Shown in pieces: positions 1 through 64,000 of a DNA stretch of 64,000 nucleotides. A model generated the notes under the pieces. The model was not told the DNA's origin and ran no database searches. It worked only from the letters and a program-made list of their open reading frames with translations. Location of the stretch: positions 23,752 to 87,751 of IMG/VR virus record IMGVR_UViG_3300023259_000001; one strand, 5' to 3'. How positions within the stretch are numbered: the stretch's first letter is position 1; each line of letters starts with the position of its first letter. The stretch comes from a virus (taxonomy: Duplodnaviria > Caudoviricetes). Position numbers and translations under genes: made by a program.

Positions 1-75
1 CCCGGAATCTCCATATCAAGCGCTTGGCGCGATCCGAAAGCCGGTTGGCTGCATACCTCTTGGCGCGATCTGTTG

Positions 76-1254
76 TCATGCTTCCAGCCTTGCTTTTTCC
101 GCTGGCTTGTAACTCCGAGCGATGAACCGCGCCAGGTCCAAGGGGATCTTGGCGATCATAGCGGAGGCTGCCTTGCGGGAGTTGCTGTTGCCGTGTGACG
201 GGCGCGGGTCTTTGCTTTTGTCGCGTATCCAGCTTTTGCCGTCCAATCCCTTGCGGCCTTCGGCTTCGTGGGTTTCCGGTGAGACACCAGACACCAACTC
301 TTGCCGTTGCGCCGTGGCCGCTTTCCGCCGTTCATCCAGCGCCGTGTCTAACCATGCCGCCCCGCTACCGCCTTGCTTGGTGCCCCGCGTTTCATGCTCC
401 GCGCCGTTGAAGCTGGGCGATGAACCGAGGCCGTTTTCAAAGGCGTGGAAGTTCCGGCCTTCCCGCTTCTGCGCGCCCCGGTTCTTTGAATCTGCCACGG
501 CGAACCATGAGCCTTGCCCGTGCGCTGTGCCGTCCGGGTTGAACTTCTGGCCGCCCCTTGCATCGTTCTCCTGCTGGCTTGTCAGATGCGCGCCTTGCCC
601 GCCATTGCGGCGCGGATCGGAATAGCCTTCGATCTTTTGGACCCGCCGCGCCGCCGCGATCCCCGCGCCGAACTCCGGACGCACCACCACGCGCCCGCCA
701 ACCGATTCCACGTCGCCCCACAAGTAGAACGAGCCGAAGTGTGCCTTCGCCGGCCCTACCCACGGTTGCGCGCCTTTTACGTTCTCGATTACCAGCGGGA
801 CGTTGCGGTAAACTGTGCCGCGAATACAGCCGGGCACGTCGCAGGAGCGGTACACGGGAGGCCCGATTCTCCCCCCATCACAGGATAAGCACCTAATGCC
901 CGTCGCGTGAACGGCCTCACGCTGGATGCGAAAACAGGCGTCGAATAGGGCGTTTAGTTCGCGGGTTCTATCGCGGTCCCTACGAATCTCGGCCGCCATC
1001 GCTTTAGCGCGGCTCCAAGGCATTGCCATGTACGAATAGGCCTGGCAGGGAGGGGAAGCCACGATGCAAGCCGCGCCCGCGAACTGGGAGCCGTGCAGCG
1101 TGAGCACGTCTTGGATTACGAGCTGGCCGGGATAGCGCGCTTCGCCGTATATGTGCTGGTGGTTGTCGAAGCCCACCACGTCATAGCCTTCGGTCAGGAA
1201 GCCATCCGTCCAGCCACCCAGGCCGCAAAAGAGGTCGATGCAGAGCGGCCTCAC
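76..1254 (-). CDS. C5-cytosine DNA methyltransferase-like protein with a long Gly/Lys-rich insert
   Basis: Motif I DLFCGLGG, motif IV SPPCQ, motif VI IENV; C-terminal KIPLDLARFIA helix; middle region is low-complexity with repeated G-x-K/W units. Confidence 0.85.
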   Translation of the reverse strand: MRPLCIDLFCGLGGWTDGFLTEGYDVVGFDNHQHIYGEARYPGQLVIQDVLTLHGSQFAGAACIVASPPCQAYSYMAMPWSRAKAMAAEIRRDRDRTRELNALFDACFRIQREAVHATGIRCLSCDGGRIGPPVYRSCDVPGCIRGTVYRNVPLVIENVKGAQPWVGPAKAHFGSFYLWGDVESVGGRVVVRPEFGAGIAAARRVQKIEGYSDPRRNGGQGAHLTSQQENDARGGQKFNPDGTAHGQGSWFAVADSKNRGAQKREGRNFHAFENGLGSSPSFNGAEHETRGTKQGGSGAAWLDTALDERRKAATAQRQELVSGVSPETHEAEGRKGLDGKSWIRDKSKDPRPSHGNSNSRKAASAMIAKIPLDLARFIARSYKPAEKARLEA

Positions 1255-1634
1255 GCGCCCAGCCCCTTCATGAACTCCTGAAAGCTGGCATCCTGACGCT
1301 CCCGGATCAGCCGCGCCTCTTTCACCAGGCTGCCTTTATTCAGCTTGGAGCACCAGCCGGTACAGGTTAAGCCCGTGGGCCGCTTCTCGACGGGCTGCTC
1401 CTCGCCGCGTCCGTTGCGCGCGTGATTCCAGCGCCGCTTGTCGGTGTGGTTTGTGGCGTGGACTTTCATTTCCGCGCCCCACTCGTGCGAGTGGCTGGGA
1501 TCGCCGCCCCAGGGCTGCTTTGGAATCGAATAATCGCGAAGCCCCCAATAAGGTGGACTCGTGACGCACATCTGCACCGATTCGTCCGGCAGCTTGCGCA
1601 GGCACGCTAGGGCGTCGCCCTCGAGGATTCTCAT
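1251..1634 (-). pseudogene. Truncated N4-C/N6-A DNA methyltransferase (N-terminal half only)
   Basis: MRILEGDALACLRKLPDESVQMCVTSPPYWGLRDY (catalytic SPPY). The ORF ends after 127 aa with no SAM-binding FxGxG motif; ATG at 1634 overlaps the upstream stop. Confidence 0.7.
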
Positions 1635-1999
1635 AGCCCCAGGCGCCGCAGGCAAGCAGCGATGTGATTGGGTTGGATCTTGCGCCGGAACACCACGAGG
1701 CGCGTTTCGAGCAGCGTGTTGCCGGTAAGCGCGACGACAATCTTCGTGACGTCGCAGTGGCATAAATCGAGCGTGAACGATCCAGGCTTTTGGCCGGTCT
1801 GCGTGCAGGACCATCCGCCAACCGCGTAGACCATCGGATGCCGCGGCTTGCGCGCGTCGGCCCAGGTCTTCACACGGGCATCGTGGCGCCAGTGGATCGA
1901 TCCGTCGGCGGTCCATGCTTCGTATTCCCCGCTGCCCACGCGCCGGCAAACGTAGCCGCGGCATTCGCTGATATACATCTCGTTCATTTCGTTGCTCAC
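1631..1999 (-). CDS. Hypothetical phage protein
   Basis: GTG at 1999 overlaps the upstream TGA (GTGA coupling); protein-like from MNEMYISECRGY. Confidence 0.6.
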   Translation of the reverse strand: MSNEMNEMYISECRGYVCRRVGSGEYEAWTADGSIHWRHDARVKTWADARKPRHPMVYAVGGWSCTQTGQKPGSFTLDLCHCDVTKIVVALTGNTLLETRLVVFRRKIQPNHIAACLRRLGL

Positions 2000-2322
2000 T
2001 GGACTGCCTCCGGGCCGTCGGCGGTGGCCATCGCAATAGCGCGCTCCCACTCCTCTGGATGCGTGGCGCGGTAGGCCTGGGCTTCCTCGTCGCTGGCAAA
2101 CTCCACGCCCAGCGCCCGGGACAAAAACGCCAGGACCGCACTCGCCGGAATCAGTATGATCTCCTCCCTCCCAGTTTCGGGGTCGGCGACCACGCCAGCG
2201 GCGGCCTTGTGCTCGGGGTGCGCATCCAGGTAATCCCATAGATCCTCAGACGAGAGGAACTGGCGGCCCAGCAGGCGCTCCTCGTGGCGCAGGATGTCTT
2301 CTTCGTCGCTCATTAGCTTCAT
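1996..2322 (-). CDS. Hypothetical acidic protein
   Basis: SD GAGGT upstream, coupled stop/start, protein-like composition. Confidence 0.7.
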   Translation of the reverse strand: MKLMSDEEDILRHEERLLGRQFLSSEDLWDYLDAHPEHKAAAGVVADPETGREEIILIPASAVLAFLSRALGVEFASDEEAQAYRATHPEEWERAIAMATADGPEAVQ

Positions 2323-2448
2323 TTTCCACCTCGCTCAAAAGCGTGCGTTTTGGGGCGCTTTTCGCACGCCGTCGCGCGTTGCCTGGCTCTGGTCGGCGCG
2401 CTATAATGGGGCTTGGAGCCGTTTACCAGCCCGCCCGTTCGATCCCTT

Positions 2449-2590
2449 AAAATCAGCACTTTAGCCCTCCAATTCGGCATTACGACGAATCTCGTTTTGC
2501 AATCCTGACTTGCAACCCCTTTGCTTGCTTTAGCCGTCTTCCCCGAGTTCGGCAGTACGCGCATAATGCCGAATTCGCCGGGCTGATTTT
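2449..2590. repeat. Nested inverted repeats in a relatively AT-rich spacer
   Basis: AAAATCAGC 2449-2457 / GCTGATTTT 2582-2590; AATTCGGCATTA 2471-2482 / TAATGCCGAATT 2564-2575; a related TTCGGCAGTACG copy lies near 2548. Confidence 0.75.
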
Positions 2591-2729
2591 CCGCTAAGCT
2601 GACGCCACGTTTCCCGGCGCCGGTTCCAGCTCCGGGACGACCTCAAATTGGGTCAATTTGACGACCACGCGCCCCAGCGCCTCGCCGCGCTCCAACAGGC
2701 CGCAGCGGTTTATTTGGTCAATCCACTCG

Positions 2730-2951
2730 TCAACAAACCGGATGCCCTCGCCATCGCCGTACTCGTTGCCAACGTTTTGGGGCCGGGGTCAGGGTCCGGG
2801 GGAATGCTCGCGATGTCCTCGCCTGGTCCTTGTGGTTTCGGGCATCTTCAAGCATGGCCCGATTCCCCGGCTTGCCAATCTCGTCGAACGTTTCTTGCAA
2901 CTCCGCGGGCGTCATGTCCACCAGCGGCTTTTCGTTGATCTTCGTTTTCAT
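2730..2951 (-). CDS. Hypothetical protein
   Basis: SD GGGGAAACC-ATG, coupled to the upstream gene; a second open frame without a start continues to 2594. Confidence 0.45.
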   Translation of the reverse strand: MKTKINEKPLVDMTPAELQETFDEIGKPGNRAMLEDARNHKDQARTSRAFPRTLTPAPKRWQRVRRWRGHPVC

Positions 2952-3154
2952 GGTTTCCCCTTTCTTTTGATTACGGCAAACTCCCGCAGCGCCTCCGCGG
3001 TCAGCTCCGCCAGCCGAATGCGCTCGACCATCGCAGCCACGGATATTGCCGGGTCGGCGCGGTCGAGCGCGGCCAGCAGCTCTTGCGCGCGGCGGGCATG
3101 TGCAGCCGCCGCGCGATCGAGGTCAAGGAGTTCGCTTGTGGTCCACGCGGTCAT
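2948..3154 (-). CDS. Hypothetical helical protein
   Basis: Ala-rich helical ORF coupled to both neighbours. Confidence 0.6.
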   Translation of the reverse strand: MTAWTTSELLDLDRAAAAHARRAQELLAALDRADPAISVAAMVERIRLAELTAEALREFAVIKRKGKP

Positions 3155-3156
3155 GC

Positions 3157-4353
3157 TTAGTAGCTGATGGCCGTGATCAGGCCGTCAGTGCCGGAGGTGT
3201 AGGCGATCCGGTTCGCGCCGTCCACCGTGGCATAAACGGCGTTCGCCACTGTGATGCCGGGTTCAACGCCACCGGGATACGGCCAGTGGAAGGGCACGGC
3301 TGTGGTGATGATCACCTGGACCGGCCCCAGACCATAGGGAGGTGCATCCAATTCTGTCTCGGTCACAGCGATGTAGATTGCGTGCGTTTTGTCGTAGGCT
3401 TGGCCAATGACCGCCGCCGGACCGAACGGAGGGCTGGCTTTGTTCTCGGTTGCGTCCACGTTGTACTGCGCATAGGCCGCTCCAACTGGGCCGCTGCCCC
3501 AACTGGGAACCAGCATCCAGGATGTGCCGATCATCGGGCCGGCCTCGGGCGCATTGCTCACTATCTGCACGAAATACCCGGCCACGGAAACCGGCTTGGT
3601 TCCAGCACCGGGAAAAAAGAAGTTGTTCACCCCGGTGAACTCGCTTGCCCCCAGCCATGGTTTTTGCGGCATTCCGGCCATGCACTTCTGAGCGACCGCG
3701 AGGTCGTAATACCACCAGTCCGTTTGCAAAGCTCCATTTACGTTGATGCCCGAGGCGGTGAGCATCAAACCTGTTTCAGTGCCGCAGAGGGGCATATATG
3801 TGGCGTTTTGAACTGCGAAGCCATCCGGTGGCGTAAAGGTTCCCAGGATGCCCGAGTGACCCACCCTGATGTCCCATTTGTACAGGCCTCCACCCGAAAC
3901 AATGAACGCTGCCCGGTCTACGGCGTCCACGCTAATCGAATACGGCGCCCCGCTCTTAGGCAGGAAGCCGCTGTACGTCGTAGGCGAGCCGTTGCCGAAG
4001 CCGTTCTCCAGGCTGATGGCCATATTGAAGCCGGCGATGACGTTGCTGCCTTCGTATGCGCCGATGCACCACAGATTGTTGAACGCCACGTCCACGTCGC
4101 AGTCGCCCACCTGCATACCGACGGGTTGCGTGGCTACGACTTGATGCGTGGCCGGCGAGATCGCCACAAGTTCATCCTGGGCCGGGATTGCCGCCCAGAT
4201 CACGCTATCGAGAGCGTCGTAATACAAGAAGGTCGCACCCGGCACGGATGCGGACCACTGGATTGCGGGATTGATCCCCGCTTGAGCCACTGCGGGCGCG
4301 ACGGCCAACAGCAACGCGGAAAGAACTGCGGTTACTACCGTATTGGTTTTCAT
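3157..4353 (-). CDS. Secreted beta-rich (beta-propeller/YncE-like) protein
   Basis: Sec-type signal MKTNTVVTAVLSALLLAVAPAVA-Q; repeated strand motifs such as LVAISPATHQVVATQPVG and ITVANAVYATVDG. Confidence 0.7.
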   Translation of the reverse strand: MKTNTVVTAVLSALLLAVAPAVAQAGINPAIQWSASVPGATFLYYDALDSVIWAAIPAQDELVAISPATHQVVATQPVGMQVGDCDVDVAFNNLWCIGAYEGSNVIAGFNMAISLENGFGNGSPTTYSGFLPKSGAPYSISVDAVDRAAFIVSGGGLYKWDIRVGHSGILGTFTPPDGFAVQNATYMPLCGTETGLMLTASGINVNGALQTDWWYYDLAVAQKCMAGMPQKPWLGASEFTGVNNFFFPGAGTKPVSVAGYFVQIVSNAPEAGPMIGTSWMLVPSWGSGPVGAAYAQYNVDATENKASPPFGPAAVIGQAYDKTHAIYIAVTETELDAPPYGLGPVQVIITTAVPFHWPYPGGVEPGITVANAVYATVDGANRIAYTSGTDGLITAISY

Positions 4354-4401
4354 GCCTTCTATTTATCCTTTTGAAGATCGACAATACAACACTATCTTTG
4401 G

Positions 4402-5118
4402 TTACGAGCAGGGCACCAACTGCTGAGGCGTGTAATCCTCGGCGGCGATGCAAGAGTCGATATCGGAGCCCCACATGCCCCAAGTGTCGCTCGCGGCCGC
4501 ATAGGCTACCGCGTAATTCTTGAGACCAGTCATCCACGTTGGCGGCGAATTGAACAGGCTCGCCGAAACCGTGGCGTTGCCGGATGTACACGAGCCGCTC
4601 ACTTCAAATCCCACGGGGCCAACGGTCACCTTTCCCGCAACGTACATATTGGGCTGCGGGCTGCACGCTCCCACCCCTGCGCACGACATGAAATTGAGCG
4701 GGTACGGCAACTTCTGGTAGCATTGCGCGCCGGTGAGCCACGCGGGCTCATTGCTGCCTTCCTTGGGCCGCCGAGCGCTCCGGCTCTCGTGCGCTACTAA
4801 CGGACACTCCGACTGCTGGGTCTCCGGAAAATAGCGGGGAGCGACTAGCCCGACCGCAACAATAAACGCATCCAGCGCGGGGGCGCGGCGAAACCATTCG
4901 CCATCCTGTCGGAGGTCGGCGAATTTGTCGTGCAGCCATGCTTCCGTTTGGTGACTTCCAGGCATGCAGCCGAGTAGTCGGAAACCAAAGTTCGCCGGGC
5001 GTAGCGTCCCAAGCTGGGAAAGCCTGCTAAACACCCGCGCCGAGTACCCAATCTTCACGTACTGGCCGTCCTGCGTTTCAATGAAGTAGACAAAGCCTTT
5101 CGCTTTTTTCCCTTCCAC
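4402..5118 (-). CDS. GIY-YIG (T5orf172-like) nuclease domain fused to an unrelated Cys/Gly-rich C-terminus
   Basis: GFVYFIE...YVKIGYS...RL...EAWLHDKF...GEWF; GTG start at 5118; the C-terminal ~110 aa resemble a secreted protein. Confidence 0.7.
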   Translation of the reverse strand: MEGKKAKGFVYFIETQDGQYVKIGYSARVFSRLSQLGTLRPANFGFRLLGCMPGSHQTEAWLHDKFADLRQDGEWFRRAPALDAFIVAVGLVAPRYFPETQQSECPLVAHESRSARRPKEGSNEPAWLTGAQCYQKLPYPLNFMSCAGVGACSPQPNMYVAGKVTVGPVGFEVSGSCTSGNATVSASLFNSPPTWMTGLKNYAVAYAAASDTWGMWGSDIDSCIAAEDYTPQQLVPCS

Positions 5119-5246
5119 CGGGATTTGCCGCCCAAGGACTGAATCCGGCGCTTGTCCTCGACCGTCATCGTGGCGAAGCCCTTCGGGACTTTGGCCTTTC
5201 CGCCCTTCCGGCCCATCTGGGCCGCCGCTTCGTTCAATGTTGCCAT
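5055..5246 (-). CDS. Small basic KGG-motif protein (possible DNA-binding regulator)
   Basis: MATLNEAAAQMGRKGGKAKVPKGFATM...SLGGKSRW; first gene downstream of the leftward promoter. Confidence 0.7.
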   Translation of the reverse strand: MATLNEAAAQMGRKGGKAKVPKGFATMTVEDKRRIQSLGGKSRWKGKKRKALSTSLKRRTAST

Positions 5247-5296
5247 ATTCGTTTGCCATAGGGATCTTAGCAGCAATCGTTTTTTCTTGCAACTAC

Positions 5297-5337
5297 CTAT
5301 TGACAAGCGTAACAGTAATCGTTTATTCTGTCAATAG
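5297..5337. promoter_or_regulatory. Overlapping divergent sigma70-type promoters inside a 9-bp inverted repeat
   Basis: + strand TTGACA(5300)-N18-TATTCT(5324); - strand TTGACA(5334)-N17-TACGCT(5311); CTATTGACA...TGTCAATAG; sits at the strand switch. Confidence 0.8.
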
Positions 5338-5394
5338 CAGTAAACGACAACAGAACAAATAAGCCGCGAGGCTCTAAAGCGCGAAAGGAATAAC

Positions 5395-5691
5395 ATGAGC
5401 TATTACAGCGTATGCCCTGACCCCTCCGCGTTCTCGGATGGTTGGGATGACGAACCAGAACCCGACGAAGAAAGTGGTGCCCGCGAAACGCTGCCCGACG
5501 AATACGGCCCCGACCCCGAACTCGCCGCCCACTGGGACGAAGCGGACGAAGGCGACATGCGGTACGACCTGGCTGAGGAAGCCCGGCTGTTCCCGCCCGA
5601 GTACATTACTATACCGGCCCTGCACCGCATCGAGTTGCGCGTGGCCCGGCTGAACGTGCCGGAGCTGGCGCGCATTGAAGAGGTGGCGTGA
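5395..5691 (+). CDS. Highly acidic small early protein
   Basis: SD AAAGGA; about 27 of 98 residues are Asp/Glu. Confidence 0.75.
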   Translation: MSYYSVCPDPSAFSDGWDDEPEPDEESGARETLPDEYGPDPELAAHWDEADEGDMRYDLAEEARLFPPEYITIPALHRIELRVARLNVPELARIEEVA

Positions 5692-5954
5692 TGGCGAACG
5701 ACAGGCAATCCGCGGAAAAGCAGGCTGCGGTATGGAACGCGCTATTCCCTATCGGCGTCGCGGTCGTCGTTAAACTGCCTGCGCAGCCTGGGGAAATCGA
5801 ACGCCGCAGCATTTCGGCGCACACCGCCTCTATGGCATCGGTCAAGCCGCTGGCCGTACACGGCGATTACTGGATCGCTGTAGTCGCGTTAGATTGCGGC
5901 ATCGAATCGGGGCTCAACAGCGTGACGGTGCCCCAGAGTCAGGAGGTGGCGTGA
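5688..5954 (+). CDS. Hypothetical protein
   Basis: GTGA coupling, SD GAGGT. Confidence 0.7.
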   Translation: MMANDRQSAEKQAAVWNALFPIGVAVVVKLPAQPGEIERRSISAHTASMASVKPLAVHGDYWIAVVALDCGIESGLNSVTVPQSQEVA

Positions 5955-6112
5955 TGCACCTTTGGCGACGGATAGCATGGACGTGGTTCTGTATGTGGAA
6001 CCGCCGGGATGGAGAGGACGCGCTGGATGCCGCCGGGTCGGCGCTTCTGGTCGGCGTCGCAATCGCCTGCACGCTGGGCGCCGCAGCTCTGGTGATCGGA
6101 GGTGTCCGGTGA
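5954..6112 (+). CDS. Small membrane protein
   Basis: SD GGAGGT; hydrophobic C-terminus ALLVGVAIACTLGAAALVIGG. Confidence 0.65.
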   Translation: MHLWRRIAWTWFCMWNRRDGEDALDAAGSALLVGVAIACTLGAAALVIGGVR

Positions 6113-6324
6113 ACGAATACACCGATACCGAGCGCCTGGACTGGCTCCTGAAAAGGGTCCTCGAAGGCACCCTCGACCTAGATCACGACGGCGAGACGGG
6201 GCGCTGGTACTTTCAATCCGCCGCGTGGGACACAGACTATCCAAGCGCGCGCGCGGCAATCGATGCGGAGATGGACTTCGAGCGGTCCTCCTCCGACAAT
6301 TCGCTGATTGGAGGTGTCCGGTGA
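6109..6324 (+). CDS. Hypothetical phage protein (RLDWL...AIDA motif)
   Basis: GTG coupled start, SD GGAGGT. Confidence 0.7.
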   Translation: MNEYTDTERLDWLLKRVLEGTLDLDHDGETGRWYFQSAAWDTDYPSARAAIDAEMDFERSSSDNSLIGGVR

Positions 6325-6527
6325 TGGCGAGGGAATGGTGCCCTTGTTCTGGTGGCCACTGCCGCGCGCAAAGTGGCGACAAGGAAGTTACTTGCACGCT
6401 CTACGATCACGACACCGGGGAGATCCTCGGTGTCCAACCAATGACCAAAGCGCAGCGGGTGAAGGCAAATATCCTGCTGGCTAAGAATAACGATCCGATG
6501 TGCTGGATCGAAGGAGAGGTTGAGTAA
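6324..6527 (+). CDS. Hypothetical Cys-containing protein
   Basis: SD GGAGGT, coupled start. Confidence 0.6.
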   Translation: MAREWCPCSGGHCRAQSGDKEVTCTLYDHDTGEILGVQPMTKAQRVKANILLAKNNDPMCWIEGEVE

Positions 6528-6529
6528 TT

Positions 6530-7513
6530 ATGGGCGACATCATTAAATTCCAACTCAATGTGCCGGTCGAGGTTCCCGGCTTACGCCTGTTGAATGGAAA
6601 CTTCGGCAAGCTGGTGGACTCGCCGAAGTTCAAGAAGGGCGATGGCGTTACGCCACAGCAGCAGTACCAATTCTCCACCGTCAACGATTGCGTGTTCTGG
6701 GTGCCTGACTTTGCCGGCATGCAGATTCACGATCAACTAGCCAAGCTGGGAGTGCATGAAGGGGATCCCATTAAGGTCACCAAGGCCGAGATCCCGCAGC
6801 CGGGCAAGAAGCCGATCACGCGCTGGCTGGTGGAGCGGATCGGGCCAGCGCCCAGCGCCCAGGCTCCCGCCCCGAGCAGCAATGGCAACAGCTATCACCC
6901 GCCGGCCGTTGCCCGCAAGGTCTCCTACGGGGTGTTCCTGCGCGAGGCGATCAGGGAAACCGTGGCCGCGTTGAAGGAAAACGGAGAGCAATGGTCGGAT
7001 GCGTCGAAACAGGGGATGGTATCGACGCTCCTGATTCAGGCCGGCCGCGACGGCATCATCTCCTGGAACCTGGAAAACGGCAATAAGCCCGATGCGCCTA
7101 TCGCTGTTTCCGCCGAGCCATCGCCCCTGGAGAAGCAGCTCGCCGCATCAATCGCTCTCCAAAAGCAAAAAGCGCAGCAACCGGCCCAACTGACAGGCGA
7201 ACCGGCTGCTGCGCTTCAAGATGCACAGACTTCCCAAACTTCTTCTACTTCTTCGCAGTCTACCACGAAGCCCTGGCGCACCTTTGGCGAGATGGTCCGG
7301 TGCTTCGAGGGCCTGAAATCCCAGATCCCCTGGCCAATCTATTACGACGTGCTCAAGCACTTCGGCGCCGAGCACGCGAACCAGTTCGAGAACGCCAAGG
7401 CGGCATGGGCATGTTACCAGCGCCTGGATCAGCGCGTACGTGAACACCTGCACAAGGCGCAAGACCCGACGACGTTTGAGCACTTCGAAGCGGTGGAAGG
7501 AGACTGGCAATGA
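6530..7513 (+). CDS. Hypothetical protein, possibly recombination/ssDNA-binding module
   Basis: 327-aa ORF with SD; beta-rich N-terminus and Ala/Gln linkers; lies next to Gp157. Confidence 0.7.
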   Translation: MGDIIKFQLNVPVEVPGLRLLNGNFGKLVDSPKFKKGDGVTPQQQYQFSTVNDCVFWVPDFAGMQIHDQLAKLGVHEGDPIKVTKAEIPQPGKKPITRWLVERIGPAPSAQAPAPSSNGNSYHPPAVARKVSYGVFLREAIRETVAALKENGEQWSDASKQGMVSTLLIQAGRDGIISWNLENGNKPDAPIAVSAEPSPLEKQLAASIALQKQKAQQPAQLTGEPAAALQDAQTSQTSSTSSQSTTKPWRTFGEMVRCFEGLKSQIPWPIYYDVLKHFGAEHANQFENAKAAWACYQRLDQRVREHLHKAQDPTTFEHFEAVEGDWQ

Positions 7514-8136
7514 GCGCCCTGGCTCTGGTTGAACCCCGGGAGGCTACGGCCTCCCTTTCGTTGTTCGAGTTGTCTGAGGAGTTAGTCTGTCTCTTAGACA
7601 CCCGCGACATGGTGGAGGCTGGCTCCGCCGACCAAGCCGAGCTGGATGCGCAGATTCAGGCGTTCCAGGACGCACTGCCGCGCAAGGTCGATAACGTCTG
7701 CCGCATGATTTCGCACATGGAATCTCAAGCCGCCGCGGCGAAACTCGAAGCCGCCCGGCTCTCGCAACGCCAGAAGCAGTTCGAGGCTCGGGCCGCTTCG
7801 CTCGAAGGTTACTGCGTCCGGGTGCTGGAGGCGTTGCCGGCGCCGAAGAAAGGCCCGCGCAAGCTGGAGGGAGAGTTCAACACCTTGGCGCTTTCGACGT
7901 CGGAACGCTGCAAGGTCGAGGACCCGCTGCTGGTGCCGATCGAATACAAGACCGCCGCGGCAAAGATGCCGGCCGAGTTGTGGCAGCAGATCGTCGAGAC
8001 GCTGTGGCCGGAAACGCTGGCGCAGATCACCGTCGATGTGTCTGTCCGGCTGGCCGACGTCAAGAAGGCGCTCAAGGCAGGCGTCGAAATAGAAGGCGCC
8101 GATATCGAGTACCCGAAAGGCGTGCGGAGATCATGA
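7510..8136 (+). CDS. Siphovirus Gp157-family protein
   Basis: LFELSEEL...KVDNVCRMI..coiled coil..VP.EYK...DVKKALKAGVEIEGA. Confidence 0.85.
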   Translation: MSALALVEPREATASLSLFELSEELVCLLDTRDMVEAGSADQAELDAQIQAFQDALPRKVDNVCRMISHMESQAAAAKLEAARLSQRQKQFEARAASLEGYCVRVLEALPAPKKGPRKLEGEFNTLALSTSERCKVEDPLLVPIEYKTAAAKMPAELWQQIVETLWPETLAQITVDVSVRLADVKKALKAGVEIEGADIEYPKGVRRS

Positions 8137-8327
8137 GCCAGAAATCAAAGCAGTATTACCAATGGCAGCAAGCCCTGGTGCGCGATGCGGAACTCTGCAA
8201 CCGCCCAGGCTGCGGCCACAAGCGCTCCTGGCACCTCGGCGACAAGAACTGCACCGCACGGCAGATCAACCAGTGCGAATGCCCAGCGTTTGTTCCGGCG
8301 CCACCCGAGCCAGCGAGGGCCGCATGA
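8133..8327 (+). CDS. Small Cys/His-rich protein
   Basis: CNRPGCGHKRSWH...C...CECP; ATGA coupling. Confidence 0.6.
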   Translation: MSQKSKQYYQWQQALVRDAELCNRPGCGHKRSWHLGDKNCTARQINQCECPAFVPAPPEPARAA

Positions 8328-8683
8328 AGCGAACGACGATCCAATGGCTCTCTCGAATCTTCCTGCGGCCGCCGGTATGCTCCCATTGCGGGCTGCCGGC
8401 GACACCGCTCACAGCCGGCCTGTGCTGGGGCTGTGCCGACCTGCTGGCGCGGCGCGCGGCCATCGACGCCAAATGCCCGTGCGGCAACCCCGCCGACGCC
8501 ATGATCTCGCATCACCCGGTATGCCGGGGGTGCGTGCAGGCGCTCAACCGCACGGTCGGCGCGCTGCGCTTGCGCGGCCTCACCACGCGGCAGATTATCC
8601 GGTACTTGGTCGAGGCTGGGAGGGATGCGGAGGCGGAGATCCTACTGAAGAAGTATGAAGAGGAGCCAAACCGATGCCGATAG
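8324..8683 (+). CDS. Zinc-finger protein
   Basis: CSHC, CWGC, CPC, CRGC pairs; ATGA coupling. Confidence 0.65.
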   Translation: MKRTTIQWLSRIFLRPPVCSHCGLPATPLTAGLCWGCADLLARRAAIDAKCPCGNPADAMISHHPVCRGCVQALNRTVGALRLRGLTTRQIIRYLVEAGRDAEAEILLKKYEEEPNRCR

Positions 8684-9030
8684 TTGATGCACTTACGCCT
8701 TCCCAGATCGAATTCCTGGCCCGCGAGCTGCTGCGGTTGCAAAAAGGCTACATATGGGCCAAGACCGCCGCTGAAGTTCCCGAGGCCTGCGGCAGCTACA
8801 TCCTGTATCAACGACTTCGGCCCGGCGGCGGAGGTGTCTGCCACTGCCTCCGCAAAGCCTTCCCCGGCCAGCCTGGAGCAATGTGGGGCATCGAAACAGA
8901 CCAGATCTTTCTTTACAGGCTGGATGACGATGGCAGCGTGGTGCGATGGCTGGATCACGGGCCAGAGCCAGAACCGGACGAAGAGGAAGACGTCCCCGGA
9001 TTTTGCACTAAATGCGGAGCGCCATCATGA
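8674..9030 (+). CDS. Hypothetical protein
   Basis: SD GAGGAG; C-terminal CTKC. Confidence 0.65.
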   Translation: MPIVDALTPSQIEFLARELLRLQKGYIWAKTAAEVPEACGSYILYQRLRPGGGGVCHCLRKAFPGQPGAMWGIETDQIFLYRLDDDGSVVRWLDHGPEPEPDEEEDVPGFCTKCGAPS

Positions 9031-9491
9031 AAGCTCTAACCCTCACCCAACCTTGGGCCACGCTGGTAGCCATCGGTGCCAAGAAAATTGAGACGCGAAG
9101 CTGGTACACGCACTATCGCGGCCCGCTGGCCATCCATGCAGCCAAGGGATTTCCGAAGTGGGCGCGCGATTTCACGCTTGAGCCTGCCTGCTATCACGCA
9201 ATGGAGATACTCGGGTACAAAACGCGCCGCTGGTTCCCACGCTATCCGCTCGGGGCCGTGATCGCCACATGCACACTCGTGGACTGCGTGCGGATGGTCG
9301 AGCCGCCAGTCCCGCGTTTGCCAATCAGCATCGGGCGGTATGACGACAGGCTGATCGACCACCCCGTGGAGTTGGACTTCGGCGACTATTCTCCGGGGCG
9401 ATTTGCCTGGATTCTCAAAGGGGTGGAATGCTTTGAAAATCCGATACCAGCGACTGGCGCGCTGGGCCTCTGGGAGTGGACGCGGCCATGA
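9027..9491 (+). CDS. ASCH-domain protein
   Basis: MKALTLTQPWATLVAIGAKKIETRSW...YRGPLAIHAAK...GALGLW. Confidence 0.9.
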   Translation: MKALTLTQPWATLVAIGAKKIETRSWYTHYRGPLAIHAAKGFPKWARDFTLEPACYHAMEILGYKTRRWFPRYPLGAVIATCTLVDCVRMVEPPVPRLPISIGRYDDRLIDHPVELDFGDYSPGRFAWILKGVECFENPIPATGALGLWEWTRP

Positions 9492-9871
9492 TCCTATCCA
9501 CTCACCAACTCACCCGCTGGCTCATGCGGGAAGTCCACGGGGCAGGTATCCCCAGGAAAGCACCAAGGAAGGCGCTGAGCGGGCCTGTGCGATCTTGGCG
9601 CTATCGCCAGTGGATCAGGAGCCTGCCTTGCGCTGCCTGTGGGCTGGAGCCGGCTGGGGAAGCGGCGCATACCGGATCTGACGGCGGAATGCGCCAGAAG
9701 GCATCGGACTTCTCGGTGATTCCGCTATGCCCGGATTGTCATCGATTCGGAGCTGGAGCTTATCACGCGATCGGCCGGCGTCAGTTTGAACGGCGGCGCT
9801 CGATCGACATTGACGCCCTGGTGCGCAGGCTGAATGATCTGTGGTGGAAGGGAAGGAAGGTAGCAGCATGA
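9488..9871 (+). CDS. DUF968-like HNH/Zn nuclease-fold protein
   Basis: WIRSLPCAACG...AAH...KASDFSVIPLCPDCH...H. Confidence 0.8.
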   Translation: MILSTHQLTRWLMREVHGAGIPRKAPRKALSGPVRSWRYRQWIRSLPCAACGLEPAGEAAHTGSDGGMRQKASDFSVIPLCPDCHRFGAGAYHAIGRRQFERRRSIDIDALVRRLNDLWWKGRKVAA

Positions 9872-10062
9872 AAAACGCGGTACGGATTACGGTGCGCCAG
9901 GGGAAGATCAAGCGGCGGTTTGTGGTGACGAAGGCGCCCTTCCCGGATGTTGGAGATATTTGCGACTTGCCTGGAAGCCCCGGATGGGAAGTGGTCAGCA
10001 CAAAGACCACCTCGGCGTTTTCTATTAAGTTCCCAGCAGTAAAGACAAAGAGGTTGGCATGA
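9868..10062 (+). CDS. Hypothetical protein
   Basis: ATGA coupling at both ends. Confidence 0.6.
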   Translation: MKNAVRITVRQGKIKRRFVVTKAPFPDVGDICDLPGSPGWEVVSTKTTSAFSIKFPAVKTKRLA

Positions 10063-10409
10063 CGCCCCGCCAGTTGGAAATTCTCCAGCACAGTTTGGGC
10101 GTGGACAAATACGGCCAGGGCGAGATATATCGCAACCACTTCTGCGCAGGCGGAAAGGATGAGGAGACTTGCCGGGAATTGGTGGCACTTGGGTTCATGT
10201 GGGAATGGCACAAGAGCTACCAGGAAATGTTCCCGTACTATAACTGCTCGGTTACGGAAGCCGGTAAAGCGGCGATGCTGGCTGAGAGTCCGAAGCCTCC
10301 CAAGCTGTCACGCTCCCAGAAGCGATACCGCGAATTTCTGAACGCCGATCTGGGGATATCGTTCCGTGAATATCTGAAGGCGCTCGACGATGTAAGGCGG
10401 CGATCATGA
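10059..10409 (+). CDS. Hypothetical phage protein (possible winged helix)
   Basis: LQHSLG...YRNHFCAG...LVALGFM; coupled. Confidence 0.7.
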   Translation: MTPRQLEILQHSLGVDKYGQGEIYRNHFCAGGKDEETCRELVALGFMWEWHKSYQEMFPYYNCSVTEAGKAAMLAESPKPPKLSRSQKRYREFLNADLGISFREYLKALDDVRRRS

Positions 10410-10666
10410 GTCTCTTCAACGGCATCTACTACACCCGCGCCGGCAGCCGGCTGGAAGTGTCTGGCAAGCATGGAGGGCGATTCAGCCTGGAATTCGATTG
10501 GATGGAAGAGCCGGGGGCTTGCATCGACTGCGTGCCCGATCCCGAGCCGGAAGAGTTCGGGCCGGAGGACTTCAGGATCGTTTGGCGCTGCGCTCTCCAT
10601 TCCTCGGGGAATGCTCAACTGTTGCCTCGGGGAATGCCCCCCAGTTTCGGAAGGGAGTCCCAGTGA
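10406..10666 (+). CDS. Hypothetical protein
   Basis: Coupled ATGA/GTGA junctions. Confidence 0.6.
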   Translation: MSLFNGIYYTRAGSRLEVSGKHGGRFSLEFDWMEEPGACIDCVPDPEPEEFGPEDFRIVWRCALHSSGNAQLLPRGMPPSFGRESQ

Positions 10667-10947
10667 ACCACAGCAACGTAGAAGCCGCCCTAACGCTGCT
10701 TCGCAATCACCTGGCAGCCGGGCATCCGCTAGTACTATCCACAACTCAGCTTGTGCTGAGAGGGCATGTATTCCAGGGGTTCTATTCAGTGTCGGACGTG
10801 GAAAGGCATTCGGTAGCGTACATCGAGCAGCCGGTGCGGGTGGTGCGGTGCCTGAGTTTCGAGGACGCGCTACCGCATTTGATCGATTCCTGGACCTGGG
10901 AAGACGGGCCAGGGAGATATTTATTCTATGAAATGGAGAGTGACTGA
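10663..10947 (+). CDS. Hypothetical protein
   Basis: GTG coupled start, SD GGGAG. Confidence 0.6.
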   Translation: MNHSNVEAALTLLRNHLAAGHPLVLSTTQLVLRGHVFQGFYSVSDVERHSVAYIEQPVRVVRCLSFEDALPHLIDSWTWEDGPGRYLFYEMESD

Positions 10948-10948
10948 A

Positions 10949-11266
10949 ATGAAGGTAACGAAGTGGGTGGAATTCTCGCAGGAAGTCGAGATCTCCCTGG
11001 GCGTGGAGGATATTAGCTCGCTGCTCAGCGAGTCGCTAATCTCCGAGCGTCAGGAGACCATTCAAGGGGTGCTGTACGCGCTGAATAGTATCGCGACGTT
11101 TCTTCGCGCCATTGGGGACAAGCAGATCGCCGCGATGCATCCGATCCACCGGCGGACCGTCGCGACTTTTCTAGCGCAACAGTCAGGGCGCTTTCAAAAT
11201 CCGGAACCAGCCGGGGACGCGGCGGCGGCCACGGCGGCACCAAACAATGAAGATTTGAAAGGTTGA
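10949..11266 (+). CDS. Hypothetical protein
   Basis: SD GGAGAG, protein-like. Confidence 0.65.
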   Translation: MKVTKWVEFSQEVEISLGVEDISSLLSESLISERQETIQGVLYALNSIATFLRAIGDKQIAAMHPIHRRTVATFLAQQSGRFQNPEPAGDAAAATAAPNNEDLKG

Positions 11267-11269
11267 ACC

Positions 11270-11494
11270 ATGACACTCTCACGGCTTGTAACCTACTACT
11301 ACCACGACAGAATGATGTTACCCAAGCTGCCCATGAGATTCTTTGGATGCAGGCACAAACGTACGACTTGGCCCCAGAGGCCCCGCGCCAAGGGGCCGGC
11401 ACAGTCCTCGGGCGGGGAAGTGGTAATGTGTTCGGATTGCGGCCGGAGATTCAATTACGACTGGGAAAAGATGCAGATGGGGGAAGAGATATGA
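11270..11494 (+). CDS. Small Zn-ribbon protein
   Basis: FFGCRH...VMCSDCGRRFNYDW; SD AAAGGT; its stop overlaps the next ATG. Confidence 0.65.
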   Translation: MTLSRLVTYYYHDRMMLPKLPMRFFGCRHKRTTWPQRPRAKGPAQSSGGEVVMCSDCGRRFNYDWEKMQMGEEI

Positions 11495-13014
11495 GTACTT
11501 CAATTGAATGGACGGATGTTACGTGGAATCCGACGCGGGGGTGTTCGAGGGTGAGTGAGGGGTGTAGAAACTGCTACGCGGAGCGAATAGCTGCGCGCTT
11601 CAGCGGCTCATGGAAAGGCGAGCAGGCACTGCGGTTCGAGCCGGGTCCGTTTGGCTCATTCGCGGTGAGGACCGATTCAGGCCCGCGATGGACCGGCCAC
11701 GTTGAACTGATCGAAGACAAGCTGCAGGAGCCGCTGCACTGGAAGCGGCCCCGGCGCGTCTTCGTCAACTCGATGAGCGACCTATTTCATGAGTCACTGC
11801 CGTTTGAGGATGTTGCCCTGGTCTACGCCGTGATGTACAGCGCCCACGGCGAGCACCACACGTATCAAATTCTGACAAAGCGTCCCGCAAGACGGCTTGC
11901 GTTCTTCGCGTGGCTGGCGAAAGAGTCGCATCGGCACCATTGTTCGATACCGGATCTGCTGTCTCACGAATTCGCCGCAACGCTGCCACCGGCCGCTTAC
12001 TTCTCGGACTGGCCGCATCCACATATCTGGGAAGGAGTCAGCGTCGAAGACCAATTCACCGCGGCCGCCCGCATTTCCCTGCTGCTTCAGACGCCAGCAG
12101 CACTGCGGTTTGTGTCGTATGAGCCGGCGCTGGGCCCGGTGAACTTTAGCCGACATTTTGGAGAAGGCAATGAGGCCAACGCAAAACGAGGAAGTGGTGT
12201 ACCAAGCGGTCGTGGACGAGGAGCTCAGGATCGACGGCCAAGGCAGGATATGGAGGGTGTCGGCGCGTCGGGGGAACCGATGGGCCAACACGACGAGCTT
12301 AATCCGCTGTCATCCGCGGCGTGCGGAAGTCAAGGTAACCAACGGATACCTCCAGGTCAGGGTTATGTGGAACAACAAACGGGTGGCCGCGCTAGCGCAC
12401 CGTCTCGTGTGGCTGCACTTTTACGGACCAATCCCTCCGGATTTGACGGTGAACCACAGGAACGGCAAGACGAACGACAACGATCCAGGGAACCTCGAAC
12501 TGGCGACGTACTCGTACCAGGTCATTCACTCGTGGCGGGTATTGAAACGGAGGTGGCAAAGCGGAGAGACGAATCATCGGGCGACGCTTACGGAATCGGC
12601 GGTCCTGGAGATTCGCCGCAGGAGGCTTGCCGGCGAGAAACTCAAGTCGATAGCCACTACGTTCGCGGTGTCGGATCGGGAAATATCGAAAGTGGCCAGG
12701 AGAGATCGTTGGGCATTTCTTGGGTGATCTGCGGCGGCGAATCAGGCCCCGGCGCCCGCCCGTTCGATCTGGCCTGGGCGCGCAACGCACGCGATCAATG
12801 CGCGGCGGCCGGAACGGCGTTCTTTATGAAGCAAGTGGGAGCGCACCCCATTCTGTCAGTGACCGATCTCCATAAATTGCTGGCCGAGTTGCCGGATACC
12901 GACAGAACGCTGGAGGATAACTGCTACCGCCTGAAGCTCCGCGACCGCAAAGGCGGATCAATGGAAGAATGGCCAGAGGATATCCGCGTGCGCCAGTTCC
13001 CGGAGGCGCGCTGA
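11491..13014 (+). CDS. Phage Gp37/Gp68 (DUF5131) radical-SAM-like protein with a ~188-codon internal insertion
   Basis: TSIEWTDVTWNPTRGCSRVSEGCRNCYA, VFVNSMSDLFH, SYEPALGPV, WVICGGESGPGARP, FFMKQVG, RKGGSMEEWPEDIRVRQFP. Confidence 0.9.
   Translation: MSTSIEWTDVTWNPTRGCSRVSEGCRNCYAERIAARFSGSWKGEQALRFEPGPFGSFAVRTDSGPRWTGHVELIEDKLQEPLHWKRPRRVFVNSMSDLFHESLPFEDVALVYAVMYSAHGEHHTYQILTKRPARRLAFFAWLAKESHRHHCSIPDLLSHEFAATLPPAAYFSDWPHPHIWEGVSVEDQFTAAARISLLLQTPAALRFVSYEPALGPVNFSRHFGEGNEANAKRGSGVPSGRGRGAQDRRPRQDMEGVGASGEPMGQHDELNPLSSAACGSQGNQRIPPGQGYVEQQTGGRASAPSRVAALLRTNPSGFDGEPQERQDERQRSREPRTGDVLVPGHSLVAGIETEVAKRRDESSGDAYGIGGPGDSPQEACRRETQVDSHYVRGVGSGNIESGQERSLGISWVICGGESGPGARPFDLAWARNARDQCAAAGTAFFMKQVGAHPILSVTDLHKLLAELPDTDRTLEDNCYRLKLRDRKGGSMEEWPEDIRVRQFPEAR
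12170..12727 (+). CDS. HNH homing-endonuclease-like protein with C-terminal HTH, nested in another frame inside DUF5131
   Basis: GYLQV...AHRLVWLHFYGPIP..LTVNHRNGKTNDNDPGNLELAT...N; GETNHRATLTESAVLEIR; SD GGAGAAGG. Confidence 0.85.
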   Translation: MRPTQNEEVVYQAVVDEELRIDGQGRIWRVSARRGNRWANTTSLIRCHPRRAEVKVTNGYLQVRVMWNNKRVAALAHRLVWLHFYGPIPPDLTVNHRNGKTNDNDPGNLELATYSYQVIHSWRVLKRRWQSGETNHRATLTESAVLEIRRRRLAGEKLKSIATTFAVSDREISKVARRDRWAFLG

Positions 13015-13205
13015 TGCCAATAGCGTATCTCGCCGATGAACCAGCGATTGCGCACGAGTGTATCCGCTGCCACGTGGCGTTTCGTTCGAAATGCCGCAAC
13101 GTGAAGCGCTGCCCAACCTGCCGCAAGTTGAGGAAGGTCGAGGCGCAGGTGCCCTACTGTGAACGCAAGGCGCGCAGGGATAGACGGGGAATGGGAGTAA
13201 GGTAA
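13014..13205 (+). CDS. Small Zn-finger protein
   Basis: CIRC...CPTC; TGATG coupling, SD GGAGG. Confidence 0.65.
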   Translation: MPIAYLADEPAIAHECIRCHVAFRSKCRNVKRCPTCRKLRKVEAQVPYCERKARRDRRGMGVR

Positions 13206-13225
13206 AAGGTCTGTACAGACCTTTT
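13204..13225. terminator. Perfect 22-bp palindrome, likely bidirectional intrinsic terminator
   Basis: AAAAGGTCTGTACAGACCTTTT at the convergence of the early (+) and late (-) operons. Confidence 0.7.
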
Positions 13226-13260
13226 GTGCTTAGGCTCGCCGTGTTTGGTGGCGAAAGGTG

Positions 13261-13290
13261 AGGATAGCGGGTTGCTGAGGGGAATGTCAA
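13261..13290 (-). promoter_or_regulatory. Putative leftward sigma70 promoter
   Basis: TTGACA(13290-13285)-N18-TATCCT(13266-13261). Confidence 0.5.
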
Positions 13291-13307
13291 GTAGCAGGAT
13301 AAAGATT

Positions 13308-13359
13308 ATTGTTTGGTGCCGCGCCCGTCGCATCCGCGCCGGATCGCTGGATCCAGATT
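13308..13359 (+). repeat. Dispersed repeat copy 1 (inverted partner at 29865-29916)
   Basis: ATTGTTTGGTGCCGCGCCCGTCGCATCCGCGCCGGATCGCTGGATCCAGATT; 50/52 identical to the reverse complement of 29865-29916. Confidence 0.95.
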
Positions 13360-13371
13360 GAGCGGCTCCGG

Positions 13372-16300
13372 TTAGTGTCCCGCGGCTTCCCTGCGCAGCG
13401 CCTTCTCCCGCTTCTCTGGGCTGGAGGCATTCTGCACGATCCCCTGAGTGACGGGGTTCAGGTCGGCAGCCATCCGCCACCAGGCGTTGCCCACCCTCCC
13501 CTTGTCGCTACCGAGGAATCCGGTATGCTCGCCCACGTCGCCATAGAACGCGTTGAGCTCGCGGATCGAGGCGCCGATGGTGGCTCCAACTTCCGACGCA
13601 TAGCCGGCGTGTTTCTGCGCAGGCGCGGAAGAGAGCGCCGGCATCAGGCCACCCATGAATCCAGGCTTGCGCGTGTTGGACGTCGCAGGCATCAGCTTGG
13701 GGCCGGGCTCCACATAGGGCTCATAGCCTTGGCCCAACAGCCCGCTGCCCAGCACGAACATGGCGTGCGAGGCGGGGCCTTCCATGGGATGCGCCAGGCT
13801 GTTGGAGATATCGGAGAAGGCAGATTGCGCCATCTGCGCGCCAGTGCCACCGCCTTGCATGGTCTGGAATAGTTGCGGCACGCCGAATAGGCGGGCGCCG
13901 CGGGCCGGTAGGGGGTTGTACCAATCAAAGTTCAGATAGCCCACTTCCGGACCGGTTCCCCACATGGCATTGCCCAGTTTCGAATGCCGGTACTGATCGA
14001 TATAGCCGTTGCCACCGCCGACCGGGATGGAGAACAGTTTGGCGCGCTTGTCTTCGAGCGGCCAGTTGCCGGTGAGTAGCTTGTAGCCGATCACCCAGAG
14101 CGCCACGGCCATCATGCTCGAGGCCGCCCACATCCATGCGCGCGCTTCGGGCGTCATCTTGCCATATGGCCCTTTCCCGCCGGCGGCCAGGGGAGCCCCG
14201 GTGTAGGAGTCCACGGCGTTTACCATGCGCGTCATACCGGCGGTTGCAAACGGGCCCATGCCGATGCGCTTGATGAATTTCTCGATCTCGCCCTGGAATT
14301 CCGGGGTGTAGTTCCCGAGCTGATTGACGAAGTGGTACAAGTTGCTGGGGGTCTGCTCCTCGGCGGGGAATGCGGCCGTGAAAATGTCGTGCATCAGGAT
14401 GCGCGCGCGGGCGTCGAGCCCTTTCGGCCCGAACAACAGGGGGCCGAAAGAGGCGCGCTCGACCTTGGCGCCGGTAGCCTCGGCGAATTCTTTCGAATAC
14501 GTCACCTTGCCCGATCGCGCCGGCATGGCGCCGGCCTGCGCCATCTTCTGCAGCTTGGCGATGTTCTCCGGGGTGGTGGGATCGGTCGCCAAGAGCTTGC
14601 CGCGGATAGCCGCCCACTTGATGAGCGGCAGAGAGAGCGCTTTGTCCAGACCGGAGTTGCCCAGGAAGGGTGTGTTGGAATAAAGCGCGCCCATGACGCC
14701 GGCCGAGTGAAACAGGAATTCGTAGGGGCCCTTGGTGGCCAGCATGTTCGCCCAGGCCATCATTTTGGCTACGTCGTTCGGGTCGCTGGGTTCTTTGGCC
14801 AGGATCGGCCGTAAGCCCCGCTCCATGAACTTCGGCATAACTCCGAAGCTGGCCGGGATATGGGTAACCTTGCCGTTCTGGATCACCAGTCTGGCCTGCC
14901 CGGTTTCGACTTGCGCGCCTTCGCGGACCTCGCCGTCCGGCCCTTTGAACGTTCCGTCCCAGTTGCCGGGCTGGGGCTTGAGCCAGGCGGTCTCTCGCAG
15001 CGTCTTGATGAGCGTGGCCTTGTCGTTGGCACGGATCGCGGAGGCGAGGCGCCGGGCGAAATCCTCCATGTGCACGGAGTAGCCCCCCGAGGATAAGCCG
15101 GTGGCAAAAGCGTTCGCGATGTTCTTGGGCGGGTGGTACGGCAGGCGCCGGCCCGGTCCCGCCATGGTCTGTTTGTCCACCGGTATCAGCGGGTAGTAGG
15201 TGTCGAGCGGTCCCAGCGCATCCGAGAACACACCTTCATTGAGCGCGTGATTCTGCGCCATCACCGCTTCCACCTGGTCTTTGTAGATCTGGTGCGCCGC
15301 AGCTACTCCCGGGTTGGATTTGATGAGGCCGCGGACGTGATCGAAGGCTGGCGCTGGCATCACCCGCTGCACGCGCTCCGCGGCATCGTGGAAGGTGTTC
15401 TCGAGGAATTCGCGGAGCGTGTCCCAGTCCTTCGCCTCAGCCAGGGCCGCGGCGGTCTGTCCCAGGTCCTGCGCCAGGCCGGCGCGCCCTTCGATGTTCG
15501 AAAGCAGTTGCAGGGTCGGGTTGGGGCGCTCGCTCGAGTACTTGCCGTAGACGAAATCCTTCAGGTCTTCTTCCGTCATCTCGGCCGCCTGGTCGGCAAA
15601 ACCGTTCCAGCGATCCTGGATGCCGTCGAGACGGGACTGATCGTAAGCCGTGGCGAGCGTGTCCCAGGTGACGGGAGAGCCTTTGAGCGCCTTCATGATC
15701 GCTGGCATGGCCGAATGCAGGACTGTGGAGGCCTGCGACATGGATCCGCCGGTACGGAGGGCTGCTTCGAATACTTTGCTCGAAGCGTTCTCCACTTCGG
15801 CCAGGGATTGGCCGGGCTGCAGGATGCGCTTCAGGCCGCCCATGGAGCTGTAGTTGGCTTTGGGGGCGTCGTCTTTGCCGAATTTGCGCACCAGGGCGTC
15901 GGTCAGATCGGTGAGCATGGGCGCGGAGCCGCGCTCGCCGCTGTTGGCTGGACCGCCGATGGCGCTTGCAGCGCCCGGCCATTTGTTTGCCCATTGTTTG
16001 GCAAAGTGCGCATAAACTTCTTTTGGGGCCACGCCCACGGAAAGCACGTCGTGGCTCAGCGTGTCGATTTCTACCTCGCCCTTCGTGCTGATTAGCGCGG
16101 TGCCTCTTTGGATCTTGTCGAATTTCGGTCCATAGCTAGGCAGCCCGATTTGCTCAAACCAGTCGGGATGGTTGATGAATGCGGTGCGCTCTTTGCTGGC
16201 GACCTCCCCGTCTGGCTTGATAGCCCACATGAACTCTTTAGGGGAACTCGGCCAACCTGCGGCGTTGCCCCTCTTGATCCACGGCGCATCCGCCGGCGTC

Positions 16301-19300
16301 CCGCCATATTCTCCCCGTAGCAGGTTTGTCCCGGAGGGCTGCAAGTATGCTTGCGGGTTGGCGAGGAATTGCCCAGTCTCATGCGGCGGGACTACCGCCA
16401 TGCCTTCAGGGGTGTCGATGTGGATATCTTGGCCGGGGGCGCCGGCTTTGGCGGCTTGCAGGGCGCTGGAGAGTCTGGAATCAAATGATACTGGAGCCTT
16501 TCCGGTCTGGACGGATCCGCCGCGAACGCGGATGTAGCCCTGGTCCAAAAGTTTGGCTGTGGCTGTCCGGGCGTCGGCGGCGCCGGTGATCTTCATGGCT
16601 GTTTGGCCGTGGGTGGCAATGCCGTTTTCTCCGGTGAGGGGGATGGCTTTACCTTGAGGGGAGATCCATAGGCCGGGACCGCCTTGCTTGGATTCGGTGG
16701 AATCAGTGGTGTCTTCGGGGGTTTTGAAGAGATCACGGAGACGGGAGGATTGTTTGCTTTCTATACGGGTAGGGCCACGAGAAAGATTTTTGTTTGATGC
16801 CGCCGCCGTCACATGCGTGCCGGTGGCTGGTAGGCCCTCGGGTGTCAGGCTGCTTGGTTGGTAGGCGCTGCGCTGGCCGGTTCGGGGGATGGCGAGGGCT
16901 TCGGTTCCGCCACTGGCGGGTGGCGTTCCAGGAACCATTGGATTTGCTGCCGGGTAGTCTTCTCCTGCTCCGGCGAGGATTTCTTTGGCGTAACGTGGAC
17001 GAACATATTTTATGATCCCTCTCATGGGCTCGCCGTGCTTGCGAACCAGCTCGGTATGGTAGGCGCGGAAGAGTTTGACGCCCTCGCTGCGGGTCAGGCC
17101 CAATTCTCCATACCCTTCGCGCGCAAGCGTCCCGCCCACTTCAGCGTATGCTTGTGGCAAGGTAAGGGCCGGGCGCTTCGCCAGGACGGCATTCACCGCT
17201 GTTTGAGCCAGTGGATCGCCAGCGAGGCTGGCAGGGTCCACGTGGTCCTTTTCGATGTCGCCGCGGCCCCGGAGAATTTGCTGGCGGTGAAACTCTTCCT
17301 CAATACGGGCATCCCGCAATCTGGCGGCCGGTAGATCGCCGTCCAGCAAAACGAGCGGACCGGTTGCGGCCCGGCTGCTGGCCACAGCATCGCGAATTCT
17401 TTCAATACGTGCCGCAGCATCAGGCTCCGAATCGGTTGCCGCGAAGGCCGTCAGCGTCTTTTCGAGATCCCGCGCTACGATGTGGCCGACAGTTAGCCCG
17501 TCGAAGTCCGGCGCATTGTATCCAGCCCGCTGAAACGCGGCCATGACGATTGTGCGGGCCGCCTCATTCAGGTAGACTAGGCCCGGCGTGCCCGGTATCA
17601 GGGCTTCGTATTTGGCGTCTGCCGAACGAAAGAAGGGCTGGTGCCCGAGATGGACTGGGGATTGTTCGAGCTTGGGGCGCTCCAGAATCGCCCTTTCGGA
17701 TTGCCAGAGATTCGCCGCCGTCACATCCGTGCCGGTGGCTGGTAGACCCTCGGGTGCCGTGCTGCTTGGTCCTTGCTCACCCGCCGCTTCCTCCGCTGCC
17801 GCAGGCTCAGCCAGTTCCGCCGCTGCCGCCTGCTGGTCCGCCGCGTCGGTTTGCAACTCCTTGGCGAGCGCAGCCTGCCGCTGCAAGAGATTCTTCAGCT
17901 TGGCATCCTGTTCGAAGGGCTTGCCCAGCAGATCGTTGGTATCGGCCAGTTTGCGCTGGGTGTCCGTGATATTGGACTGCGCCGCCTCGGCATGGCGGTC
18001 GATGTTGCGGATGGCGCTTTCGATGCTGGCCAGCGTTCCCAGGGGAGCGTCGGGGTTGGTGTTGGCCGAATAGCTCCAGTTGCCCTTGATCTCGATATCG
18101 GGGAGCGGTTGCGGCTCTAGCCCCCTCGTGGTCATTCCCGGCTGCCGATATCTAGTTTCGAGCGTGAAGCCCCGGTAATTGCCGAAGGCGATAGGTTCGC
18201 GCGAATCCTTCGCTGCGTTGAGAACCTTGGCGATGGCCGCGGCGGCGTTCTTGCGCGCGTCCTCCCCGGCGAAAGTGCGCTTGCCCACGGCGAACTCGGC
18301 CGGCGACTGCTCGCGCAATGCGATGTCGCCCTGGAACTTGGCGAGCGCCTGCTGCTCCGCGCGGATGCGCAAGGGTAGAGACGCGGACTCGCGCTTCAGG
18401 TCGGCCTGCTGCTTGTCGTGGCGCGACCGCATGGCGTCGAGCTTGCGCACCTCGGCGTCAATGACGGTCTTCTCGCGGATGGCTGGATTGCCGGAAGCGA
18501 TCGCCGCGACCTCGGCGTAGGTCAGCGCGGAGTCGGCCACGTCGTCGGCGGTGCGGATGCTGACTTCGCCTCTGATGACTTGGCCGATAAATTGCGCCTT
18601 GGTCTTCAGGGTGTCCCACATCTTCGCGTCGAAGCTGGGTTCGGTGACGTACTGGTAGATTTCGACTTCCGGGTTTTCGTTCCCCTGCCGCAAGATGCGG
18701 CCTTCCCGCTGCTCAATGTCCCGTGGGCGCCAGGGCGCGTCGAGATGGTGCAAGGCAATCAGGCGCTTCTGGACGTTGAGCCCCACGCCCATCTTTTGCG
18801 TGGAGCCCATCAGCACCCGGATGCGACCGGAGTTCACGTCGTGGGAAAGCTGGGCGGCTTCCTCTGTGCCGGTGGCGTCATGGATGAATGCCACTTCCTT
18901 GGCGGGGATGCCGCGCGCGATGAGCTTGGCCTTTACGTCGTCGTAGACGCTGAACTTGTGTTTCTGGCCTGGCTCGGCAGGTTTCGAGAAGTCGAGGAAT
19001 ACGAGTTGCGCGCTGCGGTTGGCCTTGCTGTCCTTCCAGATCCGGACGATCTGGTCCACGGCCTTATTCGTTTTCGAGTCCCGGAAATCTTCCTCGCCGG
19101 GATCGACCAGGCGCATGTCGAGCGCGGACTTTCTCCCGTCGGTCGAGACCTTCAGCATGTTGTCGATGCGCGGGTCTTTGACCTTGCCGCTCTTGATGTC
19201 GTTGGCGCGCGCCGCCAGGTCCTTCAGGTACGCCGTCTGCGCGGGACTTGCCGGCGCCGCTATGGTCGTGCGCTGGCCGCCCTTCAGCCGCGGCACGGGC

Positions 19301-22300
19301 AGTTTCAACATGCTGGCGGTTTGCACGTCGGCCATGAGCCGGAAGCCGGAAACCAACTCTGGGATGTTGACGAACTTCGCAAACCGATTCGTCATGCGGA
19401 AGCCGGAAGCGTCCGGCGAGACTTCCAGCGTCGGCACTACTTCGCCGAACGTGTTGGCCCAGGCGTCGAAGTGCTGCAAGCCATGCTCGCGCAGATAGTC
19501 CGGCTGCAGGTACCGCTGCATGGTCCACATCTCGGCCATGGTGTTCGCTACCGGGGTGCCAGTGGCGAAGACGATTCCACGCCCGCCGTTGCGCTTCGCA
19601 ATGGTCTGGGTCTTGATGAACATATCGAAGGCGCGCTTCGATTCGGTATTGGGCAGTCCCCTTACCCGCGTCATCTTGGTAGGGAAGAACAGGTTCTTGA
19701 AGTTGTCAGCTTCGTCCACAAATAGGGAGTCGACGCCCAACTCCTCGAAGCCGATCCCTGTGTCCTTCGCTTCGCGGTCGGCCTTGCCGCGCAGCTTCGC
19801 CTCCAGGCTCTTTTTGGATTTCTCCATCTGCTTAACGAGCTTGGCGTCGGCCTTTTCCGCCTTCATTTCCAGAAGGTAGTTTTCCAGGTCGGCAATTTGG
19901 TCGCGAAGGTAGGAGTTGAACGTCTCGTCGGAGACGGGCAGCTTTTCGAACGACTCGTAGGAAACGATCACCGAATCCCAGTTGCCTGTGGCGATGCGCG
20001 CCATGACCTTGGCGCGGTTGGCCGCAGTGAACTGCTCGGGTGCCATCACCAGGACGTTCGCGCCGGGGTACATGGCCAGGAACTCGGCGCCGGTTGGCTC
20101 GACGCGGTTCTTGGGCACCACCATCAGGGGTTTCTTGGAGAGTCCCAGACGGCGCAACTCCATGGCCCCGCCGATCATTTCGTAGGTCTTGCCCGCCCCT
20201 ACGACGTGCGCGAGCAGCGTGTTGCCGCCGCTCGAAATGATGCGCCAGACGGCATTCTTCTGGTGGGGACGCAGCTTGATGTTTGCGGCCATCCCCGGCA
20301 ACTCCAGGTGGGAGCCGTCGTATTCGCGCAGACGGAGCGAGTTGAATTCGTCGTTGTAGAGCCTGCCCAGCGTTTCGGCGCGCTCTGGGTCTTGCCATGC
20401 CCATCCACGGAAGCGGTCTTTCAACTGCTGCTGCATCTCGCGCGCGGCGAGCGTTTCTTTCTCGTTGATGACGGTCTTCGTATCCGCGCCGCTGCCGATT
20501 ATGTCGTAGGCGGTTGGCGTCTTCATGTTCAACGCCTGCTCGATCAGATCAGTGGCGCTGAAACGGTCGGTGCCGTAGGTTTTGGAATTGGCGACGTTGT
20601 TTGCGCCCCAGCGGTCTGGCTTGACGGTCCACGTCGCCAGGGCTTCGGAATGCGAGACGTCGACGTTGCGCGGGGAGACTCCCAGCAGTTCGGCGATGTA
20701 CTGCTGAATGTATGGAGCCGGAATCCAGCTTGAGCCCATCTTGGCTTCGATATCCTCGGGTTGGAGGTCCTTGGGTTGCACGGCTTCGAGGGCGTCCACG
20801 TTGCGCTGGAACTGCTGGCCCATAGCCGGCTGGCCTGCAACCGTGCGCGCCTCGGCGAGCTTCTGCCGCACGTTGCCAGACAGGTATTCTTCCTGCGTCT
20901 CCCAGCGGTTGCCGTTCGGGTTCTGATAGATGATTGGCCCCAGTTCCGCCTGCATCTCGGCGGGCGTGCGGCCGGTGAGGTCCTGCATGCGCATCCAGTC
21001 GATGCGGCCTTTCTCGTTGAGTGAGATGGCAAGCGCCTCCTTGGCCGATCCGGCGCTGTCGATCCTCTTGGCCGGGCTGACGGTGCGCTCGCGGAATACC
21101 GGAGCCTTCTCGGCCTTCTTCGCCTCCGCGTCCCACTGTTCGAGCGAGAGAAGCACCGGGGCGTCGGGGTCTCCCCGGAAGGCGCTGATGTTCTGGGGTG
21201 CCGACAGGTAGCCGTTCTTCGCAACGAAGTGATCGTAAACCGTGTTGAGTTGCCGGATGGCCTTCTTGATCTCAGGCTCGGGCGCGTTCTGGATCTGGGT
21301 GCGGAAAACTTCGCGCAAGGCGTCGCGCACCTCGATCATGCCCTTGATGCGCTTCGCCTGCCATTCGGGGTTCGTGGCGGGGACGAGGCGGTCACCATGC
21401 CGCATAACGAGCTGCTTGTTGTCGTCGAGGGCGTAGGCACCGTCCTTGACCGTCGCCTGATCGGCGAAGGATACGGGGCCGGATTGTTCATCTGGCGCTT
21501 CCCAGGCATGGACTGCGTTCTCTGGCAGTTTGGCAATCGCGGCGTCGAGTAGCTCGGGCGTCAGTTCCCCGGTGAGCGCCGCGCTTTTGTCGGCGTACAT
21601 GGTGCCCAGCAGGCCCATCTGCCCCAGCATCATTTCCGGGTGGCGCGCGTAATACTCGTTGACCTCCATCGTGGTCTTGCCGATGGAGCCGTCAGGCCTT
21701 TCGGTGTTGCCCTGGATCTCGGACAGGGCCGTCCAACCTTCGCCTTTCGGTTTGTCGCCTGGGCCGCGCTTTTGCAGGAAGATGATGTCCGTTGTGACTT
21801 CGGTTCCGGCGTTGCCCTTGAATGCCGTATTCGGCAGCCGGATGGCGCCCAACAGATCGGCTTGGCTTGCGAGATACTGGCGCACGGTGCCGTCGCGCTT
21901 ATCCATGGTGAAATTCGAAGTGATGAACGCCACCAGTCCGCCCGGCCGCACCTTATCGAGGGCCTTGGCGAAAAAGTAATCGTGAATCGAGCGTGTGACA
22001 ACCGGGTTGCGCTTGAATGCCGGGTCGTGGATCGCGTAGTTTCCGAACGGAACATTGCTCACCGCGGCGTCAAAGAAATTGCCGGGGAGGCGCACGGTTT
22101 CAAACCCGGCGACATGCACGTCCGTTTCGGGATAGAGCAGCTTGGAGATGCGGCCGCTCAGCGAGTCCAGTTCGATTCCGGTGCGCCGCGAGCCTTCGGC
22201 CAGGTCCTCGGGCATCAGGCCGTAGAAGTGGCCTACGCCCATGGCCGGTTCAAGGAAGCTGGAATTGTCGCGCACGCCGAGGCGGCGCACGGCATCCCAG

Positions 22301-25300
22301 ATTTTCGAGATCACCAGCGGTGAGGTGTAATGCGCGTTGGGGGTAGAGGCGCGGGCGGATTGGAATTCCTCGGGAGTCAGCAGCGCGTCCATTTCGGCGC
22401 GCACGCCCTGCCACTCGCGCGGGATGCCCCAATCGGCGAAGGGTTGCGGCATGCCGCCCCAGCCCACGTACTTGACCAGGATCTTCTGCTCCTCGGGTGT
22501 GGCGTAGCGGCCTTCGGCTTCGACGCGCTTCAAGGCGCGGATAGCTTCCAGGTTGTCGTTGGCTTTTTGACGGATGCCGCCTTCCCCGACGTGGTCCTCG
22601 GGGGTTATGCGGTAATCGGCGGGTCGATCTCCGGTTGGACTGGTCCGGGGGGTAGCTGCAATTCCTCGTCCGCCAGCTCGCTCGCCTGGCTGTGTTCCAG
22701 GCCGCTCCGCAGAAGGTTCGACAGCACCTCCGCGTATCTCCCCAGGGCCGCTAAGGCCAGCTTCTCCAGGTTCCCCTTGCGGCGCATTTGCTCCACCGCT
22801 GACGGGTTCTGTTCCCGCCACTGGTTCACGAGTTGCTGGACCTGGGGTTGCATCCGCCTCCATTATAGGCTGGTTTTCAGGTGTTGGCGCAATCCCCGGT
22901 ACGGATAGTACTTTAGATAACTGCGGCGGCAGCGCCACTGGCTGCATGTCGCTTCGCACTCCGCCTTGGCTTGGACCCGCCGGATGCGCGGTGGCTTCCT
23001 GGAAGCCTGCCATGCTCGGAAGTTGCTCGGTAGCTGGTGGCTTCTGAGTAGGAGCGGCCTGGCCGAAAGGTTCAGCGGTGACGCCCTTGAATTTCTTGAT
23101 GGCCGCTCTGTTTTCCGGTGTGTCCGGTGCGATCCAGGCTTTCTCTTCCTTGTTCCAGTGAACACCTTGGACGGTTTGGCGGATAAGGGCTTTTACCGGG
23201 AAGGTGTTTCCCTTGATGGCAATTTGAGCGGGACCAGCAGCCGGAGAAAGATCAGGCGTTGCTGCCGCCGTGGTCGCCGCCGCGCCCCCGGCTGGTACAA
23301 CCTCGGGTGCCGCGCCCCGGTACAGGTATTGCTCAAACTGCTCCCGATCGAACTTCTGCACCGAGTCATCCGGCATCTTGGCCGTGATGTTGTAGACCTC
23401 GCGCGTGCCTCCGCCGATGGGCGCCCACTTGCCTCCAGGACCGCCCGGCATAATGGGCTGCATCAGGAACGCCGTCTCCTCCTGAATGGTGAGCGAGCCG
23501 TCCGGCACCTTCACTTTGTCGCCGGTGCGCAGCCCTTCCCAGAACGTGCGGAACTGTTCCGGCGCCGGGATCAGTTGGGGTATGTGGTCTTCCACTTCGG
23601 CCCGCATGCGCTGACTCGCGTATGTGCGCACCGCGCCAGGCGCGACGCTGCGCAACTGCTTGTCGATTTCCTTGTACCGGCCCTCGTAATTCTTGCGCGC
23701 TTCCTCGGTTCCAGCCTTGATCTGCGCGCGCCGCTGGTCCGCGCCTCTCTTGCCGGCGACATCCTCCAGCCTGGCGGGTTCGCCGTCGATGAATGCCTTG
23801 GCGGATTTCTGGGCGAAGCGGATGGCCTCGTAATAGGCGTCCGGGGTTTTGAAGTGCGCCTGTAGAGCGGCGTCGGCTTGCGGCGTGAATTCGAGATTGA
23901 GGCGGTTGGCGGCTACGGGCTGCGGCTCCGGAGTTGCCGCCGCGCCCCCGGCTGGTTCCAGTTTCTTTACCTGCGAAACAGGTACATACGCCTCAATCCG
24001 CCCGATTGGCACGCCGCCCGCATGGGCGATCTGGTCGGTGTCGATATCGACGGTGCCGCCGTTCTCGTCCGGCACCCACTTCTGGGCGGCTTGGTCGAAG
24101 CGGTTAGGCTCGATGCTGCGTATTGTTCCAGTGAGCTGCTTGCCGTTGCGAGTGAAGCTGACGCGATCACCTTCCTGGAAGCCCGCGGGCTTGCCTTCCA
24201 GCTTGATATCCGTCTGCTTCCCGTTCTTGTCTGAAAAGCTGACCGTATCCAGCTTCACTTGCTGCCCCGTCACGCCTGGAACACTCAGCCCGTCGTACTG
24301 CTTTCCTTCGCCCGGTTTCAAATAGGCGATGGTTACATGGGGTTGGTAGGAAGGATGGGTGTCGGTATGAGGTAATTGGCTAACGATGGAGTTCAATCGA
24401 TGCAGGTCTGGAGATTCGACGTCCACTTTGAGCACGTCGGCATCGGGAGTTTGGAATAAGGAGGCTTTACCGAGGGTTGCGGTGATGGGACCTTCGTTGG
24501 CCAGGAGCTTCTGGACTTCAGCGGGATCTTCACCATGAAGGCCGAATTTCACGGTGATGTGGGGCTGGGCCTCTCTTCCATCGGCAGCCAGTTTCTTGGC
24601 TGGGATAGTCTTACCGAAATTGACGACAGCTTTCGAGGCAGGGCCGGATAGGTTGGCTTGGGTGCTTGCGAAATCAAACTTGGGAGCGGGTTCATTGCTT
24701 GCAGCCTGCGGAGACGAAACCTCCGGTTTCTTCCCCGCGCCCCCTTCTTCCCCTAACGCATCTGCCGGGATGACGCTCTGTGGCGCGGCGGGAAACTGTA
24801 CCGAGGTGCTCGGTGCCGCTTGGGAAACAGGTGCCGCAACGGGTCTACCAGCCACGGGCGCGGCTGCGACCGGGGCGGCAGCAACATATGATGCTTGTCC
24901 TGGAACTGGTTCGGCTGCTGGAGTTGTCGGCAGACTTGTCGGCGCAACTTGATTTGTCGGCGGACTTTTCGGCAGATTATCCCATGCTGTATCTGCATGC
25001 CTTGCAATGAACACTCCATCTTGTGAAGTGTTCGCTACCGGCGTCATTTCCATGGCTTGTGGATCAATTCTCCACATGGCAGTCGGTCCCATGTGCTGCC
25101 GCTGCAACATGGCCGGGGTCGAGATCTCTCCGGATGCCGGCGCGCCGTTGGCAAACCACGCCTGTGCTGTGTGGACGCCAATCGAATGCGTCAAAAGCAA
25201 AGGCCGCTCGCCCGGCCGCCACGAATCGATGGCCTGCTGAAGGCCGCCGATGAACCTGCCCCTGAAATCGTTGAACGACTCGCCGCCCGGGACGGCTTCG

Positions 25301-27855
25301 TCCGGCTTGTTGGCGATGTAATCGTTGATCTGCGGGTTCACGTCCGACTGGCGCTTGCCCGCGAAGTCGCCCAGATCCCATGGTGCCAGGGCATCATTCA
25401 CCGTCGGCTCGACGCCGGCGTCGGTAGAGTCCGCTATCCGCCGCGCGGTCTGAAGTCCACGGGCCATAGGGGTGGCCTCGATGGAGGTGACGCCCTTGGT
25501 GTTCAGGCCCAGCTTGTCGGCGTCGGCTTCGCCCTTGGGGGTTAACGGCTTGTCGATGTTACCGGTAACAATGTCTTCAGTTTCCGGGTGATTCGCGCCT
25601 ACAGCACCTTGGCCTGATACCCCGCTGCTTGCAGGTTGGCCGCCACCAGGTCCGCCTGGCTGCGCTCCGGGAAGTCCAGGTAATGCTCCGGACTGGTTCC
25701 CTGCTGGTAGAGCCGTTCCAAGTTGAGGAGTTGCTTGAGTTCCTGGAACTGGTGGGGCTTGCGGAGGTTGCTGATCTGTAGTCGGATTGGCATTGGTTGC
25801 TCCGGGAGGCGTGACACTGGCCTGGAAGATATTCACAGGCAGGTTCATTTTAGCGATCTGCCCGCCGGGCTGGGTGTGCTCGAAGCGCACCATGCCATTG
25901 TCGACCGCCGTGACTTTGGCCGTTCCATTGGCCATGGGATAGGATTGGCCTACTTGGGGAGCGGCCAGCTTGCCGTTTTCCATGCCTGAGAGCATGGCGT
26001 CGAGGGGATCGGCGGTGAAAGCGCCTGGAGTTGGCGCTGGGTCCGCTTCGGGCGCGGCTCCGCCAGGCTTGGGTGCTGCACCATCCGGCTCCGCACCGAA
26101 GAACTCCGGATTGAGACGCTGGGACGCGCGCCCACGCCCAGGCAGAAACGGCTCTGGACCAGCAGCCTCGGCGCCCTGCTGTTGCAAAGCCTGATTGGCG
26201 GCCTGCATGCGCTGCTGAAAGTCGGAAGAAAATTCCGGTAGCGGCCGGTTCCCGCCAGCAGTGGGAGGCGTACTGCTTCCGGGCACATTAAAGCCCTGGT
26301 CGTGTGCTGTGGAATTGGCGGCAGCTTCGATCTTGGCGCGCAGGCCATCGGCTACATCCTGGCCGTAGTCCTTGGCGAAACTTTGCCACTCCTGCTCGTA
26401 AATCTGCTGCTTCCCGGCGAGAGCATCCTGCAATGCCTGCGCGCGCACCTCGGGCGGCGCCATCCTGCCCGGCATCCCCTCAACTCCGGGCGCCGGCCTT
26501 ACGCTGGCCGATTCGCTCATCGACGGGGCTTGGCCAGTTTTCAGGTAATTGTCGTAGGTCCGCTGGTTCTCCTGGAGGTCGCGGAAGCGCTGCGCCTGCT
26601 CCTGAACGCCATCGAAAAAGTTCTCGGAGTGCATGGCGGCGTCCAGCACGTCGCTGCCGCTCTGGCCTTGCTCCGGCACTTGCGCCCTGCGTTGCGCCAG
26701 GAGTTCGTTGATCTTTCCGGGAGGAGCACCGGCCTCCCCATAGCCGCGCATCGTGTCATTGAACTGCCGCAACCAGGTTGAGGCGCTGGCTTCTTCAGGG
26801 CTGATCCCATTGCCGCCGTCGAGAAAGGTTTTCACATCGGCTGCGGTGCCTTGCTTTACGGTCTCGCCGTCCTGCACGACGCGCCAAAGGGCAGGCATGC
26901 GCGTGCCGCCGGCCATCGTCGGGGTTCCAGCGTATTCTAAGGTGGCTGGCTTCCCGGCATGGGTGATCGGGTAGCTGGTTTCGCCAAATGCCTGGCCGCC
27001 GCGCGACTCTGACTGAAACATCCTGTCGGCCAGTTCGTTGTGGGCGGCGAGGGCACCGTCCGCTGCATCCAGGACCTTGCCTACGGCGTGCCCGGCGACA
27101 CCCAAACCCACAACCGTGCCGGCGAGGTCCGAGTACTCTGGCGCGATGCCAGCCGCCTTCATAGCTTGCGAAGTCGCGTAGCTGGCCAGCATCGTGCGCG
27201 CTACGCCCGCGACGGTGGCAGCCGGGGCCATTACCAGGCCAGCCGGGATAGCGACGGGCGCGGCAAGATTCATCGCTCCGCTGAGCACGTCCTCCAGCCC
27301 CTTCGCGCCTTGCTTCGACTGCTCTGCCGTCAACGGCGGCTTCGCGGCCACGTCGGGGTTGTAGCCCGCGCCGTACTCGGGGCCCGCCGTCTGGCCGATA
27401 TAGCTGGACAGGGCCTTAACCGGTCCTGCGAGTGCCTGCACGCCATGCACTACGCGTTCCGCATTAGGAAGGACCTCGAATCCGGTATCTACCTGGCCGC
27501 TTGGTACCGGAGTTTCCTCGGCCGCTCCGTGCCAGTGCGCCATGTATGGCCCAGTCAAGCCCGGCGTCGCCGGCCGCGGCACCCCTGGAGGCGGTACGGT
27601 TTGCGACGGCGCAACGCCGGTCGGGAAATCGCCGGCTTCTTCGGCGCCTTCACGCTCGCCCCGCTCCATGGCGGTTTGTAATTCTGCTGGCGTGCTGCGC
27701 TGGACGGCTTGGTCTACGGAGGGATATGCGGGTTGGGCGGGCTTCGCCCCAGGCATGCTTGAAAGCATGTCGTCCAGAGCGTCGGATTGAGGGGGTGATG
27801 CGGGCGCCGCCGAAGGTTTAAGGGTGTCCAGCAGCGCGTCGAGTTGATCGGCCAT
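13372..27855 (-). CDS. Giant DarB-like polyvalent virion protein: permuted His-phosphatase, 2H phosphoesterase, N6-adenine MTase, SNF2-like helicase, helical C-terminus
   Basis: His-phosphatase ~25585-24975; HITV (24561) and HVTI (24339) 2H motifs; FLEPAMGVG, GIELD and NVPF MTase motifs; LAHVVGAGKT, VDEAD, FATGTP and HLDAPWRP helicase motifs. Confidence 0.92.
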   Translation of the reverse strand: MADQLDALLDTLKPSAAPASPPQSDALDDMLSSMPGAKPAQPAYPSVDQAVQRSTPAELQTAMERGEREGAEEAGDFPTGVAPSQTVPPPGVPRPATPGLTGPYMAHWHGAAEETPVPSGQVDTGFEVLPNAERVVHGVQALAGPVKALSSYIGQTAGPEYGAGYNPDVAAKPPLTAEQSKQGAKGLEDVLSGAMNLAAPVAIPAGLVMAPAATVAGVARTMLASYATSQAMKAAGIAPEYSDLAGTVVGLGVAGHAVGKVLDAADGALAAHNELADRMFQSESRGGQAFGETSYPITHAGKPATLEYAGTPTMAGGTRMPALWRVVQDGETVKQGTAADVKTFLDGGNGISPEEASASTWLRQFNDTMRGYGEAGAPPGKINELLAQRRAQVPEQGQSGSDVLDAAMHSENFFDGVQEQAQRFRDLQENQRTYDNYLKTGQAPSMSESASVRPAPGVEGMPGRMAPPEVRAQALQDALAGKQQIYEQEWQSFAKDYGQDVADGLRAKIEAAANSTAHDQGFNVPGSSTPPTAGGNRPLPEFSSDFQQRMQAANQALQQQGAEAAGPEPFLPGRGRASQRLNPEFFGAEPDGAAPKPGGAAPEADPAPTPGAFTADPLDAMLSGMENGKLAAPQVGQSYPMANGTAKVTAVDNGMVRFEHTQPGGQIAKMNLPVNIFQASVTPPGATNANPTTDQQPPQAPPVPGTQATPQLGTALPAGNQSGALPGLPGAQPGGPGGGQPASSGVSGQGAVGANHPETEDIVTGNIDKPLTPKGEADADKLGLNTKGVTSIEATPMARGLQTARRIADSTDAGVEPTVNDALAPWDLGDFAGKRQSDVNPQINDYIANKPDEAVPGGESFNDFRGRFIGGLQQAIDSWRPGERPLLLTHSIGVHTAQAWFANGAPASGEISTPAMLQRQHMGPTAMWRIDPQAMEMTPVANTSQDGVFIARHADTAWDNLPKSPPTNQVAPTSLPTTPAAEPVPGQASYVAAAPVAAAPVAGRPVAAPVSQAAPSTSVQFPAAPQSVIPADALGEEGGAGKKPEVSSPQAASNEPAPKFDFASTQANLSGPASKAVVNFGKTIPAKKLAADGREAQPHITVKFGLHGEDPAEVQKLLANEGPITATLGKASLFQTPDADVLKVDVESPDLHRLNSIVSQLPHTDTHPSYQPHVTIAYLKPGEGKQYDGLSVPGVTGQQVKLDTVSFSDKNGKQTDIKLEGKPAGFQEGDRVSFTRNGKQLTGTIRSIEPNRFDQAAQKWVPDENGGTVDIDTDQIAHAGGVPIGRIEAYVPVSQVKKLEPAGGAAATPEPQPVAANRLNLEFTPQADAALQAHFKTPDAYYEAIRFAQKSAKAFIDGEPARLEDVAGKRGADQRRAQIKAGTEEARKNYEGRYKEIDKQLRSVAPGAVRTYASQRMRAEVEDHIPQLIPAPEQFRTFWEGLRTGDKVKVPDGSLTIQEETAFLMQPIMPGGPGGKWAPIGGGTREVYNITAKMPDDSVQKFDREQFEQYLYRGAAPEVVPAGGAAATTAAATPDLSPAAGPAQIAIKGNTFPVKALIRQTVQGVHWNKEEKAWIAPDTPENRAAIKKFKGVTAEPFGQAAPTQKPPATEQLPSMAGFQEATAHPAGPSQGGVRSDMQPVALPPQLSKVLSVPGIAPTPENQPIMEADATPGPATREPVAGTEPVSGGANAPQGEPGEAGLSGPGEIRGGAVEPSAERPGTQPGERAGGRGIAATPRTSPTGDRPADYRITPEDHVGEGGIRQKANDNLEAIRALKRVEAEGRYATPEEQKILVKYVGWGGMPQPFADWGIPREWQGVRAEMDALLTPEEFQSARASTPNAHYTSPLVISKIWDAVRRLGVRDNSSFLEPAMGVGHFYGLMPEDLAEGSRRTGIELDSLSGRISKLLYPETDVHVAGFETVRLPGNFFDAAVSNVPFGNYAIHDPAFKRNPVVTRSIHDYFFAKALDKVRPGGLVAFITSNFTMDKRDGTVRQYLASQADLLGAIRLPNTAFKGNAGTEVTTDIIFLQKRGPGDKPKGEGWTALSEIQGNTERPDGSIGKTTMEVNEYYARHPEMMLGQMGLLGTMYADKSAALTGELTPELLDAAIAKLPENAVHAWEAPDEQSGPVSFADQATVKDGAYALDDNKQLVMRHGDRLVPATNPEWQAKRIKGMIEVRDALREVFRTQIQNAPEPEIKKAIRQLNTVYDHFVAKNGYLSAPQNISAFRGDPDAPVLLSLEQWDAEAKKAEKAPVFRERTVSPAKRIDSAGSAKEALAISLNEKGRIDWMRMQDLTGRTPAEMQAELGPIIYQNPNGNRWETQEEYLSGNVRQKLAEARTVAGQPAMGQQFQRNVDALEAVQPKDLQPEDIEAKMGSSWIPAPYIQQYIAELLGVSPRNVDVSHSEALATWTVKPDRWGANNVANSKTYGTDRFSATDLIEQALNMKTPTAYDIIGSGADTKTVINEKETLAAREMQQQLKDRFRGWAWQDPERAETLGRLYNDEFNSLRLREYDGSHLELPGMAANIKLRPHQKNAVWRIISSGGNTLLAHVVGAGKTYEMIGGAMELRRLGLSKKPLMVVPKNRVEPTGAEFLAMYPGANVLVMAPEQFTAANRAKVMARIATGNWDSVIVSYESFEKLPVSDETFNSYLRDQIADLENYLLEMKAEKADAKLVKQMEKSKKSLEAKLRGKADREAKDTGIGFEELGVDSLFVDEADNFKNLFFPTKMTRVRGLPNTESKRAFDMFIKTQTIAKRNGGRGIVFATGTPVANTMAEMWTMQRYLQPDYLREHGLQHFDAWANTFGEVVPTLEVSPDASGFRMTNRFAKFVNIPELVSGFRLMADVQTASMLKLPVPRLKGGQRTTIAAPASPAQTAYLKDLAARANDIKSGKVKDPRIDNMLKVSTDGRKSALDMRLVDPGEEDFRDSKTNKAVDQIVRIWKDSKANRSAQLVFLDFSKPAEPGQKHKFSVYDDVKAKLIARGIPAKEVAFIHDATGTEEAAQLSHDVNSGRIRVLMGSTQKMGVGLNVQKRLIALHHLDAPWRPRDIEQREGRILRQGNENPEVEIYQYVTEPSFDAKMWDTLKTKAQFIGQVIRGEVSIRTADDVADSALTYAEVAAIASGNPAIREKTVIDAEVRKLDAMRSRHDKQQADLKRESASLPLRIRAEQQALAKFQGDIALREQSPAEFAVGKRTFAGEDARKNAAAAIAKVLNAAKDSREPIAFGNYRGFTLETRYRQPGMTTRGLEPQPLPDIEIKGNWSYSANTNPDAPLGTLASIESAIRNIDRHAEAAQSNITDTQRKLADTNDLLGKPFEQDAKLKNLLQRQAALAKELQTDAADQQAAAAELAEPAAAEEAAGEQGPSSTAPEGLPATGTDVTAANLWQSERAILERPKLEQSPVHLGHQPFFRSADAKYEALIPGTPGLVYLNEAARTIVMAAFQRAGYNAPDFDGLTVGHIVARDLEKTLTAFAATDSEPDAAARIERIRDAVASSRAATGPLVLLDGDLPAARLRDARIEEEFHRQQILRGRGDIEKDHVDPASLAGDPLAQTAVNAVLAKRPALTLPQAYAEVGGTLAREGYGELGLTRSEGVKLFRAYHTELVRKHGEPMRGIIKYVRPRYAKEILAGAGEDYPAANPMVPGTPPASGGTEALAIPRTGQRSAYQPSSLTPEGLPATGTHVTAAASNKNLSRGPTRIESKQSSRLRDLFKTPEDTTDSTESKQGGPGLWISPQGKAIPLTGENGIATHGQTAMKITGAADARTATAKLLDQGYIRVRGGSVQTGKAPVSFDSRLSSALQAAKAGAPGQDIHIDTPEGMAVVPPHETGQFLANPQAYLQPSGTNLLRGEYGGTPADAPWIKRGNAAGWPSSPKEFMWAIKPDGEVASKERTAFINHPDWFEQIGLPSYGPKFDKIQRGTALISTKGEVEIDTLSHDVLSVGVAPKEVYAHFAKQWANKWPGAASAIGGPANSGERGSAPMLTDLTDALVRKFGKDDAPKANYSSMGGLKRILQPGQSLAEVENASSKVFEAALRTGGSMSQASTVLHSAMPAIMKALKGSPVTWDTLATAYDQSRLDGIQDRWNGFADQAAEMTEEDLKDFVYGKYSSERPNPTLQLLSNIEGRAGLAQDLGQTAAALAEAKDWDTLREFLENTFHDAAERVQRVMPAPAFDHVRGLIKSNPGVAAAHQIYKDQVEAVMAQNHALNEGVFSDALGPLDTYYPLIPVDKQTMAGPGRRLPYHPPKNIANAFATGLSSGGYSVHMEDFARRLASAIRANDKATLIKTLRETAWLKPQPGNWDGTFKGPDGEVREGAQVETGQARLVIQNGKVTHIPASFGVMPKFMERGLRPILAKEPSDPNDVAKMMAWANMLATKGPYEFLFHSAGVMGALYSNTPFLGNSGLDKALSLPLIKWAAIRGKLLATDPTTPENIAKLQKMAQAGAMPARSGKVTYSKEFAEATGAKVERASFGPLLFGPKGLDARARILMHDIFTAAFPAEEQTPSNLYHFVNQLGNYTPEFQGEIEKFIKRIGMGPFATAGMTRMVNAVDSYTGAPLAAGGKGPYGKMTPEARAWMWAASSMMAVALWVIGYKLLTGNWPLEDKRAKLFSIPVGGGNGYIDQYRHSKLGNAMWGTGPEVGYLNFDWYNPLPARGARLFGVPQLFQTMQGGGTGAQMAQSAFSDISNSLAHPMEGPASHAMFVLGSGLLGQGYEPYVEPGPKLMPATSNTRKPGFMGGLMPALSSAPAQKHAGYASEVGATIGASIRELNAFYGDVGEHTGFLGSDKGRVGNAWWRMAADLNPVTQGIVQNASSPEKREKALRREAAGH
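16801..16844. repeat. 44-bp direct repeat within the giant gene (partner 17713-17756)
   Basis: 42/44 identical; encodes PEGLPATGT(H/D)VTAA twice. Confidence 0.9.
16845..17006 (-). CDS. Candidate nested ORF (53 aa) in an alternative frame of the giant gene
   Basis: MFVHVTPKKSSPEQEKTTRQQIQWFLERHPP...; AGAGGGA upstream; the stop abuts the 44-bp repeat. Confidence 0.35.
   Translation of the reverse strand: MFVHVTPKKSSPEQEKTTRQQIQWFLERHPPVAEPKPSPSPEPASAAPTNQAA
22605..22853 (-). CDS. Nested alternative-frame ORF (82 aa, amphipathic helical)
   Basis: QWREQNPSAVEQMRRKGNLEKLALAAL...GLEHSQASELADEEL; GGAGG and TATAAT (22867-22862) just upstream; the host frame here is a low-complexity linker. Confidence 0.7.
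   Translation of the reverse strand: MQPQVQQLVNQWREQNPSAVEQMRRKGNLEKLALAALGRYAEVLSNLLRSGLEHSQASELADEELQLPPGPVQPEIDPPITA
24710..24752. repeat. 43-bp element with inverted partner at 54806-54848
   Basis: 37/43 identical; core palindrome GAAACC-N3-GGTTTC. Confidence 0.85.
25599..25793 (-). CDS. Nested alternative-frame ORF (64 aa)
   Basis: MPIRLQISNLRKPHQFQELKQLLNLERLYQQGTSPEHYLDFPERSQADLVAANLQAAGYQAKVL; SD GGAG; the host frame is a Pro/Gly/Gln linker. Confidence 0.6.
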   Translation of the reverse strand: MPIRLQISNLRKPHQFQELKQLLNLERLYQQGTSPEHYLDFPERSQADLVAANLQAAGYQAKVL

Positions 27856-29837
27856 TACTGGAGCAGTCCCTTTTGGCGGGCCAAGGATACCGCGGCGTTT
27901 TCGTCCAGGCCGCGTGTACGGGCACGCGCGCGGATGTCAGCCTCGGCATAGCGTTGGGGAGGCGGTGGGGTCTGGCCGCTGGGCGCGGCTGCTGCCGGGG
28001 CTGCCGGCTTGGCGCCTGGCGCGGAGTTACCCCAGCCATGTTTGGCTTGCAGCTCGTCGGATTGCTGCTGTGAATCGAGCGCTTGCTGGCGCGCGGTCTC
28101 CGAGCCGGCGCGCAGTTCGTCGCGTACTGGATTGGAGTGATTGTATTTGGAGTCCAGGGTGTCTGCCGGCATCGTGCGCGTAGTGCCGGTTCTCGGGTCT
28201 GAATACTGGCTACCTGCGGGCGTAGATGCCGCGATCTCCATTTTCCTGTTGAGGCCCCATGCTTGATTGGCAGCGGCCTGCGCCTTGTTTTTTGCCAAGA
28301 GGTCCTGGCGGACTCCGGACTGATTGTTGGCCGCCCGGTCTGCCGCGATTCCGGCCATCATAGAATGGGTGTCGGCGTTCTGCTGCCCTTGCTGCACACG
28401 GGCATCGCCTTGCGCTATCCGGGCGTCGCGCGCTTCCGCGCTCTCTGTCTGTGTGCCTGTCATGCCGGATCGGATGATCTGGTCGCGATCAGTCGGGCTC
28501 TCCGGGAAGAATCGTTTGAGATCTGGGGCGAGCTGGTTTCGCGCGGCGGTGTAGTTCGCCCGATCTGAGGGCGTGGCCAAGCTGGGATCGACCTGGCCGG
28601 GGCCCATAGCGTCCTGGTCTTTGTCGAATGCCGTCGCCAGCAGGGGGCCAGTCATTTGCAGTCTGCCCTGCAGATCGCGGGTTTGATCTTGCGGGGGGAT
28701 AAGCGCTTGCTGTGCGGCTGCGCGCGCTTGGTCGCTGTATTGGACAATCGGTACACCGTTCTTCGCCACGAGCATTTGGCCGTTGGCGTCGCGCGCCACG
28801 GGAAACAGATTCCCAATCATCTCATTAGGGACGCCTCCCTGCTTCGCCAGCAACACCTGATGGTTCAGATCGTCCTGGGTTGGGCTGGAAGCTACGGCGG
28901 TCCGCCCGAATTTCGTCTGATCTTCGACGGTCTTCAGGTTGCCCTGCACAGCTTCCTGGGTGTTCTTCAGAAGGTTCACGGCATTAGCCGCTACTCTTTG
29001 TGCATCTGGATTGGAGTCGAATAGGTGGCCGGCCCAATCTGCGGGCTTGCCCAGGCCGCCGGCTCCCGTATCCGTGTACTGATTCGGTAATTGGGCCTCG
29101 GTGAACATCTTGCCGTTCGGGCCTGGGCCGGGCAGTGTCAGCAGTTGATTGCGTGTCTGACGCCAGGACTCCTGTAACTGGGTTGGATCGGGATTCTGGC
29201 CGCGCACCGCGGTAGCGAACGGGGTGACAATCTGCGCGACGTTGTTCGCATTGGACGCCCAGTTCTTGGTGGCTTCCTGCTGCTGGGTGAGCGCGGCGGT
29301 TTCGTTGGCGCGTTGATCGGCGCGCAGCTTATAGAACTGCGGCCCCCACCCGCCGGCTACCGCTCCGCGTTCGACGGCATTCCAGTCGGTGACAGGATAG
29401 CCGTGGATGTCTCCGATCTGGTGCTGGGCGGCTGCGGCCTTGTACTGTGCATCGCTGGTGGGGCCTGCCTGGACTGGAGTCGCCGGTCCGGCTTCGCCGC
29501 CAAAGTCGCCAAACGGGGCGACGGCCGCGGCCATGCTGCTGTTCGCTGCGGGAGGCACCGTGGGCTGTTGCGTGTTCGCGGCGATCAGGCCTGCGAGGCC
29601 GGGCCCGGAGCCTAAGTCCCGCTGGCGTTCCTGCGCCAACAGGTTCTGATTTTGCACCTCAGCCTGCGTGAGTTGGCGACGCGCCATGGCATCCTGCAAA
29701 CTCACCATCTGCCCCACGTATTGCGCGGCAGAGGGAAACTGCGGGATCTTCACATCAAGCGGGATGGACGAGTAGCTTCCGCCTCCGCCGTAACCTCCGC
29801 CGTATCCACCACCACCGTAACCGCCACCTGGAAACAT
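27855..29837 (-). CDS. DNA ejection/internal virion protein (P22 gp20/gp16-like position)
   Basis: Gln/Ala-rich and helical, between the pilot protein and the giant gene; coupled TAATG. Confidence 0.7.
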   Translation of the reverse strand: MFPGGGYGGGGYGGGYGGGGSYSSIPLDVKIPQFPSAAQYVGQMVSLQDAMARRQLTQAEVQNQNLLAQERQRDLGSGPGLAGLIAANTQQPTVPPAANSSMAAAVAPFGDFGGEAGPATPVQAGPTSDAQYKAAAAQHQIGDIHGYPVTDWNAVERGAVAGGWGPQFYKLRADQRANETAALTQQQEATKNWASNANNVAQIVTPFATAVRGQNPDPTQLQESWRQTRNQLLTLPGPGPNGKMFTEAQLPNQYTDTGAGGLGKPADWAGHLFDSNPDAQRVAANAVNLLKNTQEAVQGNLKTVEDQTKFGRTAVASSPTQDDLNHQVLLAKQGGVPNEMIGNLFPVARDANGQMLVAKNGVPIVQYSDQARAAAQQALIPPQDQTRDLQGRLQMTGPLLATAFDKDQDAMGPGQVDPSLATPSDRANYTAARNQLAPDLKRFFPESPTDRDQIIRSGMTGTQTESAEARDARIAQGDARVQQGQQNADTHSMMAGIAADRAANNQSGVRQDLLAKNKAQAAANQAWGLNRKMEIAASTPAGSQYSDPRTGTTRTMPADTLDSKYNHSNPVRDELRAGSETARQQALDSQQQSDELQAKHGWGNSAPGAKPAAPAAAAPSGQTPPPPQRYAEADIRARARTRGLDENAAVSLARQKGLLQ

Positions 29838-29864
29838 TGTTGAGACTCCTGGAAAATGATCCTA

Positions 29865-29916
29865 AATCTGGAACCAGCGATCCGGCGCGGATGCGACGGG
29901 CGCGGCATCAAACAAT
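29865..29916 (-). repeat. Dispersed repeat copy 2 (inverted relative to 13308-13359)
   Basis: AATCTGGAACCAGCGATCCGGCGCGGATGCGACGGGCGCGGCATCAAACAAT. Confidence 0.95.
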
Positions 29917-29926
29917 CAGCTTTGTT

Positions 29927-30922
29927 CTACGGGTAAGCTGGTGCTGAAGGCGCGGCTATTCCAAGATTGTTATATGCCCCGCCGGTGTAATTGATCGGCT
30001 GGCTGATAGTAGGAGAGGTGCCCGTGTACATTCCCGGCATCTGGAATCCAGACCCCCAGTCCGAAGTCATCCCGCCACCGGTTCCTGCCATTGGCACGCT
30101 ATTGTAGGAATTTCCTCCGCCCATGGAGTTCTGGTACATTTGCGACATTCCATAACCCCCAATTGCGTTAGAGGTTCCTGGCAGAATCGAGCTATAGGCA
30201 TTCGACTGTCCCACAATGCCCGACGCCTGCGCTCCGGCGCCTTGCATCAAGTACTGCTGTGCTTGGTTGGTCCCTTGCAGCCCCAGGTTGGCGCTGCCCA
30301 TTGCCAGTTGGTTGCCCTGTCCCGCTTGCGTGGTGCCGAGTTGGTTGGCCTGCTGCGTTCCAAACTGCCCCGCGCCCAGCAGAGACGTGAGGTTTTGCAT
30401 GGTGTTGGATCTGTTCGTTTGGAACGAGGTGAGAGCTTGGTTGTACGCGGTATTGTACTGGTTTGCCGCGAGGCCGGAAGTAAATTGCGCCAGCGACTTC
30501 TGCGTCCCGGTGCCCAACGCGCCTCCAGTTGCCGCCGCTGATCGCTGGATTCCTTGCGTGCCCTGCTGCAAATTGAACTGATATGCGGGGTTCGAAGCGA
30601 TCTGCGAAGGGTCGAAACTGAACTGCTGGGAGAGGGAGCCGCCTGGTGCTACCGCCGACATCAGGCTGTTCGCGCCTTGCGTTCCAGCTTGGAGGTACGG
30701 ATTCAGATTCGCGTTGAGCGGCTGGTAAATGCCGTTCATCGTGTTGTTCTGATTGGCGATCAATCCCTGGCCGGCAGTGGTGGCGTTGTTCACCGCCGTA
30801 CCGCTGGCCTGGCCCTGCTTCTGCAAGACGCCGGCGGCGTTCTTGGCGGCTTTACCGCCGAAGATTCCGGATAAGATGCTGCCGACGCCGCCGATGCCAG
30901 CGGATATGGCCATGATGGGCAT
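29927..30922 (-). CDS. DNA transfer/pilot protein (P22 gp7-like)
   Basis: Gly/Ala hydrophobic N-terminus, LNPYLQAG, NPAYQFNLQQG...RSAAATGG. Confidence 0.8.
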   Translation of the reverse strand: MPIMAISAGIGGVGSILSGIFGGKAAKNAAGVLQKQGQASGTAVNNATTAGQGLIANQNNTMNGIYQPLNANLNPYLQAGTQGANSLMSAVAPGGSLSQQFSFDPSQIASNPAYQFNLQQGTQGIQRSAAATGGALGTGTQKSLAQFTSGLAANQYNTAYNQALTSFQTNRSNTMQNLTSLLGAGQFGTQQANQLGTTQAGQGNQLAMGSANLGLQGTNQAQQYLMQGAGAQASGIVGQSNAYSSILPGTSNAIGGYGMSQMYQNSMGGGNSYNSVPMAGTGGGMTSDWGSGFQMPGMYTGTSPTISQPINYTGGAYNNLGIAAPSAPAYP

Positions 30923-30982
30923 AGAGGTTTCCTTGGGGGGAGGTGTGAGTTTTGCGGGGCTGGGGTGCTATTGTTGGGTTAA

Positions 30983-31165
30983 ATGATGCCCAAATCGCTA
31001 TCGCCGGAAGAGATGCAGTTTTGGCAGGCGGTCTTCCTCAAGGCCATGGCACTCGGCCCGTGGCCCTCCCTAGCGGTGATTGACGCCACGGAATACGCGG
31101 ACGCCGCGGTCAATGCCCGGCGCCAACGATTCTCGCGAGATCCAGGCATGCTCGGCGACGGCTGA
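30983..31165 (+). CDS. Small antisense cargo gene, probably leaderless
   Basis: TG-C-TATTGT(30969)-8 nt-ATG; fills the intergenic gap. Confidence 0.55.
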   Translation: MMPKSLSPEEMQFWQAVFLKAMALGPWPSLAVIDATEYADAAVNARRQRFSRDPGMLGDG

Positions 31166-31168
31166 AAG

Positions 31169-31741
31169 CTATTCGCCGAAGTGATTGGGCAACAGCAGCG
31201 TGTGCGGATCGAACGGCGCGATCTTCGGCCGCGCCTTCTGGCGCTCGAGCGCGAGGTCGGCGGCGATGGCGTCAATCTCTTCGCGTGTGAGGTCGCAGCC
31301 GGGCAGCCAGTCGGCTACGGACGCAATTACCACCCAGAGCTTGGCGCGGATTTCGCAAAACGGGATGTGCAGTACCGCGCCAACGTCCTTGGGCATGCCG
31401 TCCATCTGCGCGACGTGCGCCTCCGTCAGCGCCCGGTGCAGCCAGCGGTCGCCGTCCGGAACCTGAAATGCCCGGTACGCGGACGCCAGCGCCTCCTCGA
31501 TGTCGCGGTACGAGTACAGCGCGATCGCCCCGCCGTCGCGGAGCAGTTCCTTCTCGCGGTGGCAGAGCCACGGCACCTTGTAGACGGCCCAGCCGCCCCG
31601 TGGGCGCTCAGGTGGGCGGTGGGGAGGCTCGTAGTAGCCGGCGCGCTCTCCAATGCCGCGCAGTTCGACGATCGCGGAGGCGATCTGGTAGAGGACGGTG
31701 GACCCGCTCCGGATCATGCCGCAGCAGAGGATCACGCTCAC
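31169..31741 (-). CDS. Sulfotransferase-family protein
   Basis: 5'-PSB loop GMIRSGST and 3'-PB motif YSYRDIEEALAS; GTG coupled start. Confidence 0.75.
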   Translation of the reverse strand: MSVILCCGMIRSGSTVLYQIASAIVELRGIGERAGYYEPPHRPPERPRGGWAVYKVPWLCHREKELLRDGGAIALYSYRDIEEALASAYRAFQVPDGDRWLHRALTEAHVAQMDGMPKDVGAVLHIPFCEIRAKLWVVIASVADWLPGCDLTREEIDAIAADLALERQKARPKIAPFDPHTLLLPNHFGE

Positions 31742-32238
31742 GCCGTCTCCCCCTCGCCCGCTCGCCCCATCGCCCGCTCGCTTTCTTCCCACTGCTCCCG
31801 TGTCAATTCGTATGCTACCAGACCCGGGAACCAGTTTTTGAGCCGCATCCCCACGCGCTTGTTGAACGCACGGGCCGGGTAATTCGTGGCTTTCACCAGC
31901 CCAATGATGTAAGCATAGCCTTCCTGCCCGAGTATGATCGCCATCACCTGCCGGGCCGCCTCGTCCAGGTACCCTTTACCCCAAGCCCAGCGCGCGCTGA
32001 CCACGTAAGCCTGGAGGGCCATCGTACCGCAGTCTTCCATAATGATGGCGCCGGCGAGCGAGCCGTCGTCTGAGCGCACGGCCCAACTGCGAGACGCCCC
32101 CAGCCGTTCGCGCATCTGCGCCTCGAACGTAGGCCAGTCGGCTGGGAATTCCGGCGCGCGCGCGATCGCGGGGACCGACGCCAGCCACTGGTAGAGATCT
32201 GGGATTGATTCGAGGGGGAACGGTTCGGAGATGGTCAT
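31738..32238 (-). CDS. GNAT-fold protein (P22 gp14-like position)
   Basis: RWAWGKGY, GLVKATNYPARAFNKRVG. Confidence 0.75.
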   Translation of the reverse strand: MTISEPFPLESIPDLYQWLASVPAIARAPEFPADWPTFEAQMRERLGASRSWAVRSDDGSLAGAIIMEDCGTMALQAYVVSARWAWGKGYLDEAARQVMAIILGQEGYAYIIGLVKATNYPARAFNKRVGMRLKNWFPGLVAYELTREQWEESERAMGRAGEGETA

Positions 32239-32429
32239 CTGGACCCCATCGACCGGCCCAGCCAGCCGCCGGCTGCGCCCGCTAATCCTTCCGCCCCGGG
32301 CCAGCCCAGCTTCCACATTGCGAGGGCCACGGCCAGGGCGATGAAGCTGATTACGACGTGCCCGGCTTCGCGTTCGACGAAATCAGCCAGGGAGAATTCC
32401 CCGGAGACGAGCAGCAGATTGATTTTCAT
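32235..32429 (-). CDS. Small membrane protein (holin-like)
   Basis: Hydrophobic VVISFIALAVALAMW; coupled ATGA. Confidence 0.45.
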   Translation of the reverse strand: MKINLLLVSGEFSLADFVEREAGHVVISFIALAVALAMWKLGWPGAEGLAGAAGGWLGRSMGSR

Positions 32430-32590
32430 AATGCGCAATAGATCCCGTGGCATCCGTAGCCCACAGCCACAGGGCGTCCTCATAGTTGAAATCGAAGTCG
32501 TCACAGCCCGTCTCCGTGTCGATTGAGTTGGGCGTGTCCATGAGGCAATCCCCGGCAATGTGAGCAATCTAAAGCGGCGGTTTCGATTAC

Positions 32591-34033
32591 TCACTGCAGG
32601 TAAGGGCGCGGCGCTGGAGGCGATCCACCCGCCGCCGCTTGCGACTGGAGTGCCCCTATATCCAGGTATCCGGTACCAAACGGAGTCACGCCAGGGAATC
32701 CCGCAGCCTTGAGCGCCGCGCCGCCGCCCACTGTCGAGTTGAGCGCAAAGTTTGGTGTGGCTGTGTTAGTAAAAGGATTTGCCGTAAGGGTGACATCACT
32801 CGAATTGATGCCCGCTACCCAGTTTGTATATGGGGCTGTGCTTTGATTCCCGTAAGCATTCGATTGAGAAAACGCCATTGCTGGAACCCCTCCCCCGAAC
32901 GAAACGCCGTAAGTGCCTCCCCAGAAAATGTTATTCTCGATGATCGCCGCTGCTGGGGAACTGGACGGCGGATCGTAGACGTTTTCATTCGTTTGCCCAT
33001 AAAAGTCGTTTCCTATCAGTATGAGCGAAAGCAATCCTCTGGCTTGAGCGTAAACCCCCCGGCCGTTTCCATTGAAAACATTGCCCTGGATAATCCACCG
33101 CTGGGAGTTGCTGAAATTTGAGTCATAAACGCCCGCCGCCCCTCCGGTGAAGTAGTTGTTAAGCACCACTACTGGAGCATTATTGCCCCCCGAATCATTG
33201 ACACCGTATGCCGTGGAATTCAGCAAAAACCTTGAGTTCATAACGAGTTCGGATATGTCAGTGCGCCCGTCGAAGTTATTGACGGCATATCCCGCAGCTA
33301 CGGCAGTAAGGTCGAAGATGCAGCCGTAGATAACCGTTCTTTGGTTGCTCCCATTCGCTACGATGCTCCCACTTGCCGCACCAGTGAAGGACATGCGTAA
33401 ATTGATGAGCCTATCCGAAGAATTCCCCTCTCCTAAACTGAAGATGGAGGTAGAAGCGGTTGAAGTTGTGATTAAGGGCGGTGTGCCGAAATCACCATGC
33501 GTCGCTGCATACCCCTCGTACGTCTCTCCATTCTGGCTGTTAGTTATCACGCTGGTGACTACGTAGGTACCGCTCTTTATCCAAATGGTGTTGCCGCCTG
33601 TTGCCTGTGGCGGGCTTGCATTTGCATGGGCTATTGTCAGAAAACTGCCGCCAAGCACCGCCGTGCAGACGCTTGCCGCCGTGCCTAGGCTTCGATCCAC
33701 CGTTGCCGTGATCGTGGCATTCGACAGGATCTCAAAGGTTCCCGTGGTGCATCCCGTGCCCCCCGTGATAACCAGGGTGTTGCCAGGGAGCGCCGAGGAA
33801 ACCACGTTCAAGACGCTGGTGTAGGTTGAGGTGGTGGCTCCTACCACCAGATCGGTGTACGTGATTTGAGGCGAGTTCTGTTGACTGTAATCCGTCCCAG
33901 GTACGGAGACGCCAGGGTCGAAGCCCCCGGAGTTGGAATCGCTGCCCGTGGTGCGGACATCCCATTGCATTGTTGCCGAGATGCCCCCGAAGGCAGGCAG
34001 TGCCAGGGCGAGAAGCAGAATCAGTTTACGCAT
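32591..34033 (-). CDS. Signal-peptide-bearing parallel beta-helix (pectate-lyase-like) tailspike/fibre protein
   Basis: MRKLILLLALALPAFG-G; repeated I.NN.F..N..GVY coils; C-terminal DIGALQ. Confidence 0.7.
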   Translation of the reverse strand: MRKLILLLALALPAFGGISATMQWDVRTTGSDSNSGGFDPGVSVPGTDYSQQNSPQITYTDLVVGATTSTYTSVLNVVSSALPGNTLVITGGTGCTTGTFEILSNATITATVDRSLGTAASVCTAVLGGSFLTIAHANASPPQATGGNTIWIKSGTYVVTSVITNSQNGETYEGYAATHGDFGTPPLITTSTASTSIFSLGEGNSSDRLINLRMSFTGAASGSIVANGSNQRTVIYGCIFDLTAVAAGYAVNNFDGRTDISELVMNSRFLLNSTAYGVNDSGGNNAPVVVLNNYFTGGAAGVYDSNFSNSQRWIIQGNVFNGNGRGVYAQARGLLSLILIGNDFYGQTNENVYDPPSSSPAAAIIENNIFWGGTYGVSFGGGVPAMAFSQSNAYGNQSTAPYTNWVAGINSSDVTLTANPFTNTATPNFALNSTVGGGAALKAAGFPGVTPFGTGYLDIGALQSQAAAGGSPPAPRPYLQ

Positions 34034-34034
34034 G

Positions 34035-35024
34035 TCAGTTGGCCGCCACTTTCAGTTCGATTTGCAGGCCGGTCACCGTCGATGGGCTGGTCAGGTAGAA
34101 GCAAAACCAGGAGTCAGCCGTAACCGTCGTGGTCCACCCGGTCAGGGTGGTGTCGCCACCAGCGCCATTCTGCGTTGCCGAGGACAGCGCCGGGGTGTCG
34201 GACGCCGTAATTGTGCTGGTGCTCGCCGGTCCCGTCCAACTCGCCAGCGCCACGGTGCGGACGTCCACGGTTGCCGAGCCGGAAGGATAGCCTGCGAGCA
34301 GTGCGCGCACGATGGTGCCTGAGAACGGGACCTCCACACAAGACTGAGCCGCTGCCGATAGCGCCGTGGCCGTCGAGGTCATGTCTCCAAAGCTGGTGCC
34401 GATGGTGCGAATCTTCTGGTTTGTCGTAGAAACCGGGAGCGCCACGGCGGTGTAGCATGGGTTCGGCGAGCCGCCGGTGGTGTACTCTACAATCTGTCCA
34501 TTGGTCGGGGTATACCCGGAGCAAAACGTCACGCCATCCAGGCCAATTACGGTAAACACGCCAGCGTTCGTCAGGCCGAGATCGCCCGAAGCCGCCACAT
34601 CGGCGGGAAGGTTGGACCCGTTGCCGACGTAAATGTGCGCCGAAGTCAGGGCGGCCGCGATGGGCTGTAGGCTGCTGTTCGAGCCGAGAACTTTCGCGGA
34701 GGTCGGGACCGCTCCGCCATTTACTTTCGCGACGCCGGGATTCGGATACGAGCCGGAAAGGTCGCCGCCTGCAGACCCACTCGGTGGACCGCCAGAGCCT
34801 GGGCCGATCAGCGTCCACGTATTCGTCGCCGTGCACACGTTGAGTCCCTTTGTTGCTCCCGACGTCGTAACCTGATACTGCTGTCCGACCGTGCAGGTGG
34901 CGGGGAGCGTCGCGCCGACGACAACGCCGGAGCCGCCCCCGCCCTGGCCAGGGTTCACGACTTGGGCGCGCATGCCCAGCGCCCCGAACAGTAGGAGCAA
35001 GGCGATAAGGTTGGATGTTTTCAT
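34035..35024 (-). CDS. Tail fibre/structural protein with signal-like leader
   Basis: MKTSNLIALLLLFGALGMRA-Q; AGGDLSGSYPNP motif. Confidence 0.7.
   Translation of the reverse strand: MKTSNLIALLLLFGALGMRAQVVNPGQGGGGSGVVVGATLPATCTVGQQYQVTTSGATKGLNVCTATNTWTLIGPGSGGPPSGSAGGDLSGSYPNPGVAKVNGGAVPTSAKVLGSNSSLQPIAAALTSAHIYVGNGSNLPADVAASGDLGLTNAGVFTVIGLDGVTFCSGYTPTNGQIVEYTTGGSPNPCYTAVALPVSTTNQKIRTIGTSFGDMTSTATALSAAAQSCVEVPFSGTIVRALLAGYPSGSATVDVRTVALASWTGPASTSTITASDTPALSSATQNGAGGDTTLTGWTTTVTADSWFCFYLTSPSTVTGLQIELKVAAN
34951..35024 (-). repeat. 74-bp leader cassette shared with 57457-57530
   Basis: 65/74 identical; encodes MKT.NLIALL.LF.ALGMRAQVVNP. Confidence 0.9.
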
Positions 35025-35028
35025 TTGG

Positions 35029-36114
35029 CTATCCGGTCCATCCTGAGTTGGTGACTGTAGTTGCGCCAGCCGGGGGGCAGATGGCAATCGAGCAATTCAC
35101 GGTTGCCGTAGCTCCGGGCGTATCCGTTACGGTGATCGAGAACAGGAACTTGTCCGCCGTCGTAGGCGTGCCGCTGATTACCCCGGTGCTGGTGTTGAGA
35201 GTGAGCCCCGGCGGCAGAATCCCGCCCGTCAAGGCGTACGTGTACGGCGGCGTCCCTCCGGCTGCCACGATGCCATGGCCCAAGCCTCCAGGCCCGTACG
35301 CGACTCCAATCGTGCCGTTTGGCGGGTTGTCGCAGTCGGCTTGCGGCGGTCCTCCAAGGTAGGGAAAATCACCGTAAGCCAAGCAGCCTGCGCAACCTGG
35401 GTCAGACGACCCGCCACCTGTCGGCTCAAAAGTCGTATTGATGAGCGTGCCGACCGCCCCCATCGTGAAGTACGGCGCCGTCGGGTTGTAGGGGTTGTAG
35501 TTCCCGCCAACCAGGAAGACATCGAGAAACTGGTTCACGAGCGCCAACGCGACGACGCTGGAATGGCACCGCGCGTTGTTAACCCCTACCGGAGTCATGG
35601 TCAGAATCACCACCCCGGTGTCGGAGCAATCCGCCCCGCCTATGGCTCCGTTGCTTGCCAACGCGCGGAATTCCATGGAAGAGTCGGCCACGCTGTAGCT
35701 GTTAAGCCGTTGACTTACCAAGGCTACCCCCGAAAATGCGAGGCCGGTGCCCCACACTTGGTAGAGGTCTGGGACTTCAAATTCGGCGACGATGACGCTA
35801 GGGCCGCTGTTGAAGCCCCCGCCCCCGCCCCACCCGTTGAATGTCACCGTGCAACTCCCGCCTACGATCTGTTGGGCGGCGTACAAAAAGCTGTTAGACG
35901 CGACATTCGTGATGTACCCTGCCCCCTGCGAATAGGCGGCATAGGTATTGCCTAAACTGTCGGTGACGCCCGTGGGGTAGGTGAAACCGTACCCGTTCGG
36001 ATATGCCCCAAAAAATGCGACGACTAGATTCCCGTAGGCGACCGGGCTTGCAAAAGTGGCTGAGCCGCTCCCGATGGACTTGGCCGTCTGCACGAGATTG
36101 AATGAGGCGCTCAT
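35029..36114 (-). CDS. Tail protein with C-terminal putative Ig (He_PIG-like) domain
   Basis: AAGGTPPYTYALTGGILPPGLTLNTSTGVISGTPT. Confidence 0.75.
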   Translation of the reverse strand: MSASFNLVQTAKSIGSGSATFASPVAYGNLVVAFFGAYPNGYGFTYPTGVTDSLGNTYAAYSQGAGYITNVASNSFLYAAQQIVGGSCTVTFNGWGGGGGFNSGPSVIVAEFEVPDLYQVWGTGLAFSGVALVSQRLNSYSVADSSMEFRALASNGAIGGADCSDTGVVILTMTPVGVNNARCHSSVVALALVNQFLDVFLVGGNYNPYNPTAPYFTMGAVGTLINTTFEPTGGGSSDPGCAGCLAYGDFPYLGGPPQADCDNPPNGTIGVAYGPGGLGHGIVAAGGTPPYTYALTGGILPPGLTLNTSTGVISGTPTTADKFLFSITVTDTPGATATVNCSIAICPPAGATTVTNSGWTG

Positions 36115-36869
36115 CCCTGGGTGGAAATCAGTAGGCCGATCACGGCGGTATAGAGTTGGGCTGGCGGCGCCGCCGGCAGCGGAGATGCCTGAAACTCAAC
36201 GAAATTCAAGGCGTGCGGATAGCCTACGGTGCAGTCCGTAACGGCTCCCGTTTCGAGCGTCCCCGTGTCTTCATACTGGATGCGCACGGCTGGGAGCACC
36301 CCCACGTAGTAGCTCGGGTACAAAGCCACCGACCACGTGCGCGCGATTCCGCTGCTGTCGCTGGAAGTGGTGTTGAGAAATGCCAGGAGGGTCGAATACC
36401 AGACTCCTCCGGAGGCGTTGTACATCGACTCCATGGTCAACGCAGATCCAGCGCTATAAGTGCCCTCAACGCCGTTGCCAGCTAACGCCGCTTGCAATAC
36501 CTGGAAGCCGATATTGCATGGAAAGCAGCCCGCTGGCGCGTACTCCAGGATTGTGAGCACCGGGGCCTGGGAGCCGCCAATGGGAGCAACGAGTCCAGCC
36601 ACTGTAACAGTGTTTCCCCCAGGCTTCAGGCTTGGGCAAACAAAGAGAGTCGAATAGCCAAAGTTGCTGAAATACCCAGGAAATTCATACCAGACGTTCC
36701 CATTCGTATCCGTGCAGCCGGATGGCCCCGCTCCCGTATCCGCGGTGATCCAGGCGATGCCGATATTCCGCGCCGTGTTGTTCGAAGGGAAGGCACAGGG
36801 CAAGGCAAGGCCAGACCCCGCTACTGCGTAGTACGCGACGTTGGCTTGGACGAACGTGACGCCCGGCAT
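36111..36869 (-). CDS. Tail/structural protein
   Basis: VTFVQAN...SNNTARNIGIAWI...CTDTNGNVW; resembles the N-terminus of the neighbouring gene. Confidence 0.65.
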   Translation of the reverse strand: MPGVTFVQANVAYYAVAGSGLALPCAFPSNNTARNIGIAWITADTGAGPSGCTDTNGNVWYEFPGYFSNFGYSTLFVCPSLKPGGNTVTVAGLVAPIGGSQAPVLTILEYAPAGCFPCNIGFQVLQAALAGNGVEGTYSAGSALTMESMYNASGGVWYSTLLAFLNTTSSDSSGIARTWSVALYPSYYVGVLPAVRIQYEDTGTLETGAVTDCTVGYPHALNFVEFQASPLPAAPPAQLYTAVIGLLISTQG

Positions 36870-37361
36870 TTAGGCCAGCTTCCCGCGCAGTTCGGCGAGC
36901 GCGCTCTTTTCCAGGTGCGAGATTTGGCCGGGCGTGACGTTGAAGGCGCGGCCCACCTCTTCCTGTGTCTGCTCGTCGTAGTAGCGCATTCGAATGACTT
37001 TGGCGAGCCGGGGCGGCAAACTGTCCACCGCGCTGCGGATCTCGGCGTGGAGTACTTCGGTCTCCTGATTGGCGTCCGTGCAGCGGCCGCGGCCTTCGTC
37101 CGATACGAATTGCGGCTGGGCTGAACCCGCGCGCTGCACTTCGTCCTCGCCGCGCAACTCGTCGATCACGCGCTGGCGGATGCGCCTCCACAGGAAGCCC
37201 CTGCGGTCGAAGCGGGCAGGGTCCCAGGTGGGGATTGCCTTCAGCAGCGCCACGTAAGCGCAACTGGCCAAGTCGTCGTCGGTGACGCGGAAAGGGATGC
37301 TCTTGCGTATCGAGCGGCCCGCGCCGCGCGCCAGGGCGATGTCCTCGGCTGTGATTGTCAC
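36870..37361 (-). CDS. Sigma70-family (FliA/WhiG-like) RNA polymerase sigma factor
   Basis: DDLASCAYVALLKAI..WDP.R....RIRQRVIDELR (region 2); LPPRLAKVIRMRYYDEQTQEEVG..FNVT..QISHLEKSAL (region 4). Confidence 0.85.
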   Translation of the reverse strand: MTITAEDIALARGAGRSIRKSIPFRVTDDDLASCAYVALLKAIPTWDPARFDRRGFLWRRIRQRVIDELRGEDEVQRAGSAQPQFVSDEGRGRCTDANQETEVLHAEIRSAVDSLPPRLAKVIRMRYYDEQTQEEVGRAFNVTPGQISHLEKSALAELRGKLA

Positions 37362-37723
37362 GGGGTGACTTCGAGGGTGCGATCCGATGCGCTGGACACA
37401 TTCAGGCGCGTCAACTGCGGCATGATGATGCAGCCCTCCGATGCGCTTTGATCGTGGCGCGAATTGTCGCCGTGCATGAAGAAGCCGCTTCGCCCGTGCA
37501 TTTCGTTGCTCGGGTCCGGAGTCAGCGGCATAGCCAGCGGGCCAAGGTGGTCGGGCGGATTCAGCGGATGGCCGACGGTGTAGATGCCTTGCGGCAGTGG
37601 CCCGCGGTCGATCACGTCCTGCATAGCCGGGTTGTTCAACCCCGCGCCATTTCCTGAATAGCCCGTGCCGAGCACCGCGCCGTCGTCGCCGGTCAGTTGC
37701 CCGGTGGTCTGCGAGTACTTCAT
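37358..37723 (-). CDS. Tlde1/DUF2778 L,D-transpeptidase-fold peptidoglycan enzyme
   Basis: GYSG.G...N...GPLPQG.Y...RSGFFMHGDN...SEGCII. Confidence 0.8.
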   Translation of the reverse strand: MKYSQTTGQLTGDDGAVLGTGYSGNGAGLNNPAMQDVIDRGPLPQGIYTVGHPLNPPDHLGPLAMPLTPDPSNEMHGRSGFFMHGDNSRHDQSASEGCIIMPQLTRLNVSSASDRTLEVTP

Positions 37724-38379
37724 AACGTGTTGAACTCCGGGTCGATAACCGCAGTCGGACCAAGGATCTGCGTGCACGCCTTGTACAGCTTCATCCGCAC
37801 CAGGTCCGCCGGCGACGTCGCCGAGAAGTCGCGATGCAGCGCCACCCCGGAGTTTTCGAAGATCGCCGTATCGTAGGCGCTACAGAACATGCGCCGGTAG
37901 GTCTCGCTCTGACACACGCGCGCGCCGATGAACGGGATGCTGCGCCAGAGGTAGGCGAAGTAGCCGGGGATGTCGTACTTGACGCTGCCGTTTTCGCACT
38001 TCGCGATGAAGGCCGTGAACTTGGTCCAGTCGATCTGGGCGCGCACTTCGTCGGAAATCGCTAGGTGCCAGGCGCAGGAGCCGGCCGCGGCATAATCTAC
38101 GGTGAGAACCTGTTCCAGCGGGTGCGTCTGCGGCCCCGAAATCTTCTTCTTGGTGACCGGATCGGTGAAGATGGTCGACTCCGTGACCCAGATCGCGGGC
38201 GACGGCTGTTTCGCCGCTTGCGGCCACGCCAACTGCTTCCTAACCATCGCCACATGCGATAGCTTCGATCCCGTGTAGCCGTCGATGATAAAGCTCAGCG
38301 GCGCGCGGCCGGCGAAAGCAATCACGTCGCCTGGCAGCATGTTCGGCGCCGCGGCGCGGTATTGGGTGAGGTCGTTCAT
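37720..38379 (-). CDS. Permuted NlpC/P60 papain-like amidase (YiiX/YebB-like)
   Basis: PGDVIAF...SHVAMV...TEST...MFCSAY (His precedes Cys). Confidence 0.75.
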   Translation of the reverse strand: MNDLTQYRAAAPNMLPGDVIAFAGRAPLSFIIDGYTGSKLSHVAMVRKQLAWPQAAKQPSPAIWVTESTIFTDPVTKKKISGPQTHPLEQVLTVDYAAAGSCAWHLAISDEVRAQIDWTKFTAFIAKCENGSVKYDIPGYFAYLWRSIPFIGARVCQSETYRRMFCSAYDTAIFENSGVALHRDFSATSPADLVRMKLYKACTQILGPTAVIDPEFNTL

Positions 38380-38612
38380 TTGTTCTTCCAGGGCGCGTCT
38401 GCCATAAAGCATTGGCCGTCCGCGCGGGCGGCCCATTCGACGTTCGGGTGCGAATCGGCCCAACACGTTGCCGGGGCCGTATCTTCCTGCGGGTGGCGAT
38501 AGCGGTGGATGCCGTCGGGCACACGGTGAGTGCATGCGGCGATGGCGGAAAGCGCCAACATGAGTCCGATGCAGCCTTTACGCCGGAGTTGCAGTTTCGT
38601 CATTGGGGCCAT
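38376..38612 (-). CDS. Small lipoprotein (o-spanin candidate)
   Basis: Basic N-terminus, hydrophobic stretch, lipobox-like AIAAC. Confidence 0.5.
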   Translation of the reverse strand: MAPMTKLQLRRKGCIGLMLALSAIAACTHRVPDGIHRYRHPQEDTAPATCWADSHPNVEWAARADGQCFMADAPWKNK

Positions 38613-38821
38613 TCTCCTGACGTTTCGACATCGCGCCAGAGCTTCGAGAGCAACTTGGCCTGCTTCACGTCGAATACGTGCTGCCGCAGCTTGCCGTCGA
38701 AATTCACCAACTCGCGGCCGAAGCGGTTCATGCGATCGGCGAATAGATCGCCCGACTCGACGGCACGCGCCGGCGCGGCGATAATCGCCAGGGCGAGCGC
38801 GGCGCGGCGCGTCATCGTCAT
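38600..38821 (-). CDS. Small exported protein with twin-Arg-like leader
   Basis: MTMTRRAALALAIIAAPARA-V; coupled start. Confidence 0.55.
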   Translation of the reverse strand: MTMTRRAALALAIIAAPARAVESGDLFADRMNRFGRELVNFDGKLRQHVFDVKQAKLLSKLWRDVETSGEWPQ

Positions 38822-39198
38822 ACGCCGAAGGTCATTTTGATCGGGACATTGAAGCTCTGCACCGTTCCAGACGAAGACGAAGGAGCCGCTGCGCCGGCGA
38901 TGCTGGCGGGCGCCTGCAACGTGCCAGCTTGCTTCATCTGGGAGAGCACGGCTTCGATAATTGCCGTGATCTCGGTGTCGGTGGGCGGCACCACGGGGGC
39001 GACTCCCGATGCTGAGAGGGGGTCGAGGAGCGCTTTGATCCCGCCGAGGACCCAGGACAATTTCGATTGGCCCGATAGCGGCTTGCTGAAAATGGTTTCG
39101 GCACGACCGATCAGGCTGGACACGAGCGGGCCGAGGGTGCCGACCGCGAATTGCACGGCGGTAAGGACTGCGGGGATTGCGACTACGGCTGCTGCCAT
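38818..39198 (-). CDS. Holin-like membrane protein
   Basis: Hydrophobic N-terminus, then AE.IF..P.SG..K..WV; lies in the lysis cluster. Confidence 0.5.
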   Translation of the reverse strand: MAAAVVAIPAVLTAVQFAVGTLGPLVSSLIGRAETIFSKPLSGQSKLSWVLGGIKALLDPLSASGVAPVVPPTDTEITAIIEAVLSQMKQAGTLQAPASIAGAAAPSSSSGTVQSFNVPIKMTFGV

Positions 39199-39357
39199 TT
39201 AACTTGCTCCTTGTTGCGTCTCTCGCATCTTCTTGTCGGCACAAGGCGTACACGCCGGCCGCGGTGTGCCGATCAAACTCGGGTAAACGGTATCGGCCGG
39301 CTTCCCACAGAACTGGCACCGCCTCATGGTATTCGGCTTGTCGCTGCAGCACCCCAT
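39199..39357 (-). CDS. Small Zn-finger protein (not in ORF track)
   Basis: MGCCSDKPNTMRRCQFCGKP...ACTPCADKK; fills the gap between neighbours. Confidence 0.55.
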   Translation of the reverse strand: MGCCSDKPNTMRRCQFCGKPADTVYPSLIGTPRPACTPCADKKMRETQQGAS

Positions 39358-39359
39358 CG

Positions 39360-39848
39360 CTACCCCTGCGTTTCAAGCACTGCCGTAAACCGCCAATCCG
39401 ATGAGCCAGACGTGATGTCGATCGAGAAAACATCGTTGTACGCGACCGGCAGTGGCGAGGTGGTCAGGTTTGTGAATTGGAATACCGTGTCTGCTGCCGT
39501 GTTGGCCGGGATGGTGGGGTCCGCCAGAAAGATATCGGACGGGTCATTCGCCAGGCCGGTGGCAAGCAGCGGAGCCTGATTGATGCGGAACGTCAATGCC
39601 ACCGACGGGTCCGAGGCCTGGATAACGACGGTTACCACGTTCGCGCTTGCAGCCCGCGGCGCCGGCAGCATCGGCCCGACGTTGGTTCCTGTCGCCCCGC
39701 TGTTCATGATGAAGCCGACGACTACCGTTGGGCCGCCCCCCTGGTTCTGGAAATACAGGTTCCAGGGCTGCGTCATGTTGCCCTGCGCGTCGAACATGGG
39801 CGTGCGGAGAGGCGCCAGGCGGTAGGTGGGTTGGGTGCCGAGGGCCAT
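39360..39848 (-). CDS. Podophage tail-associated protein
   Basis: APLRTPMFD..GNMTQPW..YF N-terminus; follows the gp10-like gene. Confidence 0.65.
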   Translation of the reverse strand: MALGTQPTYRLAPLRTPMFDAQGNMTQPWNLYFQNQGGGPTVVVGFIMNSGATGTNVGPMLPAPRAASANVVTVVIQASDPSVALTFRINQAPLLATGLANDPSDIFLADPTIPANTAADTVFQFTNLTTSPLPVAYNDVFSIDITSGSSDWRFTAVLETQG

Positions 39849-39910
39849 GGGAGTTGTCAGTCGCGGTATGCTGGGAGAGCCATGCGTGGCAGGCTCCGCG
39901 GCGTTGATCT

Positions 39911-39986
39911 GAAGCTGGCGCTTCCGCTGTCTTATGTGGCGGTGGTGGACGGTTCGATTCCGCCACGCCGCTTCGGAGCCAGCTTC
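39911..39986 (+). ncRNA. tRNA-like structured intergenic element (not a canonical tRNA)
   Basis: 9-bp closing stem GAAGCTGGC/GCCAGCTTC, T-loop GGTTCGATTCC, inner hairpin CCGCTG..TGGCGG; no D-arm or CCA. Confidence 0.35.
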
Positions 39987-42002
39987 TTATTCCCCGCCTG
40001 GCTCGCCGTCCATGAAGGCGTTCGTAATCGAAATCAACGCCGTCGCGCTGATGATCGTAATCCTCGGCACAATATCCCAGGCCCAGCCCAGACGTCTCCA
40101 GCGCAGGCGCGTGGAGTAGCCCGATACGTTGGGAGCGTTCGCGTTCGGCGCAGCCAGAGCCGTCAGCGCTTGCGCGTTCATGAAGGTGTGGCCGTGATCC
40201 TTCGAATAGTCGAAGGTCATAGTTACGTCCGCTTCCCCGACGTCCATTTCCGCCTGAAACAGCCCATAGAAGAAGCGCTGGTTATCGCCCGCCATATGAG
40301 GGCAGGCGCGCTGCCGGAAAATCGCGTGGCCGTTATCCGAGGGCGTGCTCAGCGATTGAATGTAGATGTTCCCGGAGGTGTGGTCTCCCACGAAGTGCGC
40401 GCCAGATATTGCGGGGGCCGATCCGTGCCCATACAAATCTCCGTAGGCATGGCATCGTTGCAACTGCCGGTGCAGGGTGGTTCCGTCCCAATAGCCGCGC
40501 CGATGCCACTGGGGAATACCGGTCTGCTGCCAAGCGGTGAAGTCGAATACCCAAGTGGCATCTCCCGAGGGGAAATGGAGCACCCAGAACTCGTGCCCTT
40601 CGTCGGTTTCCGTGTAGCCGATGGCGTCCTCGACCGTTGGATACGTTCTCCAGGTCTGCTCGATAGCGTGCGTCGAGATGCGCTGCGGGATCAGCCCCTG
40701 ACAGTAAACTGCTTGGACGTCGCCGCGGCTGGTGGCGAAAGCCATCCACGCAATGCCGTTGATGCTCAACCGAACCGGCGAGAACTGCGCAGCCAGGCCG
40801 TAATGGATCACGCCGCCGGCCTGCAGCCTTTGAAACGGGAAATTAGCAGCCCCTACGTCCTGCCAGATCTCGGTGGATTCCAGGTCCCCGAAAATCCACA
40901 GCAACTCGTGGTCGGCAAGCATAGCCAGGATGTGGTCCGGATAGGCTTCTTTGTCGGCTTCGTCGCTGGGGTTGCAGCTAGTGAAATCGTCGATGCCAGT
41001 GATGTACCATTGGTTGGACTGCGGCGCCGCGAAGATCCCATAGGTATCCAGATAAGCAGCGGTGCCGGCCGCAACCTGGCCGCCGGTTTCTTCGGTGCCG
41101 TGGCCGCCGCTTGTATTCGGCGGTGCTGGGGCAGCGGGTAAGCCGTTCTGTGTGAGCAGCACCGTGCCGCTCGCCGGTCCGCCGAGACCCCAGCCGCTGA
41201 TGAGGTAGGTGCCGTGGACCCATCCTGAACCGCTCGTGATGACAAGCGTGCGACCTATATCCGACTGCTGAAACTGGTAACTGTTGCTGCCGACAAACCA
41301 TCCCGGTGAAAGGGTGTAGAGATCTGTGTATGCCTGCGCGCCGAGGACTTCGATACCCGTGCCCCCGATCGAACTCGCCGTTCCCCAGGCCAGCGCCGCG
41401 ATGGCTGAGCCTCCTACCACACTGGTGATTACCTGCGACTGGATGGTAAACCCAGTGCCTGACTGGATCTCCATCGTCGCGCCCACGTCGCTGGGGCCGA
41501 ATGGGGTGAGGCCGATGAGTCCGTTGCCCGTGGCGTCGATCTGCAGGCCGACCATGGGAATCGAGAAATTCACCGGTACCGCGCCTGAACCGCTGTCCAC
41601 CCAGAGGAAGCCGCCGTTGATGATCATCAACTGGCTGCCGCTGGCGTTCGGAAAGATCAGCGCGGGCTGGTACTCGGGATTGGCGAGGGTGGCAAACGGC
41701 GTGTAAAGTGCGTTGCCGACCGATCCGTGGTCCGAAGAACTGCCGTCCGCGAAGACTTCGTAAAGATGCGAGGGGAGTATCCCCGCCACGGCGAACAGGC
41801 GATCCTGCCCGACCCACACCGCCAGTACGTTCGATAGCGGCAGGGTGCCGAGCAGGGTTAAGCCGGGGGTGCCCTTGGCGCGGCCGACGTTGCGGCCGGC
41901 TTTGGACTCGATCACTTCCTGGAAGAGATTGATCGCGGTCTGGGACTCGGCGTTGACCGAATCCAGCGAATATGCACCTGCTGAGAAAAACGGTATCCGC
42001 AT
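39987..42002 (-). CDS. Tail hub/packaged-DNA stabilization protein (P22 gp10-like)
   Basis: S.NAESQTAINLF..TPGL..L; ELWIFG..STEIW...FPFQR; Y...GHEFWVL.FP..D.TWVFD. Confidence 0.85.
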   Translation of the reverse strand: MRIPFFSAGAYSLDSVNAESQTAINLFQEVIESKAGRNVGRAKGTPGLTLLGTLPLSNVLAVWVGQDRLFAVAGILPSHLYEVFADGSSSDHGSVGNALYTPFATLANPEYQPALIFPNASGSQLMIINGGFLWVDSGSGAVPVNFSIPMVGLQIDATGNGLIGLTPFGPSDVGATMEIQSGTGFTIQSQVITSVVGGSAIAALAWGTASSIGGTGIEVLGAQAYTDLYTLSPGWFVGSNSYQFQQSDIGRTLVITSGSGWVHGTYLISGWGLGGPASGTVLLTQNGLPAAPAPPNTSGGHGTEETGGQVAAGTAAYLDTYGIFAAPQSNQWYITGIDDFTSCNPSDEADKEAYPDHILAMLADHELLWIFGDLESTEIWQDVGAANFPFQRLQAGGVIHYGLAAQFSPVRLSINGIAWMAFATSRGDVQAVYCQGLIPQRISTHAIEQTWRTYPTVEDAIGYTETDEGHEFWVLHFPSGDATWVFDFTAWQQTGIPQWHRRGYWDGTTLHRQLQRCHAYGDLYGHGSAPAISGAHFVGDHTSGNIYIQSLSTPSDNGHAIFRQRACPHMAGDNQRFFYGLFQAEMDVGEADVTMTFDYSKDHGHTFMNAQALTALAAPNANAPNVSGYSTRLRWRRLGWAWDIVPRITIISATALISITNAFMDGEPGGE

Positions 42003-42011
42003 GGCCTGGCG

Positions 42012-42698
42012 TTATCCCGCCTGCAGCGTCTGCTTGCCGGGGCTCTGCGGCATCGGCTGATCTGGCGGCGGATCGCTGCCGAAGATCCGGGAATTCGCCA
42101 GCGCGATATCGGACTTGCTCTCTTGCGCCTTCTGCATCAAGCTCTGCGTCACCGGCTTCCCGTATTGCTCACAAAGGTCCACGGCCAGATTGAGCGTCAA
42201 CCCGCGGGCATATCCCGGCGCCAGCGTGACCTGAGTCGTATTGAGGTCCGGCCACTGGGTGAGCGGGGCGAAGTAGAACAGATGCAATGTCCCTGTTGCG
42301 ATGGGCCACCAGAAGATATTCGAATTCGGTAAGGCGTAGTCGCAAAACATCTTGGTGGCGAACTTCCCGGACCTGGAATTGTCCACGATCTCGGACCACT
42401 GCGCGGGAGACAGAATTTCGACGGGGGCTTGCAATGTCCCGGAATCGCAATACGCGGCCGTGATCTTTGAGGGCCGGTATCCGAGGCTGTACGGCTGGGC
42501 TGCGCCGTTCAGGTTGACTTGCCCCTCGGTGATCTGCATGATAAGCAGCCCGAGAGATGCCCACTGGTCGACCAGCTTGTTGAGCGAGATGAGGCCGTCG
42601 GCGAGTTCGGCACCGTTCAATGTTTCGCCGGAGGCTATGGCCTGGATGCTGCGGGCGGCGTCGGTGATGAGAGCTTGAGCGTAATATGTCTGGGCCAT
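42012..42698 (-). CDS. Head-tail adaptor (P22 gp4-like) paralogue 1
   Basis: LITDAARSI..IASGE....DGL..LN.LVDQW...PGY.RGL.LNLAVDL. Confidence 0.7.
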   Translation of the reverse strand: MAQTYYAQALITDAARSIQAIASGETLNGAELADGLISLNKLVDQWASLGLLIMQITEGQVNLNGAAQPYSLGYRPSKITAAYCDSGTLQAPVEILSPAQWSEIVDNSRSGKFATKMFCDYALPNSNIFWWPIATGTLHLFYFAPLTQWPDLNTTQVTLAPGYARGLTLNLAVDLCEQYGKPVTQSLMQKAQESKSDIALANSRIFGSDPPPDQPMPQSPGKQTLQAG

Positions 42699-42765
42699 GG
42701 GATTCCTCTGTCCTCGCGACGGTGGGCTTTATATGTTGGCGCCGCGCCGGTCAGTCCTGCCCGGC

Positions 42766-42824
42766 GCTGGTAGAACCTTTGGTACTGTTGGGTGCCGTGC
42801 AGCGGTGGTACGCTGTTGGGCATG
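42766..42824 (+). repeat. 59-bp direct repeat/promoter cassette (partner 43583-43641)
   Basis: 57/59 identical; ends TG-G-TACGCT-7 nt-ATG of the cargo gene. Confidence 0.92.
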
Positions 42825-43496
42825 GGACTTGTTCAAACCGCAGTTGAAGGGTTCGCCGAATACCACAAGATTGACACGCTGTTTGAGCGCGATGAGAAGT
42901 TCGCTGTCGATCCAGATCGGATCAAAAAGCCAGTGCTGCGAACAATCTCACTGTGGAACGTTACAGAGAAGATCGACGGCACGAATATCCGCGTCATGCT
43001 CGGCCAAGACGGCAAGCTGAGTTTCGGTGGCCGATCCGATAATACCCAACTGCCAGCCGATCTGCTGATGTACCTGGTCAACACCTTCCACGCGGAGGAT
43101 TTGAAGCGCGTCTTCTGGCTCGACAATGTTCCGGTCCGGGCGATTTTGTACGGCGAAGGTTACGGTGCCGGGATCCAAAAGGGGGCGGCGTACCGGGCAG
43201 ACAAAGCCTTTATCCTGTTCGATGTCATGGTCGGTGATTGCTGGCTTGACTGGGAAGACGTCCGGGACGTGGCGTGCAAACTTGGGATAGACACGGTGCC
43301 ATATCTTGGCCGGTGGACATTTGACGAAATAGTGAGATATGTCCAAAACGGGTTCAAGTCGGCCATCGGCACGGCTCAAGCCGAAGGGATCGTCGCGCGG
43401 CCTCTCGAAGCGCTCTATGACAAGCGCAAGCGCAGGATCATCATCAAACTAAAGACCAAGGACTTCGGCAAAGCTAGTTTGCCACCAGCACAGTGA
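42822..43496 (+). CDS. ATP-dependent RNA ligase-family nucleotidyltransferase
   Basis: TEKIDGTNIR, LYGEGYG..IQ, FILFDV, EGIVARP, IIKLK. Confidence 0.85.
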   Translation: MGLVQTAVEGFAEYHKIDTLFERDEKFAVDPDRIKKPVLRTISLWNVTEKIDGTNIRVMLGQDGKLSFGGRSDNTQLPADLLMYLVNTFHAEDLKRVFWLDNVPVRAILYGEGYGAGIQKGAAYRADKAFILFDVMVGDCWLDWEDVRDVACKLGIDTVPYLGRWTFDEIVRYVQNGFKSAIGTAQAEGIVARPLEALYDKRKRRIIIKLKTKDFGKASLPPAQ

Positions 43497-43638
43497 TCGG
43501 GATAACCAGCGTGGCGAACTGCCCCACATTCGTCGAAGCGCCGATGAGCCGCGCTTCGCCGCCGTCGCCGCCGCGCCGGACGGCTGGTAGAGCCTTTGGT
43601 ACTGTTGGGTGCCGTGCAGCGGTGGTACGCTGTTGAGC

Positions 43639-44496
43639 ATGACCGTGAACTACTGCGGGCAGTCCAGCGGCAAAGACAGCCAGGCCACAGCACTGTGGCT
43701 GATCCACTCAAGCGGTGTGTCCCGTGAGTCGATCCGATTCACATTCTGCGATACCGGAAACGAGCACCAGTTTACCTACGACCACATCGCGCTTTTGAGC
43801 GAGAGGTTTGTTTCTTGGGGCTGCGCGCCAATCGTAACGCTCAAACCAGAGCGCGACTTTATGGAGTTGGCGCGGTGGAAGAAGCGCTTCCCGAGCCGCA
43901 AGGCCCGCTTCTGCACTCAGTTCCTCAAGGTGATTCCTTCACGCGCCGACGTGATGGCGTTGCTCCGCGAGGGCCACGAGGTTATCGTGCATTCGGGGGT
44001 CCGCGCTGCCGAAAGCGCAGATCGGGCGAAACTCATTGACCGGGGCTTTGATGATATGTTCAGCTGCGTGGTGAACCGGCCCTTGCTGCGCTGGACACTT
44101 GAAGAAGTGCTGGCGCTCAGTGCCCGCCACGGCGTTCCCCTGAACCCGCTGTACGCCTATGGCGCGCAGCGCGTGGGATGCTTCCCTTGCATCAACAGCC
44201 GAAAGTCCGAGATAAAGCTGATCTCTATCAACTTCCCCGACCGGATAGACCAGATTCGCGAACAGGAACGCGCCATTGAAACCGGCGTACTCCATAGTTT
44301 TTTCGCCCGCAAAACAGTTCCCCCAAGGTTCAGGACGCATGGTTACGAGAACCGCAAGGGAGAGCATTTCCAGGTGTGCTCCATAGACGATGTGGTGCGA
44401 TGGTCGCACACCGGACACCGCGCGAAAGAACAGGAGCCGCGCCTGTTCGATGATGAAGGCTTGGTTTGCCCATCCGGGGCCGGGATGTGCGAATAA
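43639..44496 (+). CDS. PAPS-reductase-family (PP-loop) protein
   Basis: SSGKDS, FCDTGNEH, RFPSRKARFCTQFLK, GVRAAES..R, PLL.WT, NPLY..G..RVGCFPC. Confidence 0.85.
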   Translation: MTVNYCGQSSGKDSQATALWLIHSSGVSRESIRFTFCDTGNEHQFTYDHIALLSERFVSWGCAPIVTLKPERDFMELARWKKRFPSRKARFCTQFLKVIPSRADVMALLREGHEVIVHSGVRAAESADRAKLIDRGFDDMFSCVVNRPLLRWTLEEVLALSARHGVPLNPLYAYGAQRVGCFPCINSRKSEIKLISINFPDRIDQIREQERAIETGVLHSFFARKTVPPRFRTHGYENRKGEHFQVCSIDDVVRWSHTGHRAKEQEPRLFDDEGLVCPSGAGMCE

Positions 44497-44504
44497 AGCC
44501 GCTT

Positions 44505-44553
44505 AATCTGGGAACCAGCGCGGGGCACGGCGGTGACACGCGCGGCAGCAAAC
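44505..44553 (-). repeat. Degenerate copy of the dispersed repeat
   Basis: AATCTGGGAACCAGCG...GCGCGGCAGCAAAC, directly after the PAPS-reductase stop. Confidence 0.7.
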
Positions 44554-44625
44554 TATGAGCTTTGTGCGCCTGAAACCTTCCTTCGGTTGCTACACTGGAG
44601 TCTGCAAACGCCGAAAAGGCGATAC

Positions 44626-44688
44626 GCCGACCTGATCTATCAGCTAGGCGAAGAAAGGAGGGCGCGGAAGATAGCCGGAGCCATCGTC
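44626..44688 (+). pseudogene. Fragment resembling host rsmH (mraW)
   Basis: Translates ADLIYQLGEERRARKIAGAIV, matching the RsmH helical-domain motif (LADII..YGEER.AR.IARAIV). Confidence 0.6.
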
Positions 44689-44757
44689 CCGGCGGCGCCT
44701 CATTACGAATCTGTGTTTTCCGTGGCCGGGAAACGCGGGCGGGGCGTCGCCGGGGCA

Positions 44758-45513
44758 CTACTGCGTTGCCGGCTTCCCCTGCTCCAGATCAATCTCCTGC
44801 ATCGGCTGCTGCAACGGCACCGGACGCAGCGGCGCCGCCGGCGCGCCAACCGTAACCGCGTTGAGTTGCGCGAGGCGCGACTTGGTATCTTCAGCTTTCT
44901 TCCCCACCCACTGATCCAGGATGGCACCCGGGAATTCCGACGCCAGGACCACGGCGAGATTGAATTTCAGGGTTTCCAGGTATCCGGGCGGAAAGGCGAT
45001 TACATCGCTCAGATACACTACCCCGGCCAAGGGTTTGTAACTCCACAGATTCAGGGTTCCCCCGTTGGCGGCCGCGGGCCACAGCATGATGGTTGCCTGC
45101 GGGTAGCCGTAATCGCACACGAGGTAATCGGCGTAGCTGCCGGTCACAGTGCGATCGATGATGGTTTCAAAGCGTTCCGGGGTGACCACCTGCACCGGCA
45201 TGGAGCCGTCCGTAGTAACCACGCTGGCCGCGCGAATCTTCTCCGGCCGCGAGCTGGTGATATTGCCACCCGTGCCCCAGGTGTAGCTGGCGGCGCCGGT
45301 GAGGCCGAAAGTCTCGTGCACCGTTTGGTAAATTGTGGCGCCGTCTACCGAAAAGCCGTCGATGATGGCGTTGAGCGCATCGAGCGCGATCTGATAGTCC
45401 TGGGAGGCGGGTACGGTGTTGCCGCCTTGTTGAGTGGTGGCGAAAGCAGAGTTGGGCGCCAGGACGTGGATCAGGCGGAGAGCTTCATCGCAGATGTTTT
45501 GAACTGATGGCAT
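44758..45513 (-). CDS. Head-tail adaptor (gp4-like) paralogue 2
   Basis: VQNICDEALRLIHVL...ALDALN..IDGFS...FPPGYLETLKFNLAV. Confidence 0.75.
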   Translation of the reverse strand: MPSVQNICDEALRLIHVLAPNSAFATTQQGGNTVPASQDYQIALDALNAIIDGFSVDGATIYQTVHETFGLTGAASYTWGTGGNITSSRPEKIRAASVVTTDGSMPVQVVTPERFETIIDRTVTGSYADYLVCDYGYPQATIMLWPAAANGGTLNLWSYKPLAGVVYLSDVIAFPPGYLETLKFNLAVVLASEFPGAILDQWVGKKAEDTKSRLAQLNAVTVGAPAAPLRPVPLQQPMQEIDLEQGKPATQ

Positions 45514-45532
45514 GGGAGAAAAGCCTTATATA

Positions 45533-45576
45533 TTGGTGCCGCCGCCGTCGCATCCGCGCCGGGCGGCTGGTAGAAT
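45533..45576 (+). repeat. Dispersed repeat copy ending in an extended -10
   Basis: 33/38 identical to 13313-13350; TG-G-TAGAAT(45571)-6 nt-ATG. Confidence 0.85.
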
Positions 45577-45582
45577 CGGTCT

Positions 45583-45873
45583 ATGGGCGGAGCTATTCAG
45601 AGTCGGGTGAATGATGACGAATCGAACATCTGCGCCTGTTGCGGATACCCGGCTCCCCTGAAGGAATATCGGACATTGGTTCCGAACGCGCCTGGAGATA
45701 CGCGGGAAGCGCACAGATTCTGTGAGGTCTGCGCGGGCACGTTTTTGAGCCACTGCATCACTTACGCCGGCCTCTATGGAAGCGAGCGGCACTTGTGGGG
45801 CTCGATTGGCTGGATTGCCAATCGGCTGCTAGAAGAAATCCGATCAACACGCCAAGGCGGCAGCAAGCCTTAA
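45583..45873 (+). CDS. Leaderless antisense cargo, Zn-finger protein
   Basis: CACC...CEVC; extended -10 6 nt upstream. Confidence 0.65.
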   Translation: MGGAIQSRVNDDESNICACCGYPAPLKEYRTLVPNAPGDTREAHRFCEVCAGTFLSHCITYAGLYGSERHLWGSIGWIANRLLEEIRSTRQGGSKP

Positions 45874-46628
45874 GGCGTGCGCGGGCTGTTCTGGTCGATC
45901 TGGGTTTCCGCCGCCTGAACCTGCACGGGCAGCGGCGGCAGGGGCGGCATCGGCTCGCCGATGGTCACCATGTTGAGCGCCGCGAGACGCGCTTTGCAGT
46001 CCCCGGCCTTCTGGAATACCCACTGATCGAGACGGCCCGTCGGGAATTCCGAGGCCAGCATCACCGCTAGGTTAAGTTTCAAGGTTTCGAGGTACCCGGG
46101 CGGAAATGAGATGGCGTCGCTCAAGTAAACCACCGCGGTCAGCGGCTTAATGCTCCACAGGTCTAGGGTGCCGGTGGCCACGATAGGCCAGAGCGAGATG
46201 GTAGCCAGGGGATTGGCGTAATCGCACACCAGCATGTCGGCGAACTTCCCGGCTCTGCTGATGTCGATAATGGTCTCGAACTTTTCCGGCGTGACGATCG
46301 CCACACGCATGGATGCCGTAGTGGATTGAATTACTGCGGCCGCGCGGATCTTCTCCGGACGCGCCGTATTGATGACGCCGCCAAGGCCCCATGTGTAGCT
46401 GGCGGCGCCGGTCAAGGCAAAGGTCTCGTGGACTACCTGGTAGACTGTGGCGCCGTCTACCGAGAAGCCGTCGATCACCTGGTTTAGGGCGTCGAGCGCG
46501 ATTTGATACTCCTGGCAGGCTGGAACGGTGTTGCCGCCTTGTACCTGGGTGGCAAAGGAGGCGTTGGCCCGCAGGACGTGGATGAGGCGCAATGCCTCGT
46601 CGCAAAGGTTTTGAACTGTGAATGCCAT
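45870..46628 (-). CDS. Head-tail adaptor (gp4-like) paralogue 3
   Basis: Very similar to 44758-45513 along its whole length. Confidence 0.75.
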   Translation of the reverse strand: MAFTVQNLCDEALRLIHVLRANASFATQVQGGNTVPACQEYQIALDALNQVIDGFSVDGATVYQVVHETFALTGAASYTWGLGGVINTARPEKIRAAAVIQSTTASMRVAIVTPEKFETIIDISRAGKFADMLVCDYANPLATISLWPIVATGTLDLWSIKPLTAVVYLSDAISFPPGYLETLKLNLAVMLASEFPTGRLDQWVFQKAGDCKARLAALNMVTIGEPMPPLPPLPVQVQAAETQIDQNSPRTP

Positions 46629-46667
46629 GGGGGTAAACGCCTCTTGTGAATGTTTCTAAAGCGGCGA

Positions 46668-47090
46668 CTAGGCCGCCTGAGTTGCCGGTTTCTTCTTGGC
46701 CTTGGCCAAGTCTTCCACCAGCGTTTCGTTGCGGCTTTCGAGCGTCGCAATGCGCGCGTCGAGCGTCTCGATTCGGGCTTCGTTCTCTTCTGCCCTTTTC
46801 TTCCACATGGCATCGAACCTGACTTTCAGGTCCGCGTTTTCCATGCCCAATTGGAGGCAGGTGGGGCATTCGCCCGCTTTCGGCGCGGTGGTCTGAGCGG
46901 TTTGCGTGGCGTGCGGCTGGCGGCTGTATCCGTCGCTGATGGCCAGGTCTTCCTCTTCCAGGCTCTTGACGAATTTGACGCCGCCTGATGGGTGGTGCAT
47001 GACGCGCGGGTATTCTTGGTGCACGTAGGGCGGCGCGACGGGCTTATCCGTGGGGCGGCCGTTACCGAAACTGTTCTCTGGTCTTGCCAT
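46668..47090 (-). CDS. Head-region hypothetical protein with coiled coil
   Basis: HQEYPRVMHHP...V...EE....GY; SD AAGGAG. Confidence 0.7.
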   Translation of the reverse strand: MARPENSFGNGRPTDKPVAPPYVHQEYPRVMHHPSGGVKFVKSLEEEDLAISDGYSRQPHATQTAQTTAPKAGECPTCLQLGMENADLKVRFDAMWKKRAEENEARIETLDARIATLESRNETLVEDLAKAKKKPATQAA

Positions 47091-47114
47091 TGTTCTCCTT
47101 GAAAGTTAGGGTGC

Positions 47115-47939
47115 TCACACCCATTGGTTGGAAAGTATATTAAAATTTCCCCTCGACTGTCCGACCGCCATCGACCCGCGCTCGCACTGCGAAATGTAGG
47201 TCACGGCGTTGATGCTCTTGATGAGCGCCAGCGCGCGCCCGGCCATGGGGATCGCCAGGGGCGACAAGTTGGCCTTCGGCCCGTATCGCGCGGCAATCCG
47301 GATCGCCAGGTTGTACTGCATGGCGTCCACGTATTCAGGTGCGGTGATGATCGGATCGAGCGGCGACTGAAACTGCTGCACGGTCTGCCAGGTGTACAGC
47401 GCGCCTTCGGTGACGTAGGCGTTTGCTGGAATCGGCCACAGGTAGATCTTGCCGTTGGGAACCGCGGGCTCGTAATACAGCTTCGTGGGGTTGCCCGAGG
47501 TCAGATCTTTGGGCGAGAGTGCCGCCCACTGCTGCGCCGTGAGCTGGTCGAAGGGTTCCTCAATGACCGGGTTGACGTTGGTAAAGAGGTAGCTGGCCCA
47601 CTCGATGCGTTGCGGTCGTTCGATTTGGATATCCGTCAAGCCGCTGAGCCCGATCAGGTACGGGAAGTCCGGGCCGCCCTGCCCGATATTGATCGCAAAA
47701 CACGTTCGCAGGATGGCCGGCACCATGTTCTGCTGCGCCTTCCAACTTGAAACCAACTGGTTCAATTCCCACAGGCAATCCTGGTAATCGTAGATCGAAT
47801 ACCCGCGTCCAGCCATCTGCATGACGCCCGCGATGCGTAGCGCGTGGTAGATCAGATCGCCGACGATGGGCGCGTTCGCGGGGTTGTTCGCGTACTGCGC
47901 GCCGGTGAACTGGCCGAAGTTGATATTGGATGTGGACAT
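47115..47939 (-). CDS. Head-tail adaptor (gp4-like) paralogue 4
   Basis: VGDLIYHALRIAGVM...LN.LVSSW...PEY.DAMQYNLAIRIA. Confidence 0.7.
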   Translation of the reverse strand: MSTSNINFGQFTGAQYANNPANAPIVGDLIYHALRIAGVMQMAGRGYSIYDYQDCLWELNQLVSSWKAQQNMVPAILRTCFAINIGQGGPDFPYLIGLSGLTDIQIERPQRIEWASYLFTNVNPVIEEPFDQLTAQQWAALSPKDLTSGNPTKLYYEPAVPNGKIYLWPIPANAYVTEGALYTWQTVQQFQSPLDPIITAPEYVDAMQYNLAIRIAARYGPKANLSPLAIPMAGRALALIKSINAVTYISQCERGSMAVGQSRGNFNILSNQWV

Positions 47940-47973
47940 GGCGGAGGGGCAAGCGGGGCGTTACAATGCGGAC

Positions 47974-48243
47974 ATGCTGAGAGATTGCGACGACTGCGGA
48001 AATAGCTACGACGACGCGGAGTGCGTGACGTATTGCCCGCACCCGCGGTTCATTTCGCCGGAAGACGCCCGGCGCAAGGACTTGGCTGTCGGGCTGATTA
48101 ACGTGCCGCTATGCTTCAAGGATCGCCGTCTCGGCGAGTCGGAGGTGCGGATTGCGTCGATCAGCCACAACGGGATGGTCACCGTGAGAGGATGGCCGGA
48201 CGAGTTCGAGCCAAGCCGGTTCAAAGTGATGGAGGCTGCGTGA
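47974..48243 (+). CDS. Leaderless antisense cargo protein
   Basis: TACAAT(47962)-6 nt-ATG; CDDC...C..CPH. Confidence 0.65.
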   Translation: MLRDCDDCGNSYDDAECVTYCPHPRFISPEDARRKDLAVGLINVPLCFKDRRLGESEVRIASISHNGMVTVRGWPDEFEPSRFKVMEAA

Positions 48244-48503
48244 AATACGTCGCTGTTGTCGAGGCCTTCCGAATCTCCCATGTGGGCGATCTATGCGCAG
48301 AAGACGGCAGCCGCATCCTCGCGCTCGAAGGCAGTACGTGTGTCACGGCAACTAAGGAGATGCTGGCGCGGGTTAACATCGCCGCTGGCGACTTCTGGGT
48401 GATCCAGGGAGACGGGTACATCTATCTGGATCCCGCTGAAGTGTTCGAGCGGGGATTTAGCCGCCTTAATACACCGCTACCGGACCGCACTTCGCCGTCG
48501 TAA
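48240..48503 (+). CDS. Hypothetical phage protein (GD.WV...DGY.Y..P..VFE.G motif)
   Basis: GTGA coupling; motif common in phage hypothetical proteins. Confidence 0.65.
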   Translation: MKYVAVVEAFRISHVGDLCAEDGSRILALEGSTCVTATKEMLARVNIAAGDFWVIQGDGYIYLDPAEVFERGFSRLNTPLPDRTSPS

Positions 48504-49239
48504 ACGTGATAGGCACGGTCACAGCAGCCACGGTACCGAAGGTGTCCGCTACCTGTCCACACCCGTAGGCTGTCGGAAGCGAGCCAGTCGAATATAGGTA
48601 AATCTCGTTCGCCGTGGTGCCGTTCGTCTGGATGCCGATGTAATAGGTCTGCGGTCCAGCAACTGCCTGCGTGGCCGTAAACGCCTGACAATTCAAGGTA
48701 GAGGCGGTGCCCAAAGTTGCCCCTGCCGCGGCGCTGCTCGCCAACGCGGTACCTGCGGAATTGTACAGCACCCCAAGCCACTTATCCGTTGAAGCGCCGC
48801 TTCCCATCAACATGCAAACGCCTGTCAAGGTCGCGTTGACCGGGACGAAGATCTCCGTCAGCCCCATGAGCGAGCCGCCCGGATCGGTGCTGGAGGCCAT
48901 CAATCCCACCAGATACGGGACCGGGGACATGAACTGAGTAAAAGGCACCGTAGCGGTGACCTGCGCAATACCTTGCGGGAAATAGCCTGCCAGATTCGAG
49001 GCGGCGTCCTCGCTCCATACGTTTTTCGCGGTGCAAATCTTGATAGCGGCCAGGTCCGAGCGGTAATTGATCGGCGAGAAGCCGGGTGTGCACAGCAAGG
49101 GATCGGAAGTGCTCACGGTGTAGCCCACGAAGGGCACCGGATACGGGGCCGGGTAGTCGACGCCTGCGACGGGCGACTGGGCAAAGACGGCGCCGGCGAG
49201 AAGCACGGCGGAGAAGAAAGCGGCGGTGAGACGGTTCAT
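48466..49239 (-). CDS. Signal-peptide-bearing capsid decoration-like protein
   Basis: MNRLTAAFFSAVLLAGAVFA-Q; C-terminal domain homologous to the C-terminus of 57788-58765. Confidence 0.7.
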   Translation of the reverse strand: MNRLTAAFFSAVLLAGAVFAQSPVAGVDYPAPYPVPFVGYTVSTSDPLLCTPGFSPINYRSDLAAIKICTAKNVWSEDAASNLAGYFPQGIAQVTATVPFTQFMSPVPYLVGLMASSTDPGGSLMGLTEIFVPVNATLTGVCMLMGSGASTDKWLGVLYNSAGTALASSAAAGATLGTASTLNCQAFTATQAVAGPQTYYIGIQTNGTTANEIYLYSTGSLPTAYGCGQVADTFGTVAAVTVPITFTTAKCGPVAVY

Positions 49240-49303
49240 GGTTTGAGGCTCCTGTGGATATGGTATACCCAATTTGCTTGGGCGGAAATATGGTAAACCT
49301 AAT

Positions 49304-49498
49304 TCACTTCCCGGACCAGTGGCCCTTGCGGGCGCTGTTCGCGGGCTTCAGCACGTTCTCGTAGAGGCGCGCCGCGGCGCCGATGCCGGGGGCGTGCTGG
49401 TGCGACTGGGCGTAGGCGTCGATGGACTCGCCAGCGCGCGCGGCCGCTGCGGTCAGGCGGCCTTTTCGGATTCCGGCGAGAAATGGCTTTTCGGCCAT
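49304..49498 (-). CDS. Small basic structural-region protein
   Basis: IRKGRLTAAA...A; coupled to the upstream gene. Confidence 0.6.
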   Translation of the reverse strand: MAEKPFLAGIRKGRLTAAAARAGESIDAYAQSHQHAPGIGAAARLYENVLKPANSARKGHWSGK

Positions 49499-49499
49499 A

Positions 49500-49883
49500 T
49501 CAGTTTTCCAACATCAAGATTTGCAGCAAAGTCGGGGCGGTATGGGCCAATACCGCGGGTGCCGTCACCGCCGGCGTGAAGCGGAACAGGAACGGCGGAT
49601 CTCCCGGCAGGAGGCGCGCGAAAGCGACGCCGGACGATCCGGTAAGACCTGAAAGTATGTCGCAATAATTCGTAGGATCGAGATTCTGGATGAGGCATAA
49701 TCCCACGTTCGCCAAACTCGACACAGGGATGACGGTACCCCCAGAAGTCGTGGGTGCGGAAAAAATTAACTCCGAGTACTTACTCCCCGTTTGGGGCACG
49801 GAGATATTCTGCTGCGAGAGGCTCACGTTGACGCCGGCGGCGTTCAAAGAGAGCGATGCACCTGCGGTAATGGGGTTCGACAT
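49500..49883 (-). CDS. Structural-region beta-sandwich protein
   Basis: IQNLDPTNYCDI...RLLPGDP.FLFR. Confidence 0.65.
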   Translation of the reverse strand: MSNPITAGASLSLNAAGVNVSLSQQNISVPQTGSKYSELIFSAPTTSGGTVIPVSSLANVGLCLIQNLDPTNYCDILSGLTGSSGVAFARLLPGDPPFLFRFTPAVTAPAVLAHTAPTLLQILMLEN

Positions 49884-49928
49884 GGGAAAGTCCTTTGGGA
49901 AAGCGTTGGGAAAGCGTTGGGAAAGCTG
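49884..49928. repeat. Tandem GGGAAAG(CGTT) repeats x4 upstream of a late gene
   Basis: GGGAAAG TCCTTT GGGAAAGCGTT GGGAAAGCGTT GGGAAAGC. Confidence 0.85.
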
Positions 49929-49938
49929 TTCTTGGGTT

Positions 49939-51777
49939 TCAGTGGGTCAAGTGCAGGCCGCGTAACATGCGATGCCAAATGTTGGCGTTGGTGTTCACCC
50001 ACACGCCGTTTTGGCAGTCGTAGATGGCACCCGACCAGTCGTTGATGACGGGCAGCACAAACTGCGCGGCCGCGTTGCACGCGCCCCACAGCCCGACGTA
50101 GGTGAAGTATTGGGGGATCGTCACGTAGACCGAAGCGCTCGTGTTGTGGGCCTGGGTGCCGGTGCCGTCCCAGCCGCGCTCCACGAACACTGCGGCAGTC
50201 GGGCTTACCTGCGCCGCGGTCACCCGCATCGCTTCCTGATCCACGTAAAGCACGGTAAACGAAGCGCCTGAAGGCTGGCCAATCGAGCCGTTGCTGATCG
50301 GCTGCCCGGGCCCCGTGACGTTGGCGCTGGACGCCAGAAGCACGTAATTCTGAAACTTGTTCACCGGCGCGGTGAAGTTGGTGATGGGGATACTGTTCGG
50401 GAGTGCAGGCGGCGGGGGCGGCGGGGGCGGCACTGGCGGTGCGAACCCCAGGCTTGCAGCCTTCCAGGCCAGACCTGTGATCGTGGGAGATGACGGAAGG
50501 GCCGAGAGCATCTGCCAGGTGTAGCTGGTCACCGGCGTGTGGTCGCTGCAGGAGCCGTCCTGCAAGAGCGCGAAAGGCTGCGTGCCGAAGATGGTCGTGC
50601 GCGTTGCGCCGATCGCCGAAGAAAACCCGAATAGCCACGGCCAGAACGCGCCGCTCGTGTTGTAATTGACCATCCCCGGCCAGCCGCATCCGTTGATCTG
50701 TTCCGATTGGCACGCGACGTTCGAGCCGCTGGGGCAGTAGCTTGGCGGTCCCGATTCGTCGATCTGCACCTGCAGCCCGGCTGTAATCGCTGCCGCTGCC
50801 CATCCCGAATAAACTCCGGGCTGGTTCGACCATGACGGCGTGGCGTCGAAGCTGCGGAAGTAGATCTCCGCGCCGAACACCTGCATTCCGCTGGGCACCG
50901 ACCCGGTTACGTTGGTCGCGTAGGCGCCATCGGCCATCGTGTAGCCAGAGCCGCAGAGCACGCCCGATCCGCCCGTCGCCGAGTGGATCGCCGGGCACAG
51001 GCCGGCGATGAGGGTGTTCCAATCTGCCACGCTGAGCGTCTGCCCGGTGGAGGCGTTATCGGCTTCAACGGGTTCGTGCGCCGCGATGATCGTGTGGAAC
51101 GAGACGCTGGGAGACAGGCTGTGCGCGTGCGCCACCATGGCAGCCAGGAAGGGTTCTTCGCAGGCGAGCCGCTGCGCAACCGTCATAGTCGAGGGCGTCA
51201 GCCCGCAAATGAGCCACGGCGCGCCGCCGCCCGGAACGCCGAAGCTGATCGGTGCCATGCGAAGAGTCAAGCCCTGCGCCGCAATCCATGGCTGTATGGC
51301 GTCGTAGAACGCGAGATTCGTTGTCAGCCTCGTGCATGTGGACGCCGCGTACGTCGCCGCGCACGAGAAACCGGTCGCCGCGATGTACTCGGGCGACATC
51401 ATGTACGGCATGTAGTCGATGTTCCAGACTACGCCGGTGGCACCGCTTTTCTCCAGGATGTTCGAGACAAACGCCTCTTGGATCGGAACCGAATTGTAAA
51501 CGCAGGTTCCGGTTGTCGGGCAGTTCTCGATCCAATTTGCTTCAGCGCCCACGAGTTGCAGATCGTTGGCAAACGGCTGCGTAAGCGCCGGCTGGGGTGT
51601 GGCGTTCAGAAACGTGTTGTACGCCGAGACGTAGGCTTGGATCGTTGGTGAGCCGGTTGCGGGGCAGCCCGCGGAGGTGCCAGTGGAGCCTGCGGCCGCC
51701 CAGCATGTGCCGGGCTGGGCTTGCGCTGCGTGCGTGAAGACGAGCAGGGCCGCGGAGAGTAGAATGGCGTGCTTCAT
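49939..51777 (-). CDS. Signal-peptide protein: clan GH-A-like TIM barrel plus decoration-protein domain
   Basis: MKHAILLSAALLVFTHAAQA-Q; AAHEP (acid/base-like), QIDESG (nucleophile-like); C-terminus homologous to the N-terminus of 57788-58765. Confidence 0.6.
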   Translation of the reverse strand: MKHAILLSAALLVFTHAAQAQPGTCWAAAGSTGTSAGCPATGSPTIQAYVSAYNTFLNATPQPALTQPFANDLQLVGAEANWIENCPTTGTCVYNSVPIQEAFVSNILEKSGATGVVWNIDYMPYMMSPEYIAATGFSCAATYAASTCTRLTTNLAFYDAIQPWIAAQGLTLRMAPISFGVPGGGAPWLICGLTPSTMTVAQRLACEEPFLAAMVAHAHSLSPSVSFHTIIAAHEPVEADNASTGQTLSVADWNTLIAGLCPAIHSATGGSGVLCGSGYTMADGAYATNVTGSVPSGMQVFGAEIYFRSFDATPSWSNQPGVYSGWAAAAITAGLQVQIDESGPPSYCPSGSNVACQSEQINGCGWPGMVNYNTSGAFWPWLFGFSSAIGATRTTIFGTQPFALLQDGSCSDHTPVTSYTWQMLSALPSSPTITGLAWKAASLGFAPPVPPPPPPPPALPNSIPITNFTAPVNKFQNYVLLASSANVTGPGQPISNGSIGQPSGASFTVLYVDQEAMRVTAAQVSPTAAVFVERGWDGTGTQAHNTSASVYVTIPQYFTYVGLWGACNAAAQFVLPVINDWSGAIYDCQNGVWVNTNANIWHRMLRGLHLTH

Positions 51778-51794
51778 GCGATGATGGAGACTGA

Positions 51795-52139
51795 ATGATG
51801 ACGCGACGTGCTTTGTTTGCGCTGGTGCTCGGGGCCGTGGGCTGCAAGCCTGAACCAGGCCTTTCCGATTGGAGCGTGCGTGTCGAAACCGGGCCAGACG
51901 AAATATCGGAGATCGAAGCCGCCCACGAAGAACTCTGGCAATTGTCGGGTGCTCTTCATCCGCAAGACGTGCCGCAAGTGCGCGCTTTTCTGGAGCGTGC
52001 AATTGCGTCGCTGGAGACGAACATCCAGGATACGGATCGCATGCCCGGACCCCTCACATTTCCGTGGTGGCAGGAGTGGCGACCTGTGGATGTCCAGACG
52101 CTTCGAAAACTTCGGACTCTCTTGGAGGCGCTGGCATGA
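51795..52139 (+). CDS. Twin-Arg-like leader lipoprotein candidate
   Basis: MMTRRALFALVLGAVGC; SD GGAG. Confidence 0.65.
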   Translation: MMTRRALFALVLGAVGCKPEPGLSDWSVRVETGPDEISEIEAAHEELWQLSGALHPQDVPQVRAFLERAIASLETNIQDTDRMPGPLTFPWWQEWRPVDVQTLRKLRTLLEALA

Positions 52140-52528
52140 CCCGCCGTGCTTTGTTTGCGATGGCCGCGGCTGCGGTGCTGGACCCTGAGCGATTGCTTTG
52201 GCGTCCCGGCGCGAAACTCGTTTCGATTCCGAAGGCAACGTCGTTTCAGGGTTGGGGAATTCCGGGAACCGACCCGCCGCTCTGCGTGGGTGACATCCTG
52301 ACGTTTTGGAACGATCCACAGCAATACCGCGTAACGGCGACGCACCCGCCGGGCGAATATGTGCGGGTCGAGTTGAAGCCGGTGCTGAATTCAGCGCGTA
52401 TCACTGGCCTGATGCCAATGAAGAGAATCGCGCGTGAAGGCCGTTTCTACGCGAAATACGTGGAACTCCCTGGCGGCAGCGACCGCAACGGGGGCGCCTT
52501 CGAGGCTTCGGTCCATACCCTTACATGA
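52136..52528 (+). CDS. TRRALF/DPERLLW-leader hypothetical protein
   Basis: ATGA coupling; leader paralogous to the next gene. Confidence 0.7.
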   Translation: MTRRALFAMAAAAVLDPERLLWRPGAKLVSIPKATSFQGWGIPGTDPPLCVGDILTFWNDPQQYRVTATHPPGEYVRVELKPVLNSARITGLMPMKRIAREGRFYAKYVELPGGSDRNGGAFEASVHTLT

Positions 52529-52887
52529 CGCGACGCACCCTGTTTGCGATGATTGGCGCTGCGGTCTTGGACCCAGAGAAGCTGCTTTGGAAACCGGGAA
52601 AGCTAATCTCTATCCCGAAGCCGACGGTGCATGAAGGCTGGGACCCGACACTGCGGGTGCGGATATATGCCGCTGATCCGGCAGGTGAGCCTCAAGCCGC
52701 GGTGATACAAGCCATTCTCAATACTCCGGAAATGCTGAAACTGATCGATTCCCGGATTACCCAAGCGGAAAAGAGAATGGGGCTGGGGCTTGATAGGGTC
52801 TATCAGTGGCCGGAGTTCCAGCGGTTTATTTCGGAAGCCCGTCCGGTCCCACCACGAACTTTACGCTCACCAACTCTACGGGCTTGA
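52525..52887 (+). CDS. TRRTLF/DPEKLLW-leader hypothetical protein
   Basis: ATGA coupling; paralogous leader. Confidence 0.7.
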   Translation: MTRRTLFAMIGAAVLDPEKLLWKPGKLISIPKPTVHEGWDPTLRVRIYAADPAGEPQAAVIQAILNTPEMLKLIDSRITQAEKRMGLGLDRVYQWPEFQRFISEARPVPPRTLRSPTLRA

Positions 52888-53056
52888 CCAGCCGCAGTTT
52901 CCGCAACACCCGCAGCAGAATATTCTCGCGCGGGGTGAACCTGCACGCGAAGGAATCTCCTGGACGGGGCTGCGGCCACATCTCGATGGTGCCCATGTTC
53001 CACAACTCTTCGTGGGCATCTTCAATCTCGGTGATGTCGAAGGTGGAATTATCCAT
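52826..53056 (-). CDS. Hypothetical protein sharing an EIE.AHEELW motif with 51795-52139
   Basis: DITEIEDAHEELWNM vs EISEIEAAHEELWQL; start uncertain. Confidence 0.45.
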   Translation of the reverse strand: MDNSTFDITEIEDAHEELWNMGTIEMWPQPRPGDSFACRFTPRENILLRVLRKLRLVKPVELVSVKFVVGPDGLPK

Positions 53057-53225
53057 CGAAGAAATTTGGTGGACAGCCTCGCGGCGCGGTCCACCAGCGC
53101 CTCTGGCACACTGGAAAGCCACACCCGGGCGGACCTTCCGCGCGTACCTTGAGCTTGAAATCCGGGAAAGGGCGGTGGTTAAAGGCCGCCCTTGGCTCCC
53201 CGGCCATCGGAACTTGGCGCGCGCG

Positions 53226-53504
53226 TTACGCGGTCGCGGCGGGCGCGGGATCGGCGGCAGGCGGCGGTTGCTGCGTTCCACCCGCGGCGGCGGCGGTTTC
53301 CTTGCCGAAACGGAAGCGGCGATCGTGTTCAAGCTGGATCACAGCGTCCGGCAGCGCCTTGGCGACGTTGGCCAGGGTCTTCGCCACGCGTTCGTCGGCG
53401 TGCGCGCCGCGGCCGAGATGTGACTCTATGGCGGTGCCTTCTACTAAATATGGTTCTTTGAGGGCGTTCGCCACGTCCTTCATATACTCAGTTGGCTGTT
53501 TCAT
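53226..53504 (-). CDS. Hypothetical protein
   Basis: ATGA coupling, protein-like. Confidence 0.6.
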   Translation of the reverse strand: MKQPTEYMKDVANALKEPYLVEGTAIESHLGRGAHADERVAKTLANVAKALPDAVIQLEHDRRFRFGKETAAAAGGTQQPPPAADPAPAATA

Positions 53505-53845
53505 GAGACTGGTTGCTCCTTCGGTTTCAAGGATACCACCTCTCGAATCTTGGCGGCGATTTCCTCGTGCGCTCCGCAGCCGGTCTGGCAACCTTCAGAG
53601 CCGCCCCACGTTTCGCGGTACGTATCCGCGATCTTTGCGCAGCGTTCCTTCTCGCCGAGAACCAACAGCCGCACGCTGGCCAGTGAGCCGGGCATGAATT
53701 CGCGTCCGCATAAGCGGCAATGCCAGCGGTCTATGCGGGCCGCGCCGATCTCAATGGGTTCGTAGCGGACTTCCATGTGGGCGCAAGCCGCGGCTTCGTC
53801 TTCTCGGAGTTTAGCGACGAGACTTACTCCGCTGATCTCGCTCAT
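53501..53845 (-). CDS. Hypothetical protein (CRLC; ERCAKIAD...IAAKIR motif)
   Basis: SD GGAAG; motif common in phage hypothetical proteins. Confidence 0.6.
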   Translation of the reverse strand: MSEISGVSLVAKLREDEAAACAHMEVRYEPIEIGAARIDRWHCRLCGREFMPGSLASVRLLVLGEKERCAKIADTYRETWGGSEGCQTGCGAHEEIAAKIREVVSLKPKEQPVS

Positions 53846-53853
53846 TGCTTCCA

Positions 53854-54426
53854 CTATAACGGCTCGATGGCCCACAGGTCGGGTTCGAGTGTCGCCACTT
53901 CCGCGTGGGTTTTGCAAACGCGAAAGCTCTGACGCCCTTCGTTACCGATACCAAAGGCCCGATACTTCGCCTCTTTTACGCAAGGCGCCAGACGATTTTG
54001 ATGGTCGCCCATTTTCCAGGACACCTGGCAAATATCCGCCTCCAGGACGCCCTCGATCTGCGATTCCGGGATGATGCGGTGCCGCACGCCGTTTTCCCAG
54101 TAATCCTGGCCACCTTTGTGTGCGTAGATCACTTCCTCGCCTACTTCTACGGCGAGCGGGATGCGCTTGGCATGCGCAAACTCTTCCCACACGCCCTGTG
54201 ACGATCCTTGCCAGTCCGCGATGAACTTCTTGCCGTACTTGTAGCCGGTTCCGATGCGCACCACGCGCCCGCGGTCGCTGTATTGTCCGGCTGTGCCGCC
54301 CTTCTCGTCGAAGGTTCCGGCGTGCAGCGATGTGCCAGGTATGACGACCTGGCTGGTTGGTGCGGTGCGCTCGTTTTCGGCGAGCGGGAGAACGAGGACG
54401 GCGTTAAAGAAAGGTTGGAACAGCAT
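53854..54426 (-). CDS. GroES/Cpn10-like co-chaperonin with insertions
   Basis: FQPFFNAVLV...RGRVVRIGTG...IPLAVEVGEEVIYAH.GG....NG..HRIIPESQIEGVL. Confidence 0.8.
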   Translation of the reverse strand: MLFQPFFNAVLVLPLAENERTAPTSQVVIPGTSLHAGTFDEKGGTAGQYSDRGRVVRIGTGYKYGKKFIADWQGSSQGVWEEFAHAKRIPLAVEVGEEVIYAHKGGQDYWENGVRHRIIPESQIEGVLEADICQVSWKMGDHQNRLAPCVKEAKYRAFGIGNEGRQSFRVCKTHAEVATLEPDLWAIEPL

Positions 54427-54931
54427 TCAGCGTTGCCTTATTGACTTGGTTCCATTCGGCGGCGGTAGAAGCAAGGTAATTATGGAGCACTTGCGCGTCG
54501 CGGTTTTGGCGAACCACGGCGGTCACGACAAGCGTCATACGCTCGGGGTAGAGCCAGCGTCTGTCGTCGTTGCTTACAAGGAGGGCTACCAAAGATGAGA
54601 GTTGGTTGAGTACAAGCGTCGGGCGCCCTTGCTCTGTCCGTCGTTTCAGGATCTCCGGGTCCCACTGCTCGCCGTCGTAGAACTTTTGGGCTGCGGCCCT
54701 CTCCCCCCACGAGGGCCAGTCGCGGGGATTCGGGAATTCAGACTGAATCAGCGCATCCACGGTGACGCCATGGTAGTTTGCGCCTCTCCATTCGGGCGCG
54801 CCCAAGGGAAGAAGGGGTGCAGGGGAAGAAACCTCAGGTTTCGTCTCCTGCTGCTTCAATGCCAGAGCCAGTGCTGGAACTGCCGGTACAAATCCCGGTA
54901 TGCCGAACAACTGCCGTCGGTTGATCTTCAT
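54404..54931 (-). CDS. Mini-portal paralogue with twin-Arg-like leader
   Basis: RAAAQKFYDGEQWD...GRPTLVLN and VRQNRDAQVLHNYLAS..AE align to two separated portal segments. Confidence 0.7.
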   Translation of the reverse strand: MKINRRQLFGIPGFVPAVPALALALKQQETKPEVSSPAPLLPLGAPEWRGANYHGVTVDALIQSEFPNPRDWPSWGERAAAQKFYDGEQWDPEILKRRTEQGRPTLVLNQLSSLVALLVSNDDRRWLYPERMTLVVTAVVRQNRDAQVLHNYLASTAAEWNQVNKATLNAVPTFL

Positions 54932-54938
54932 GCTCCAA

Positions 54939-55295
54939 TTATACGTTCAAATCCACTGACACTCGCACTGGATCTGCTGCTGTTCCGTCCACCCAGATCG
55001 TGGTCAGATCGATTGCCGGCGCCTGCGAAAACTCAAGGACGCCGGAGGGATCCGCGTAGGAGCCGCCGGGAGCCGTCGCCGTCGCCGGCGCGAGTTCCGC
55101 GCTGACGTCGTTGGCGTTCGTAGTTGCGGGCGTACGCCCTCCACCGATTCCACCCATGACGTAGCCTAAGCCGGTGCCTCCGGTAGCCATTTGGATGAAG
55201 ACTCGGTTGCACATAGTGTGCGGCTGGAGCGATAACGCGACGGCCAGGTTAATCGGCGTGCCGGGAGTGAGGGTGATTTTCGTGTTTTGACGCAT
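54939..55295 (-). CDS. Structural-region beta protein
   Basis: Thr/Gly-rich, IDL..IWVDG motif. Confidence 0.65.
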   Translation of the reverse strand: MRQNTKITLTPGTPINLAVALSLQPHTMCNRVFIQMATGGTGLGYVMGGIGGGRTPATTNANDVSAELAPATATAPGGSYADPSGVLEFSQAPAIDLTTIWVDGTAADPVRVSVDLNV

Positions 55296-55307
55296 GGAGA
55301 AGGTCCT

Positions 55308-57530
55308 TTACGGGGCTACTTTTATCACCGCGGCTCCATACGCGGGCACCGTCGCCGTATATGACGTGGTGAGCGTGCCGAGGCTAGAGTGCGCCCACAG
55401 ATCGCGCGTCGTCGTGTATGGCCCTGAGCCGCACGCGGCAACTACGCCCGCGATGGTGGCAAATGTCGCGGTGATGCTCTGCGAAGTGCTGGCGCGATTC
55501 AAAAGCGCGATCGCGCACGTATTGGTGCCGACTAACTGCCTGGCCCACACTTCGCACGTCGCGCTGCCGCAGGACGCGCTCTGCGCCCTGAACGCGCTGA
55601 TACCCAAGGCGTCTTGGTCCACCGCAATGATGTCGGTATTCAGAAACGCCGCGCTCGTGGCGCTGTCCATCGCGGTGAGATCCGTCCCGGCGATGAGGGG
55701 AGACGCGAACATCGCCCACATCGAAACTTGCGTTTGGCACTGCGTGTCGGTAATGGCGACCACTTCCAGCGTGGATGCTTGACACGCCAGATAGTCGGAA
55801 TCGTTCCACCCGAGAGTCGGACCCGCAAGCGCCGGGAGCCCGGTTTGAAGATCGAAGATTGCATTAAGTGTGGTCCAACCGGCGACATCGGCTGCGTATC
55901 TCCAATAATTCCCGCCGGCTGAAGATCCCCAGGTCTGCACGTTGTAGTTGGGCCCGGCTGAAGTGTTGTATAAGAAGGCCCTTCCGGTCGCCCGCAACCC
56001 CAATCCCCAGAACTGGTAGATCGAGTGCATGGCGCTGTAATTGTACGTGCTGGTCGTCGATTGCCCAGGCAACCCGAAAGCCACGCCGTACTGATTGGAT
56101 GTCTGGCAGTTGTCGAGCTTCAGCCCGTCGAAGCCCCAGTCGGCGAACTGCTGGATGTCCTGGATCTCATAACCGAAGCTGCCCACATGCCCACCACAGG
56201 TCTGCTCGCCGCCGCCTGCGTAGGCCACGGCTTTCAGCCCGAGCGAGTGAATGTACGTCACGAGGCTCGCCATGCCGGACGGAAACATGGTCGCGTTGGC
56301 CTGGATTATGCCCGTGCGGTCCCTTGTTGTAGACCACCCTTCGGATATTTCCACCCATTTGTACCCGAGCGCCGCCATGCCGGTTGACACCAGCGCCGCT
56401 GCTTGGGTGCGGACTAACGCATCGGTGTATGCCGTGCTGTAGGCAAACCACGTGGTCCATCCCATCGGGGGAGTTGGGGAAAGGCCATTATTGATAAGCG
56501 TGGTTGTGAGGCTTGGGAGAATCGCGGTTGGGGCCACCAGCAGCGGCGTCGTGCCGGGCAAGCCATAGCTGTTCAGCCACGCATAGGCCTGCTGCATTTC
56601 GAGGTCAGACAACGCTCTCGACCAAATCATCAGGTAGGCTATGACGGTAGTTCCGCCCGCGACGCACGAAGCGGTCTGGCGCACGGAGCAGGCTACCGAA
56701 GCCAAAGGCGCGCCCGTCGCTCCTGCATTTCCGGTCTCCACGAACGCTCCGTTGTCGAGCCGCGTTTCGCGCACGTTGCCCCACCTGGACACCATCGAGA
56801 TACCGACCAATTGCGTCCCGGTCGACGGCGCGGACATATAAGTGTTCGGAGCATTATCTGTCGCGCCGTTGCGCGACTCAGGATACATCTGTCCAGCCCC
56901 GCCCCCGTAATACACTTGAGCAAAGTGGAGTTGATCTGCCGTGGCGGCCATCGACAAAACGCGCCCGGCGTTCGGGCCACCGTTGAAGATCCCCACCGCG
57001 AGCATCGTCCATTCCGTGTTCAGCGCAATCGTAGACAGGGTGGAAGCCGTCACTCCATACTGGCTACCCGCAAACGATACGCCGTTGGTTCCCAGGGTTG
57101 GCGATCCAACCAGAGTGAGCGCCGGTCCACCCGAAACCGAATTAGTAACGGAGGTGGTCCCTCCCGCCAGACTCTGCAGGTTGTATTGAGCAACTAAGCC
57201 AGCCGTGTTGATCGGGTAAGCTGCCGTAGTCTGCAACGTATGAAATTGAGGCACGGCGAATCCCTGCCTGGATTTCGCATCGCTGACCATACCGCTCGGC
57301 GTCCAGTCTGCCGGATCGCTCCCGCCGATACAGCCGCTCGCGTTGATGCACACGTACAGCGTGCCCGCGCTGGAGCAGACGCCGCCATTGGGCGCGCGGG
57401 GGAAGCTGCTGGGAGCGGACGGGCAGGCTAGCGTGGCAACGCTACCAGGACCGGACGGGTTCACGACTTGCGCGCGCATGCCCAGCGCCGCGAACAAAGC
57501 GAGCAGGGCGATAAGGTTGATTGTTTTCAT
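55308..57530 (-). CDS. GH27 alpha-galactosidase-like protein with signal leader and LamG/ConA-like domain
   Basis: TPPMGWTTW, FPSGMASL..YIHSLGLK, WGFDGLKLDNC (nucleophile), WRYAADV, WNDSDYL, QVSMWAMFASPLIAG, C-terminal beta sandwich. Confidence 0.88.
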   Translation of the reverse strand: MKTINLIALLALFAALGMRAQVVNPSGPGSVATLACPSAPSSFPRAPNGGVCSSAGTLYVCINASGCIGGSDPADWTPSGMVSDAKSRQGFAVPQFHTLQTTAAYPINTAGLVAQYNLQSLAGGTTSVTNSVSGGPALTLVGSPTLGTNGVSFAGSQYGVTASTLSTIALNTEWTMLAVGIFNGGPNAGRVLSMAATADQLHFAQVYYGGGAGQMYPESRNGATDNAPNTYMSAPSTGTQLVGISMVSRWGNVRETRLDNGAFVETGNAGATGAPLASVACSVRQTASCVAGGTTVIAYLMIWSRALSDLEMQQAYAWLNSYGLPGTTPLLVAPTAILPSLTTTLINNGLSPTPPMGWTTWFAYSTAYTDALVRTQAAALVSTGMAALGYKWVEISEGWSTTRDRTGIIQANATMFPSGMASLVTYIHSLGLKAVAYAGGGEQTCGGHVGSFGYEIQDIQQFADWGFDGLKLDNCQTSNQYGVAFGLPGQSTTSTYNYSAMHSIYQFWGLGLRATGRAFLYNTSAGPNYNVQTWGSSAGGNYWRYAADVAGWTTLNAIFDLQTGLPALAGPTLGWNDSDYLACQASTLEVVAITDTQCQTQVSMWAMFASPLIAGTDLTAMDSATSAAFLNTDIIAVDQDALGISAFRAQSASCGSATCEVWARQLVGTNTCAIALLNRASTSQSITATFATIAGVVAACGSGPYTTTRDLWAHSSLGTLTTSYTATVPAYGAAVIKVAP

Positions 57531-57787
57531 TGGTGGTTGCGCAACGCGCTAATCCGCAGTTCGAGGTGACTCAGCGGCTCGTCTTCGTCGGGGTAGAATT
57601 TCAGATCGGTCTCGATCCATCCGTCGCCGAAGCTTTCGCGTGGCGCGTGGGCGGTCACGGCTCGGTAACCGAAATCCGGATGGTAGAGAACCATGGCGGT
57701 GAAAAGGGCAGGAGGCCTCCGGGGAGAACAAGAGGAGGCCCCCTGGGGCGGCGCGCTCAAATAGCAGGAGCTGAGCCGCCGAGAGCG

Positions 57788-58765
57788 TTAATACAGCGCG
57801 ACCATGGGCCCCACCGCCGTAGTGAACGTGACGGGAGGGGTGATGGTAGCCGGAATGGTGCCGAAGGTGATGGTGCTGATAGCGCCGGCCCAGACCGTAT
57901 CTGCGCCCGTGGCGGCATCCGCCATGTGGACCAGAGCCGTAGAGCCGTTGTTTTGCATGCAGGCGTAGTACAGCGCCGGACCCACCGCGAAATACTTCGA
58001 AGTGAAGGGGATGTTCTGGTAGTCCGACGCGCCGGCCGAAGTGGCTCCGGCAGTCGCGCTATTGGCCAGCAGGTTGCCAGCCGAGTCGTAGAGCACGACC
58101 AGGAGTTTATCGGTGCCGACAGTGGCTCCATTCAGAAGCCCGATGCCGGTCAGCAGTTTGTTCCCAGTCAGGGGCACTTCGGTGCACCCCATGGTGGTAT
58201 CGGTCTGAGCGACGCCGGCAGTCAGAGACGTAGCGGCGATCGCGCCCACAACGGGCGACTGAAAGTGCGAGGCCGCAAGCGTGTTGGTGCCGGTAATCCA
58301 GACGCCCCCCAGGCATTCGGAGAACGTGGCCTTGTTGACGTTGATGGTCGGGTTGACGGCAGTGGCGGAATTGCAGGTGCCAGAGGGTAGGCCCTGGTTC
58401 GCCCACAGCAATTGCTGCGGCGTAGCGATCCACACCAGAGCGCTCGAAGCATGCGCGGCCGCCGCGGATTGGAACCCGCGCTCAACGAGCACGGGAGCGC
58501 CGGTCGAGGGGGTTGTGGTGACCCGGATGGCTTCGGCATCGATATACAGGATGGTCCACTCGGCGCCCGAAGGCGTGCCGATGGAACCCTGCGAAAGGGG
58601 CTGCCCCGGTCCGTTCACGCCGGTGACGCTCGCCAACAGCACGTAAGGCTGAGTCGCGGTCACGGCGGCGGAAAGGGTGGTGGTGGCCAGTTGGGCCGCA
58701 GTCGCCGGTAGAATGGCCAGCAACAGGGCAAAGACGGTGATGAGAGAGATCGTGAGTTTTTTCAT
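57788..58765 (-). CDS. Capsid decoration-like protein with Sec-type signal peptide
   Basis: Directly downstream of the coat gene; MKKLTISLITVFALLLAILPATAA-Q. Confidence 0.7.
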   Translation of the reverse strand: MKKLTISLITVFALLLAILPATAAQLATTTLSAAVTATQPYVLLASVTGVNGPGQPLSQGSIGTPSGAEWTILYIDAEAIRVTTTPSTGAPVLVERGFQSAAAAHASSALVWIATPQQLLWANQGLPSGTCNSATAVNPTINVNKATFSECLGGVWITGTNTLAASHFQSPVVGAIAATSLTAGVAQTDTTMGCTEVPLTGNKLLTGIGLLNGATVGTDKLLVVLYDSAGNLLANSATAGATSAGASDYQNIPFTSKYFAVGPALYYACMQNNGSTALVHMADAATGADTVWAGAISTITFGTIPATITPPVTFTTAVGPMVALY

Positions 58766-58792
58766 GGTCGTAGGTTTTCCTTGTGGTGGGAT

Positions 58793-58860
58793 GGGGCGAG
58801 GGGGCGAGGGGGCGAGGGGGCGAATCGCCCGCTCTCCAGCTCTCCCACTCTCCCGCTCTC
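58793..58860. repeat. (GGGGGCGA)x4 and (CTCTCCC)-like tandem repeats after the coat gene
   Basis: GGGG CGA GGGGG CGA GGGGG CGA GGGGG, then GCTCTCCAG/CTCTCCCA/CTCTCCCG; central GGGCGAATCGCCC hairpin. Confidence 0.85.
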
Positions 58861-58864
58861 AGAA

Positions 58865-60130
58865 CTACCCGCCGATGCGGACCGCCCATTCCGGCCGGAT
58901 GGTCTTCCACCCGCCGAGGACTTCCAGGCGCGTGATGCGTTCGTTGGAGCCGATCAGGAAGCCGCGCGTCAGACGCATGGCCATCGCGAGCTTGGGATTG
59001 ATAACCTGCTCGGACCAATCTAATCCGCCGGGGGTTTCCTGTTTCACAACGGCCAAAGTGAAGGCCTGTTTGTGAAAGCCCATGTTCTGCGGGCTGGTCA
59101 CTCCGCCGATGTTGGTGAAGTTGGCATGGCCCTGGCCGTAGACGCTGATGATCGCGCCATTGGAAGGAGCCGCCACCACCGTCTGGAATACGGAAGTCGA
59201 ATCGAAGTTGATGGGGGGTTCGATCGAGATCGTAGCGTTGCCGCTTACGTCCGCCGTCGCCGCAGCCGTCACGCGGAAGGTGCGCAGCTTGTTGGTGGAG
59301 CGGTAGGACAGGGGGTTGGTGGCGATCAAAGCCGTCGAGCCGGAGCCCACGGAGATGATGTCGCCAACATTTAGAATCGCCTGCGAGGCGTCCCAGCCGG
59401 TGGTGATGAGCGAGCTGCCGCTCTGGTTGGCGCCGCTCACGGTCGGGTTGGAGGTCGGAGCGCCGGCAGTGCCGAGCGCGCCCACGACGGCCGCGGAGAC
59501 GTTCTGGTCCATGGACCATTTCCAGCCCACGGCCTTGCCCATGTTGCCGGTGAGGTACTGGTCGGAAACTTCCTTGGTCGGCAGCAGGAAGTTGAAGTTG
59601 AAGCCGAGCACGTTGCCCTGTGCGTCGGGGTTAATCACCAGGGAGCGGAACATATCCGAGGTGGGGCAAGCCGCGTTCTCGAGCGCAATCTTGGCTTGCG
59701 TGTAAGTGGCCAGGGAAGCCGGCGTGGTGCCGGGGACGCCCACAAAATTGTAGACGTATTGATACTGGTCGAGGCCATCGCCGTCCATCATCTGGGCGAT
59801 AATGGCGCTGCTGGACTCGGTGTAGCGCTCGCCAAAGCGGTCGATGGTGAGCACCAGGTCCTGATCGGAAATCTGGAGATCCTGTCCCCAGAGGGTGTTG
59901 ATGGTCACGGGGACCATCTGCTCCTGAATCGCTTCGGGCTGTGCGGCGTCGCCGCGGCGGCCACGGAAGCGGACAGGAATGCGGGCGTTTACCGTATATC
60001 CAACTTTCTCGTTGGGCACGGCAAATTTGTCGTCAAATTCCCTCGAGACAAATTTGGAAAAGACGCAGTTATTGTCCCAGCGCTCCAAACTGTCTTGTAG
60101 AATCGCGACCGGGTTTAGCAGGTCGTTCAT
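58865..60130 (-). CDS. Major capsid protein (P22 gp5-like)
   Basis: FSKFVSREFDDKF...KVGYTVNARIP.RF; GFHKQAFTLA...ITRLEVLGGWKTIRPEWA; SD GAGG. Confidence 0.9.
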   Translation of the reverse strand: MNDLLNPVAILQDSLERWDNNCVFSKFVSREFDDKFAVPNEKVGYTVNARIPVRFRGRRGDAAQPEAIQEQMVPVTINTLWGQDLQISDQDLVLTIDRFGERYTESSSAIIAQMMDGDGLDQYQYVYNFVGVPGTTPASLATYTQAKIALENAACPTSDMFRSLVINPDAQGNVLGFNFNFLLPTKEVSDQYLTGNMGKAVGWKWSMDQNVSAAVVGALGTAGAPTSNPTVSGANQSGSSLITTGWDASQAILNVGDIISVGSGSTALIATNPLSYRSTNKLRTFRVTAAATADVSGNATISIEPPINFDSTSVFQTVVAAPSNGAIISVYGQGHANFTNIGGVTSPQNMGFHKQAFTLAVVKQETPGGLDWSEQVINPKLAMAMRLTRGFLIGSNERITRLEVLGGWKTIRPEWAVRIGG

Positions 60131-60253
60131 TATGTTTTCCTCGCGCTTCACAGCGCTAGTTGGCCAGTTGCTTTCGGCAACGGCCGGGTTGGCTCAAAGG
60201 TTTGAAAGTGTGGGGCGCCTTCTGTCTCGCGACGGTAGTGCCCCGCCTATAGG

Positions 60254-61420
60254 CTAGTTGCCGAATTCCGCTTTTTTCAGCCTCCGGTATTCCGCAGTCG
60301 GATCGCTGGGGAACTTTGCAAGGTGCGCGGCCAACTCCGCTTGGGTCATCTGAGACAACCGTTTCACGGGACTGGTGCTTCGCGCACCCGATCCAACGGG
60401 ATTCGGGGGGGCTGGCTTAACGGAAGCCGGCGTGGGCGCCGCGCGAGGAGCAGGCGCGGCATTCGAGGGCGCTGGAGCTGCAGCGGCAGCGGCGGCAGCC
60501 GCCACCGGTTGGGCAGCGGGCTGTGTTTCCTCGATGGGGTCCTCTTCCTCGGCGATCACGGGAGTGTCCGGAAGTTCGATTTTTGCCAGCTCAACTACGG
60601 CCAGCGCGAGCTTCTCGTTCCAATCCACAATGGTTTCGCCCTTGTTGAACTTCGTGGCCTGGCAAATGACGCTGGCCTCCTGCGGGTGGGTGGCCAGCCA
60701 ATAGGCCAGCTCCGCGCCGCGCTTGGTCGTGCGCATCGCCTGATTCATCACGTCGTTCGTAATGTCGACATCGTGTTGCTTGGCAACCGCGACATCAAAG
60801 TCGGTGTGCCGCGCCTTGGCTTCTTCAATCTGGTTCGTCCACCAGGTGTTGAAGGCCGTTTGGTCGCGGGCGTCGGAATCTTTGCGGGCCTGCGCTTCGG
60901 TCTCGCGGGCGGTAGTCGTTACCTTCTCGCGTTCGATGCGCTGGCGATCGTCGTACTTCCAGTCGGATAGGTCTTCCACGAACTGGGGATCGTAGACTCC
61001 GTTTTCGTAATTCTCAGGTTTCGGTTTGGGCTTCGCTTCCTCGGTCGCCTGGACAGCGGGCTCGGGCTCGGCGGACGTCGCCGCGGGTTCCGCGACGGGC
61101 GCGGCGGCAGCGGCCGGCTTGCGGGCCAGTTCCAATTCCTGCTTCAGCCGCTCGTTTTCGGCGGTCGTGACTTCCCACTTCTTCTTGTAGCCGCTCGACG
61201 GTTTCGGCGCGGCAGGCGCAACGGGTTCCGCGGCGACCGGTTCAGCGGCGGCGGGTTCGGCAGGCGGCGCTTCTGCGGCCGGCGTTTCCGGGGCGGGCAC
61301 TTGGCCGCCTTCGTCGGAGTGGGTTTCGACCGTAGAGCCGGTGAAACCGAGGTCGGACAGGACCTTCTCTACTACCTTGGGGTCCTGGCGCGTTTCAAAT
61401 ACGAGATCTTCGGTGTTCAT
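60254..61420 (-). CDS. Scaffold protein
   Basis: Pro/Ala-rich; KPKPENY...D..FVEDLSDWK; ELAYWLATHPQEA; lies between portal and coat; start uncertain. Confidence 0.8.
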   Translation of the reverse strand: MNTEDLVFETRQDPKVVEKVLSDLGFTGSTVETHSDEGGQVPAPETPAAEAPPAEPAAAEPVAAEPVAPAAPKPSSGYKKKWEVTTAENERLKQELELARKPAAAAAPVAEPAATSAEPEPAVQATEEAKPKPKPENYENGVYDPQFVEDLSDWKYDDRQRIEREKVTTTARETEAQARKDSDARDQTAFNTWWTNQIEEAKARHTDFDVAVAKQHDVDITNDVMNQAMRTTKRGAELAYWLATHPQEASVICQATKFNKGETIVDWNEKLALAVVELAKIELPDTPVIAEEEDPIEETQPAAQPVAAAAAAAAAPAPSNAAPAPRAAPTPASVKPAPPNPVGSGARSTSPVKRLSQMTQAELAAHLAKFPSDPTAEYRRLKKAEFGN

Positions 61421-61472
61421 AAAATGGGGTGGTTGAAACGGTTTGGTGCTTACTACTGAAAGCTCGCGGCTT

Positions 61473-61712
61473 TTAGTGCCCGCTCCAATGGCCGTCGCCA
61501 TCGCCGCCGCTGGAGGGTTGCGGGCCGTCGCCTTGCAGCGAGAGTGTGCCGTTGTTTGGGGAGGTCACCGTGTCGACGGGCGGAGTCTGGCCCGTCACCG
61601 TAATGCTGGTTGAGGGCGAGACCATCTTGTCTTCGGATTGCGGGGTTCCGGCGGTGTGGAGCATCCTGGTCTCGGTGTGCATCAACCCCATGGGCGGTTT
61701 CTTGTTTGCCAT
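61473..61712 (-). CDS. Small hypothetical protein
   Basis: SD AAAAGGAG after the portal stop. Confidence 0.6.
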   Translation of the reverse strand: MANKKPPMGLMHTETRMLHTAGTPQSEDKMVSPSTSITVTGQTPPVDTVTSPNNGTLSLQGDGPQPSSGGDGDGHWSGH

Positions 61713-61729
61713 TGATTTGTCTCCTTTTG

Positions 61730-63955
61730 TTACGCGGCCTGCGGCATCGGCTCCGAAGCTGGCGGCGCGCCGGCGGGTGGCGCTTGCTGCGCTTGCGCGG
61801 CCTGCGCGGCATCGGCCTGCTGCTGCTGGCCTTGCTGTTGAAGCTGCTGTTGGTGCTGCTGGTCGGAAAGCTCTTTCTGGTGGATCTGCTCGTCGCGCGC
61901 GGCCTGCAATTTGAAAATCTGGTCCATCTTGCCGTTGATGGCGTCGTACTGCGTCTGGAACGTCAGCATGGCCTGGTCGTGGCCCGTCTGCAAATCCGCG
62001 ATCGCTAACTGGGTAGCGTTGTTCCCGGCGGCAATTCTTTCCTTCGATTCGCTCTGGATGCGCTGGACCTTGAGATCCTCAGCTTGCGCCTGCATCTGTG
62101 TGTTCATGGCTTGCAGAAGCTGCTGCATCTGCGCCATCTGCTGTTGAACCTGCGGCGGGACCGGAGCTTGGCCTTCCTGCTGTTGCTCCACGTCTGGCGG
62201 TCTTAGGCGGTCCGCAATTTCGTCGATGCCTGGGATATCGAAGGTCTTCAGGATCAGGTCGAGCGCCCTGCTCATTGCCTGGGGCATGGCCTGATAAAGC
62301 TGCATTAAATTGCTGTTTGCCTGCTCCCGGCGAGATGCGTAGCTGGGTCCGGAGCCGAGAGTGACGTCGTAACGCGCCGCGCTCTTAATGTCGTAGATCC
62401 GTTCGATGCCCTTGTTGTCGGTGTGCTTCTTGTTCAGCCACACCTGGCGCAAGCTGCCGTCTGGATCGAACACGGTCTCCAGGCGTTCCTCGTCGTAGAT
62501 CTTGGGCGCAATATCCACCACAATTCTGAGCACGTGCATCTGCGAGATGGCCAGATTGTCGTGGTAATTGAAATGGGCGTTGTCGCCTTGGCGCTGAATG
62601 GCGAGGATCGCTCTGCCCGACTGGTCCGGCGTCGACTCGCCCATATCGGGGCGGAACATCGACAGCGTGTTGCGGAGATCGTCCGCGGCGTGCATGATCG
62701 CCTGGCTGATCGCAGAGGTGTCCACGGAAGGCGAAATGCGTTGCGGCGGTGGGACAGGGATAGGGCCGGTGCCGGTGTCCTGGACTTGCGGGTCGTATTC
62801 GAGGTAGGAGTACGCCTCACGGTTGCAGGCCGCCCACTTGGCGGCGTAGTTCTCGATCTGGTTCTTCGCTACCAGCCACTGCGAAATCGGAGATAGGCCG
62901 ATTGCTTCGGCTTCCTTCGAGCGCATGAAATCATAGGACAGGTTGGCGTCCATCGCCGGCCGGACCATGCCGCGCACTGTGCGCTTGCCTTCGACGATCA
63001 CCTCGCGGCCGATGATCGGCACGATGGGGATCCATTTGCCGGGCCAAGTCCAGCGGTCCAGAATCTCCACGCCGTTGAGCTTGTAGCCCTTGACCGTTTT
63101 CTTCGTGGTCGGGCGCCACGCGCGCACGCGGTCTTGCTCGGTGATCTCGTCCTCGCGCTTGATCTGCCCGTCTTCGAGTTGCGCCAGGCGACCGCGCTTG
63201 GTGGTGATCTTCCAAAATTCAGCGGTCCTTACGCTCCCCGTCGGGAACCAGTCTTTGCGGATTTGATCGCCGATGCTCTGGAAATCGAATAAGCTCGCAA
63301 CCTTGGAGTCGGGGTACGTGTCCTTGTATACCGCCTCGTCCAGGTCTTCGGTGACCAGGCAGCGGCGCATGTCGCTGTAATCAAACTCGTCGGCCGAGGG
63401 ATCCGGATAAACGGAGAACGGATTAGCGACGCGCCGCAGAACGATCTTTTGCTTGAACGAATCGTCCTCTTCCCAGACGGTGAGTACGCGAACCCAGCCG
63501 CGGCCGCATTTGACGGCATGTTCGTAGCCGGTCGCCCAGACCACGCGGGCATTCGAATCGTTGTCGATATTCCTTACTAAGCCCTGCAGGACTTCGGCGG
63601 TTTCCTTGTCGGCGCCTTCGCCAACAGGAGAAATCCTGGGTTCTGGGGGCGATTGCCGGGCGTCGTTTACCACTTGGTCGACGGCGGGGCCGATCCTATC
63701 GAACACCAGGCACGGGCGCCCTTTGCGCTCCTGGAGCATGGTAGCGTCCCAGTGCTTCAGCCCGTCAACAAATTCGAACTCCTGGCGCGCGCGCTCGCGA
63801 AACGGCGCCTCCCAGCTTGTGACGGCGGAGAAATACTCGTGCGCCTCGGTGAGGATGTCTTCGTCGGTCAGGCCGTCGGCATCGGTTTCCGGCTTCGGAT
63901 CTTCCTTGTGCGCCGACAGCACAGACAAGGCGCTATGCTGGCTTCCCGACTCCAT
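61730..63955 (-). CDS. Portal protein (P22 gp1-like)
   Basis: DG..WD...R.GRPCL.FDRI...V; G.GW.RV; IPIVP..G; SGRAILA.QRQGD; RYDVT..GPSYASRREQA; Gln-rich barrel C-terminus. Confidence 0.92.
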   Translation of the reverse strand: MESGSQHSALSVLSAHKEDPKPETDADGLTDEDILTEAHEYFSAVTSWEAPFRERARQEFEFVDGLKHWDATMLQERKGRPCLVFDRIGPAVDQVVNDARQSPPEPRISPVGEGADKETAEVLQGLVRNIDNDSNARVVWATGYEHAVKCGRGWVRVLTVWEEDDSFKQKIVLRRVANPFSVYPDPSADEFDYSDMRRCLVTEDLDEAVYKDTYPDSKVASLFDFQSIGDQIRKDWFPTGSVRTAEFWKITTKRGRLAQLEDGQIKREDEITEQDRVRAWRPTTKKTVKGYKLNGVEILDRWTWPGKWIPIVPIIGREVIVEGKRTVRGMVRPAMDANLSYDFMRSKEAEAIGLSPISQWLVAKNQIENYAAKWAACNREAYSYLEYDPQVQDTGTGPIPVPPPQRISPSVDTSAISQAIMHAADDLRNTLSMFRPDMGESTPDQSGRAILAIQRQGDNAHFNYHDNLAISQMHVLRIVVDIAPKIYDEERLETVFDPDGSLRQVWLNKKHTDNKGIERIYDIKSAARYDVTLGSGPSYASRREQANSNLMQLYQAMPQAMSRALDLILKTFDIPGIDEIADRLRPPDVEQQQEGQAPVPPQVQQQMAQMQQLLQAMNTQMQAQAEDLKVQRIQSESKERIAAGNNATQLAIADLQTGHDQAMLTFQTQYDAINGKMDQIFKLQAARDEQIHQKELSDQQHQQQLQQQGQQQQADAAQAAQAQQAPPAGAPPASEPMPQAA

Positions 63956-64000
63956 GGAGGAGTCGAAGCTCGTGCGGGTTTCCGAAGGTGGAAGCTGGGG

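Follow-up and report, generated by a model that had tools for sequence, protein, structure and literature searches.

A complete HNH homing endonuclease gene lies, in another reading frame, inside the DUF5131 (Gp37/Gp68) gene of an uncultured phage, and the host frame runs across the whole insertion without a stop codon. In all but one of the relatives collected that share this arrangement the host frame is likewise open, and codon contexts that would place a stop in it are strongly avoided. The best explanation, which we consider probable, is that the nuclease gene is overprinted on the host gene and remains unspliced, and that DUF5131 is made whole by translation through the insert. The window, that is, the whole stretch of 64,000 nucleotides that was analysed, covers positions 23,752 to 87,751 of an 87.7-kb IMG/VR virus record (IMGVR_UViG_3300023259_000001), which has direct terminal repeats and is estimated to be complete. 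DNA near-identical to that of the window is present in peat and permafrost metagenomes. The features of the locus are as follows.

11491..13014, plus strand: host DUF5131 (Gp37/Gp68) ORF, read through the insertion (Pfam, ORF reading)
11491..12141, plus strand: host N-terminal part, PF07505 profile positions 2-167, with a three-Cys motif and with YEPALGPV at its end (Pfam)
12142..12711, plus strand: host-frame read-through linker of about 190 codons with zero stops, predicted to be disordered
12160..12167, plus strand: Shine-Dalgarno-like GGAGAAGG, which stops 2 nt short of the HNH ATG; the GGAG core lies 6 nt upstream of that ATG
12170..12727, plus strand: HNH homing endonuclease gene in frame +1 relative to the host, with its ATG at 12170 (Pfam, direct reading)
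12392..12514, plus strand: HNH_3 catalytic core AHRLVW...NH..G...N..NLELAT (Pfam)
12593..12697, plus strand: C-terminal helical (helix-turn-helix-like) putative DNA-binding module of the nuclease (nuclease model, structure match)
12712..13014, plus strand: host C-terminal part, from GISWVICGGESGPGARP to WPEDIRVRQFPEAR, PF07505 profile positions 179-219 and beyond (Pfam)
12725..12727, plus strand: TGA stop of the HNH gene, within TGG-GTG-ATC (W-V-I) of the host frame at the 3' junction (direct reading)

Counted from the ATG at 11491, its likely start, the host ORF encodes a product of 507 aa and 56 kDa; the host frame is also open 5' of this ATG, to a TTG at 11263. Pfam matched the product to DUF5131 (PF07505) with 241 bits, above the gathering cut-off of 28.9, in two stretches separated by a gap of about 190 residues, the second of which (profile positions 179-219) begins at nt 12724. 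The family's Cys motif near the N terminus and its GGESG motif are both present, and the insert interrupts the protein between the motifs EPALGPV and ISWVICGGESG. The intervening linker is of low complexity and abundant in G, R, S, E, Q, and P. In an alignment of alleles, C18, C25, C28, G415, and E417 of DUF5131 were invariant. Furthermore, four residues of the C part (G415, E417, R423, and C437) were invariant across 29 nested and 31 empty DUF5131 alleles, indicating that this part is still under protein-level selection.

The frame of the nested gene extends from 12158, or from the ATG at 12170, to 12727, and this ATG stands about 30 nt past the end of the host motif. Its product has 185 aa, 21.6 kDa, and a pI of 11, and it matched HNH_3 (PF13392) above the cut-off with an E value of 6e-13. 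A beta-beta-alpha-metal core with the conserved His and Asn is present, and H77, H96, and N108 of this core are invariant in 62 relatives. Over the insert, the HNH frame has a GC3 of 0.72 and the host frame one of 0.46, which marks the former as the frame shaped as a coding sequence. The initial annotation had described an HNH-HTH gene at 12170-12727, with its own Shine-Dalgarno sequence, in another frame and between EPALGPV and ISWVICGGESG, and Pfam and direct reading bore out all of these details. Its further observations also held: the HNH stop does overlap the resumed host motifs, the TGA at 12725-12727 falling within W-V-I; the host frame does stay open as low-complexity filler, with 0 stops over about 191 codons; and neither Rfam (E<=1) nor Pfam revealed an intein or intron signature.

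An AlphaFold2 model of the read-through protein was built from 60 sequences. The DUF5131 core was predicted with pLDDT >90, and residues 234-403 were predicted with pLDDT <50 and without secondary structure; this low-pLDDT segment sits between the strands at 205-210 (FVSYEP) and 411-415 (WVICG). When the host model was compared with the PDB by Foldseek, TIM-barrel-like rows were returned with a best E value of 0.19, none of them significant, and we therefore make no claim on the chemistry of DUF5131. The model of the nuclease reached a pLDDT of 93, and its best PDB match was I-HmuI (1u3e), with a Foldseek E value of 3e-5 over 179 columns and a profile E value of 6e-9.

How unusual the open host frame is was assessed in the window alone. 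Across the insert the third frame carries 8-9 stops. A synonymous-codon shuffle of the HNH gene gave an expectation of 5.9 host-frame stops and a probability of 2.5e-4 for none, and the latter became 1.4e-3 when the window's own codon usage was used. The synonymous shuffle ignores codon-boundary context, and its expectation for free-standing relatives is about 1.7-fold too high (6.6 stops expected versus 3.9 observed). A calibrated probability, based on 50 risky contexts and the context-corrected rate of T at codon position 3, was about 4%, and among the window's other genes 8% of 189-codon stretches were open in the equivalent relative frame. Taken by itself, the open host frame of the window is thus mildly improbable (4-8%, calibrated), which is suggestive.

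Relatives were therefore decisive for the argument, and the way in which they were found bears on their use. The first were found by a protein search with the host ORF, which returned four long DUF5131 proteins (P0001, P0004, P0017, and P0019) whose filler aligned with that of the window; their DNA loci (L004, L005, L006, and L008) each carry a homologous HNH ORF at the equivalent place in frame +1. A search with the host protein is biased, because it is able to find open frames only. A single HNH sequence gave zero matches against viral contigs, and an alignment query then recovered loci: with the HNH alignment (A2), 28 viral and 80 metagenomic loci were fetched on HNH motifs alone. After removal of identical copies, 55 of these were nested, with the HNH gene flanked by the N part of DUF5131 on one side and by the C part on the other. 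Without exception, these two parts are in a common frame and the HNH gene is in frame +1 relative to them. Stops are absent from the host frame in 54 of the 55, over spans of 142-431 codons in which 5.7 stops were expected from the synonymous shuffle; the sole exception, L096, has one host-frame stop. Eight distinct loci have a free-standing HNH gene beside an intact DUF5131 gene, and there the equivalent frame contains 2-7 stops; over all free-standing members of the HNH lineage, which are similar in GC, the range is 2-13.

The avoidance of stops could be traced to a single kind of codon choice. A host-frame stop arises only from T at HNH codon position 3 before AA, AG, or GA. This stop-making context occurred 1 time in 2548 in nested genes versus 101 times in 822 in free ones, a depletion of about 300-fold, whereas T at position 3 before harmless codons was used alike, at 19% in the nested and 23% in the free group. 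On a quick, unrooted maximum-likelihood tree of the HNH proteins the nested and free forms are intermixed, and the starred branches force at least four state changes; because the forms interleave in this way, the contrast between them is not one inherited accident. Given these family-wide data, chance is untenable as the cause of the open host frame. The initial annotation had turned to relatives on three counts, namely whether host-frame stops are frequent among them, whether such stops are selected against, and whether aligned homologues include insertion-free alleles. The opposite of frequent stops was seen, the codon contexts answered the second point in favor of selection, and insertion-free alleles were found, as described below.

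The read-through peptides themselves were also compared. Disorder-promoting residues make up 70% of the nested host-frame peptides and 65.7% of shuffled ones (mean Z +2.2). As this excess is about what stop avoidance alone yields, it was rejected as separate evidence that a disordered linker is selected for. A query with the read-through peptide against 1.84 billion representatives gave 15 matches; all 10 that were scanned were DUF5131, so that no other host family was found among these 10 of the 15.

Copies with a damaged nuclease bear on what is being preserved. The HNH frame itself is broken by a stop in 2 of the 55 nested loci (L019, at codon 71, and site A of L022), and a shortened HNH of 138 aa occurs in three (L008, L077, and L096). 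The host frame is nevertheless open in four of these five, L096 being excepted. Since the frame is open despite a broken HNH gene and the C residues are invariant, it appears that the phage needs ribosomes to cross the insert so that the C part is linked to the N part. In the closest relative, L004, a frameshift falls within the last ~65 codons of DUF5131, and the host gene need not work in every carrier.

The distribution of the insert was then considered together with the possibility that the nested nuclease is a domesticated partner of DUF5131, working for instance with a DNA- or RNA-modifying enzyme, and overlaps it for co-expression. We regard this as improbable, although it is the alternative that fares best. 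It would agree with the eight distinct loci at which the same HNH lineage stands free directly upstream or downstream of an intact DUF5131 gene, and with the intact nuclease and conserved catalytic residues of most carriers. But free-standing homing endonuclease genes (HEGs) normally adjoin their target gene in intron-less homing, and a free-standing HEG beside its target is the usual pattern of that process. Moreover, the insert is absent from many close DUF5131 alleles. Two insertion-free alleles (P0002/L117 and P0003/L118) have a loop of 11-20 residues where the window has the insert. In L117, whose N part is 70% identical to that of the window, the loop EDRLSVEVPGW replaces the element; nucleotide similarity between the window and L117 extends on the 5' side to about the Shine-Dalgarno sequence and resumes on the 3' side at LG(G)I(D/S)W. 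Among cultured phages, the top 40 DUF5131 matches span only 730-915 nt, so all 40 are insertion-free, and the best HNH matches in cultured phages are below 40% identity and annotated as free-standing; no isolate with the nested form was identified among these two sets of best matches.

Host and nuclease also differ in their similarity between loci, which does not agree with a domesticated partner. Host and HNH identities were only weakly correlated over 24 nested loci (Spearman 0.22), and in some pairs of loci the HNH proteins are 74-76% identical while the hosts are just 38-43% identical. This discordance fits a lateral spread of the nuclease. Furthermore, the lineage has used at least two insertion sites: a second site, after ILTKRPERM..., was found in L020, L029, L100, L103, and L107, and the HNHs of this site together with that of L025 form one well-supported clade on the quick maximum-likelihood tree. 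Two nested copies occur within one open DUF5131 gene in L022 and L092. These placements, like the decayed or shortened nuclease copies described above, argue against domestication.

According to a second alternative, the host gene is split, with translation of its C piece restarting at a GTG that shares bases with the HNH stop (GTGA), or it is dead or unneeded, and the frame is open by chance. The window does show such an overlap of the HNH TGA with a host-frame GTG (12724-12727), which is a classic layout for coupling, and chance would leave the frame of the window open in 4-8% of cases. Genes split by a HEG can still work, as does nrdA of phage Aeh1, which is split by mobE. We nonetheless find this alternative quite unlikely, because a split or dead gene leaves the family-wide avoidance of stops unexplained and the invariant C-part residues are kept in 29 of 29 nested alleles. 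In addition, the position of the HNH stop at the junction varies among relatives (in L004, for example, it is a TAA within CTA-ATC), and the coupling arrangement is not conserved, as several relatives have no host-frame start codon overlapping the HNH stop.

A third alternative, that the insert is removed by unrecognised RNA or protein splicing and its open host frame is irrelevant to the product, appears very unlikely. Unorthodox phage introns do exist, as in the minor tail gene of phage BAKA (cited in PMC11855218), and novel types of intron or intein can escape computational searches. If the insert were spliced out, host-frame stops inside it would not be selected against, yet 54 of 55 relatives have none there, and the depletion of the stop-making context relative to free relatives speaks against splicing in the same way. 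Rfam found no intron family over 11000-13400 at E<=1, the lone match being a chance, RsmY-like one outside the gene; the whole insert is taken up by the HNH ORF, which leaves no room for a ribozyme core. Pfam found only DUF5131 in the host frame and no Hint domain, and the peptide is predicted to be disordered. On these grounds two known arrangements were rejected: a group I or group II intron with an endonuclease ORF (no Rfam match, no ribozyme space, and a host frame selected to be open) and an intein (no Hint family in the host frame, and an in-frame peptide that is of low complexity and predicted to be disordered). One contig from a metatranscriptome library, identical to 12047-13100, is unspliced, and at the contig level no joint skipping the insert was seen, although contigs hide rare spliced forms and DNA carry-over is possible; this contig is weak evidence for an unspliced transcript. 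The RNA run has a gap in contig cover at 11934-12046, and such gaps, like the low-share runs X6 and X7, carry no weight. Finally, a programmed frameshift fusing the DUF5131 N part to HNH is unlikely, as 43 of the 55 nested genes have, at the homologous N terminus, a start codon with a Shine-Dalgarno sequence or a TATAAT hexamer.

These start signals are of two types. An HNH start of the Shine-Dalgarno type, as in the window, was found in 21 nested loci. In 22 others a TATAAT-type hexamer, matched at no fewer than 5 of its 6 positions, ends 4-9 nt (mostly 7) before the ATG; no such hexamer was found before the HNH start in any of 16 free relatives. This suggests that the nuclease of these loci may be expressed from an internal promoter as a leaderless mRNA.

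Overprinting with read-through of DUF5131 could operate as follows. An I-HmuI-like HNH gene would have inserted into the DUF5131 loop between the strands FVSYEP and WVICG, and the element would stay both in the RNA and in the protein. Ribosomes starting at the DUF5131 ATG would read through the insert in the host frame and make a full-length protein of 56 kDa, in which a linker of about 190 disordered residues, encoded by the other frame of the nuclease gene, would join the two DUF5131 halves. Ribosomes starting at the internal Shine-Dalgarno sequence and ATG (12160-12170) would translate frame +1 into the 21.6-kDa nuclease, whose ORF would terminate at a TGA made of host codons at the 3' junction. 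Selection for a whole DUF5131 would purge those changes, synonymous for the nuclease, that make host-frame stops. That both frames are translated and that neither the RNA nor the protein is spliced is supported most strongly, if indirectly, by this selection on the host frame. The linker-bearing DUF5131 would presumably retain enzyme activity. The presumed role of the nuclease is to nick or cut, at a specific site, the DUF5131 alleles of co-infecting phages that lack the insertion; repair would then copy the element in (homing), as the disjunct distribution and the discordant HNH and host similarities indirectly suggest. Somewhat better than an even chance is given to a broader proposal, that an I-HmuI-like lineage has become specialised for an overprinted, unspliced life in DUF5131, always at +1, at two or more sites, with two copies possible and with two styles of expression.

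HEGs have been thought to persist in genes in only two ways, inside an intron or intein that splices itself out or at the price of a split host gene. The present data add strong population-level evidence for a recently proposed read-through alternative, in which the element stays in place and the host gene stays in one piece, and the roughly 300-fold depletion directly reflects selection on the product of read-through. They also mark one DUF5131 loop as tolerant of very long insertions. Gene callers miss the nested nucleases, and the host is annotated as an oversized DUF5131. If the broader proposal above is true, dual-coding "stealth" HEGs could represent a common and systematically overlooked lifestyle, a fourth one in addition to introns, inteins, and free-standing genes, and nested HEGs could provide a natural test bed for how an enzyme loop tolerates a disordered insertion.

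Among known systems, inteins resemble the insert of the window in lying in a conserved part of the host, and probably also in being read in one piece with it and in allowing host function to be retained. Inteins, however, are in frame and excise themselves via Hint splicing blocks, whereas the window nuclease is out of frame, Hint motifs are absent, and excision is not expected. The gene mobE, in nrdA of Aeromonas phage Aeh1, is a HEG within a host coding sequence without an intron or intein. There the host is broken into two separately translated pieces, whereas in DUF5131 selection maintains an unbroken frame. The nuclease itself is modelled with the same elongated, modular build as I-HmuI of Bacillus phage SPO1 (PDB 1u3e), with an N-terminal beta module, the HNH core, and a C-terminal helical DNA-binding module, at a sequence identity of about 16%. 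The I-HmuI gene lies inside a self-splicing group I intron; by contrast, the window nuclease gene overlaps host codons and has no intron.

The closest parallel is found in the ShiLan domain and the Pacc40 insertion, in which HNH endonuclease genes are hidden out of frame within DNA methylase genes of mycobacteriophages (Arsenault, Gosselin, Gogarten, Genes 2025;16:178, PMC11855218). In these cases the host reading frame is free of internal stops, signatures of introns or inteins are lacking, and the peptide read through the insertion is predicted to loop out from the host fold (PMC11855218). The window shares with this type a complete HNH gene in another frame of the insertion, inside a conserved phage gene; an HNH start a few bases inside the insertion and a stop at its 3' end; and an open host frame, with a read-through peptide predicted as a loop, no intron or intein signature, and a disjunct distribution among alleles, the insertion being absent from close alleles of the window. 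The initial annotation had suggested overprinting into a permissive loop as a third way for a homing endonuclease to be tolerated. The overprinting reading is supported by our results, but the idea is not new, having been published in 2025 for a phage methylase (PMC11855218). What differs here is the host gene, the nuclease lineage, and the relative frame. The host is DUF5131, which that paper does not mention, rather than a methylase; the nuclease is I-HmuI-like (HNH_3 and HTH) rather than an HNH with zinc fingers; its frame is +1 rather than the third; and it starts with a clear Shine-Dalgarno sequence and ATG rather than with a GTG without a ribosome-binding site. The passages of that paper considered report the bare absence of stops in a handful of actinophage methylases, without a selection test or a comparison with free-standing relatives, whereas both are given here for dozens of divergent uncultured phages of peat, soil, and water.

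A DUF5131 gene can also contain more than one nested HNH gene. As listed below, locus L022 holds two HNH genes within a single DUF5131 gene, each in the +1 frame relative to the host frame, and locus L092 has the same arrangement.

L022 1262-3046: DUF5131 gene with two nested +1-frame HNH genes
L092: the same

At site A, which follows ILTKRPERM, the HNH frame is broken, and at site B the HNH gene is intact; the host frame spans both copies as more than 595 open codons. A second insertion site in DUF5131, located between an LSKRPERM motif on the 5′ side and WPLPNVW on the 3′ side, was found in loci L020, L029, L100, L103 and L107. The HNH genes at this second site form one clade within the same HNH lineage as that of the window, and they again lie in the +1 frame with the host frame open. 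Furthermore, the 681-aa DUF5131 protein P0121 carries an HNH_3 domain in frame at residues 166-209, and its residues 442-608 match the read-through peptide of the window; another HNH gene, out of frame, therefore probably lies beneath this segment. Thus, a single DUF5131 gene hosts an in-frame nuclease insertion and, judging from the protein match, probably an out-of-frame one as well.

A (TGn)TATAAT hexamer, ending about 7 nt 5′ of the HNH ATG, was found in 22 nested relatives, where it encodes the host-frame peptide (Y)LGYNP; it preceded the HNH ATG in 0 of 16 free-standing relatives. Two examples are as follows.

L052 2469-2491: (TGn)TATAAT hexamer
L062 2481-2503: (TGn)TATAAT hexamer

This hexamer points to an internal promoter and to a leaderless mRNA for the nuclease.

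Other arrangements of the host gene were also observed among the relatives.

L024 1933-3339: open ORF with nested HNH gene and short DUF5131 flanks
L025 2338-3216: open ORF with nested HNH gene and short DUF5131 flanks
L006 1946-3915: tandem DUF5131 genes

Only about 20 N-terminal and about 50-70 C-terminal DUF5131 residues surround the nested HNH gene in L024 and L025, and these ORFs look like deletion derivatives in which the frame is still kept open. In L006, a 176-aa DUF5131 gene lies immediately 5′ of the insert-bearing 480-aa one. In L004, the closest relative, DUF5131 has a +1 frameshift within its last ~65 codons (about 5320-5560), and the conserved C-terminus ...WPEDLRIREFPEVR carries on in a different frame; the cause is a misassembly or, alternatively, decay of the host gene.

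Elsewhere, the window holds a giant ORF.

13372-27855, minus strand: ORF of 4827 aa

It matches His_Phos_1, 2′-5′ RNA ligase-like, ResIII and Helicase_C, and contains no Cys, 60 Trp and 120 Met.

Free-standing HNH genes of the same lineage as the nested ones occur in L014, L026, L030, L032-L034, L111 and L112, where they adjoin intact DUF5131 genes either upstream or downstream, an arrangement resembling intron-less homing next to a target gene.
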